Made by a program: the position numbers and the translations under genes. A stretch of DNA of 64,000 nt from Gnetum montanum (taxonomy: Eukaryota > Plantae > Gnetophyta): positions 380,590-444,589 of the forward strand of contig MNCI01001153.1 in assembly GCA_015680685.1 (NCBI GenBank), read 5' to 3'. The notes below the pieces were generated by a model. The model did not search any database, was not told where the DNA came from, and worked only from the letters and a program-made list of their open reading frames with translations. Below, piece by piece: positions 1 through 64,000 of this stretch (within the stretch, counting starts at the first letter, position 1; each line of letters opens with the position of its first letter).

Positions 1-672
1 ACCATGATTCATCACCATCTTTTTAACTCAATGAGATCTAATTCTAACCCTCTGTTAAATGTGCACTCCAAATGAAGAAGAATAGTATCACATAAATAGT
101 TTATCTTTAAATTAAAACATCTCTTGATATTATTCAAATCGAAATATATTGCTCTATATATATTTTCATAATTTTTAAAATAATGTGTATTTCACCTATG
201 GACATGTTTTTAAACATAATAAATAATGTGCTCTTGAATATTTAATTTTTATAGCCATAAGACTACATTATGATATCATACTTTATATTGAATTACCATC
301 ATCACTCTTTTAGATTATTTATCCAATGGAAATTTCTAGAAATTTTAAATGTAGACTAGAAAGTGAAAAAAAGCTTCAACTTCCAAGGTCATCATCTTTG
401 CTTCAAGAAGTGTAATATCATATTGTGTTTTTCTCCACTTTTAATTTATTCAACAACAAGTTGTTGAATTTATTCTATTTTTTTTCCAATATTTATTTAC
501 TAGACCAAAATCTCACACAACACACTCATAAAGAATAATTTGTTTGACAATACCATAATAGAGTTTCTTTTAAATAGGCCATGCCAAAGTAGATTCCTTG
601 TTGTATTTTCTTTTTAATGTAAATAATGATTTCATTAAGAATCATATATAAAAACTAAAAGAAATTAACATT

Positions 673-887
673 AGCTTTATTTTATTTATCTATTAAAAAA
701 ATAGACATTGAGGCCCATAGCACAACCCTTACCTACACAATAAGGTAAATGTGATCCTCTAAACAAGAATGTCCCACCACAAAACTACTCCACTGTAGCA
801 CATGTAGGTAGAGGTAGGAATTAAACCAGCAACCTCCAAACTAAAAGTTGAGTGTCTTGACCACTATGCTACATCCATGGGTTCAAC
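673..887 (-). mobile_element. tRNA-derived SINE-like element
   Basis: Minus strand has a Pol III A-box-like TAGCATAGTGG and a B-box-like GGTTTAATTCC at tRNA spacing, an unrelated body and an A-rich tail. A possible 9-bp TSD ATTAACATT lies at 664-672 and 888-896. Confidence 0.55.
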
Positions 888-1199
888 ATTAACATTCTAG
901 AAAAAAGAAAATAAAAAAAGGCCAACATTAATGTCTTAATAAAAACTCAAAATTTTTGCTAGTATGATAAATAAAAGTACAAATAAAAATCTAACTAAAG
1001 TAGCATTACTTAACCATTCATGTATCTATCATGTAGCTAATTATTATTGTGACTTGTAGTTTAGAAGCTATATGTTCAATTCCAAGGGATGTGTTGATTT
1101 GATTCAACATAGCTAATTATGGGGTTTTGAAATCCAAAATAATTTAACATAGGTACACGTTAGGATATATAGTTCAAATAGAACTTTATCATGCATCAT

Positions 1200-1266
1200 T
1201 TCCTACTAGCATCAAACCCATGACTTAAAGCTTCCAAATAAAGAGTCTTACCACTAGGCTAACACC
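1200..1266 (-). other. degenerate tRNA-like / SINE head
   Basis: Minus strand reads GGTGTTAGCCTAGTGGTAAGAC...GGGTTTGATGC (A-box and B-box like). No intact cloverleaf is evident. Confidence 0.35.
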
Positions 1267-1951
1267 TTATTGTTTATTATAGCCAATTATGATAAACATA
1301 TAGATTGAGTTTAAACTAATGATAGTGCTTTTAAATTTTACTTATTAGAAATATAACAAAGGAAAAGAAATAATCTAATTATGATTTTACATGATTAACT
1401 AGTCATTGGATATTGGCTTTCTTTAACCAAAATGTAATGTAGATAAAGTAGAGTTTAAGAAGGCTATTAAGGTATATAAGGTTGAGTTTAGAAAAAGCCA
1501 ATCTTAGATTTAGTTTTAAAATATTAAAGTATCTTGCCAACATAAAATAAAAGTCTCAATCTTAATTGAGGGGGAGGGGGTGTTGGAACATAATTAGATA
1601 GAATGTAAGAGAGTTAGTAAGTTTAATATAAAGATGATTACTTTCTTTTATATTTACATAGGATACAAAACAAGTTGCAAGTTCAACTTATGATTCAAGA
1701 ATTATGGTTTCTTCTAAGTTTTAAAGTTATGTAATAAGAAAATATTGATTACTGAGTTAAAGTAAAATAAAACACTTTGGACTTTTAGATAGAGCTATGT
1801 TTCCTAGGTGGTGAGGCCTAGGTTTGAATCTAGGTATAGGCATTTGAAAAGAGGTTAAGCTTTTGCTCATTTACTAGTCCTCCCAAGATCCTACTTAGTA
1901 GGAGGAACAATGATTTATTTCTTTCTATATTATTTTTGGTTCTTTCTATTA

Positions 1952-2235
1952 AGAGCTTTGGTTATGCTTTTCCTAACTAATGGAAATCTCCATTCTCTTA
2001 TTCACACCACAAAAGATGATCATTTGACCACATTGAAGTTGGCAATGAGAGTGAAAATACTAACCTAATTAGCAAGGGGACTTGCCTATTTGAATAATGA
2101 TTATAAATTTTATGTCATTCATTGTGACATCAAATTAGAGAATGTATTATTGGATGATGATATGAAAATCTTTTTGATTTTTGAATATCTCACTTGATTG
2201 GAGACTTTGAAGCTCTATTGGTTATATTTCTCTAG
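1952..2235 (+). pseudogene. LRR receptor-like kinase (LRR-XII/FLS2-EFR-XA21-like, non-RD) kinase-domain exon fragment
   Basis: Translates RALVMLFLTNGNL...RVKILT*LARGLAYLNNDYKFYVIHCDIKLENVLLDDDMK...SIGYISL, with stops and frameshifts. It ends at G|GTATGT (2236), the intron position typical of this subfamily. Confidence 0.85.
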
Positions 2236-2299
2236 GTATGTGTTTTTTATTTGTACCTTTGTTAATATATATTCTTCTTGGAAGATGAGGAAAGAACAC

Positions 2300-5200
2300 T
2301 GATGAGTAGTGAATACCCCTACACTCAACCATATGAATCACTAAGCATTCACATGCAATTTAGTCAAATTTTGTGAACTCTATGTCTTTCGGTACACTAG
2401 TCTTTAGGAAGTGAACTTGCCCTAACAGTTATTTGTTGTCTTCCCAATTTCACTTGTGATATGCAAAGGTATGATTAAGTGTAATCAAGGCATATGATTT
2501 TTATTATTTTTATGTTTTATATTCTGAGTGCTTAAAATAAAGGATGAAGGGAATGAAGTAATTTAATTACTAAGTTAATCTAACAAACTAACTAATTTCT
2601 AACTAATCCTAACATAAGTATCTGGTTCCACTTTCCATACACATCTTAAACACGTATAACATTACTAGGATTCCAAATGTTAAGCATTATTGGGATTACC
2701 AAGTGTTATTTGCTTGCTCGAAGTGGTCATACTTTTGTGCTTAATTAATTAATATTTAGCCTAGCTAGCTTAATTTCTTAATTAGCTTAATTATTGAAAA
2801 CATTGAAGGAAATTTCATGAAACATTAAATGAATAAATAAAATATTTAATCTAGCCAAAGTGTTGCAAGGTTTATCAGAAATCTTGTCTTTATTGCTGCA
2901 CACACTGCTGTGCTCAGGTGTACAAATTTATAATCTTTTATAAAATTGGGTGTTCATGATAATAGAATTGAACACCCTGGCCAAAACTAACATCCAACTC
3001 CTCTAGTAGCTGAAGAACAAGGAAGAAGATTCACTAATCATGAAGGGTCCTCATCACATGATGCTACTACTTATTCCTTGATGAAGATAATCCCATTCCT
3101 AGTTCATGCTTTCCACTGCACTCACAACAAAATCATGGATCAGTGTGCAATGTGTAACTTATAGCTTTTAGGTACCTTGTCTCGTCGATAGTTACACCTA
3201 GCTAGGTTGTGATTATGATGAATTGATTCTTTTAATAGAATTAGCTAGAAGATTGAAAAATATGGTGAAATGCATAAGTGGTTCATTATTAAATTTTGAA
3301 AAGCCTAAATGCAATGAAATTCTTGAAGAGGGTTAAAGAATTCACAACAACAAATAAAAAGGATTTCACTGAAAAACATTGTGAAGATGCGTACAATTGG
3401 ATATCATTGATAAGACATGCAAAAGGATTTGATCGTGAGAATGCCTGAGGATAAAGAACTTAAATAATCCAACCAAAAGGTATGCAAGTGGATCCTCCCC
3501 AAAGTAGGCACATGCCCTTTGTTGCCCTTGCATATCCTCAAACCAAGGAGTCCATGGGCCCCATGGGTGATTAATGATTATGGAAAGTTAAGTACAAAAA
3601 GCTAGAAGAAACTACCTAAGAATTTTGACACATCAAACCAAGACATTAAACAAGGACATGAACACTAATAGTGAGGTGAGACATGGAAAGCATAGATGGA
3701 TGATGGAGAAAAAGTGGAATGGAGTTCTCGATTAAGGTCACACAAAGTCCCTCATGAATTTTATGGTTAAAAGACCTAATAAATTCCACCCTTAGTCTAG
3801 ACCAAAACCAACCATGTTTAGTGACTTTGCATCACCACTCTAAGATCAGTCCACTTCTTTGAGACATAAGAGTGCTCACACAGAACAACCACCATTCTTT
3901 ATTTAGGAAGAAAAGAGAAACAGGAAGTGAGAAAAGGCCTTAATTAGAGGGGACCTTCAGGCATGGGTAACATGTCTTTCTAGTCCCATAACCAGTGCTT
4001 GTAGCCCATTTATTTTGTCTAAGGGATTTTCTTTAAGTTATCATCATTTTCTTTTATTTTTCATTTTTTGTATGGGAACCACACCATGCAAAGACTTATT
4101 CAACTTCTTGTTATTGGTTGACATAGAATTATAAGAAATCCATGAAAAAACCCATGCATCCAAGTAAGTAGAAGAGTACAAAGAGTATTGAGTTTCTTTG
4201 AAGTGACACCCTATTCAAACCTTTGAACCCTTTCCAAGTTTGAAAACTTCCAAGATCATAAGTTTGTTAAAGTTTTATTAATGAAAAAGGACCTCACACT
4301 TCTAGAACCAAAAACACTATAGAGTTTGTGGATGGATGGATGACGTGAACTCATTGCCTATTTCATGAAAAAAAAATCATGTCTTAGTTATTAGTAACAA
4401 AATTCAAAGCTAGAATCCAAACACTAATAATCAAATAACTAGATAGCACATGCCCACATCAAGCAAACTGTACTATACCTAGTTGGCAATAAGGCACATG
4501 ATTATTAGAACATAAGAAGAAAATCACATCAAAATAAAGAAAAATATAAAAGAAATTGTAAAATATTTAAGAAAAATGAAATGTACTAATGATGTTGTAA
4601 AACAAAATTTGGAAAAAAATTAATATAGTAAAAACAAAAAGGTGTAAGATAAAGAAGGCGTAGAACAAAAAGCTGTAAAAATAACAAGATGTAAAACAAA
4701 AACATGTAAAACAAAAAGATGAAAAAATGAGAAGCCATTGATATGATTAGCATGGATGGCTATATCCCCCATGACTAAGATGAAAGGAGGAGATTTGAAA
4801 CATTGAGTTTGATCGTTCATTTGATAAGGTGTTTGTTGCATTGGCTTGCTTAATCTTATGGAAAGGTTTGACCTATTGTGTGTTAACCAACTACTTTTTA
4901 TTTGGGCTCTCGGGTTTGTAGATTAACATGGCCCCACAAGAAAAAGTTTCAAAAATAATATAAGGACCTTTCCACAATGTTTGTGACTTGGTTCATTGTG
5001 GCACATGTGGGGTTCCATTAGAGGACCTTATTTCCTAGTTGAAATTTGACTTTTCTAATTCCAAGGTCATGGCATTTTTTGTTAAATGCCTTGTGTAACT
5101 CATTAGATGATAAGGCCACTAATTGATTTTCATCTAGTAGGTTGAGATTCATTAATCTTTCTTTTTGTGCTAGACTCAAGTCAAGGCCAAGGTCACAAGT

Positions 5201-6480
5201 TGTTGAAAGTGTACGGAGCTTAGATTGAATAGGAAGAGTTGGCAATTTTTTGTACACTCGCTCATAGGTAGAGTAGCTTATAAGAAGCTTCCAGATGAAG
5301 TGGTAGGCCCAGAGGGCATTATTGAATATCCTACTCCAGTCCCTCCTATATCTACTAATTATTCTCATTAAGATCTTAATGATTTTCTTATTTGTAACCT
5401 TATCTTGATCATTGGCCTGGGGATGATAAGGTGTTGTTCATTTATGCTCAACCCCTAAGTGTTGCATGAGCTTTCAAACAGTAGTGCTTGTAAAGTGGGT
5501 TCCACTATCAGAAATTAATGCATGTGGCACATCAAACCTATTTACAACATTTTGTTATACAAACTGAGCAAAAGTAGAAGATGTACAGTTGGTGATGACT
5601 ACTACTTTTACCCATTTCATACAATAGTTAATAATGACAATGATGTATATCTTTCCATTTAACATGGGCATGATGGGACCCATGAAGTCAGTGCCCTAGA
5701 TGTTAAAGGATTTTAGTGGTTGAATCCACTACCTCTATACGAGCAGTCATTCCACCATTGTGTTGGTAGTGTTTACAAGAGTGGACAAATTGGTGAGCAT
5801 CCCTAAAAAGTGTTGGCCAAGAATATTCTACCATTAAGATCTTAATGGCCATGTGTCCTCTAGCATAGTGGCCCCCATAACAACCCCCATGAGCATCTTG
5901 GAAAATGTGTAGTTGATCAGCATTAGGAACACACCAATGAACCAGGCCATTGGTGCCCACCTTGTAGAGGTGTTCGTTGATCTCCATGAAGTGTTTCATC
6001 TAGTGAAGAAACTATTATTTTTTCCTATGGTCTAGCTCTTGTGGCATATCTTGAGTGAGAAGATAGAGGAAAATGCCATCATACCATTTATTCTTAGTGG
6101 ACAATTTTTCCATTATAGCCCTGGTAAGAAGAAGTTCACCAAGAAACTAATTAGATAGTGGACTTTCCTCCTCTTTATTGTCCCATCGTAACTAAGACAA
6201 GTGGTCAACGATCACATTCTTAGATCCTTTTGATCTACCATTGTAAGATTGAATTCCTACAAGATTACCAACAATTGTATGACATGGGGGCTCACCATTG
6301 GCTTATTCATTAGGAAGTGAATTACATTGTGGTCCATGTGCATGAACACCTTGTATCTAAGCACATAGTGATTAAACTTCTCTAGATCATACACCACTAC
6401 CATTAGTTATTTCTTCATTGTGGTGTAATTTAGTTGTGTTCCCACAATGCTTTAACTTGCACAATGGATGTAATATGGAC
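2300..6480 (-). mobile_element. truncated pol-bearing Athila-type Ty3/gypsy element (3' LTR remnant, non-coding region, INT, RH)
   Basis: The LTR terminus TGATGAGTAGTGAATACCCCTACACTCAACC at 2300 matches the family at 8629/16263. Non-coding blocks at ~3490 and ~3955 match ~13120 and ~13615. An internal PPT-like AGTCATGGGGG lies at ~4770, and pol remnants follow. Confidence 0.8.
4890..6480 (-). pseudogene. pol: Athila-type pol fragment (RNase H - integrase)
   Basis: RH-like LNYTT...EKF.HY...DH...NVIVDHLS; INT zinc finger HGGCYGGHY...WPTLFRDAHQFVHSC; catalytic core; ALWAY; C-terminal WKGPY. Many stops. Confidence 0.9.
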
Positions 6481-6509
6481 ATTTTCTATTGTGGAAAAAA
6501 AAAATTGAT

Positions 6510-7560
6510 ACCTAGAATGTATAATGATAATTTAGGCAGAGGGCATTTCGATGAAAAACATATAGGGGTAAAAGTATTAAATAGTGGTTGAGTCTCTTTA
6601 AAGATGCACTTACCTTTGCCAAATCTTGTGACCACCACTAATGGGTTGGGTCACTTTCCAAAAGACATGAAATTTTGCAACAACCTATTCTTGTTTCTAA
6701 ATCCTTTGATGTATGGAGGATTGATTTCTTAGGATGAATTCTTCCATCAGAAGGAAACTGCTACATTCTGGTCTATATTGATTATGTTATGAAATGAGTT
6801 AAAGCAAAGGATACCACAACTAATGACATAAAAGTAATAATTTATTTTATTCACAAGCATGCTATAACAAGGTTTAGTATGCATAGAGTCTTAAGTAGTG
6901 ATCAAGGAACTCATTTTGTTAATAAAACTATGGAATGTCTTAGGAAGTCTTATGGAATTCTACATAAACTAGCAACACCATAGCACTCATAGACTAATAG
7001 TCAAGTTGAAAATGCAAATAAAGCTATAGTTAAAATATTGATGAAGATGCTATCTATAAGAAGAAATGACTAGTCTAGAAAACTTAATGATTCCTTATGG
7101 ACATATCAAATATCTTAGTGACGTAGCCTTGGTTTCTCTCCTTACCAACTAGTATATGATAAACATTGTTTATTGTCTATTGAAATTAAGCATCATTCTA
7201 GATTCTTAGCTTAATTAATAGGCTTTGATGAGGTTTTAAATATAGAGCCATGAAGTATACAACTAAATAAACTTTATGAGGTAATTATTAAGAAACGCAT
7301 TATTAAAAAGCAAAACAAACTTCTTCATGATGCTCAAATAATGAAGAAAAATTTTAACAAGGATGATAAGGTCTTACTTTATAATATGTGAGGTCATACA
7401 TTTCCAGGGGAATTAGTTTCTAAATGGGAAGGTCCATGTTAGATTCTTGAAGCCTATCCTAATGGTATTGTTAAAATCGCAACATTAGAAGATAGTGAGT
7501 CCATTTTTCTAGTTAATGGTCAAAGACTTAAGTTATAGATGACATGTGAACAACTTGAAA
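6510..7560 (+). pseudogene. pol: Athila-type integrase fragment of a second, older element (its 3' region continues 7560-8628 and 17137-~18800)
   Basis: GHF...LFKDA..KSCD, FDVW.IDF, SDQGTHFVN, SQVENANK and KWEGP motifs with stops. Confidence 0.85.
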
Positions 7561-8628
7561 TTGAACTCTAACTATATATCCCTGAATACTAGATGATGAT
7601 CCAAATGCTCCAACTATCAACATGATTATGTTTCATAAACCCTACTACATTATATAATATCTAATTCTATCTAGCTTTAGGTGTCAAACGAACCTAAAAT
7701 GTGTGACCCCTAGTTAAGAAGGTAGACTTAAAAGTGACCTTATAAAATAAAATTTTAGATTTAAGTTCTAATTCAATCTCAGTCTTAGTCCTAGTCTCCA
7801 TCCTACCAAATAATACAATAGGTTGGAAAACTTACTAACTACTAGCCATGGAAACACAATGAATGTTTTCTAACCCTATTTCTAGTATTTCGTACTTCTC
7901 TAATCAATTCCCATTCTCTCTTTATATTCAAAGTTTTGCAAGATTATAGTATATGAATTTTACCTAAGTCTATCCCTTGACATGAAATGATAATAATGCC
8001 ACATGGATCTTTAGGCCATATATGATATCTATTTCTATGCCCCAAATTTTATTTAACTAAAATAAATTGAAGGTTAACAAAGCAATGACAAATGCTTGGT
8101 CTACTATGATGCCATCTAAATAATTAATTGAAAAAGGGAGGCACATACATAAGGGTTGAACTCCACCATGGACAAAGTTTCCTACATGACCCTATTCATT
8201 GGCAGTGTAGCTAAGAGGCCAATACTCATGTTGGAATTCCAGCATGTAAAGTAATGTTCACCATAGGCAAAGTTTCCTATGGGACTATGCTGATTAGAAA
8301 TGCAATAAGCTTCTTAGTGATTTGGATTCTAGTAGCACTAGAACATCTTAAGCATTGTTGGTCTCAAAAAAAAAAAAGAGTATAATACATGAAAAGAATT
8401 TAATAATACAAAAAATTTATATATAAATAAAAAGAGACTTTCTATTTACTTTTCTTGACCTATTGATTTATGTGCATTCATCTTCTTGTATGACATTTTA
8501 TGTACTTTAGGTATTTGCAATTTGAGGAAGCTAATTTTCTAAATCCTATACTCTATTATACTTAACATTGAATTATTATTCCTTTTCTATGGGATGGGTT
8601 GATTACTTATATGGTAACCATTGCTTAG

Positions 8629-9484
8629 TGATGAGTGGCGATATACCCCTACACTCAATCATATGAATATGAGTGTTTCACGCACGATCTGGTCAAACTC
8701 CGTAGACGGGCTAGTTGTCATATCTAGACAGTTACTCTTAGATTATAGTTCGCTATCTTCCCACCTAGACTAGTATTAGCCTTATCACATATGGTTTAGT
8801 CCAAAGTGAGGTTTATGATGTGTTCCTACACTAATGTTACTCTTGGGTATGATGGTGAATAAAATCAACTAACTAGAAGAGGGAGAGAGTGAGAGAGAAT
8901 CTAACTAGCCTAAGTGCAATGAGCATCCGTTCCTTAATCATTCGTACACATCTTGGACCTTGTGCATGACTACCACTAGGATTTCCAAGTGCATGGCCTA
9001 AGTATGCTACTGGGCTACCAAGTAGTCACACTTGAATGCTCATGATTAAGTCATACTCATTCCGAGTTACTAGGAGATAAGGGTGGAGAGATATTAAGAA
9101 AGCAGTAAATAACAATTAAATAAATGAAAAATTAATTAAGTTAAGTGTATGCTACAATGATGAAGTAATCTTGTTCTTTATTGCTAGTCATGTGTGTGTC
9201 CAAGTACGTCACACTCAAATAAGGATGTCGTACAATTACAATCACCACACTGCAGGCATGCACTGGGAGAAAAGGGTTGAGAGGAAAAAATGATGTACTA
9301 AAAAAACTTATTGAAAATTTAAACTTAATAACTCTAATCATTTCCTACCAGCTCTACCTACCTCTTATTTATAGATGAGGAGATAGGTTGTGATATCGCG
9401 TACACAATATTGTGTTTAGGCTGTGATATTGCATACGTGATATCATGGCTACGATATCGCAGTCAAAAAATTTATGACTCATCA
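8629..9484 (-). repeat. 3' LTR
   Basis: Direct repeat of 16263-17131, preceded on the minus strand by the PPT CAGTCATGGGGGTA (9485-9498). Confidence 0.95.
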
Positions 9485-9689
9485 TACCCCCATGACTGAA
9501 TAAAAAATTGTCCTCGAGTTAAAGTGAGAACAAGCTCTATGGATTACACAGTGGATAAGTATGGGATTATNACACTTCCAGGACCAGGTGGGGATGTATA
9601 AATAGATCATTAAAAAAGAGATCCATATGGCCAAGGCCCACATCAATGCTCTCAGTGCTCAACATGCTGATTGGTAGGCCATATTGGAN

Positions 9690-12266
9690 GGCCGCAAACA
9701 CCCGTCGTTCCTCCTCATAAGCTTTGGCTTTGTCTCTATATTCTTGAAAATTTGCAAGCCATCAAGCCAAGTCTGTTATGATACCCTTTTGTCCCTAGTA
9801 GCTCGCTTTTACCACCTCAAGTTTAGAATTTGCAATCTCTAATTTTTGCAACAATTTCTTGTGTTCTACAAATTTTGCTTCATTTTTTACATAGGTGGTG
9901 GCTACCTATTGCTTGAGCACTATTCTCAGGCATCTTGCTGTTAACATGGCAAGGTTGGCACATCGCAAGTTTGTCAACTCAATGTACTCTGTAAGGTCTT
10001 GGATCTATAGGTCCCAGTTCTTAACTTCTGCCTAGTGGACAAATGCGTATGTGTCCAATATGGCCTACCAATCAGCATGTTGAGCACTGAGAGCATTGAT
10101 GTGGGCCTTGGCCATATGGATCTCTTTTTTAATGATCTATTTATACATCCCCACCTGGTCCTGGAAGTGTTCCTTTATCTTTTCATGTCGTTTAGCCTCA
10201 TTTTTCCATGTGCTTATTTCAATCATCATCTTTTGATGGATGACGCATACCTCCTCCATCGAGAGGGTTCAATTTTCATTAGCTAAAAAGTTCATGTCCT
10301 GCTTGATCCTAATTAGTTATTCTCATCACTATTGAAAATGTTCTTCAAGAAAATTCTTTTTCTTCTCCATAGAGATCAACCAAAGGTTGTCAGCAACAAG
10401 TTGTTTGTTTTCCTCTTGTAAGGCTTTGAGTGCCTTGGTGTGTGCGTAAGTTTGCGCTTGTGCTAAAGATGCATCCCAAATAGCCTTCTTTTTTTCTTTT
10501 GCCACCTTCTTATTCTTTGTCAATAATTTGGTAACTTGCTCAATTTTAAAAGTGTCCAGCTAGTCTACAAGAATGAATTATGAAGGGTCCCGCTGTGCTA
10601 CTTGCAGGGTCACGAGCCTTTCTTGCAATCTTTGTACCTCTGCTTTAGTGTGCTCGACCCTCATCTCTGTTAAGACCAAATTTCCTTTGATGGAAATGAG
10701 GTTTGATTGGATTGTTGTAACATCCTATGGAATGTCAAACAAGGACGTCATTACTTGTCCTATTTGTAGCAATCGGTCAAGTACATCCTCATGTTCTGCA
10801 GGAGTCATTGAGGTTCTGGCTAGAGTTTGAGTATCCCGTGCCCTTTTAAGATCTTCTGGTGGCACAATAAGTACATTGAATGATTCTTTAATGTGATCTG
10901 TGACCACTTCTATTTCTCCCACTGCATCCTAGTGCTGCATGACCACCACCATGGCCCCTTCACCAGTTTCTAATTGCACTTGAAAGGATGCAACGTTCCT
11001 TGAGATCTGTCGTGACCAAGTTCTGTCTCCAAGTGTCTGGATGGACACTTCACCCCTTGCATGATCCAAGGAAATCATGGGCTATACAGCATCATCAATG
11101 ACATAGAAGAGATTTGCATCATCATGACTTTTCGAACTGATCATCTCAGCGATGGCCCTGAGATGGCTCATCGATGGTCTGTAATCTTGCAATGGTGGTG
11201 GTAGTTGATCCTAATAGCCTGTGCTAGGCCCAACTTATTTTTGTTGGTTGGGTCCCATGCTTGGAAGTTGGTTGGGTCCTGCAGGTTGAGTTGTAGTTGG
11301 CCTTACTATTTGTTCCTTTTCTTGTTCCTGTCTAAGCATCTCACTAGTGATTTTTCTTGTAGCTGGTGGCCTTAGTAGTTTAGCATATGAAGCATTTTGG
11401 GCTTTTCAAAGGACATCATTGGTGTATCCCCTAATGCTAGCACATCTGCACAACTTCTTGATAAGATAAGGAAAGGGCAACGCAAGTTTCCCTGTCTTCC
11501 GTTCTTCAAAATGCCTCAAAATATCTGTAAAATATAGCTGGGGTAGGTTAGCATGAACCTTTCCCATCAACACTGCACATCCTCTTGTTGCATATGTTGA
11601 AATTATTTTTAGGCCCTTTGTGGGGAAGAGGTGATAAGTCCCTATATTGAAATAGATCCTCTCTTCCTTCGTCAACTCTCCAAACATCTTATCCTCCTTG
11701 CCATACGCCCTTTTCAACCAAACTCGTCATGCATCAGGGTCTGAGCTGGTCAATAACTAAGCAACCTTTGGCCCTGTATTTAGAAGGTTGAATACTTCCA
11801 AAATGGCTTGAATAGAAAAATCCATAGTCACACCACAAATGTTAATCATGGTGCCTTGTTCTTTGTTGTGCCAAAATTGGTACATTTCCCCTAAGTACCA
11901 GGAACCACTTTCAGAGAGGACAGGCCATAATGGGAACCCTTTGAGGTGATTCCTAATGACCTCTAGAGCAAATTTTGTGAAAGATTCAAAATTTAATTCC
12001 ACAATCACCGCAGTGAATATGGATCTTTCATGGATAGCCTGAACACAATCCTAGGGCAACATGAGATGTTGTCCCTGTTTAGTTGCTATAGCAACTCCTC
12101 CTTCTACCTGCCTTGATTGTATAGTAGTAGGGTCCTCTTGGTGGATGCTAAATGATTATTCCTCCTACTCTACATGTTGTCTGGCAGGAACTTGTCCTTC
12201 ACCTCTCCTAGGTCATTTGCTCCCACCTTGAGTAGGACCTTCCTATTGTCTGCGTTTCAAGCGCAT
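9690..12266 (-). pseudogene. ORF2 (Athila 'env-like' / putative plant transposon protein domain) with Q/P linker and coiled-coil tail
   Basis: ATG at 12266 directly after an acceptor-like AG. WYLGEMYQFWHN...GVTMDFSIQAILEVFNL...LPFPYLIKKLC.CASI pattern; C-terminal K/E-rich heptad-like segments (10329-10922). Confidence 0.8.
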
Positions 12267-12810
12267 CTTCAATTACACTGGGCCAATCATTAGTAAGGTT
12301 ATTTTCAAAGTTATGTTATACCTTACTACTTGCCTTAATGGAATTTTTTTATCTCCATGTGACGTTAATTACATGTCCCCAAAAGATTATAATATTGAGT
12401 CCTTTTTGCTTAGGTGGTTTCCAAATCTAATTTTTCGGTGTAACTAAGGGGATGAAATTTTTTTTGACACACTTATCCTTAATTTCACAGCTAATTACCT
12501 TTGATAATATCCATCAAGTGATGAAAAATTTCAAAAAATTTATGCACTATTCGGTGTGTGCCCCTCTCCCACAACTGAGTTGAACACTCTGGGTTCAAGT
12601 AGGTTCAAACAGAATGAAAATCAAAGAACCAGTGAGCGAGTAATGGATATGCAAGCAAGGGCTACACAATCGCAAGTTGTAGAGAGAAAGTTGAAAGACC
12701 TCCCCCACATGAATAGTTGAAAATGATCGTAAGTAGCATGGGGGGTCATGTATATATAGTTTTGTGGGATGCGATATTGCGTTGGCCATGATATCGCGTA
12801 TCGATATTTA
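12267..12810 (-). promoter_or_regulatory. putative internal promoter and 5'-UTR intron of ORF2
   Basis: CGATATCG-type motifs (12771-12808), TATATATA (12751-12758), donor AG|GTAATT (12498), TACTAAT branch and AG|ATG (12267). TATA, donor, branch and acceptor are conserved in the copy at 44190-44712. Confidence 0.6.
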
Positions 12811-14120
12811 AGGCACAACACAATATAATAAATATTAAGATTTTTCTGAAGTTAATAATGTAAATTAAGGACATGTGGATAAGTGTTAAAGGATTTTAGG
12901 GTAATTTAACTAGTTTTGAAGGCATGAATAATTATGATGGTGTGGAATGTATCAATAAGGGCCTCGGGTGGTAAGGGAGAGAAAAAGGAAATGTGATGGT
13001 TCATAAGAATGTTTGAATCAGAGGGATAGTAAGAGGGGAAAGAACATCATTGAAAATATGTTGAGGGTAATAGATGATGTGTGGAACAATGTTATGAGTG
13101 TAGATTACAAAGATTACCCAAGTGGGTCCTCCCCACAGCAGGTTCCAACCTATAATGCCCTTGCATAACCATACTTAAAAGTGTCCGTGGGCACTAGGAG
13201 GGTTAAATGTAATCCACACTGGTTCCACAAAACACACACATGTAAGTATCACTAGAATGAGGTTGAAATTCTATGCTACACTAGACACAAGTTACAATTA
13301 CATGAACAGTGAGATGAGATAGGGTATAGAAAGGATTGTAGAGATTGGAACATGAGGAATTGACTGAGGGCACAATGAATTCTATGTGTAAAGCATGATT
13401 AATATGTCATTAACCTGTCGTTCCAAGATCAGAACCAAGTCCATTCCTCTGATCAGTGACACCGCATTATTTCATCCCATGATGAGCGACTATGAGAGTA
13501 CCACAACAACAAGGCATACAATCAATTGGCATTTTGTTTAAGGGAGGAGTGATTTTTGCTTTGTAGCACTTTCTTCTTCTTCTTTTTTATTACTGAATCC
13601 AAAGAAGTCGACAACCTTCAGGCATGAGTGCAGGTCTTTCCAGTGGAACCCCCTAGAACAACATTGGATTTTTGAATGCCTTTTGATTAATCTTACTCCC
13701 ATTTTATGTTAGATCTTCAAGGATCTTAGTACAAACACATTGCGTGATAACTCTCACAGACATTACCAATGAGAATCTGCAAGTCCCCTTGATGTCACAC
13801 CCTAATTGCTCCCTCTTGGTCCATCCTTCTTCATTCAGGGTACAATGAAGACAAAATTAATTTTAAGTTTTAAGAATGTCAAGAATATCACTGTACTCTC
13901 AAACAGAACCTCTTATTTGTAGAATGGATGAGTGGGTGTAATGGGTTCACTGTCCAAAGAATTGATCACTCGAGACTCGATAACATAGAGCACACCTCAA
14001 CCAATGAGCCACATGAGTGTTTTATTCATAGATGAGATTACTTATAAAAAGATAAAAAGAAAAAAAAACAAAAAGGTAAAATAAAAGATTGTAAAATTTA
14101 AAGAAAATGAAAAATAGATA

Positions 14121-16121
14121 TTAATCTTGTTTCTTATTAGAATGGGGAATTTCTCCCATAACTAAGCAGTTAAGCATGGCGAGGATTAATAAATGAAAGA
14201 TGAGGATCCTTGCATGTTGGAAATATTGAAACTCGGTCACACTTACCCCATCAGGGTTCACACACTTGATTATAGTAAGCATAGTGGGGCAATTTATAAG
14301 ATGTGGTTCTTAGATAAAGAGTTGACCCACTATGATACTTGAGACCGTAAGATGGTATGCAAGGATCGGGATGTCACTCTCCATGGTTGTATTCATTGGG
14401 TCGTATGGTTTTTGGAGTGTTAATTGGTGGCCCTGATAAAGTGACATAAAGCGTTGGGTTCAAAGAAAAGGATGCACCACAATGTTGGACTTGTGCCAAG
14501 TGGGAGAATGTAGTGGCCTTGGAACTGTGTTGTCCCTTCCTACGATCATGTCTAAAGAAGGGATGCCTTCGATGTTGAGGAGGTCTCTCATTGCTGTTAA
14601 TAATAGTAGCATAAGTAACATTCATGGGTTTTTGCTGTGGTGTAGAAACTTCAAGAACAATTGGTGGCAATGTAGAAGGAGGGAAAGGATGAGAATGTTG
14701 AAATTTAGGAGAAGTGTAAGGTTCACAAGGTGGTGGTTGCGTTGAGGACATGGGCTGATAGTACTGAGGAGAATGATAATGCGGCGAGATAGAGTATGTT
14801 GACCTAGTTGGGAAAATAGGATGTTGGACTAAATAAGCATTTGGATTCGAATGGTATGAAGGGTGTCTCCAGTTTAGGAATGGCTTCCCCCATGACTATG
14901 ATTGTTGTCACTATGATCGAACACAGTATCTCTATATGAACTCTGGGTGTAACGTGCTTCCCCAATGCTTGTATAAATGTAACAAGATTGGGCATTGGCC
15001 CTTGGGATGATCATACAGGAAAATGTTACATTCATACGTATGATTGGTAGTTGAGCTCTTATTTTCTTCATCCCTTCTTTTCGATTATCTAATGATATTT
15101 TGTCCTACTTCTCGGGTTGCCAAAACTCTATCTCAAATATTATTAATATATTCCCCACACTTTTTATGCATCCATTCCAACCTCTTATTGATCTTTTCCT
15201 CAATTTCATCTAATGATTGTTGTACTAGCAAAGATGGTTCTTCCTCCTTAAGATATGTTGATTAGCCTTTTTGTGGTTATGGACCTCTATTAAGTTGAGA
15301 CTTTGGTCCCATTGATGTTTTTCAACACTCTCCCATCTAGCCATTTCTCCTTCTTCTTTTGCTACCTACTTAATAAGCTCTTGGAATTGATGGGTTCATA
15401 GTTCATATAGTTGACCTTGGGCATACATCCCTAGGGTTTCTCTTGTTTCATCATGAAGCCCATCAATGATATGGTACATTACCCTTTCCTCAGAGAACTC
15501 ATGGCCTGGGCAGTTGTTTAACAATGCAGAATATCTTTCTAAGGCCATGTCCAAGGGTTCATGTTGTGCTTGTTTCCACCCTTGGATTTGTTTCCTCAAG
15601 GCCGACACTCTTGTGTAGGTTTGATATCTTTCATTAAAGAGTTCTACCATTGTTGGCCAACATCATATTAAATTTTGTTTTAACGATCTATACCATACTT
15701 TTGCTTGGCCAATGAGTGTCATAGGAAATAGCTTAAGTTTTTGCTAACCGTTATCAATGTTGTTCCATGCATAGGCATCATAGAAGGCTTGTAAATGTTG
15801 TTGTGGATCTAATTCATAGCCTCCTAAGAAATTAGGAAAGTTTTTTAAATTGATCCTGGGTAGGCGGCTCTCTTTACAATGCCTACAAGAGATTCAAACA
15901 GCCTCTTATATTTGCATTAGGCTTGTAGTGGCTAGCAGGGGTTCATCATCATTGAGTAACTTATGCTTTCATGTGTTGGGATGATGCTACCTTCGTTTAT
16001 GTTTATAAGAAATCTCCACCTCAGATTGCATACTCCAACCTTCATTGTCATATAATTCATTGATTTTCCAATGAATTGCCTTACTAGATGTGACATTATC
16101 ATAGTCTTGTAGGAGAGGCAT
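14121..16121 (-). pseudogene. gag: gag (retrotransposon gag domain) with Pro/Ser-rich C-terminal extension
   Basis: ATG at 16121; LKLFPMTLIGQAKVWY...MVELFNERY...KQAQHEPLDMALERYSALLNNCPGH is a typical Athila gag. Stops and frameshifts present. Confidence 0.88.
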
Positions 16122-16243
16122 GGTTGTGAGATTGTGTGTGAATTTGTATGTGACTTTTTGTAATTATTTCTTCCTAAAAGATATATTGTTAATTCCTATA
16201 CAGTAACCATGTATGATATAACTAATATAGATAACTAGCACCG

Positions 16244-16262
16244 TCCCCAGCAACAGTGCCAA
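16244..16262 (-). promoter_or_regulatory. primer binding site, tRNA-Asp(GUC) type
   Basis: TTGGCACTGTTGCTGGGGA is a CpG-decayed TGGCGCCGTTGCCGGGGA, complementary to the plant tRNA-Asp 3' end and characteristic of Athila. Confidence 0.9.
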
Positions 16263-17131
16263 TGATGAGTGGCGAGGTACCCCTACACTCAACCATACGA
16301 ATACGAGCGTTTCACGCACGATCTGGTCAAACTCCACAAATGGGCTAATTGTGGTATCTATACAGTTACTCTTAGATCTCAGTTCGTTGTCTTCCCACCT
16401 AGACTAGTATTAGCTTTATCACATATGGTTTAGTCCAAAGTGAGGTGTATGATGTGTTCCTACACTAATGCTACTCCTAGGTATGATGGTGAATAAAATA
16501 AACTAACTAGGAGAGGGAGGGAGTCAGAGAGAATCTAACTAGCCTAATTGCGATGAGCATCCATTCCTTAATCATCCATACACATCTTGACCTCATGCAT
16601 GACTACCACTAGGATTTCCAAGTGCATGGCCTAAGTATGCTATTAGGCTACCAAGTAGTCACACTTGAATGCTCGTGATTAAGTCATACTCATTCCACGT
16701 TACTAGGAGATAAGGGTAAAGAGATATTAAGAAATTAGTAAATAAAAATCAAATAAATAATTAAATAATTAAGCTAAGTGGATGCTGCAATGATGAAGTA
16801 ATCTTGATCTTTATTGCTGGTCATGTGCATGTCCAAGTACGTCACACTCGAATAAGGATGCCATACAATTACAATCACCACATTGTGGGCATGCACTGGG
16901 AGAAAAGAGTTGAGAGGAAAAACTGATGTACTAAAAAAACCTATTAAAAACTTAAACTTAATAACTTGAATCATTTCCTACTAGCTCTGCCTACCTCTTA
17001 TTTATTGATGAGGAGACAAGCTGTAGTATTGTGTACGTGATATCGCATCTAGGCTACGATATTGCGTACGTGATATCGCGTACGTGATATCATGGTTGTG
17101 ATATCGTAATTAACAAATTTATGACTCATCA
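16263..17131 (-). repeat. 5' LTR
   Basis: Direct repeat of 8629-9484, followed on the minus strand by the PBS. Confidence 0.95.
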
Positions 17132-17487
17132 CTTAGTTAGTTAGTTCTTTATGCATTCTATTATGTTGTCTCATTTCTTATTATTATCTTGAAAATGTTG
17201 TAAGCATGTTTTTAGTTTAAGGGGGATGCATGGAATGATACACCTAACATGTTATATAGTTAAATTAGGAAAGTTATTCTTAAAATTTTATAATATTCAT
17301 ACTTGTGAGTTATGCTAGGCTATCAAATTTGAACATGAATGGGATGCCTCCAAAAATTTTAGTATCCTAGCTACTAAATAGGAGAATTTGCTAAAAGTCA
17401 ACTTTGCATAAGTCAATACTTAGTAAGTTTAGAATGATTTCTAATATAGATCATAAATAAAATAAACTAAAAATAAAAATAAAAAAT

Positions 17488-17515
17488 NNNNNNNNNNNNN
17501 NNNNNNNNNNNNNNN
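17488..17515. other. assembly gap (N run)
   Basis: Run of n characters. Confidence 1.
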
Positions 17516-17719
17516 AAGAAAGAAAAGAAAAGACTAATTTTACAAATCAGAATAAGAGTTTCATGGTTGGTTACTTGATATATGACCAATAAAGACCAAT
17601 GATAGAGGTTTCTTCCAAGTACTTTGGTTTCTAGGTGAAAAATATTTTACAAGTTTTCAGTATTTATTATTTCTTTTGCATTATTTTTCCAAGGAATTGG
17701 AAAACTGCTAATTGGATTC

Positions 17720-18800
17720 TATGGTAAGCACCTAAAGTAGTCATATTTCTTAACAAATATTTTTTTTCTTTATATTAAATCATTATTAAGTATCTTTTAG
17801 TTAATTGTTATCATTTATATTTCTATCTCATTAATAATATTTTTGTATATCTTATTTATAGGACCAAAAATTAGGATTAAATGATCTCAAATAAAAAATT
17901 TAACTATACCATCATGTACAAAACATTCAAATTAACTGATATTGATCCCTGTTTTACGTAAAATGGATTTCAGAGATGAAAGTTATGGCTGGATAAATTT
18001 GGCCATGAAGAGCACCCATCAAATCTATCATACAAGAAGAAATGATTTGCACGTACCACTAGCACGTGAAGTTTGAAGGAGAACTACAACATGAATGCCT
18101 TGGAAGTTACCTACCAAGTAGATGAAGAGTCTAGAACCACCTACCTAATAAATAAGAACTTGGGAAGCTCCCTGCTAAGTAGGTGAAGAGTTTGAAGTCA
18201 CCTACGTAGTAGGTGAAAGCTTTTAAGGTCTATTGATGGCCCATGTCTCTCCATTAAATGTATTCATATTTTATATAAATTAAGGTATTGGAATTTATTC
18301 TTCCTAATGGTTGAAGAGGATAGTCTAAGATCTATGTTTTCCTACTGCTCGATTGCTCATTCCCTTAAGATAATTGCCAATTTTTCTCTTTTTTTATTCC
18401 TGTATTATTGTTCTTATTTCATTTGTATGAGTAGAGTTGTGAACCTTTTCTTAACACTAGAGTGAGGTAAGGGGTCTCATCCATGTACATAACTTTTCTC
18501 ATTATCTTTGTATAATTCAATCCTACAAAGTTTATTCAAATATCATTTCATTTTAATGAAAAAGAAGTTGGAGTTCTTGCATATTTTTGCTTTACGTTAG
18601 AAAGCAATCATGTTTTGTGGATGTACCAATTATCGATAGATGATACATACCAATCAAGTGAGAAGTTGGGATGTCAAGGGAAGTGGCAATAAACTCTTGG
18701 ATTCACCATTTCTTCTGGGTACTTGAATCACCTAGGCTTACCTCCATGAGTACGACATTCAAGTGAGTCATGGATGAGGTGTTGAACCAATGACATAATT
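17720..18800 (+). repeat. probable Athila-type LTR of the host element, with CACCTAC/GTAGGTG repeat cluster (18105-18220)
   Basis: Follows the integrase-bearing element's 3' region and starts TGGTAAGCACC. Boundaries are uncertain. Confidence 0.4.
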
Positions 18801-19500
18801 AATCTAAATATAGAAGAGCTCATCACTAATTTTGCCAAGTATTTATAGGCATAAGTATATTTTGGAAAATTTCAATAATAATTATGTAATTTAAATATCA
18901 AGTCACATGCTTTCATAAGAGGGTTTAAATGGTCAAGCAAAGGGTTTAAGTTACTAAGAAAACATTAGAATAAGCTCACATATCCAAGAATGTGTTTCAA
19001 GATAAAATAAGAGAATAGCTAGAATAAACCTCAAATATCTATTTAAAGTGTTGTTTTATCATATTATTACATTATTCCAAAAATATAACATACAGCTATA
19101 AATTAAAATAAAATAAACATAAGTAAAATACTAGCAATGGGCCACTACAACTCTTCCAATCTGTGCACACTTAAAAGCAACAAGAGTTAGTGAGATAATT
19201 AGAAAATAAATCTAAATAAAAGAATAACAATACCAATGTATCACATGTAACCAATGAGTCAAGGGTTCAAACCTTAAGATGTAATAACAAATATCATTTA
19301 GGCCAAGATATCTCAAGCTCTAATCTCAACATGCATAGAAAAGAAGTGGTATTAGAATACAATAGCATACATAACTAATAAATTACACTTTACATTATTA
19401 ACATAATATATATTTAAATATATCCTTATTCTTAAGAACCAATTATAAGAAAATAAAGAGCAAAACAAAGATCCTAGGTTCCAAACACCAGGGTGTTACA

Positions 19501-22500
19501 ATTTCCTTATGCTATTTTTCAAATTTGAATTATTGGTTCCTCTATTTCATTAATGATATAATGTTTGATTTGTAAGAATTTTATTATAACATATTATTAT
19601 TTCTTTCTTACATGTTTTTTTACCTTCTTGTCTCCATCCTAGCGTTTTTGGCATCTTTCTTTATCTAAGGGTCAAAGCAATGAGTTTTGGTGAATTTTGT
19701 TCCTTCATCTTAAGTTATAAAGTTTGTTATGACCTTACATAACCGACCCATGAAATTCTATGTACATTGTGAATTCAAGTCATAATGAATCTAAGGGTTG
19801 TAATAGCTTTAAAAATGCATTTTTCAAAGTAGTTCAATATTAATCAAACTTGATGGTAATGACATTAATGGCAAAAGTATCTAGTTGGGCATTGCAAATG
19901 TGTATGTGATATTGAAGAGCTAGGAAGACAAGTCTTAGGTTTTATTACTAATTCTTGTTAGTTAACATGAATTTGGACTAGGAAATTGATACGGTAATGG
20001 TAGGTTAAGTCATGGTAAGTTAAGTAATGGAGAATTCTATCAATGTAGCGATGTTCTACCTAGTATCATGGAATCAACGAAACCTCATGATTGGAGTCAT
20101 AGCTGATAGTGAGGATCTAGGAATTTGGGATAGCTATAGGATTGATGTTAGCCATAATGCAACCCAAACTGTAAAATTTATTATTTATTCTAGTATAGAT
20201 ACGTGAGATTTCCAAGCAAACAATTATTGATGGTTAGTTTTTAGTTAATATCAACCTTATAGTTATTTCTATATTCAGAGGCAGTAAACTTATGATACTT
20301 CATCTAGAATAATTAGTATATTAAAAATTTATATTAATGTTTATGAGTGACAAGAATGTTTCCAATGTCCAACCATAAGATCTACAAGCATTAAAAGAGA
20401 CCATTTCATAATTCATGAATGGAACTAGCATGGTAATTAGATAGTTAAATGTGGGATTGCATGTCACTATCTTTCTAGTTATATTTATAGTATCCCTTAA
20501 TGTGTATGGTTAAGTTTAGCTAAGGCATATGATCATGATTTTGTTTGGCTTCTAGTAAAACTAATTAAAAATATAGAAATTAACTATAATAAATAATAAA
20601 GTAAATGTTAAACTTGCCTATGACAATGAATGTCTATTCCTAGTTTGTTGTACATATCTTGAAGTTATGTTTTCATTCACAGGATTACTATGTATTATGC
20701 TATTGTACAAACTAAGTAATAGAACTACTAGGCTTACTATGTGAATACATGTTTATAATTAAAACTAGTTGTGCTTATTCCACTGAATTCTATGAAAGGA
20801 AAATGTAAATATCAAACTAATTGCATGGAAAATAAATTACATTAAAAGTAAATTTTATGTTAATTTAAAGTGGTATAATGAATATGAATCAATCTTAATT
20901 TTATTTGTGATCATGTATTGTCTCTAGGTATAATGCCACTCAAATAAGACATCATTCAATTAATTTAAATTTACATTGTAGGTACTTGCTAACTATTACT
21001 AGACAATGAAAACAAACTGAAGAGTTATACTATGCTATGAACCAAATGATTTCTTAAACCTATTAGATGAACCATATTTATAAGCATTTATTATGATTGC
21101 AACATTGTATTCATAATGTTGTATCATTGGCTTAGACGATGATGATATAATGATGAAGCCTTTTGAAATAGCAATTTCACTGAGCATCATACTCCAACAA
21201 CTAACTAAACACTCATCCTTTAGTTATAAAAAATGGGATAGAGTTTTTGGTAAAACTTATAAAAGTGATATAGACTAAATCCAACTTAACTAACAAGACT
21301 TGGGTGCTACATTATATAATTTTATTTGTTTGATTATTATATAAGTTATCATCTTTTTATTTATCCCTCATTAAGTAGCTCCATCCTTAGCTTGACTTGG
21401 AAGGGGCTTGCAGGGTATTACATAATGCTATCAAAGTGAGTTACTTTGACAGTATAGGATATCTGTGATACTTACCTTTTTTTATTTCAAGAGATAAAAA
21501 TGTTAGGTAGGTGTGGATCTAGTTTGGGTAGGGCCCATGATACTTATAACTCTCAAGCATAGCTAAACTAGCCATCATATACCAAAAGAACTAACTCTAG
21601 GGACAACTACATATAGGTTTCCCAATAGGTATTATAGTGCTTATAGCAATATGCCCTAGATGTAATTCTTTCTCTAATTATCAAGAAGATGAAGAGTGAT
21701 AGTGGTGGAGGTCCAATCAGATAACCTATTATTAAGGAGTTAATAAAGTAGTTTTGTAAGTTGGGATCTTTTACATTTATAGGTATTAAGCATCTTACTA
21801 TAGAAACTAAGTGGTTAGAGAAGTTAAAGCCTTTGATTTGATGAGTTGAACTTTAGCATAGTATATCAAATTGGTAGTTTATTAGTTAGCTAATATTGCT
21901 AAATATTGATGGATAATCGAGTAGAACAAGGTCTAGATTGAATATGAGGTATCATCAAATGACTTCTTGATATCATATAATGCTAGACATATTTTCATCT
22001 AATATGTCAAAGCCAAGGAGGTTGAAGTTTATAGATTATATTAGAAAATTTGGTTTATGGTAAAGTATGATGTCAATTTCTCTAAGTTTAGCAACTATGT
22101 TTTGCAGATGCAAATAGATGTCAAGATTAAGATGAACAAGTTTATTAGAGAACTCATGCCTTCATTGAATGATCATATCTTATCTCTTTAATTAATCTCA
22201 TATGATGAGGCTAGAGGTGTAGCTAATGATTCAAAGAGGATATATCAAGAGAACACAACAAGATGTAACAAAAGATAGGAATAGAAGAGAGGAGTACTAT
22301 CTAGAGATAGGCATGGCACCTTCAAGCAAGTACATGAATAAGATAGTGGTAAAGAGTATTACCTAACAAGTGAAACTATACCTCATGCTAGGTACAAATT
22401 TCTACTAGTGTGTTATAAATATGATTCAAGCATATTTAGAGGAATTACTTGAACTATTTCTCTTATGGATAGTTAATACATTGGGCTAGAGATTACTTGA

Positions 22501-24989
22501 AGTAGGTGAATGATAATAGAAAAGGAAAATATCATGAATAGAAACTATCTATTATAGGTGGACATAGAGTATCCACTAGCTAAACCAATGAAGTAGAATA
22601 GAGAGCCTAAGGTTAGGTGTACACTTTAATGGAGAAACCCTTAAATATGTAGCATTACATAGTGACAGAGATAGAAGGTACAATATCTAACCTTCATATA
22701 TCGATATTATTTTATCTTGACTCTATTCATTCATTCATAGAACCTAGCATTAAACATTAGTTAGCTCTTTCATATTATTCTCTATATTTTGGACTATTGA
22801 TGCTCTTTGCTAGAGGCCATGAAACCTAAATTAATTAGATATGTAATGGTATTTTATACAACTAAAGGAAATACAATGAGTTAATGATCTGCATATTATG
22901 GATGTTAGAGAGTATGATATGATCTTAGAAATGAAATGATGATCATAATTTAGTAGTAGTTTTGAGATTATAGATATATGAGGGTGTGTAATTAGAGGTT
23001 AATACCCATCCAAGGTCTATGTGGTTAGATATAAATTCCTCTTATATATTTTGTAGCATGCTTCATAAGGAACATAGCAATTATGTGGCTTTAGTGTACC
23101 ATAAGGATATTGTGAAAATTGATCAAATTTCAATGGTCTAGGAGTTTTTAAATGTGTTTCATACTAAGTTGCTAAGTTTTCCACCTAGGAGAGAGCTTGA
23201 GTTTAAGATTGAGCTTAATCCAAGTATTAAATATATTTTTAAGAATCCACACTAAATGTCTCTAATAGAGCTAGCAAAGTTAAATATCCAAAAATAGGAG
23301 TTGATGGATAGAGTTTTCATTCATCTAAGTTATTTCTCATGGGATGCTCCAATGCTATTTGCTAGGAAGAAGAATGGAAGCTTACAATTTTTGATAGATT
23401 ATAGGTACCTGAACTAGCTAACTATGAAGAATAAGTACTTTTATAATGCATTTATGACTTGTTTAATTAACTTCATAGAGTTCATGTGTTTTCAAAGATA
23501 AATCTCAAGTTAGAATATTATCAAATGTGAGTTCATGAGTAGGATATACCAAAGAATACCTTTAAGATTCATTATGATCATTACAAATTCTTAGTTCTTT
23601 TCCTTGGATTGAAAAATGTACTAGTTTTCTTCATGCACCTTATGAATAGTTTGTTATGATCATTCTTAAATCAGTTTATGATTGTGCTTAAAGATGATAT
23701 TTTGGTATATTCTTCCAATAAGTAGTGACATGCAAACCACTTATAGATAATATTGTAAATTTTGAGAGTATTAACTATATGCTTAGTTTTCCAAATATTT
23801 CTTTTATCATTTAGAGATCTAATTTATAGGACTTATGGTATCTAAACTAGCTATTTCAATGAATCTAGCAAAGATTGCACTGGAACAAGATTAATCTATT
23901 CTATATTTGATTGTAGAGATCTAACATTTTTTGGGGTTAGCAAGTTACTATTGTGTATTTTTCAAGTATTTGTTTTAGAATAGTATCTCCTTTGACTTAA
24001 TTATTAGGGAAGGAGACCAACTTTATATGAATCTTTGCTTTTTAACCAAGCTTTGATGAGCTGAATTGTAGATTAGTCATTGCTCCCATGTTAATAAATC
24101 TCACTCTAGAACACCCATGTAATATGTGCACAAATACCTCTAGTAATGGATTTGGTTATGCACTAATGCAACATGAGTACATAATGGCATAAGCTTCTTG
24201 CCCATTGAGGCCTCATGTAACTCATAATCCAATAAATGATTTGGAGATATGATTTGAAGATTTGGTGGCATTATCTTTATTGAGAGTAAGTGACTATATG
24301 ACTAATCATAAGAGACACTAGTATCTTATGAGCCAGCCATAGTTGAATCTATAATAGTGTAAATAGATGAAGTTGTTAGCTAAATTTAACTTTGCTATGA
24401 AATATAAACATGATAAGAGTAATCAGGTAGTAAATGCATTGAGTCAAGTGACCAATAAACTTTACAATTTTATTATTTAGTGTGATATGCATGACATACT
24501 TTGGGAGTAGTAGCAACAAAATATTTGATGTATAGAGCTACAACATTAGGTTACATTTGGTAGGCTAGTAACAATAGACAATGAGGAGGTGTTATGAAGA
24601 GATGATCAAGTGTCTGTTTGAGTAGCATTGTGATCCTAGACTATGGATGAAATACACATGAGTAGATATCAATTGCATATATGTAGTTATAAGAGGTATC
24701 AAACTTTGAGATGCACATACTAGTAACTCAACATGAAGAAGGATGTAGGTGTGTATGTTTTTTATTGTCTAGTTTGTTAGTAGATGAGGATAGAACATCA
24801 AATTGTTGATGATTGTTTACATTCCCATGAGATTTCCCAGTGGAAGTAAGAAATAGTTAATATGGATTTCATTTTATTAATGAAGTCTACTCATTTCCTT
24901 GCTACTCAATCTACAATTACTATAGAGAATAATGCTCATTTGTATGCTGTATAAATAGTGTGATTGTAAGGAGTACTATAGAAGATTAT
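19501..24989 (+). mobile_element. highly decayed Tekay/Del-like chromovirus (LTR end, PBS, gag, PR, RT, RH, truncated INT)
   Basis: LTR-end-like GGGTATTACA (21422) plus degenerate Met PBS TGCTATCAAAG. PPRRELEFKIEL, WDAPMLF.RKKNGSL, DDILVYS (~23695), TNTSSNGFG, NQVVNALS and INT start. Stops throughout. Confidence 0.85.
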
Positions 24990-26470
24990 TGTAACACCTC
25001 ACTAACCAAGTTTAGGCTAGAAAGGTATTGCTTAATGAAAAAAAATATATAGAAAAATCAAAAATCATTTCTTAATAAAAATGATGAATATAAGAAAATA
25101 TAATAGGCAAAGTAATAGGCATGTATAAAAAAAGTGTAGAGGAGAAAGAGAAACACTAAGAAAAAAGATAAAATTGTTTTAAAAATAGTGATAATAGGCC
25201 CATATGTTCAAAACCTAACCTATTCACTCATAAAAAAATTCATAGCCTTAGTACCCAAGCCAAAAATATCATTAATAAATGCCAAAAAATATAGTGGAAT
25301 ATAAGTACAAAAATTATCATAAAAATTATATAATACAAAAATGCATCACAAGCATTGATCTCTAACATTAGTAAAAGCTACTAAATATTAAGAATGGAAA
25401 AACAACCAACATTGCATAAATAAAGTTTAGATCTAAGTTAGACCTACACCAAAGGTAGACAAATACAAATATAAATATAAATCCTCATAGAAGTTACATA
25501 GTACAAAAATCCCAACGAAACATTAAAAAGAAAATAACTAATAACTAGAAACATAATGATAATGATCTAAAACTAAAATATAATTATTAGCTTCTCCATA
25601 TAATTCCTCCTTATCACAACTAACTGAAGGACCTAAAAGACACACCAATGCGAAGGGAATCAAACCTAAGATTAAGTAGGATAAATAAGCTACAAAATAC
25701 TCCCTTATGGATTTGGTTGGAGGCAACAAATAGTGAGATAGTTATGTACAAAGGGGTAGCTATACCAAAGAGTTAGCATCCAAAAATAAAAGCATGCAAA
25801 GATGATATCAAATAACCAAATAATAATCAAATTGTTATCCAAAAGGCAAATTAAATATTCAATGTAAATAATTGAATTAAAGACTCCACCACCATCCATT
25901 AAGCCCAAACAAAATTCAAATTTAAATAAATGACACTCACTAAATTGAATAATTTCATAAGTACTTAGCTCACTACTAACCTAATTAGCTACATAATCAT
26001 TGCAAAAATAATGATAGTTACTAATCTAATTGACTACATAATTATTCAACTAACTACTGACCTGACAAATCGCATAGTCATTGCAAAGGTTATTAGCATT
26101 ACTATTCCAAAATTTGAATTTGAAGCCAAATGTTCAAATATCAAATATAATGTCCAAAATAATAAATCCAATCCTTAAATGATAAAAATAAATATCCAAA
26201 TAAATTAGTGAAGCCAAAAGGTCTAAGACCAAGAATGTTGTTGCTCGAATAAAGGTAATAAAATGCCAATGAAAGGCCAAAAGTAAAATGTATGTTTTAA
26301 TGATTATTTAAAAAATATAGAAAAATGTCAAAAAGATATTCCAAGCTTCTAGAGGTCCTTCTTACCTAATAAAATAGTAAAAACATCATTGGTTATTATT
26401 TTCAAAATTTCAAGCATTCTAGGAAACTCTAAATGCTATGTTTTTCATCATTTTCTATTGACTAGACATT
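24990..26470 (-). repeat. Tekay-like LTR fragment in reverse orientation, interrupting the INT (may continue 37295-38235)
   Basis: Begins TGTAACACC, is A-rich on the + strand, and has three ~40-bp repeats at 25970-26090. Confidence 0.45.
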
Positions 26471-26744
26471 AAGTGTCATGTCTTCATTCCCAAGGTGTCA
26501 CTTCATAACAAAGATAGTGTCTCTTACTCACAAGTAATGTAATTATTGTAATAATACTTGAAATGAAAATTTATAATTAAAATCCAAAAGGATGCATTGC
26601 AATAGTGGGCATGTCTCTCAAGGTGACCTTTGCGAATTTGACCTAAGGTATTTATACCAAGGCATTAGAGGTTTTATCAGCATGGAGTTGCAAAGCTAGT
26701 AAAGACAAGTGACAAGTGCTAAGTGAAGTGGGACAAGAAGGTAA

Positions 26745-27723
26745 TCTAGATCTTATGATTTTGGTATGTCAAAACATTAAGAAAAATGGAAAACAAGTGT
26801 GTTTGCTTGTCTGTTGTACTTACAAGACAAGAACTTGGATTGGGCAAGGAACGATGCATTCATCATGTAAGAGAAAGTGAAGAAATATGTCTCTAAGAAG
26901 CAATAGGCATCTTGATAGATTTGGAATGAACTCAGAGAAAATATAGAAATATGTCTTCAAAAATAGCAAGACATCCATATCTAGCCAAAGATGCCTTTCA
27001 TGAGGCAAAGATGTCTTTATAGATTGCAGAAAAAATGTAGAAAGACATCTTCCATTGAGCAAAGACATCTTCTAGGATGGAGACTTCAAAAAGATGTCTT
27101 TCAGGAAACAAAGACATCTTCCTATATTTGAAGCCAAACTCAAAGAGATGTCCTAGACACAAGAAATATGTAAGCATTATTGTATTCATTGTACAATCAT
27201 TTCTAATCATTGAATTCTTTGTTACTCTTCATTGTCTAATCATTTGGGTGTTGTAAAGTTTGATGTACCTAACTGTGAAAAGATCAACAAATTGAGTTGT
27301 AATCATTTCTTATATTTCTTGTTCTTATTGCCTTGAGGGGTTGAGTTCCTTAAGCTTGTTGAGATCCTACAGGATTGAGTTGTTTGTGCTACAATACAAC
27401 ACTCCGGTGCAAAGCTCAAAATTGTAAAGGTTGTGAAAGTCTTGAAACCACATTTCCAAGCCTAATGGGACCTTGCAGGGTTGAGTGATTGGTGTTGTGG
27501 TACAACACCTCGAAGCAATGCTTGACAACTGTACAAGATGTGGACCCTTCAATCACAATTTAAGAGCAACAAAGTCTATAGGTGTGCTTGCAATCTATCC
27601 TCTAAGTGTGGAGTACCCAAGTTGGGAAACCACATAATTTTGTGTGTATGTGCTTTGTTTTTTTAAGTTTTAATTTGGAAAACTTATTCATCCCCCCACC
27701 TTTTCTAAGTTCAATGATCCACA
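26745..27723 (+). repeat. 5' LTR of SIRE-like element
   Basis: Direct repeat of 32045-33160 containing an AAGACGTCTT-derived motif array. It lacks a ~90-bp segment that includes the TATA-like box. Confidence 0.93.
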
Positions 27724-27725
27724 AG

Positions 27726-27737
27726 TGGTATCGGAGC
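27726..27737 (+). promoter_or_regulatory. primer binding site, tRNA-iMet
   Basis: TGGTATCGGAGC, 2 nt after the LTR-terminal CA. Confidence 0.93.
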
Positions 27738-27759
27738 GTAATACTCTTTGTTTCATCAT

Positions 27760-29620
27760 CAACTTCAAGAGTGAACATTGGAGGGGACTTCTTACACAAA
27801 GCCATCCATGTTCAATGGATTTGACTTCACCTACTAGAAATCCATAATGCAAGGATTCTCTAAATGGAGTTTGAAGTCTAGGAGTCAATGTTGGAAGGCT
27901 ACACTCCACCCATCGATGGTACCACTATCATCATCAAACCTCACAACATATGGTTACAGGAAGAAAAGGATAAGTTCATGTTTCATTCAAAAGCAAAAAA
28001 TTATTTATATTGTGCTTTGAATAAATCTCAATTTAGTAGGGTACCAAGATGTAAAACAACCAAAGAAATTTGGCAAAATTTAGAAGCTACTTATGAAGGA
28101 ACCTTTATTGTTAAGTAATCGAAATTGTTAATTCTACAAAGTAAATATGAAAAACTCAAAATGTGTGAAGGTGAGAAAATTAAGGATTATTTTTCTAGAG
28201 CTAACGATCTTGTTGTAGCCATTAGAGGAATAGGAAAAGAGTTTCCCAAAAGTAACATCATCATCAAAATGATTAGAACTCTACAACTAGAGTTCAGGCC
28301 TCAGGTCACAACCATGGAGGAAATTAGAGATTTCTCAACTCTAAAATTTGAAGTACTTCAAAGTTCTCTCATTGCCTATGAAATGAATCTTATAAGAAAG
28401 GGATAAATTCAAGAAAAAACTATTACTCTAAAGATTGTCTCTAAGGAGGAGGAGGTCAATGAACATGATGAGGATAGTGAAGAGGAGATTTCCCTTCTCA
28501 CCAAGAAGCCTCAATGAATAATTGCTAGAAAGAACAAAGGGACATATTTATAAAGATTTAATTAGCCTAAAGGTAAAGAAAGAGGTAAGAACTTTTTGAA
28601 CTCTAACTTAGATTTTTCTTCTATAGAATATTGGATGTGAGGAGGTAGAGGCCATGTGGCCTCCAAATGTCCTAGTAGCCTCAAGATGTAATATAAGAAC
28701 AAATCCCTTGAAGAAGCAAAGAAAAAAAACTTCTATACAAGTTGGGATGATGCAGGAAAAAGTGAAGAAGAAGTGGGGAAGGATGTAAAAAAATTCTTAG
28801 CTCATCTGCATGGCCCTCACTAATGGTGATTCATTAGACAATGAACTAAATGATGATGAAAGGTATGATTTATTATGTAAAGAAATTTTGAATTTTCAAA
28901 ATCTTTGTACTAAGTTAAATAAACAAGTTAAGTCTAAAGAACATGAAATATCCTTATTGAATTTACCTATTTCTAACCTTGATAAACAACTCTTAGACCT
29001 AAAGTTTGAGAATGAGAAGCTAACCTTATCTTTAGAACAAGCCAAAGTGGAAGTTGCAGATGTTAAACTAATAAATGAACTATTAACAAAGGGAAATGAG
29101 TCCCTTTAAATGGTACTTGAACAAGGAAGAAGCCCACAGGACAAAAGTGGACTTGGATGTTGGCACGAAAAAGAGGAACATTCTTCTCATCTAAAGGAAC
29201 CATCAAAGAATAAGGACTCTACATCAAGGGAAGCTTTTGTTCAACATAAAGCTCCTCAAAGGTTTTGTCCTTCTAGTTATTTTTCCAATAGGAGAATTAG
29301 ATGTTATTATTGTAACAATATTGGGCATAAAAAAAGGGAGTGCAATCTAAAGTTTTATCATATGTGTACACAAGACTCCTTGGTCTTATCAAAGTGCATC
29401 AAGAAAGGGTTTTATGCAAGATCACAAAGAATATTGGAAGTTAACCCAAAGGACCAAGGCTATCAAAAGGGAATGGAGAATTAAATAGGATCAAGGGCAT
29501 TAGGAAACTTTCCTTAACAAATTTGTAAGAGGAAGTCATGCATTGGACATTGGAAAAGCTCGGTTCAAAGGAGATTCCTCAAAAGAGGAAACACATTCCT
29601 TAGCTCTTTAAACACCATCA
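27760..29620 (+). pseudogene. gag: SIRE-type gag with coiled-coil extension and zinc knuckles
   Basis: PSMFNGFDF, KAKNYLYCAL, YEGT, KYEKLKMCEGEKIKDYFSR, LIAYEM; coiled coil 28810-29109; DKSGLG; CYYCNNIGHKKREC knuckle. Confidence 0.9.
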
Positions 29621-30014
29621 TCTTCTAATAGCATTGCAGGTAGGTAGAGGTAGTTTTTATTTTTATTTTCAAGGTTTAATTAAGACTATAAACCAATGGC
29701 AACCTTCCAAAACCTCATTCTGACTACGTCTTTCCAAAGTGAAAGACGTCTCTACAAAGACATCTTTGGAAAAACAAAATGTTTCTCTGGTTTTCTATTT
29801 GTTGTGGGAAAGACATATTTGATGAATGAAAGATGTCTCCTAAATTTTTACATGTAAAAAATATGTCTTTCTATCAAAAAAGATGTCTCATTTTTTGTCA
29901 AAACCCTCATTTACCCATAGTTATAATAGAAAAAATCCCCATTTTGATGTATTCTTCCATAGAGATCCCACAAAGACAACTAGGGCTCCGCCATTCATAG
30001 TGATTTTTGTAGAG

Positions 30015-31591
30015 ATGGCCCACAAGCAGGTTGGTACATCTAGAAATCCTTCCAAGAAATGAGCAAGATGAAATTGTAGTAGTGTGCCACCCTCATACAC
30101 TCCTCAATTTCATAATTCAGATGCTTAGCATAGGTTTGAAATGAAAAGAACTACTAATATTGTTTCTAAGTGTTCTCTTAATTTTCCTTTGCATAAACAA
30201 CAAGCTTTGATGGATTATTTTAAGCTTTTAAACTGGACTACATTCATTTCCATGAATTTTCTTGTGCTTGAAGTGTTAATTTGATAATTCTATTATGACA
30301 TTACTATTTATGATGCTACTGTAGGGTCTTTTACATCCACTGTTGGTGGGATTATTATTAAAGTATCTCTTCAACTTATTAATGCAGTTTTGGGCATTTC
30401 TAGTCTTGATGTCTTTTGGGTTACTATAGAGTCTATGCATGACATTTACACAAACGGTAGCATGCCCATAGCTCATTATGAATTCTATGATGTATTATTT
30501 GGGAGAGATATGTCTTTTGATTAGGATCACATTGAGTAGAGCAAGATGATTCTAGATGCATCCAACTTGTCACTTATTGTTTTGTATAATATAAAGGTAA
30601 AGGGAGGCAGTTATAGTTATCTACTGCTAGCCCAAGGCTATGTAGTCTATTGTTTTCTTATAGGGTTACCATTAGATCTAGGGCACACCCTTTGTAGAGA
30701 CATTCTAAGCCTCTATGCAAAGGAGAGAATCCTTGGGCATTCTTACCTCATTAGCATGTTGATCTATAAGAAGGATGCACCAATTCTAGAGTTGACTTTG
30801 TTTAAAGGTAAGCAAAGTCTTGGTGAGTATGCAAAGAAGAGGAGTTCTTCTCACACAGTAATAGTAGGACCTAGCACTAGATCACCAATATAAATGAAGA
30901 AGGCCTCACTACGGTTGAGAAGATCAAAATCTTCTAAAGCTCATGTTCATTCCTCTTTAAAGAGGATGTTTAGACCCATTTCCTAAGCCATTGCGAAGCT
31001 CAAGAGGAACCTCTCCTACTTTTGTAAGAGCTTAGATGAGGTTGGGATTCCTCCTCCCTCTGATAGGTAGGTATTTGAAGAGGTCACTACTCCTCCCATC
31101 TCTAATAGCAAGGAGGATGCTCCTATTCATCCACTCCATTCTTCAATAATAGGCCCCTCATGTACATCAATTTAGGTATGGAGTCAAATTCTGAGCTAGA
31201 GGCACACCTAGCTAGTATTTAGGGGAAGCATCATGCTTCCATGCAGTAGCCAAAGCACCATATTCTAGTTCTTCCTACTTTTACTGCTCCATCTCATGTT
31301 GATGCTCTTATCTCTTTTAAGCAACAAGCTATGGAGAGAATCTTTGGGACCACATCCCAATGGGTTCCAGTTCAATAGTTGCCAACTCCATCAACTCCGC
31401 TAGCTTCCTTTGGATTTTCAATGAAGCTTTATCCTTGGCAGGCTCCAATGCAGCGAGTTGATTCCTCAGATGAGGACACTTAGAAATCCAACCATCCCAA
31501 CACTAATAGTCATGACAATGAGGAGACTTATCATCCATCTCGAGCAATGGTGGATTTTGAATCTAAGGATGTTACCAAGGTTACTGATTGA
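30015..31591 (+). pseudogene. SIRE env-like accessory ORF (putative plant transposon protein domain)
   Basis: MAHKQVGTSRNPSKK*AR*; LI**FYYDI...TSTVGGIIIKVSLQLINAVLGI; PLDLGHTL...LGHSYLISMLI; Pro-rich and acidic tail. Confidence 0.75.
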
Positions 31592-32044
31592 GACCTTCGC
31601 AAGATGTTTTTTCTCTCCTTTTTGTGAACAAAAAGGATAAAATATTTTGTGGATCTCACATATGTTATTTTGGGATTTTGCACATATATGATTGATCAAT
31701 GGATAGTGTACTCCTAGATGCTTCTAGACAATTTGATGTAAAACATTTTGTGGATGGTTATGGATAGATGGTGTATTTTCTAATTATCTCTATGTGGTCT
31801 ATTGATTTTTATTTTGCCTCTTTTACTTAACTCACATCCTATTGATCTACCATTCTTCTCCTAATCCCTAGTTGCCATAGAAATTTATATGTCTTTATGC
31901 TTTTCTTAGAATATCTTTTATGATCATTATGTATATCTATTACTATATCTCTAAAGGTTTGAGCTTTTTGGTTATGTCCAAAAGGGGAAGAAGGCTAAGC
32001 TAATCCATTTTCTTAAGTTTGGAGATTATTGAAAAAGGGGAGAT

Positions 32045-33160
32045 TGTGGACCTTATGGTTTTGTTATGTCAAAAAATTAAGAAAAATGGAAAACAAGTTT
32101 TTTTTCTTATCTATTGTCCTTACATGAAAGGAACCTGGATTTGACAAGGCTATGAACAACGAATGATGCATTCATCATGCAAGAGAAAGTGAAGAAATAC
32201 ATTTGTAATCATGCAAGAGAAAGTGAAGAAATACATCTCTAGGAAGTAGTAAACGTCTTGGTAGATTTGGGATGAACTCCAAAAAAATCCAAAAAGACAT
32301 CTTCAGAAACATTAAGATGTCTTTCTCCAACTAAAGACATCCATCATGAGGCAAAGACATGTTTATAGATTACAAACCAAATGCAGAAAGATGTCTTCCA
32401 TTGAGAAAATATGTCTTTTAGGATGGAGACTTCAAAAATATGTCTTTCAAGAAATAAAGATGTCTTTCCAAATTTGAAGCCAAATTTAGAGAGACATCTC
32501 AGGCACGAAAAAGACATCTCCCACAATCGTTAGCTAGCCATTGCACAAGTTTCGAGAAGGATTTAGCAACACGATAGCTATAAGAAGACTCATGTGCATT
32601 AGGAAATGTGCAAGCATTGTTGTATTCATTATATGATCATTTTTAATCATTTAATTCTCTATTTCTCTTCATTGTCTAATCATTTTGGCTATGCAAAGTG
32701 TGCTATACCTAACTTTGCAAGGATCAACAAATTGAGTTGCAGTCATTCCTTGTATTTCTTATTCTTATTACCCTAAGGGGTTGAGTTCCTTGAGCTTGTA
32801 GGAATCCTACAATATTGAGTTTTTAGTGCTGTAGTACAATACTCCAATGTAGAGCTCAAGATTGTAAAGGTTATGGAAGCCTTAAAACCACATTTCCAAG
32901 CCTAACGATACCTTGTGAGGTTGAGTGATTAGTGTTGATGTACAACACTCCAAAGCATAGCTTGATGACTATACCAAGTGGGGGCCCTTCAATCACAATT
33001 TGAGAGCAACAAAGTCTAGAGGTGTGCTTGCAATCTACCCTTTGAGTATGGAGTACCCAAGTTGGGGAACCACATAAATCTGGGTGTGTATACTTTGTTT
33101 GTTTAAGTTTTGATTTTGGGAACTTATTCATCTTCCCCATTCTAAGTTCAATAGTCCATA
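32045..33160 (+). repeat. 3' LTR of SIRE-like element
   Basis: Starts TGTGGACC after PPT GAAAAAGGGGAGAT, ends GTCCATA before the TSD, and carries a short tandem duplication at ~32175-32240. Confidence 0.93.
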
Positions 33161-34417
33161 GGTAATTGGCCCTTTCTTTTGGTTGGTTACATGCCTAATT
33201 GTAGTAGTAGTGTTGGATTTCCTCTAAGGGATAGATGTCAAAGGAAAATAACCCCAAAGAACCCTCAATACATGATTTAGATACATTATTCCACATTACT
33301 AAAACATTCTTTGTATTTTCCTTCTATATTTTCCCTATCATTTTCTTTATGCATAATGTCAAATGTTACAAATATTTAATGTTTTCCATAACATCCAAGA
33401 ATAGAATTTCACATTTGACATCAAAGAAAACCATGATCCAAGAACCAATCAAAATCAAGGATCAATTACAATCTAATGATGAACCATGGAGTCATGGCCT
33501 AGGGTGCATCATGTTCAAGATGGACCTTACCAACTAACAAGATTCCTTCTAAAATATTTTCACTAATATCAATACTAGGAGATCTTATTAACCTTTAACA
33601 AGATACATCAACTATGAGAAAATGTAGTAAGATAATAAGAAAACCTAGTAAGATAATGCTATTACACAACAAGGTTGCAAGGCTCTGTCATGCAACATTG
33701 TGATTGAGCAGGCTACTTGTGACTTGCTAGGTAGAGCCAAGCCCTCCTACACATTGTCATCCTTCTCCATACTACTATCCTTATGAGCACAACCATCCTC
33801 TTGTGCATTTACTCTTCCATGTCACCATCCTCTTATGCACTATTTGCCACCCACTATCTTTGCTTGACCTACCTACTACCACTATCCCCATGTCTCTTCC
33901 TACTACCACACAAACCAGAAATCCTTACTTTTCTACCACCATCATTACCTACCTCTACAATTTCCATCATTTCCTATCCTTTACCATTGCTTTACCACTG
34001 GTGCTAAAAATTTCAGATCCATGGTCCTTCTTTGGTGACCTCGACCACCATGAACATCATTGGATACTACCTATTTCAATTACCATGATGACCTTGAGCA
34101 TTTTTGGATACTACCTCCTATAGTAACCTTAGCCATCATGAGCATCATTGGATATTGCCTCCTGTAGCAACCTTGACCATCATTAGCATTGTCAAATACT
34201 ACCACTTTCAACAATGTTGGTATCTAAACCTTTTTTGTTAATTGATAAAAACTTTAAAATATTTGTCAATTGATGGAAAATTCTGAAATCCATCAAATAA
34301 TGAAAAAATTTAAATTTGACATTTTGGTAGATGGGTGAAAAATTTAAATTTCAAAAGTAGCCAAATTTGACCATACAATCAAATTAATAGGTTGGCAACA
34401 ACTGAGATACAAATTTT

Positions 34418-34470
34418 ATAAGTGAGCTTGTCCTAGAGTAGTACTAAAATGGGTGACCTCTCAAGAAGTT
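34418..34470 (+). other. 5S rRNA-derived fragment (internal promoter region), Cassandra-like or 5S pseudogene piece
   Basis: TAAGTGAGCTTGTCCTAGAGTAGTACTAAAATGGGTGACCTCTCAAGAAGT versus plant 5S TAAGCGTGCTTGGGCGAGAGTAGTACTAGGATGGGTGACCTCCTGGGAAGT. Confidence 0.75.
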
Positions 34471-37400
34471 TCAAATTTCATGCGCAAAGTTTAGGACTTC
34501 AAAATCAATAACATTTAAATTTTGAAGTCTTTTTCAATAAAAAAAAATGTCATTTCTAATACATTTTGATTCTCCAAATGTAATGGCAAAGTCAAATCTA
34601 CCCCATGAAGCTCTAAAAATTAGTTTTGACTCCTTGCATCAAAACTATGCCTTGAGATTCTCATAAATGTAATTTAGCATAACCCAAACATATGATTTCC
34701 ATTTATAACATATGAATAATCATTTCTAGGATTTTTAGGCCTTCTAAACTCAATGGTAAGATTAGATTGATCATCTGAATACCTGATATTAGATTATAGT
34801 TTAAATTGTACCTTAAGAGGTCATAACTTGGACTAACTAACCATGCCTACAATTTAATTGTTGAGACTAATAAATGTAACCTCTTGGAATATCTTGTACC
34901 TTAATATTAGGTGCTTAGGTTATGTAGATAGAGAGTCCTAGGTCACTGACCCCTAGTATGTCATTAGTTATACTATTGAAGTCAATGTCCTAAGTGGGGT
35001 AGGAAGGTTGTTATGAGTCCAAGATGTAGCTACTTATTGCCAATCCAATAAATTGATTATTTGGAGAATTAGTTGATGAACTAGAATGATAAAAATATGT
35101 ATACCAATTCAATCTACAACCCTACCATGTAGTAAAACATCAAATATAATCATAATCTTATTTTGACAAGGTGTATGATACCCATGAAAAGAAATGACCC
35201 AAGAGAAAATCCAAGAACAAAAATGAAATTTATAACATACAACATATTTGTAAGGTTCTTAGCTAGGGAAAGATAACATTCTCTATGTCCACCTTGGATC
35301 TTGTACTAGCACAAGTATTTTTTACTCATGTATCCTAGTAGAGTTATAAGATTTGAATGCTGATATCTTGTGCCTACAAGAAGTCTTACCATGGGAATTA
35401 TTATACCAATTCCAAACCAATCTAGAAAAAAGTTTGGATATGGAGGTGTTTATAAGAAAAAAGGTTCTTGTTGAAGTTTTTCCTTTAAGCTATATAGATT
35501 ATCCTATTGCAAGGATCATAACATGGATGGTTATTTGATCTTTTATAAATAAGCCAAGTTCAAATTGGTACAAAGATTTGAATGGAGATTAGAATATATA
35601 ACTTTCAAATTTCAAAAACTTCAAATCATGAGAAAGAAAGAACAATCAAGATTCTAGATAAGCCACATAACCTTGGCATTGATATTTAAAATCTAGTTAT
35701 TAGGAAGATGTATATATGTGATCAACGTACATTTAATTGCCAAATTAACATGTTCAAATGTTAGACTTTCTCAAGTAACCTATTTGATTAATTAAATAGA
35801 TGAAAGATTAAGAATAAACTATTCCTAACCCATACCAATCTTAACCCAATATCATTCATTCTCTATGGAGAGTTTAATGCAAAACTTAGAAGTTGGGTTT
35901 ATTAATTCTTAAAATATGAACATGTAAAAGAATCCTTAGAAGAGAAAGCTAATTTGAAGAGGATGTTCCCATCAATTCAACATGCAATTCCATTAGCCAA
36001 TGCATATTCCACTTCAAATCTTTAACAGAAAAGTCAAATTCAAGAATTCAAGAATAGATAATGTTGATGGATAGTACTCATCAAGAATCACAATTCACCA
36101 ACTAGACTACCATGACTACTGAAGATAATCAACATCATGCTTCATCAAGATCCTAGACTATATTTGGTATAATGCCTAATTCTTTCAAGTTATCAAGTTA
36201 TTAGAGTTAATTTCTAAGGAAGAATTTAAGAAGTAAGATCAAGCCCTACCATCCTTAACAAGGCCATATGACTATATACCTCTTATCGAAGAACTATAAC
36301 TACATCACTTAATTCCCAAGGTTGATAATAATCAGGGAGACTATTAACCTTACTTTTATTCATAGCCTTCCTATTTTCTTCATTGTTTAATTTATATTTT
36401 AATTATGGAAGTAAAATATCTAGGGTAATGTAAGCTAGAAATAAATATTTGTTCTACCTTCACTTGGATAACCAAATACGAATTACACTTTGTGTGACCT
36501 TGGTTAGGCTTGGTGATCGGTGGTTGGTAGACCTTTAATTTACCTCTTGTCACTACCTTAGAGAATGAGGTAAGTATTTATAAAATAATATTTAATTTTC
36601 AAATATTCTTCTCACTTATATTTTGTTTGTAGAATAAGTGGGAGAACATTAGGATATTCAACAACATTTTAAAAGGAGAAATCAAAGCATTAAAGCATGG
36701 AAGGAACATGGGAGCTATAAAAAGATCATGTACATGGACTCATTTGAAGATGAATAAAACCTAAGGTAAATATATTTTCACATCACCATTCCCAAATGCT
36801 ACTACTCCATAACAAAATGATCTCTCTTCATAACAAGTAATGCAATTATTGTAATAAGACTCAAAAGGGCAAGTTGTAATTAAGAATTAAAAGGATGAAT
36901 TGTAATAATAAGCATGTCTCTTGAGGTGATATTTTGGGATTTAACCTAAGATATTTATACCTATACATTAGATGTCATATCAACATGAAGTTGCAAGATT
37001 GATAAAGGCGGGTAACAAGTGTCAAGTGAACCTATATAGGAAGGTCACTAGTCATTCCCTTTACCATGGTATAGGCCTAACCGTGATGGTAGTGTTAGAT
37101 TGCCTCTATGAGACAAATGTTGAAGTAATCTAACCCCAAGGAACCCTTAGATCATGACCCTGATATATTATTCCACATTAATAAAGCATTTTTTTATTTT
37201 TCTCTTAAATTTTCACTATTATTTTCTTTACACATAATATTAAATGTTATGAATATTTGACATTTTCCATAACGTCCAAGAACATGATGTCACATCATGG
37301 ATCACTTTACAAAAGATATCTAGTCTTTTATGATAAATCAAATGATGTTATCAAAATTTTTCATGGCCTACAATGGAGGTCGTGTTGAATAAGAAAGATA

Positions 37401-38235
37401 TCCTTGGAATCCACACTAACAAAATGATTAACTTTGCCTTTTGAGTCATCACCATCTAGCTAGAAAGCCTAGTTCTATGATTGAGAAATTTACTGGAATG
37501 AAAATAAGATCACAATATGGAAACTAGGTTAGAACATTTATTAACATCCCATGCATGAAATATAACTCAGAAATAAGCTAAAATCTAGAAAATAATAACA
37601 AAATATTTAGATCAAATCAATCATTTCAACAAATAGTTGCTAAACAAATAGAAATTGGCCAAAATAATATGCACTCAAAATCAAAGTATCAAAATTCATA
37701 AAATGAAAAAAGGCATCAAATTACTTTACCTAAAAGGACATTGCTAAAGAAAAAGCCTTCACGTGGCTAAGGTCTTCAAAATAGGCTCCAAATCATAGGC
37801 AAAACCAAAAGTCAACAATAGGATCTAAATAAAACCTAAACAAGATCTTAAACTAAGGCCTTACTAGGATCCTAGTTGATAGCATACATTGAGATCTAGC
37901 TTTTCTCCAAATCAACAAAGTCTCTCTCTCTAGTTTTATCTTCCATATGTCAACTATGCAATTGGATGATCTCTCAAGAAATAGTTATCATGTATTTATG
38001 CTTGTAAGTGTTTGGCATGGTTAGGATAAAAGGGTAATCTCTTGGAAAAACTAAAAAATAAAATGAAATTCTAATTTTAAAAATATTTTTAAATTATTTT
38101 CTAATATGAACTAGTACCCAACATTGTAAAGGTAAGCTAATAGCTATGACTAAACCCAAGTTGGTAGCTATGTCTAAGCCTAAGCTAATAATAAATTCTA
38201 TGGTCAAAATCATAACTAACAAAAATGAAAACATG

Positions 38236-39059
38236 TGATGAATTATGATTTATTAAGTTGTGATATCGTGCCCATGATATCGCGGCCTAGCTCACGATAT
38301 CATATACACGATATTGTGGCTCCTGTGCAGGCCTATAAATAAACCTTAGGCACACAATGAAAAAGGGGAGCTTTTTAAGTTAAAAATTAGTTTTCATTAT
38401 TAGTTTCCTCTCAAATATTTTCCCCTAGTGCATGCCCATAGTGTGATGATTCTAATTATATGGCACCTTTATTTGAGTGTGATGTACTTGGACATGCACA
38501 TGACCAGAAATAAAGATTGAGATTACTTCATCATTGCAGCATTCACTTAGTTTAATTATTTAATTGTTATTGTTATTTATTGCTCTCGTAGTTAATATCT
38601 CTTCACCCTAAACTCCTTAAACATGGAATGAGTATGACTTAATCACAAGCATTTAAGTGTGACTACTTGGTATCCCAGTAGCGTACCTAGGCCATGCACT
38701 TGGTAACACTAGTGGTAGTTGTGCACAAGGTCCAAGATGTGTATGGATGATTAAGGAACGAATGCTCATCGCACTTAGGCTAGCTTAGATTCTCTCTCCA
38801 TATTCCCTCTTAGTTAAATTAAAGTTATTTTCCATTGTCTCTGGGAGTAGCACTAGGATAGAAACCACATCATACACCTCACTTTGGACTAAACCATACA
38901 TGACAAAGCAAATACTAGTCCAAGTGGGAAGACAGTGAACTACGATCAGTGAGTAACTATCTAGATACCACAACTAGCCCATCTACGGAGTTCGACCGGA
39001 TCGTGTGTGAAACGCTCGTATTCGTATGGTTGAGTGTAGGGATACCTCACCACTCATCA
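38236..39059 (+). repeat. LTR (complete)
   Basis: TGATGAAT...ACTCATCA, TATAAATA at ~38335, followed by a degenerate Asp PBS TTTGCATCATTGCCGAGGA. Confidence 0.92.
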
Positions 39060-39657
39060 TTTGCATCATTGCCGAGGATGATGCTAGTTATTTAGATTAG
39101 TTACATCATACAAGACCGTTGTAACAAAGTATTCACGATAGATCTTTTAGAAAAGAAATTAATTTTAATTAAGTCACACATGGTTCACAACAATATCTCT
39201 CTCACAAGCCTCTGACAACACAACAATGAGTAAGGCAATTCATTGGAGAACCAACAAATTATATGATGATGAAGATAAAGTTTGAAGTACTCAACCTGAT
39301 GCAGGAGACCCCTACATTCATGAACACCCCAACAATACTCAAAGACTTTTGTCATCCAACTTTGACACCTCTAGTAAGGATGAGATATCCCATAGAACAA
39401 GGAGGTCCGAAAGGCCTAGGAACTTCTCAATAACTAACAAGAATTTGTTAGGGGATGATTGGAAGACTTACAAAAGTCATAACGAGTTTTACAGTTCCCT
39501 CTCTTCCTCTACTCCTTCAATGTCATATTGTGACACGGATGACTATCTTTGAAGGGATTAGCATAGAACTAAAAACTGACCTCACAAAGAAAATTAGAAC
39601 ACCAACATGAACAAGGACAACATCCTCCAAACGCACAAATTCACAACCCACTTAGTG

Positions 39658-40458
39658 ACGATATTGCATATACGATATTGTGAGCTAGGTTGTGTTATCG
39701 CGTATGCGATATCATGGCTCCTATGTAGGCCTATAAATACACCTTATGCACATAGTGAAAAAGGGGAGTTTTTTTATTTAGAAATTAGTTTTCATTGTTA
39801 GTTTCCTCTCAACTCTTTTTCTCTAGTCCATACTTCCAGTGTGATGATTGTAATTGTATGACACCTTTATTCGAGTGTGACGTCCTTGGACATGCACATG
39901 ACCAAAAATAAAGATTAAGATTACTTCATCATTGCAGCATTCACTTAGTTTAATTATTTAATTTTTATTGTTATTTATTGCTCTCGTAGTTAATATCTCT
40001 TCACCCTAAACTCCTTAAATGCAGAATTGAGTACGACTTAATCACAAGAATTTAAGTGTGACTTCTTGGTATCCCAGTAGCGTACCTAGGCCATGCGCTT
40101 GGTAACCCTAGTGGTAGTTGTGAACGAGGTCCAAGATGTGTATGGATGATTAAGGAATGAATGCTCATCGCACTTAGGCTAGCTTAGATTCTCTCTCCCT
40201 CTTCCCTCTTAGTTAAAGTAAAGTTATTTTCCATTGCCTCCAGGAGTAGCACTAGGATAGAAACCACATCATACACCTCACTTTGGACTAAACCATATGT
40301 GACAAAGCAAATACTAGTCTAGGTGAGAAGACAGTGAACTACGATTAGCAAATAACTATCTAGATACCACAACTAGCCTGTCTACGAAGTTCAATCAAAT
40401 CATGCATGAAATGCTTGTATTCATATGGTTGAGTGTAGGGGTACCTCACCATTCATCA
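39658..40458 (+). repeat. LTR (5'-truncated duplicate)
   Basis: Matches 38270-39059 and is followed by PBS TTGGTGTCATTGCCAGGGA. Confidence 0.9.
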
Positions 40459-40591
40459 TTGGTGTCATTGCCAGGGATGATGCTAGTTATTTAGATTAGT
40501 TACATCATACAAGATCACTATAACAAAGTATTCATGATATATATTTTAGAAAAAAAATAAATTTTAATTAAGTCACACACGATTCACAACA

Positions 40592-42864
40592 ATGTCTCTC
40601 TCACAAGACTCTGACAATGCAACAACAAGGCAATTCATTGGAGAACCAATAAATTATATGATGATAAAGATAAATTTTGAAGTACTCAACCTTATGCAAG
40701 AGACCCCTACGTTCATGAACACCCCAACGATACTCAAAGACTTTCGTCATCCAAATCTGACACCTCTAGTAAGGATGAGATATCCCATAGAACAAGGAGG
40801 CCCAAAAGGCCTAGGACCTTCTCAATAACTAACAAGAATTTGTTAGTGGATGATTGGAAGACTTACAAAAGTCATAAAAAGTTTTATAGTTCCCTCTCTT
40901 CCTCTACTCCTTCAATGTCAGATTGTGACATGGATGACTATCTTTCAATGAATCAGCATAGAACTAAAAATTGAGCTCATAAAGAAAATCAAGAATGCCA
41001 ACATGAACAAGGACAACATCATCACAACGCACAAACTCACAACCCACTTAGTGATGATGAACCCCTTCTGGCCACTAAGAGCCTAATACCTATACAAGAG
41101 GCCACTCGAATATCCTACACACATCACAAGGAAAGCCATCTACCCACGCTTAACTTAAACAACTTTCCTAAGTTTTTAGGAGGCTACAATTTAGATTTGC
41201 AACATCATCTACAATCCTTCCATGATGCCTATGTATGGAACAATGTTGATAATGNTGAAAAAGTATGGTATAGGTCCCTAAAACCAAAATCAATCTGACA
41301 TTGGCCAATAATGGTAGAACTCTTCAACGAAAGATATCAAACTTATGCAAGAGTGTCAACCTTGAGGAGACAAATCCAAGAATGGAAACAAGAGCAACAT
41401 GAATCCTTGGAAACGGCCTTAGAAAGATATTATGCATTGTTAGACAACTGCCTAGGCCATGGGTTCTTCGAGGAAAGGCTAATGTACCATATCATTGATG
41501 GGCTTCGTAATGAAATAAGGGAGACCCTAGGGATGTATGCCCAAGGTTGACTATATAAGCTATGAACCCATCAATTCCAAGAGCTTATCAAGATGGTAGC
41601 AAAAGAAGAAGGAGAAATGGCTAAATGGGAGAATGCTAAAAAATCTCAACAGGCCTAAAAATCAACAATGACCCATGATTATGAAGAGGAGGAATCAACT
41701 CACTACAAGAAGGTGGAACCATATTTGCCAGTACTACAATCATTAGATGAAGTTAAGCCAAAGATCAATAGCATGATGGAATGGATACATGAAAAATATG
41801 GAGAATATGCGAACAATAGTAAAGGCACAACTATGCCAAATCAAGAAACAGGATAGGACACCACACAACAATCAGAACAAAGGATAGAATATAATAAGAA
41901 TAAGAACTCAATTGCCAACTTCACATATCAATGCAACATCTATCTGTACAATCACCCCAAAGGCCAATGCCCAGTTTTGTCACATTTACATGAGCACTAG
42001 GGAGGAATGTTACATCCAAATTTCATACAAAAATATTGGGTTCAACCATAATGACAAAAGCCCCAATCGTGCGGGAGGCCATCACCAACCCAACCATATC
42101 CTTTATATGTCCCAATGCCAAATACTTACTATGTTCAACACCCTATTTCTCCAACTAGATCAACATCCTCTACTTCACCTCATCGTTATGATTCTCCAAA
42201 ATACTATCCACTCATAACCTCTCCACTAAGGTTGCCACCTCATGTACCTTACATTTTTCCTCAACAACAACATTCTCATCCTTCACCTCCTTCTACATCG
42301 CCACCAATTGTTCTAGAGGGTTTTGCACCACATCACCAACCCACAATGTTACTTGTGCTACTACTAAAAATAGCAGTGGAAACCCACCACACCAAATGTG
42401 TCCCTTCTTTAGATGTGACCATTGAAAGGAACACCTCAATTCCGAAACCACTACATCCACCAACTCAGCACAAGTCCAACACTGTGGTGCATCTTCCTCT
42501 TCAAACCCAACATCTCATGTTACCTTATCAGGGCCACCACTCAATACTTCAACAACTATGTGACCTAATGAATATAGCCATATGGGGAGACATGTTGATC
42601 CTTGCATACCATCTTACAGTCACAAGTACCATAGTGGGTCAACTCCTTATAAATTAACCACATCTTATAACTTGCCCCACTATGTCAACTCTAATTAAGT
42701 GTGTGAACCCCAATGGGGTAAGTATGATCGGGTCCCAATATTTTCAACATGCAAGGATCCCAACCTTTGATTTATTAATTCTAGCCATGCTCAACCATTT
42801 AGCTATGGAGGGTATCCTCCATTCTAACAACATAGAATTAATAAATGTTTTTTTGTTTCTTTAA
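40592..42864 (+). pseudogene. gag: gag with Pro/Ser-rich extension
   Basis: MSLSQDSDN start; MVELFNERYQTYARVSTLRRQIQEWKQEQHESLETALERY gag core; homologous to 14121-16121. Confidence 0.88.
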
Positions 42865-44709
42865 TTTTTCAACTTTTTGTTTTCCAATTTTTCATCTTTC
42901 AATTTATTATTTTGTCTTTCAATATTTTTATCTTTTTATGAGTAATCTCTTCTATGAATAAAACACTCATGTGACTCATTGGTTGAGGTGTTGTTCTATG
43001 CTATCAAGTCTCAGGTGACTAATTATTTGGACAGCGAGCCCACAACATCCACTCACCCATCCTATTAATAAGAGGTTCTACCCTGGGTACAATGATATCC
43101 CTAATCATAAAAACTTAAATTCCTTTTGTGCTCACTATACCTAGAGTGAAGAAGGATGGACCAAGAGGGAATGACCAGGGTGTGACAGCAAGGGAACTTG
43201 TAGATTCTTTTTGGTGACATCTATAGGAGTATTATGTAGCTTGGTTGTACTATGATCCTTGTAGATCTAATGAAAAATTGGAGTAACCGTAATCAAAAGG
43301 CACTCAATCAAGAAAACTCAATGTTGTTCTAAAGGGTCCCACCGGAAAGACATGCAACCATGCCTGAAGGTAGGTGGCTTCTCTAGCTTAAGCATTCATT
43401 CAAAAAAGAAAGAAAGAAAAGAAAGGAAGAGTGCCACAAAGTAAAATCACTCCTCCCTTATACAAAATGCCAAGTGATCATATACCTTGCCATCATGATG
43501 CTCTCATTATTGTCTATCATTAGGATGAAGCAATGCAATGTCACTGATCAGAGGAATGGACTTGGTCCTGATTTTTGAGCAATAGGTTAATGACACATTA
43601 ATCATGCCTTACACTGAGGATTCATTGTGCCCTAGTCCAGTTACCTCATGCCCTGCTCTCTACAATCCCTTCTACAATTTGTCCCATCTCGCTATTCATG
43701 TAATTGAGACTCAAGACTTATGTAGTGTTGAATTTATACCTCATTAGGGTGGTATTTACATGTGTGTATGTTTTGTGAAATTGGTGTAGATTGCATTTAA
43801 CCCTTCTAATGCCTATGGACATTTTAAGGTGTGGTTACGCAAGGGAATTATAGGTTGGAACCTACTTTGGGGAGGATCCACTTGCATAACTTTTGTAATT
43901 TGTACTTGTTGCACACCACCACATCATTTTATACCCTTCGAGCACTTCATTGCCAAATCTATTCTTTCACTTATCATCCTTCTAGTTCAAACATTCCTAT
44001 GTACCAATACATGTCCTTTTTCTGCATACTCTTCATGACTTTCATTTTCAAATTTTACACCATTATCCTTTTTGTGCCTTTAGGCCTAATCAATATTTCC
44101 CTAGACCCTTTCCATCGACTTCCAGTCCTTCATTTTTGAGTTTGCAATTTTGGAAATTTATCAATTTTATTAAATACCCTACTCTAAACTATATATATGG
44201 ACAACAAACCCCCCCCCCCCCCCCCTGCACAAACTTCAACATCATTTTCAACTGTTCATGTGGAGGAATTTTTTAAATTTTCTTCAACGACTTGTGACTT
44301 GCGCATCTCTTGTTCCAATAGCCATAACTCGCTCGCTAGTTCTCCGATTTTCATTTTGATCGAACCTATCTAAACCTGGAGTGTTTAGCTTAGTTGTGGG
44401 GGAGGGGTACACCCTGAATTACACATAAATTTTTTGAAATTCATCATCACCCAAAGGACACTACCAAGGGTAATTAATTATAAACATGTGCCAAAAACAA
44501 TTTCGTCTCCTCACTTATACTAGGAAATTAAAATTGTGAAGCAACCTAATCAAAGTGGGTTAAATATTAAAACCTTTTGGGGACATTTTCATAAAAATTC
44601 CTAACTTTAAATCACATAGAATAAAAGACAAATCCATTAAGGCAAGAAGTAAAGTATAAGTTAACTTTGGTAAGAAACCTTACTAATGATTGATCCCATG
44701 TGATTGTAG

Positions 44710-45939
44710 ATGGCCCGAAAGCATGGACAACAAGAAGGACCCTCTTAAAGTTTGTTCAAGTGATCCAGGAGAGGCAAAAGACAAGCATCTCCCAAAAAAC
44801 ATGCAAAGTAGAAGGTGCAATCATTTAGCATCCATCAAGAAACTCCTACTACTATACAATTGGAACAGGAAAAAGGAGGAGCTATTGCAGTGCCTAAAAA
44901 AATACAACAACTCACGTTGTCCCCGGAGTGTGTTTAGGCCATCCGTGAAAAGTCCACGTTAGCTATAGTGGGTATGGAATTGAAATTGAAACCTTTCACA
45001 GAATTTGCTCCTGAGGCTATTAGAGACCAATTCAAAGGATCTCCATTATGGCCTATCCTCTTTGAAAATGGTGCCTGGTACTTAGGAGAAATGTACCAAT
45101 TTTGGCACAATAAGGAAGAAGACACCACAATAAACATTTTTGGTGTGTCTGTAGATTTTTCCATCAAGGCCATCTTGGAAGTGTTGAACCTTCCAAATAC
45201 AGAGGCAAAAATTGCTCACCTGTCCACTCGCTTTGATGCTGATGTGTGAAGAGTTTGGTTGGATAGGGTGTATGGCAAAGAAGACAAGACATATGGAGAG
45301 TTAATGCTAGAGGAAAGGATATACTTCAAGATTAGTTCTTATCACATCTTCCCCATGAGAGGATTAAAAACAATCTCAACATATGCAATAAGAGGAAGTG
45401 CGATATTGATGGAAAAGGCTAATCCTAATCTTCCTCATCTATATCTCATGGAGATCTTGAGGTAGTTTTAAGAACACAAGATAGGGAATTTCGTGTTGCC
45501 CTTCCCTTGTCTCATCAGGAAGCTGTGCAAACATCCTGGTATTCTAGGGTACACCAATGACATCCTCAAAATAGCCTAGAATGCTTCATTTGCTGAACTA
45601 CTAAAGCCACCAGCTCCAAGGAAATGCGCTAGTGAGACATTGGAGCCAGAGCAAGAGCAAGAATAGATGGTGGGGCCCACTACAACTCAAACTATAGGGC
45701 CCAGCCAACTTCCAAGCATGGGGCCCAGTCAACAACAAGAAACAGGGCCCAACATAAGCCAACAAGATCAACCGCCACCACCACCACAGGATTACCGACT
45801 GTCAATGAGCCATCTCAAAACCATTGTTGAGACGATTAGTTGGGGAAGTCATGATAATGCTAATCTCTTCCACATCATCGATGACACCATATAACCCTTA
45901 GTTTCTATCGATCGTGCATGAGGTGAGGTGTCCATACAA
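44710..45939 (+). pseudogene. ORF2 (env-like / plant transposon protein domain), 3'-truncated
   Basis: TGTAG|ATG GCC CGA AAG start; WYLGEMYQFWHN...DFSIKAILEVLNLP...LPFPCLIRKLC. Confidence 0.82.
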
Positions 45940-45949
45940 ATAGGAGGAG

Positions 45950-48900
45950 GGGACTCATTAGTCATAACAGATTTTAGGGAATGCTGCGTCTTTCCAGCTG
46001 CAATTGGAAATAGGTGAAGGGTCTCCCTAGTAGGTAGGGTCACCTCCGTTTCGGGAGATTTACTAACCATCACCTATTGCATGAACTTCTCGTAAGCACC
46101 AGAAGCACCAATGATGTCAAGAAATAGCCTAAGGGTATACACCTCAATAGTAGCATCCTAGTATTGTTTACGATAGGTGGAACTTTCCATCTTATACATA
46201 TGTTTATGATTCTTTTATGCCTATCCCCATTCATAAACCTTAGCACTATAGTCTTTCCAATCTTGGTTCTTCTGTGCTAAGAGGTCCATCTGCATGCACT
46301 ATTCAATAATTTCATGACTGGCCTGGTTATTGTTCCGTACGACTATCTAGTATCTGGCATAGTCAATTATGGCCATGCAACACTTGCCATCGTGATTATC
46401 ATGGGCCAATAGAAACTTGTTTCTAGATCAGAGATCCTTCACCTCGGCAGTTAGGTTGGTTTTCTCCTTTTTAGGTTTCTATACCCTCTTCCAAAGATCT
46501 TCATTTACATGTCTACACTCCCATAAGGAGTGTGCTGAGTACAACGCACATTTACTCATTTCATCGTAAATGTGGTGCGGTACCTCAGTTACCTCTGACA
46601 AAAGTTCAAGGATAGCGTCAACTTTGACTAACTGCTTAGGGTCCCACTTGAGGTAAGAGGCTGCTAAGCATACATGAGACATAGTTAGTCACAATGATGT
46701 AGCAAGAATGCAAGAACTGTGAGAGTCTAGCATAGCAACTATAACATACCGATCTCAAGAATGATCTGCCTTAGGTGATCAATCATGTCATTGACTACCC
46801 TTTCCATGAAGGAGAATTTGTCAGGGGTCTCGATCCAAGGATGAAGACGGATAGAGGAAGAAGGGCCAGGGACATCAATAGTGATGTCCGCTACATAGTA
46901 AAAATAGGTTAGCTATGAAGAGGACAACAATAACAAAGCTGATGAAAAATAACATGATAGTGCAAAGCTTCAACCTAGCAAACCCTCAGGGGTGATAGTG
47001 GGGGGATCACCCATCGATAGCTGTGTAGCAAGGGCTATGCTAACAAAACAGTTTAGCATACTTACCAATCAACAACTACACTCTATGGACTTTAAGTTGC
47101 AACTTCTTCCCCCTCTTGTCATTGGTATGGGTGGAGGGGCTCTTCTTCAAGATGAGACTTTTTGCGCTGTAACCTAGTTTTCACAATTTCTATAATGAGG
47201 CATTCCCCTCTTACTACATTGCCTGTGTTGATGGGGGGTGCCTCTCCCATGCTATCTCAGCCATGAAAGGTATGCCCCACCCGATCCTTTGTTTTTATAG
47301 AAAGTGATTACCTGATAGCTTCTGAGGGGTCTTGCAATTGGGTGGTGCAAAAGACCTAGAAGATCCATGGCTTCAATATCTAGTTCCAATCTTGCAATAC
47401 CTAGATTCCATTTTCAAGGACTGCCAAGAATTCCACAAAGCATCATAGAAAAGCTACAAAGAAGGCATAATGCACGTTGAAATGGGACTCAAGCTTCTCA
47501 TGATGCTTGACCATTTCACCCTGTAGGCCTTCAGAAAGGTACTTGGACCAATTGTAGTAAGTCTCTTCCTCCATAACCTTCCTCATTATCCATGCCTACT
47601 CCACCCAAGGATATGCCCTTGAGAGAGTAACTTGGGGAAAGCATGGGCATGGAAGACAAGAGAAATCCTTTCATCCACTGCTAGCTTGACCTTGTAGATC
47701 TAAATCCCCTTTTTGTCCTTAGCCACCCCTAGCGATTCCTCAATGTCTCCATGATGGTTCACATATCTCTTAGATTTTTCTCCTACAGGGAGACCATTAG
47801 AGGGAACATCAAAAAGGTTTGCAAATAGTTGGTCATTGATTTCAAACACCACCTACACATTGTGAACATGTGTGCGATATCGGTTAGCCTTCTTAATGAA
47901 GGAATTGGCTAGGGAAAGAATTTCTATAGCTGGGGCATTCGGATTTATAGCTAGAAATAAACCCATGAGCCCAACCTTTTGAATGCTATGCACTCAGGTA
48001 GCTCAGGCTCCATGGCAGAGCCAACGTTGAGTCTCCTCCACCTCCTTGTACTTGAAGAAGAGGTGATCACAGTGACTTCTTGGGATTCCCTCACTACTGC
48101 AGTAGTTAGCAGCAAAAAAAAAAGAAAGGTTTAGTAGGAAAAAAAAATGAAAGCATGTCATTACTTGAACACACAAAAATAAACCCATGGTCTAACATAC
48201 CAAGTTTGAATGACATAGGAAATGGTGGAAGTTCCACCTAAACGTCTTCGATGGTAAGTGGTCAGCATGATGCCCATTTGCTATCCAATTAGCTAGCTTC
48301 CTTACATTTCCCATAGATTTTGGAATACCTGGTTGGATAGCTTTTGAAATTGAACCCAAGTTGTTCTATGACACTAGAATGCATGTTCCTGGTGGAGGAG
48401 AACTCTTGCAGAGCCGTTTGAGCTATCACCAATGTGTCTGTGTTACCCTGAAGACCACCTTTGTCAATGTAAAACCCTGGTAATATACAAGAATATCATA
48501 AGCATATTTTTTAACATAGCGCAAATCATACAACATGTTAAAATACCTTCACAGGACCTACCCATTGACATGGTAAATGGTTCCAAGTGGGTTCTGAAAG
48601 CAGGTGCCCATGTGATAGGCAATGTATAACGTGTTGTATAAATGATAGAATTTGTACTTAGGCATGTTCCAGATCCAACTTAAGCATCTCAAGCCTCTTG
48701 GGCATTGGTTGGAGCCTCCTACTCCTCCACCCCTGATTGACCCATCTACCATAAACTTTAGAATGCCTCAGTTCACCCCGAGCAACAACATCTCTACAAT
48801 CACAGCAGTTATCTTGGCCGATAAGTGTGACCACACGATCACACTAAAATGATAGAGGAGGAACTGTAGAAAGTATCATGCACCCTTCTGGAACTAGACC

Positions 48901-50158
48901 ACCTACTGCCCCACACGTGCATGGGAAGGAGGAACATTGGCAATAGGTTCACTGACGCAGCATAGGACCCCTACAAGTTCAAGTATAATCAAGATGGGTT
49001 TTAACGTGACGTTGCATTACAAAACACCAAAACATTAGCATTATGTTCAAGTGGTAATTGCTGGTATAGCATAGCATGATCCTTTGTTTGCACATAGCGT
49101 AGCGTAACCCTTTGTTTACATGTAACGTAGCATGGTCCCCTAGTTACAAACTTTCCTTTAGCATGAAGCACCAAGTCCCACATTAAACAGAGTCAAACAT
49201 GGTAGGTAGCATAACAAAGTGTCACCTATAGCGTAGTGTAGTCTGCAAGCCCTGAATAGCATTACAATAGTGGGTACACCCCACAGTAATAGTTACGTGG
49301 TACATAGCATGATGTAGACATGCAGCGTAACAGTTACGCTACTGCATAAGGATGAAAACTACGCTACATGTAGCATAGCAAGATAAATGCATGGCATGTA
49401 ACATAGTAAATGAACAAGTGTAAGAAAACATGTAACAATGTGATAAACAGACCGCTATAATAGGCATTGCAACGTAGCAAATTTGGCAATATAGCGAATT
49501 CAACAACGTAGCAATGTTACAAGTTTAATAGTGTAGCAATGTGACAGACTACCACTATAATGATCTAAGGGCCTCACAACATGACAATGTAACGTAGCAG
49601 CAACAAAAATATTATAAGCTTAATAGTGTAGACAAAAAAACAATTCAAAATGCCCTCGTTGTCCCAATCCTATAACATGAAATAGCCCGTGCTACGCCAT
49701 GTCGAATATGTGTCATGCTACCATTAAAAAAAACTTGGCAAACAAACGAATTTCTCTAAGAGTAGTACACTATGTCGAGCATACAATACACCACCTAGAA
49801 CCACCCAAACCCCTGTGATAATGCAAAAACCATTCTTAACAATGGTGGCCAAGGTTGTATTGCATGCAGCTATAGTGTAGGACCTATTGCGGCCAAATAG
49901 CGACAACCATAGCATAGTAGCCAAAATGGCAATAGTGTCAATGGTCGCAAGAATAACAACAATAACAATAGTGACAAACTAACCTAATATGTCACCTAAT
50001 TCATTACATAGGGGAAACAAGGGTAGCATAGAAACTTACCAAGTAGATAGGGCCTCTTGCTGCACCTCGATGCACGCCTGAGAGAGTCATCCCAGAGTCT
50101 TCGTCACCTCAACTACTTTGGCAAGTCCCTTGTGCTTATGTTCATCCTTACATGCCAT
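45950..50158 (-). pseudogene. intron-containing antisense accessory gene (plant mobile domain / plant transposon protein-like)
   Basis: TATAAAAAGGGG at ~50302; ATG at 50158 (MACKDEHKHKG); donor G|GTAAGT at 50039; branch CTAAC + TGCAG acceptor at 48097 in matching phase; EINDQLFANLFDVPSNG and YNWSKYLSEGL motifs; short GT-AG introns 46974-46891 and 46749-~46661. Confidence 0.65.
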
Positions 50159-50419
50159 TTCTTTGTCCATGAAGTGGTGGTACCAACTGCTACGCTACGC
50201 CTGTTCACTCTCTCTCTGTTCGATCATGCTACGCTCTAAGTTTGGGCTTTGGGCTCTGATAATGAAAATGACAAATTTACCAGGGGTAATCCCCTTTTTA
50301 TAGCCTATGCGGTAAAAAACTTGTCATTTTCATATCTCGAGTAACATGGGATACCCTTGCAGTGTAGCACCACTATAGTGAATTCCCACTATAGCATAAC
50401 ACTCATCGATAGCATAGTG

Positions 50420-50720
50420 GAACCACCAAAAGTTAAACTTGTTAACGGTCCACCATGACCTTAAACTAGCATCTCTACATTCATTTTATATCATAAACCA
50501 AACTATATAACCTTCATGGTCCACTACGACCTTAAACTAGCAATTTTAGCACTTATTCTATATCTTAGACCAAACTTTACATCATTATGGTCTACTAAGA
50601 CCTTAAACTAGCAATGTTAATCCATGGTGTAGCCTAGTGATGGTCCATAGAGACTTTAAACTAGCAACACCAACCCATAGTTAAACTCGTTAATGGTCCG
50701 CTGAGACCTTAAACTAGCAA
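50420..50720 (+). repeat. degenerate tandem repeats, core GGTCCACTACGACCTTAAACTAGCA
   Basis: Five spaced copies are visible. Confidence 0.85.
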
Positions 50721-50904
50721 ATTTGATTAGCAAACTTTACATAGTAACTGACAATTATCTCATGTTGTATTATTTCTTTACAAACATTCATTACATGCTA
50801 TTGTTGCAAACAGGTATCACTTGACTTGGTCCTTCTTCTCATTGTGGCAAGTTTAACAAAAATGGCCATGCATGGTGATCTGTGTTCACTTTTGACCTTG
50901 ACAG

Positions 50905-53825
50905 GTCCTTATGGCAGGCTTATAAGACACCTAAACTTAGAATCAATAGACTAGGAATCATCTACTCATGACACTGTAGCATCCCTGGAAACATCCCTAG
51001 ACTAGCCAAAACATCTGGTCCAATCCTTAGACTTATAGGCACCCTCTCAGTGAAATCTCCATAACTACAACTAAAGGTGAAGTAAAAACCTTGAAAGTTG
51101 GCTCCCTATTACAACCACAGGTATGCCAAGACATTTCCAAAGTTCTCCATGACAATGTTAAAGTCTTTGCATGGTCATATGACAACATGCTGAGCCTAGA
51201 CCCATGGCTCATATAACATAACTTTCTCTTAGACTCGTGTGTCAAGGTAGTCAAGCAATCAAACTAGAGATTGCACTAGCTGTACACAATGAAATCACCA
51301 AGATCTATCAAGCTAGTTTCATCCATGCAGTCGATTACTCAAAATGGGTGTTGAACATCTTTGTAGTTTCTAAGAAAATGAGAGGCATATGAATTTGTAT
51401 AGACTTTCGAGATCTGAACAAAGCAATGATTAAGGATGACTTTCCATTACCAAGCATTGATCAACTCATAGACACTATGACTAGTCATGCCTTACTATCC
51501 TTCATAGATGGGTTTTCACGCTACAACCAAATTCATATAAGCCCAGAGCATTAGTTTTCAATCACTTTCATGACCCCTTGGGGGACGTTTTGTTATAGAA
51601 TGATGCCTTTTGGACTCAAGAACACTAGAGCAACCTACCAATGAGCAATGACATACATTTTTAGCTACTACCTCTTGGAGAGATTAAATGATTACATGGA
51701 TGACATAGTAGTCAAATCTAAGAAATCTATTGATCATCCCAGTGATCTAGATGTAGTCCTCAAACATTTTCATAGGCATGACTTGCATCTCAACCCAAGG
51801 AAATGTGTTTTTGGAGTTAAAACTAGACACATGCTAGGGTTTGTAGTGTCGGAGGCAAGGATACGAGTGGACCCTGATAAAGTTAAGGTCATCATTAGCC
51901 TAGCACCACCTACCAACCTTAAAGAATTGTGTGAGTTGCAAGGTAGAATATAGTTTATCAGAAGGTTTATCATGAGTTTGACAGAAAAACTACACCCCAT
52001 GCAACACCTACTCAAGAAGGGGGTCAACTTCGAGTGGATAGAACAATGTCAACAAGCCTTTGATAAAAAAAGAATTTTTGCACCTCCCAACTATTTACCC
52101 ACCATAGAGGGATAAGGATTTCTATGTCTACCTTGCCACTTTGAACACATTTATTGCCACATTATTATGTCAAAAGAAGGATAGCTTATGAGGCAAAGCA
52201 TAACAAAGTAGAAAGAAATTGTCTTACCTTAGTATTTGCACTAAAAAAGTGGAGACATTACCTATTCTGTAGCAAGGTCAACATCATATGCAAGAACAAC
52301 ATACTTTGGGCTATCATAAATAACTTATATGAGATCAGTAGGATAGCCTGATGGAAAGCTATAATGGTAGAATTCGATTTACATTACGTTGCACAATCAT
52401 TAACAATGAGTCAAGAAATAGCCGCACAGTTTACAACTAGCCCCGCAATGAGAATGTCATAGCAGATGCACTAGCCATGTTATCATTAAACATGTCACCA
52501 CACCTGTTTGTAACTTTACCTACTTTGATAAAAGAATGCACTAATCCTATTACTCAAGCAGTACACATTGCAGCTGTTAGTGCCACCAATATCCAAGAGT
52601 GGTATGCTAACTAAAGATCTTATCTTCAACATGATGGACCCCCACATGGCTTGACATTTACCTAAAAGGATGCAATATGAAAGCAGGCTCGGTAGTATGT
52701 CCTTATAGGAGATAACACCTTATGTAAATGCTCCTTTGATGGGATATTGCTAACCTACATAGGTGGGGAAGTAGCGCAAAAAATTGTTAAAAAAATCCAT
52801 GAGAGGCTATATGGAGGACACATAGCCTCTAGGGCTATGGGAATAAAAATCAGATGCCTAGGGTACTACTGGCCTTGCATCGAATAATATTGCCTTGACA
52901 AAGTTAGGACATGTGATGTATTTCAACGTCATGTAAACCTCATTCACGTATCGCCTACTGAGTTACACCCTATGTAGATTACGTGGTTGTTCCAACGTTG
53001 GGGACTAGATATCATAGGACCCATCACGCCTAAGTCTTCTGAAAGGCAAAGTTTCATTATCATCACAACTGAATACTTCACAAAGTGGGTGGAAGCTATT
53101 CCCCTAAGGAAGACTACATCTAAATAGGTTTGCCACTTTATCTTGGATAACATAGTGACAAGGTTTGGTCTTCCCATGACTATTGTGATAGATAATGGAC
53201 CACAATTTAGTAGCACAGAAACCAAATCCTTTTGCAACAACCTTGACATAAAACAATCCTTTTCATTGTCATACTATCCATAAGAAAATGGTCAGGTAGA
53301 GGAAACAAACAAGGTTTTCATCAACCTACTCAAAAAGATGCTCAGCAGTAGCAAAAGGTGGTGGCATGAGCAAATCCTCTACGTGTTGTGGGCTTACTGT
53401 ACAATGTGTTGAATGGCTACAGGTAAGACTCCTTACAGTCTTTTTTATGGATCTAAAGCAATACTACCTCTTGAACTGCAAGTACCATCACTTCGAATGT
53501 CATGAATGAGGCTCAAAACAATGAGTCAAGGATCATCGATCTTGACTCTGTAGAGGAGCGTGCTCAAACACTAGGCCACATTGAGTGGTACCAAGACAAG
53601 CAACGGCAAAAGCTTCACTGCAACCTACATCAACGGCCAATCCAAAAAGGGGACCTAGTCCTCAAGGCTATCCGTGAGCCTATAAACAAATTTTTAGCAA
53701 ACTGGGAGGGCCCTTTTATAGTCATAAAATCCTATGAGCATGGGGCCTTTAAAATGGCTGATATGGATGACAATGAGTTTGCAAATCCTATCAACCATTT
53801 GTATCTCAAGCCATACTACGTCTAA
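50905..53825 (+). pseudogene. pol: Tat-type pol: RT, RNase H, mostly deleted additional RNase H, integrase
   Basis: VFAWSYDNM.SLDP, DFRDLNKA..KDDFPLP, DGFSRYNQI, MPFGLKN, YMDDIVVKS, KKWRHYL, PRNENVIADALA, WGLDIIGPI, DNGPQF, WEGPF; ends LKPYYV* at 53825. Confidence 0.93.
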
Positions 53826-53867
53826 CACAAAGGATCACATCGGGTATAGAGCAAGGTAAGCACCATC

Positions 53868-54140
53868 ATCTACTATGACATAAAACTGGCAAAGTACATC
53901 CACTATGACTATAAATTGGCACAACATGTTTGCTATGATGTTAAACTCGCACAACATGTCCTTGGGCTACAATGTAAACCTAGCATGCATAGCATGGTCC
54001 ATGAAGACCTTAAACTAGACCATCCACTATCTGCTATGATGATAAACTAGCACAACAGTCTGCTAGGACCTTAAACTAGCACATCACGGTTTGCTGGGAC
54101 ATTAAACTAGTACACCTGATGATCATAAGACCTTAAACTA
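53868..54140 (+). repeat. 3'-UTR tandem repeats (~28-30 bp; CTA[T/C]GAC.TTAAACTAGCAC)
   Basis: About nine degenerate copies sharing their core with 50420-50720. Confidence 0.85.
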
Positions 54141-54230
54141 CGTTTGCAATGAAACACCCCCAACTCACAACCCAATGAACAAGCAAATGTGCACATCCTC
54201 AAACTCCCTGGACAACATGGGGTGGGATGT

Positions 54231-57200
54231 TGTAGTTCTAGAATGTAGTTCACAATGCTACAGAAAAAACCCTCTAGAACACATGCAATATCACTACCCC
54301 TAGCATCTTGCTAATCTTCCGAAGATGTCGATAGACATCTTGCTAACCTTTTAGAACTACAGCTACCACAGCCATTCATCCTAGCAGTAGCTCTTGCCAT
54401 CAGCATCTACTACTAGACTTCTAGAACTATTGTGGCCTAGCCACATAGTTGCTACCCTCCAGCCCTCACCATTGTCTAAGCTATAAAGGTGTTCAGCTAT
54501 TAGGCTTCTTCCTTTGTAGCTAGACTACATTATGTTTGCCTTTGGCAAGGAATCCTAAGCACTCACATCACCACCACTCCTAGCCTCTTCAGTGCCAACC
54601 TTTCAAACCAATGGCAATCAGAGCCCAAGCTGGCCTCCCTGCTCTAGACATCATGCAACTCTAATAGTGTCTAGAGTAAGCAGGACTTTGCCCTCACTTC
54701 ACTTAATGGTTGTTTCTTCTGGTTTTCTCTCTATTTTGTTTGCAGGATATAAGCCAAGATGGATTTTTTTTGAGATGCGTTTAACTAGAAGAGCATGACA
54801 CTATGTTATTCCGAAGTGATTGCTTCAACTAGCTTGGCTACTTGGAAGTGCACACCCTACCCCCCTCTCAAATACCTTGACCTTATTTCTTATACTTGTA
54901 GTTTCTCACGTCCCCTATACAAGCTTTCCCAATGCATATAAAGCCCTCCCACATGCCCAACTTCCAAGTCTGTGATGAGCATAACATAAATCACCTCATG
55001 GGAAGCATCTATAAGTAGGTCAAAGCCCCGCATGGATGTAACACAACTCATCTTGAGGAGGAAACATCTGTCCTACAACAACAAGGTTGTTCACAAGTGA
55101 ATGTGGCTGAACAGTAGAAGAAAAGCACAAAAAAGGACAAGTGCCCAAAACAAATGGCACCACATCTATTTCAAAAATGACCATCTATAAGCACATCGAG
55201 GAGAGGTCAAAAGCCAACAAGAAAAGAAGCCCATGTGTGCGGACTCCCTCACAAGCACCTCGACAAGGGATCATGCTATGTTACATCTTCTTCTCCCTCA
55301 AACATGTTTCTTCAAACCCATTCTTTTCCCCTCATTTTTTATTACATGACTATCCCAATACTCCCAAGCATAGTAAAGCAACATTTGAGCAACCACTAAA
55401 GAGTAATGTTGGTGTTTTGTTCTTCATGGTGTTTCGTATTCTTTGTCGACATCTCTCGGGTAGATCCTCTAGACATCAACAAAGAAGGGCCATTGAAACA
55501 TCATAAAATTTTAGTACCCTCATGCTTCAATAGAGCCTTGAAATTTAGGCATCGATTTCCACAAGTGTAGCTTCACAATGAACCATCTAGACAGTGTAGG
55601 AACTAAAGGTAGGCTGTATAGACTGTATAGACTATATCACCTAGGCTAATAGGCCTGCTAAACTCTCCAACCTGCCTAGCTTGACACTTGACCTGGCTGA
55701 CGATCTACACAAAAACCATGCTAGCAACTATCGAAAGTGTTTAGGATAAGCTAAATAGTTCAGCAACTTTTCTAACTGAAGGGACTTGCTATGCTACGCT
55801 ATGCTACACAATGTATTAGGCCTTGAAGAGACCAAATAGGCCCCAAATGTAGTTGACAATGATTCAGTTTCCCAAGACATTTGCCTCACTTCATCCTTGA
55901 TGCATGAGAAGGATAACATGACAAAAATGGTAAGTTTTATCAGAAACCATTACAATTTGAGTGCTACACTGTGCTACGCTACACAGCATAGCATAGTGTA
56001 GCATGAGTGCACTGTGACAATGCTCCCACTCAGGTAGCTATGATGGAGTAACCATATTCACCCATGCTTCAACTAACAAACAAGTTTGCTCTAATGCCAC
56101 ATTAGAACATGATTGACATTCCATGGCAAAATAATTGCAAAGAAAGTCAAAATTCAAGCCAACTTAGATGCTACGCTATGCTACACAACACTACGTAGCA
56201 TAGCGTAGCAAGAACACAAAACACCAAAATGTTCCAATGATGAACTCAACAGGTCTTAGGAATTTTCAACATGAAATACAAGGTCACAATTGCTTGCCTA
56301 GCCAAGCCTCAAATGGGTATTTTAGTTTTTTAAAAAAATTTCTTCCAAAGATCAGTGGTTACACTACGTAGTGTAGCACAGTGTAGCACCTACATGAAAG
56401 TTTCAAGACATCTTTAGTTAGCTCTAGGACTTGTTGGCAATGATCATTCTCATCTAGGCATCTCTCCAATGGACAAAATTAGCAAGTTTGCCTTATTTTG
56501 CACCCCCCTCCCTTTTCGATTAATCCCCAAAGTTGTCCCTATGCTTAACCCTACTTGCAAGAGTAGGGAAGACGTAGTCCTAGAGCATAGGCTCCACTTT
56601 GCTTTCATTGTTGGCAATATACTAGATCTTGGCACATGCAATTTTGGTTGTATGGTCACAGTATAGCAACACTACATAGTAGCACAACACGATCATGTTT
56701 GCACTTCATGGGACCCAGGACACATGGTTTCCAAACCACATTTTTCTCCTACTCCTGGTCCTATAGATATCCCTACGAACAATGTTCAAGGGGTTGGCTT
56801 GAAGAATTGGATAGGATTTTGATTGGCTTTTAGAGAACTCTTTTGTGCATTAGTTGGCTCTACAAATTAGTTTTTGGCATTATTGGCTTCTTTGAGCAGT
56901 TTGGCTTTCTCACGATAGGCATTCTTGGCATTTTGGCTTCCTAGCAATTGGCTTCGGCAAGAGACTAGCCAACCAAAGATCCTTGGTGGCAAGCTATTGA
57001 TTGCAGTTCAGGGATCTATGACCATATTACTTTGTTGTAAGCTGTGCCTCTCTAGTGCCGCATCTTAGTTGTACACCAACCAAAACAAAGATCAGATCCA
57101 CCGACCTTGGGGTGGTGCATTTTCTCACCCAAGCTTGCTTCATTCTTTGTTTGCTATTATCATATTTTGCATTATTTTTCATCGTGTTACATTTTTTGAT

Positions 57201-57410
57201 TATCGCTTTAATTCACAATACATCACCTCCAAAAACAAATGTTTAGAAAAGGGTTATTGTACATCGGTTAAGTCCCTGTCTAATCGACTAGACCATTCAG
57301 GACACCCTAAATCTGTTTTCTCCAACATGGCCCTCACACTAGTCTAGGGTTAGGCTATGCTCTTGAAGACCTCTCGGTGTTTCCAGCCACTGACATTTTC
57401 TATCGCTACA
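54231..57410 (+). repeat. putative 3' LTR of Tat/Ogre-type element (~3.2 kb)
   Basis: TGTAG start after the PPT and CTACA end followed by an abrupt AT-rich flank. No partner LTR is in the window. Confidence 0.6.
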
Positions 57411-57530
57411 GAGGTAAAATTAATATTTAATATTAACAATGATATCCAACTAGAAGGACCATAGATAAGAAACCTTGAGGCCATAAGACCATGGGAGGAT
57501 GTCACACTTATTGTAACACATGAAAGGATA

Positions 57531-58300
57531 CTCTGATACCATTAGTAATAGCATTACACCAACATTATCCATCACACAGAGGCCCAATGGACCTAGGGAG
57601 GAGGACTTGGAGATTAAGCGTCTAAGAAGGTAAGGCAACAATTTTAGTGACTTAGAAGAAAGTATGCAACCCATTCAAATCTCTTATATTGAGTATACAC
57701 CTATAGGAGAACATCTATAACTCCAATCAAGGACTAACAAGTAGTACATAAACAACCTTATAAACATGATTAGTAGGAAGATGATGATGTATCTATAGGA
57801 GGTTCCTCATCATGATCTAGTACAAGGTTCACCATGTTGCTACACTTAGACTATCCAATGTAAGTTTCTTACATAGTTGTAACCACCACAAAATCAAGCC
57901 TGATGTAGTTCTATGATTAAGAGGGTAAGATGAGGAGGACTAAAAGGGAAATAATAGAGTGAATCCCTATTGTTTCTTGGAACTTTCAATACTTGAGTAC
58001 CATGCACAAACATCTTAGAGTGTTCCATGGTCCCCAAACCATGGAAATAAACTAGGGAAACCTTTGACTTTGAGACCTATCTTAAACATTAGGGCTTTTT
58101 TACTTTTACCATACCAAAATTTTGTTACATGGGTTTTTAGCCACACTAACAAGAGTGACCTTTATTTATTTTATGTTTAACCTTAATTGCATTTTATTTC
58201 ATCTAATTTATTATTTCATCCACATACCTACCTTTCTCAAAAATTTTAATTATACAACCTACTAAAATAAGCTACAGAGACAATCACAAGATGTGCCCAT
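57531..58300 (-). mobile_element. LTR fragment with tRNA-Met PBS
   Basis: CTCTGATACCA (57531-57541) is the reverse complement of TGGTATCAGAG. LTR extent is uncertain. Confidence 0.5.
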
Positions 58301-59089
58301 TAGCAAAGCCAGCATGGCTAGCAATTGCATGTGCTACTATTAGACTTTCATGTGCTATCAATGAACATGATATTATCCATAGTGCTTGATAGTGTTGTGA
58401 ATTATTTGATCACTTTGCCCAAGAAGATAACCTCATTTATGGAAATTTAGCTAGCAAATGTAACAATTTTTAAAAAATTAAATATCATAAAGTCTATCCC
58501 TATATCAATTTTCAATGCTTATGATTGCCATGGATGACTTGCAAATACCTTGAATAACTAACATTTTAAAATGGATAAATTATGATATATTTGAGGTGTA
58601 CACATGAAATCCATGATCTTTTTTTTTTTTTGAAAACTATTATCATCATAATGATTTTTCATCCAATAATCTAACATGTATAGGATGACTTTTACACATG
58701 AAGTAAATTTACATACCAATGTCAATAGGTATGCATTAGATCAATGTGGTAATAGTAATACTAGATCAGACCATGGTAATGTAATCTAACTCAAGCCCTT
58801 ATTCATAAGACAATTAAGCATATGGGCATCATGGAATGATAACCAATATATGTAATTTGGAAGTATCTCCATCGTGCCTCAACTACCATGTATGCACATG
58901 CATGATATCATACATCATTGTCCACACATACCAATGTTAACAACTATACATTAGATCAATAGTGGATCAAACCATGATAAGACAATCTAACTCAAGCCCT
59001 TGGTCATAAAGCTTTTTTTAATGGCATTGCTCTAGCAAAGTATTGCTCAATACCATTCCCAAGTCTAAAATTAGTGAAACAACCTAGAG

Positions 59090-62000
59090 AAAACCCAAGA
59101 TGGACTACACCTCAATAGTCATAACACCTACACATATAGCATAAGCACATGTCACCTATTAGTCCATGAGTTAGGAGCACATCAAGTATGCTACATGAAA
59201 CCATATAAGTAACATGACCAACATGACATACATAAGTAATGACCACAATAAGCACGCACAACCATAAGAGTTAGCATTCGCCTAGAAAATCTAAGACATG
59301 CTCCTACTCTAATGTATCTAGCCCTAAGCACTACTCGTAAAGAGGAGGATGGTAGCCTAAGCATCAAAGCCAAAAATCCTATGTAATCCTACATACCCTT
59401 ATGATGAAGTACACAAAGGAATTAGGGCTAGTTTAGTTCTTTGATAATGGTTGTAACCATGCAACCCATGAGGATATCCATACTCCTTTGGTTCTAGTTC
59501 TGGAAGAAAATAGCCTTTCATCTATTAACAAGGCATGTTTTCATACACTTTCCAGTACTTGAAGGAAGTGACATTCTCAAAGCTAAATTATTTATCCATA
59601 CATCTCTTCAAATGTGAAAAGCATAATGGATATTGAGGGTATTAAATAACTTAAAACTCATTTGAAAATTATAGGTAAGAAGGTTCAATAACTAGGATAA
59701 TCCATCATAAAGCACAAATGTTGAACTCAACTTAACATCCATTCAAGACTTATAGATGCTCACACAATCCATGTTAAGGAAGAACATGCTTGTCCCTTTT
59801 CTTGCAAATTGTACCAACCTTTCTACCTAGAACATGATTCACTTCAAATATGAATCTTTTCCTATACTTGTAGTGATATAGAGGTGTAGTCTTCCAAAGG
59901 AAATCATTCCTTTTTTTTAATCCTATGCTTTTTATTGGAAGATGCATTCTCAATCCTACACTTCTTACTCAAAGACATCATCACAATCTAGTGCTTCCTA
60001 CTCAAAGAGATTTTCCAATCCTATGCTTTCTACTCAAAGATGCAATCATAATTCTACACTCCTTGCTCAAAGATGTAGTCAAAATCCTATGCTTCCTACT
60101 TGAATACATAGTTACAATCCTTCAATTCCTACTCAAATATATAGTTAGAACCCTATGCTCCCTATGCATAGATGTTGTCAAGAACATATACCACCTAGTC
60201 AAGATCAAAATCAACAACATATACTTCACCAACCTCTAATCCACTAGTTATTCAAGAACAGATACCTTTTTTAAAAAAATTCCTCTACTCAAAATCAATT
60301 CATGAAGAAAGTAGTTGCACCAAGTTAATCATGTTTTGATCCTCTTGGCACTCATTTTCTTGATTAAATACCAAATCCTCCACCTTGTGCTAAGGTGGTT
60401 AAGCCCTCATGAATTTTTTGAAAGGATTTGAAAATTCTCATATCTTACTCTTCATCATCCCCATTAGAGATCATCTAATGATCATGAGGCTGATGGTCAA
60501 TTGCATTCAACCTATGATTCTCATCTAGTCTATAACCACTACTTTTGATTTGAAGATTTTGAGAGCATTCTCAACTAGGATGTCCTCCACCACAAATGTA
60601 GCATTTTAAGCCTCAACTCCTTGGAGGATATTAAGAGAACCCTTCAAAATGTAGTCGTTTGTTCCATGACTTCTACTATTCTTTAGAAGCCTAACATTTC
60701 CTATGCTCCTAGGATGAGTTTTTTTTTCTTCGAGTTGGCTTGACATAAGAGCCTATGAATCCACTTGGAATCACTTGTCCATCACCTCTTAAAGATTTAT
60801 TACTTTCTTTCTTACTATCAAGCAATTTCTCAACTGTATCCTTATCCTTCTTTACTAGCTTGTAATTAGACAAAGTGATTGCAACATAGATGGCCTTCCT
60901 GAATCTTGCGATTTTGCAAGTTTTGAGCTCATGTTGGATCCAAGGATTGAGCCCATTGAGAAATCATCTATTTGTTGTTTTCATCAACTTTTGGAATTTT
61001 TATGATCATAGTTTACTATTCTTGAATATACTCCTCTAGGTATCCTATGTATCAGAACTCCTTTAGCTTTGCCTAGGCTTTGTTAATGAAATTGTTGAGA
61101 TGTAAGTTATCAATCAAAGTCTCCTTGAACTGGTTCCATGGTCTAATGGGTTTGCCTATCCTAGTCTTTTCTTCTTAGAGGATGCCAAGCCATCCGGTCT
61201 TTGCTAATCCACCTAAGAATTTGACAACAAAGCAAGCTTTTCTTTTAGTGGCGCATTCATACCTCTCTAGAAACTCATCTATTTTAAATAGAGATGTATT
61301 TATCATAATATCATTCTTCATAGATTTTTGGTTCCTTTGCTTGAAACTTGGAAATTAATTGACTTGATCCAAATGCTAGTGGCCTTAATTGCATGGTCAG
61401 CTAATCTTTCATTACCCTAATCTCATCATCTAATTTCTTTTCCAAAACCTCAATCTTATTTTGTTGGCTTTCATACAAAGCCTACTAAGTTTCTAGCAAT
61501 GAATGAAAATTTTGATTTTCATCTTAGAGCTCTTAGTTTCCAAGCCGAAGATTATCAACAACATCCCCAAGTTGCTCCACCTGGTTCCTCAACATAAATT
61601 TTTGAGTTAGGGCAATTTTTTGTTTTATGCTAGTGCCCAAATTTGCAAGGAAAGGAACATCCATTGGATCCACTAGCTTTTGAATCATACAAGCTTTCTT
61701 ACCTGCAGGTAAATTACACATGATGATATTTTCTACTTGCAATGAATGGCTTCATAGTTATTGTATATTTTTAGGGGATTCATTAATATATCCTCATATA
61801 TAGTTGGTTCATTATGAGGATTAGGACCAAAAGGAGGAGTATAAGATTTTGGCTCCCTTGGCTCTTCTTTTTGTACGCCATGTAGCACATGAGTCACAAA
61901 AAAAGAATCATGATTACAAACCACATGCCCAAAATCACCACTAGTCTTGAACCATAAACCATGGCTCCAATGCTAAGTCTAACAACACTGCTCTGACGAA

Positions 62001-62620
62001 ACATCATTCAGCATCGTTCTTGAGTCCAAAATCAACCAAGCAACATAAAGTGGACCTAAGATGAACTATGCCTCAACAATCATAGCACCTGCACACACAT
62101 CACCCATTAGTCCATGTGTTAAGAGTGTATTAAATATGCCACATGAAATCATATAAGTGACATAACCAACACAACACATACAAACAATGACCACAACAAG
62201 TACACACAACCATAAGAGTCAATGTTCCTATAAAAGAGCTAACACATGTTCCTACTCAAATGTATCTAGCCCTAATCCCTACTCTTAAAGAGAAGGGTGG
62301 TGGCTCAAGCATCAAAGTTGAAGCTCCTCTACAAGCCTACATATCCTTGTAACAAAGTATACAAAGGAATCCTGACTAATGTAGTTCTTTGATTATGGTT
62401 ATGATAGCATGGAACCCTTGAGGAAATCCATGCTTCTTTGGCTGATATTCCAGAGGGAAAAACCTTTGATCCACCAACAAGGCATTTTCTCCTACACATT
62501 TGAGCATATGGGCATCATGAAATGATAACCAATATATGCAATTTGGAAGTTTTTTCATTGTACCTTAACTACCATATATGCCTATTCATGGTAGCATGCA
62601 TCATAGATGCATCATTGTCC
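59090..62620 (-). mobile_element. decayed gag-only Ty3/gypsy-like element between ~450-bp direct repeats (59100-59550 and 62060-62500)
   Basis: PBS-like TTAGCATTGGAGCCATGG at ~61960-61977; gag-like PWNQFKETL...FLNGLNPWIQHEL; CYICGGGHPS*EC knuckle at ~60570-60605; no pol. Confidence 0.65.
59919..60182. repeat. 33-bp minisatellite, about 8 copies (AATCCTATGCTTCCTACTCAAAGATG...)
   Basis: Periodicity is directly visible. Confidence 0.9.
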
Positions 62621-62807
62621 ACCATGAAGGAAATTCTAAGTATATCATCATACCAATAGATAAAAAGTGGAAAAGAAACTTGAACTTTCAATCCTTCAAA
62701 AATTCTAAGTATATCTTCATACCAATAATTAAAAAGTGGACAAGGAACTTGAATCTTCAATCTCTTATTTGAGATTCAAAATGCATAATACTATTCTATT
62801 TGCTTGG

Positions 62808-63750
62808 TGATGAGTGACGAGGTACTCCTACACTCAACCATACAAATACGAGCATGTACACATGATTCGGTTGAACTCCGCAGACTAAATGCCTTAACGC
62901 CACAAGAAACACTTGGGGTTAATCGTTCGTTGTCTTCCCAGGCTTGCTTGTATGTGTCATGGTGTATGGTTAAGCAAGTCTGAGGTATGTGATTTTTTTG
63001 GTATTTTTCAGTTTATCTCCTAAGCTATGAGGGAAAGGGTTGAGAAACTAACTAACTCTAACTAATGTCCTAAGTCTAAATTAACTAGCATCAGCATCCG
63101 TTCCCACTTACTGGACACACCCTGAACTATGCAACTGTGGCTACCAAACGCTAATCGTTACTGGGATCACCACACGTAACGCAAGTTCTCGAAGTGGTCA
63201 TACTGAGGCACCTATTTAGCCTAAGTGTGATAAGTAGCTGATTCCTTGGCTAGCCGTACACACCCGTGGATGCTCGTAGCCAAGTCGTACTTATCACACA
63301 TTCTAGCCTAGCGATGAGCAGCCGATTCCTTGATTAGCCGTACACATCCGTAGATGCTCGTAATCAAGTCATACTCGTGCGCACTAGGAAATCAATAAAT
63401 AACAACAATAATTAAAACCATGTACTACAAGGTTTATCCAATCAAGTTCGTCTTTATTGTCGTACACAACTTGTGTTCAGGTTACAAAGTTGCTCGAATA
63501 AAGAGCCGTTCACTCTAGGACTCCTACTGCGGGCACATGGGAAAAATTCTAACTCTGGAGGGATCAAACTGCCAGAGCTTCGCTACTTCTATCCAGGATT
63601 CAGAAATGAAGGGAGTGCCACCTCTTATTTATAGATATGGTGACGGACCGCGATATCGCGTACACGATATCGCAGGGAAAGATGCGATATCACGGCGGCC
63701 ATGATATCGCGTACACGATATCACGGCACTATGCATGTTGCGTCTCATCA
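62808..63750 (-). repeat. young 3' LTR of an Athila-type element (related subfamily); internal region runs off the window end
   Basis: TGATGAGT...TCTCATCA; PPT reverse complement TACCCCCATGACTGAA at 63751-63766, identical to 9485-9500; CpG-rich. Confidence 0.93.
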
Positions 63751-64000
63751 TACCCCCATGACTGAATGAAAACTCATCCTTGAGTTCCTTACAATGATAT
63801 CAGGTAGGTATGGGATTATTGAGGGGGAATCGAACTAATGGAATGACATGTGAACGGTTCCTTATTACAAGACTGGACACAACTGGTGTTCATGACAAAA
63901 AGGGAGAACACCTTATTACAATGACATCAGGCCACAATTGGTAGCTGAGAGAAAAGAGAAGAGAGAATAGAAGAGAAGAAGAGAGAAGAGTCTTGCTGCT

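Follow-up and report, generated by a model that had tools for sequence, protein, structure and literature searches.

Introduction

LTR retrotransposons make up a large share of many plant genomes. Many families of the Athila lineage lack pol and need to be copied in trans. In Arabidopsis, pol-less Athila families with the layout LTR-gag-second ORF-LTR have been described as dependent on other families and are thought to be mobilised in trans; the accessible part of that account describes no RNA structure in the LTR (PMC2410132). Our literature search, which covered mainly papers outside subscription journals, found no description of an RNA structure in Athila U5 regions or LTRs and no defined RNA signal for the choice of what is packaged.

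In other LTR retroelements, cis-acting leader RNAs are a known kind of element. As far as the accessible part of the source goes, retroviral leader signals include palindromes and GACG tetraloops, the dimer linkage of BLV overlaps U5, and the packaging region of MuLV is a set of neighbouring hairpins, SL-A to SL-D (PMC5874298). Ty1, of the Copia superfamily, has 5' cis elements (a pseudoknot, PAL1/PAL2 and a proposed Psi), a stretch of RNA structure near the 5' end that is preferred by Gag (PMC8396678, in part). Plant retrozymes are non-autonomous, Ty3/gypsy-dependent elements whose LTRs of 300-400 bp carry a hammerhead as a conserved RNA motif, together with a tRNA-Met PBS and no coding region (PMC4918200, in part). 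Sirevirus LTRs contain a hairpin-forming, fast-evolving palindrome region in their cis-regulatory part (PMC4728375, in part).

Here we describe a covarying RNA module, repeatable as a unit, in the U5 of a high-copy Athila-type family of Gnetum montanum. The module is of the same known kind, a cis-acting leader RNA of an LTR retroelement, and is apparently undescribed so far. It was analysed in a window of 64 kb, by which we mean the whole stretch of DNA under analysis. By analogy, the module would be functionally closest to retroviral leader signals such as the MuLV region, although it is no member of them by sequence, loop or position. It shares with SL-A to SL-D a place in the structured 5' leader of an LTR retroelement, neighbouring hairpins and a tetraloop ending in ACG, and a palindromic hexamer in the insert of one copy (B1, below) can be likened to the MuLV dimer-linkage region. 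In contrast to MuLV with its conserved GACG, the module has UACG or CACG loops, lies in U5 before the PBS and has a pair of internal loops as its fixed part; there is no sequence homology to the MuLV packaging region as given in the accessible part of the source, and the role of the module is putative (PMC5874298). Like the Ty1 elements it is located near the 5' end, but those elements form a pseudoknot, overlap coding sequence and are not repeated as a unit (PMC8396678, in part). With retrozymes it shares the conserved RNA motif in the LTR of a non-autonomous plant element; unlike retrozymes, its hosts have no hammerhead core, LTRs of 825-950 bp, a tRNA-Asp-type PBS, and gag and a second ORF. 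Retrozyme identity was rejected on the hammerhead, the non-coding interior and the tRNA-Met PBS. The Sirevirus palindromes resemble the module in forming hairpins in a fast-evolving plant LTR, yet their counterpart here is a repeat cluster at 63640-63736 and not the U5 module (PMC4728375, in part).

Host elements and their LTRs

The window is repeat-rich and CpG-depleted (GC 0.36, CpG observed/expected 0.24) and contains six related Athila-type LTRs, all of which carry the module, in eight copies altogether. Element A, on the minus strand, is bounded by a 5' LTR at 16263-17131 (A5) and a 3' LTR at 8629-9487 (A3) that are 87% identical, and its internal region (9488-16262) holds a broken gag and a second ORF (ORF2) placed 3' of gag, as in the Athila lineage. 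The gag matched Retrotrans_gag (PF03732) above the cut-off, and no zinc knuckle was found in it; ORF2 gave a weak match to Transposase_32 (PF20167, E 8e-6) that lies below the cut-off for PF20167. The preliminary description of this DNA, made from the letters alone, had spoken of pol-less copies, and for the element at 8629-17131 this was borne out: no pol domain (RT, RNase H or integrase) was detected in the three sense frames of element A, and the RT, RNase H and integrase fragments of the window, used as queries, had no match in elements A or B.

LTRs B1 (38235-39059) and B2 (39625-40458) lie on the plus strand and are about 77% identical to those of element A. A tandem duplication of LTR and leader at 38235-41058 (~1.4 kb, 90% identical) is located at the 5' end of element B. 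LTR D (~2300-3250, minus strand) is old and decayed, with 58-62% identity to the other LTRs where alignable.

LTR C (62808-63750, minus strand, ends TGATGAG/CTCATCA) represents family C, which is high-copy. Its CpG observed/expected ratio is 0.97, against 0.24 for the window. Because a polypurine tract (63751-63760, minus strand; same context at 9488-9500) precedes it and no PBS follows it, LTR C is a 3' LTR, and its interior falls beyond the window. From sequence, a TATA-like box at 63626-63633, the putative promoter, and an AATAAA poly(A) signal at 63453-63458 were located on the same strand. Read ends running past 62808 continue into a tRNA-Asp-type PBS in runs X21, X22 and X24, and degenerate copies of the PBS follow the LTRs ending at 16263, 39059 and 40458. 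We take a PBS of this type to be a mark of the Athila lineage. Judged from sequence, both the PBS and the arrangement of gag and second ORF would assign the host to that lineage.

The best-conserved part of the LTR across families is the last ~80 nt of U5, not the module, with a three-way identity of 0.79 in the last bin against 0.30 overall. These conserved U5 ends are located at 62808-62885, 16263-16338, 8621-8707, 38982-39059, 40380-40458 and ~2300-2370.

Integrase remnants occur on both strands (5018-5999, minus; 6376-7376, plus). The minus-strand one is ~2 kb upstream of LTR D and its module copy, which share its strand; no PPT or clear LTR start links remnant and LTR. Another gypsy element left a broken pol (RT, RNase H, integrase) at 51645-53825 on the plus strand, and the covariance model described below finds no module nearby. 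One or more copia elements at 26485-37295 carry gag, a zinc knuckle and a further ORF that matches Transposase_32 weakly; the copia repeats there contain no module by the covariance model, and ORF2 of element A showed no similarity to the copia ORF at 30540.

Architecture of the module

Eight instances had been listed on the sense strand of the elements in the preliminary description, and all eight were found in place. A structure-anchored parse gives the module the order P1 - CGA/UGA - P2 - CGA - P3 - apical part - P3' - GU(A/C)YGGN - P2' - GAA(U)YGGN - P1'. The earlier view that the stems change compensatorily around fixed loops holds for P2, which is Watson-Crick at 60 of 60 pairs over the eight copies, with four different sequences and two lengths; part of the supposed loop, however, is a third helix, P3, formed partly from the CGAGCAU and RUGUGUACGG blocks. 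The two internal loops are alike and have the same orientation.

Three units lie on the minus strand of LTR C. Short unit 1 (63310-63382) comprises P1, loop A, an 8-bp P2 (63368-61 paired with 63336-29), loop B, a 5-bp P3 and a UACG tetraloop. Short unit 2 (63226-63298) has a 12-bp P1, an 8-bp P2 (63284-77 paired with 63252-45), a 5-bp P3 and a CACG tetraloop, which is replaced by UACG in 19-48% of reads or contig depth. The long unit (63086-63211) has a 6-bp P2 (63197-92 with 63109-04) and a 62-nt structured insert. Each of the other LTRs has one long unit: 16549-16697 in A5 of the pol-less element A (minus; a degenerate PBS follows the LTR), 8915-9064 in A3 (minus), 38624-38773 in B1 (plus), 40023-40172 in B2, the tandem duplicate of B1 (plus), and 2610-2740 in D (minus, 6-bp P2). 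The natural minimal short unit is 73 nt long, its insert of 62-82 nt being replaced by a UACG or CACG cap closed by C-G; C(UACG)G and C(CACG)G caps belong to a class of stable RNA tetraloops.

In all four families (A to D) the long unit keeps a similar distance from the LTR end (~280-310 nt, ~280 nt in C). The distance from the TATA box to the module, previously put at ~290 nt, is ~240 nt in LTR C and ~310 nt in the LTR at 16263-17131. The inserts have more than one predicted fold, and perfect 6-nt palindromes were present in one of four inserts examined (copy B1); the short units have NACG loops. Two similar sub-repeats able to pair with each other were seen in the inserts (63122-63183 and the other long units), and in the family C insert four of the five listed variants in predicted stems keep pairing, as scored by eye.

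The P2 of the short units is the 8-bp type of families A and B, not the 6-bp type of the adjoining long unit, and read ends at 63347-63348 reveal expressed relatives that combine an 8-bp P2 of the short-unit type with a long insert. This suggests from sequence that the short units may have been captured from another family rather than formed by simple duplication. Amplification to three modules had been ascribed to the LTR C copy; the three are present, but the state is family-wide and not private to that copy. Unit number also varies, short unit 2 being missing in six reads of X24 (joints), and the best-supported joint for an extra unit is found in 21 reads of X24 and eight contigs of X1. Like the frequencies below, the joint counts are unphased and may mix units.

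Covariation and variation within the family

Pair counts were taken from a six-copy alignment and the anchored parse, because in two MAFFT alignments of all eight copies the short units or the 5' halves were set in the wrong place. The 124 pairs of the P1 core, P2 and the P3 core comprised 108 Watson-Crick, 14 G-U, no A-C and two others. The 14 G-U pairs, the recurrent sense-strand wobbles reported before, are confined to two homologous positions. Among the six long copies, 96.9% of cells are paired and both sides have changed in 5 of 17 pairs. The covariation score was reached by none of 500 shuffles, a control that is inflated by relatedness, and slid controls pair at 27-45%. In simulations of independent drift, the chance that an 8-bp helix stayed intact while gaining two or more double changes was ~0.001 per comparison. 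A covariance model trained on the six long copies, with the two short units left out of training, recovered both short units at E ~1e-8, the next match being at E 0.14. RNAalifold found no covariation in four A/B copies because these are too close; the window holds only ~5 independent sequence types.

Variants over 63080-63400 were tabulated from 24,753 and 20,116 contigs (two DNA runs) and ~830 reads in each of two RNA runs, the RNA runs being raw reads labelled with the same species. The frequencies carry no phase, and some of them may count reads that belong to one unit but were placed on another. At least 40 variants reached a frequency of at least 28%, and among those listed 15 fall in the 100 core-stem positions. 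Sense-RNA pairing is kept by 13 of these 15: four variants make up two double changes, eight exchange Watson-Crick and G-U pairs, and one converts a mismatch to C-G. The two that break a pair (A-C, at 63348 and 63376) are both at helix ends where the alignment of relatives stops. The double change 63281/63248 (G-C to A-U, P2 of short unit 2) has partner frequencies of 0.89/0.87, 0.50/0.49 and 0.53/0.50 in three runs, and mismatched ones in X12 (0.22/0.80); for 63355/63346 (A-U to G-C, P3 of short unit 1) they are 0.24/0.31, 0.31/0.29, 0.09/0.08 and 0.03/0.04. Single-sided transitions among the listed variants were of the G-U type in eight cases and of the A-C type in two, a borderline bias (p 0.055). 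Where the window copies depart from the loop or P3 motif (63112, 63187, 63200, 63239 and 63371), most reads in most runs have the motif letter, and the UGA of the window copies at 63200 and 63371, which recalls a hammerhead, is CGA in most reads. A read end in X1, inspected by eye in 10 contigs, shows two more double changes in P3 together with the loop GACG.

As was first proposed, RNA structure on the sense strand is favoured by the pair counts, the read variants and the six-copy covariation alike, and we consider it probable that this structure exists and is under selection as RNA.

Folding predictions

Sense RNA folds better than its complement in seven of the eight copies. When the copies are folded alone, only three of eight reach a z lower than -2.5 against shuffles, and the fold of short unit 2 is almost as good on the opposite strand (-4.56 against -4.30) and as DNA. 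With the whole U5 folded, P2 is likely in two of the six units tested, namely short unit 2 and the 8915 copy (0.84-1.0), and reaches at most 0.24 in the other four. This result counts against a dominant fold, even if the copies have decayed and predictions of long-range pairing are weak.

Position and expression

Poly(T) read ends at 63433 (163, 325 and 220 reads in RNA runs X21, X22 and X23) mark a poly(A) site on the minus strand, 20 nt after the AATAAA, and with it the R/U5 boundary. Because poly(A) tails attach there, upstream of the module, the module lies in U5, where the preliminary description had placed it. Since transcription products stop short of U5 at this site, the unit would be found only on RNA that begins in a 5' LTR, in front of the PBS; as expected of a packaging or dimerisation signal, the module is confined to the 5' leader of the full-length RNA. 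Over 63091-63376, sense depth in X21 was 97-335 against an antisense depth of 21-75. The sense excess was weaker in X22, X23 had almost no U5 reads and X24 is unstranded, and sense transcription of the module was thus seen in two of three stranded libraries. The reads report the family and not the locus, because they are mostly 85-95% like the window copy.

Candidate functions

We tentatively favour the module as a putative repeated Gag-binding packaging or dimerisation signal of the 5' leader RNA, without holding this to be quite an even chance, because U5 is present only on RNA started in the 5' LTR and pol-less Athila families would be mobilised in trans (PMC2410132). A multivalent protein-binding RNA would be expected to have stems of free sequence, asymmetric loops that stay fixed, an apex it can do without, and units amplified in tandem. 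Each unit would present two similar asymmetric internal loops that run the same way. In one, CGA faces GAA(U)CGGN, in the other it faces GU(A/C)CGGN, and a 6- or 8-bp helix of free sequence would separate them. Pol-less families would need the unit as a tag for copying in trans, extra short units could raise avidity in the competition for particles, and the apical part (structured insert or NACG tetraloop) might make loop-loop contacts between two RNAs. It counts against packaging that most retroviral packaging signals are located downstream of the PBS. The proposed packaging signal of Ty1, at +230-580, also speaks against it (PMC8396678, in part), and so do the gag of element A, in which no zinc knuckle was found, and the near lack of U5 reads in X23. 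As the module is small (73 nt), with free stems, fixed loops and a varying copy number, the packaging question is directly testable in vitro, and the module provides a way to examine whether competition among non-autonomous families works through extra copies of a cis signal.

Possible, but in our view unlikely, is that this RNA structure is bound by ORF2 protein or by a factor of the host and so controls the export, stability or translation of the long leader RNA. All of the structural evidence fits this equally well, and the accessory ORF2 is kept in these families; the leader of element A would need help in translation, because it has 25 ATG triplets in 971 nt. Retroviral export elements may have repeated internal loops, and the CTE of MPMV has a twin-loop layout. 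On the other hand, none of the export-element or IRES families of Rfam matches the module in sequence, and ORF2 is at most a putative RNA-binding protein.

It is improbable that the module is an element of DNA only, its loops being transcription-factor sites and its arms staying complementary through template switching between inverted repeats, in the absence of RNA-level selection. The CGTAC cores in the loops are presumably sites of the SBP-box type, LTR C contains six CGTAC sites, three of them within the short units, most double changes are transitions, and the strand bias in reads is borderline. Against this, two G-U pairs have stayed fixed in families that are 58-79% alike, the loops remain asymmetric instead of forming a perfect palindrome, a tetraloop cap has no DNA rationale, and GUCC often replaces GUAC in the long unit (63114, reads).

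More doubtful again is a role in reverse transcription, in which the U5 fold would aid tRNA primer extension or the first strand transfer, as RNA or as strong-stop cDNA. The similar distance of the long unit from the LTR end in all four families and the folding of short unit 2 as DNA on both strands would suit such a role, but the unit is far from the PBS, the G-U bias favours sense RNA over cDNA, and the upstream copies bring no clear priming benefit. We give very little credence to the 73-nt short unit as a putative new class of small catalytic or switching RNA, in which the two matched internal loops would come together and cleave, or would fold only under certain conditions, just after the poly(A) site. 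Such a unit would stop read-through transcription at the 3' LTR and have no effect in the 5' leader, and family C would have multiplied it to strengthen the effect.

Searches for ribozymes and related sequences

Rfam 15 gave no match at the gathering score over the whole window and seven weak matches in 62800-63760, none of them over the module, in line with the first description, which took the element to be undescribed. The hammerhead core (CUGAnGA and GAAA around a three-way junction) had no match in the six LTRs on either strand, nor had the two strands of hairpin ribozyme loop B, used as a search motif with one mismatch per strand allowed; the module had rightly been held apart from both ribozymes. 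Twister-sister and TS-like ribozymes have 6-nt and 5-nt L1 strands that face each other between two stems (PMC11620745, in part), a geometry from which the module departs, similar strings being found in P1' and the downstream flank and not across an internal loop. Depth was continuous over the module and no pile-up of RNA ends was seen in it, in libraries poorly suited to 5'-OH or cyclic-phosphate ends.

A self-cleaving ribozyme of a new class is the least probable reading. Small ribozymes do typically have conserved internal loops, rich in purines, set between stems of free sequence, and plant retrozymes carry hammerheads in their LTRs (PMC4918200, in part). The catalytic role once proposed, however, is supported neither by a known core nor by a pile-up of RNA ends in the module, and cleavage in U5 would presumably cut the template of strong-stop DNA.

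Run X21 has adaptor-like read ends at two places, 63134 (68 reads) and 63312 (135 reads). Both were rejected as signs of cleavage, being outside the conserved loops and at points where the genome is similar to the 3' end of the putative adaptor. A kink-turn, which requires tandem G-A in a set position, was rejected by eye because the tandem G-A is not so placed.

A pattern scan gave 17 matches in viral contigs, none with a P2 stem, and 115 in metagenomes, none with both the upstream motif and a matching P2. The covariance model, run on 100 of these 132 pattern-matched loci, gave three weak matches, the best ending at a contig edge, and a gag query found no viral locus. Because the viral and metagenome collections hold little plant DNA, these blanks say nothing on other plants, and the finding of the module in one plant group only is to be read in that light.

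Other features of the window

The start of U3 in LTR C (63640-63736), upstream of the TATA box, contains a cluster of palindromic GATATCGCG-type repeats, and similar clusters are found at 17030-17110, 9400-9460, 38260-38315 and 39660-39715. The cluster folds as a hairpin (weak matches to miRNA models) and has many length variants and strand-switch joints in reads. A second hairpin at 62931-62990, in the distal U5, gave weak Rfam matches on both strands. Inside an old element, a 117-nt inverted repeat (9572-9688/10054-10170), 100% complementary and with single Ns at its borders, is probably an assembly artefact. Just past the end of LTR C, 59062-59551 and 62023-62500 form a direct-repeat pair of another element, 74% alike.
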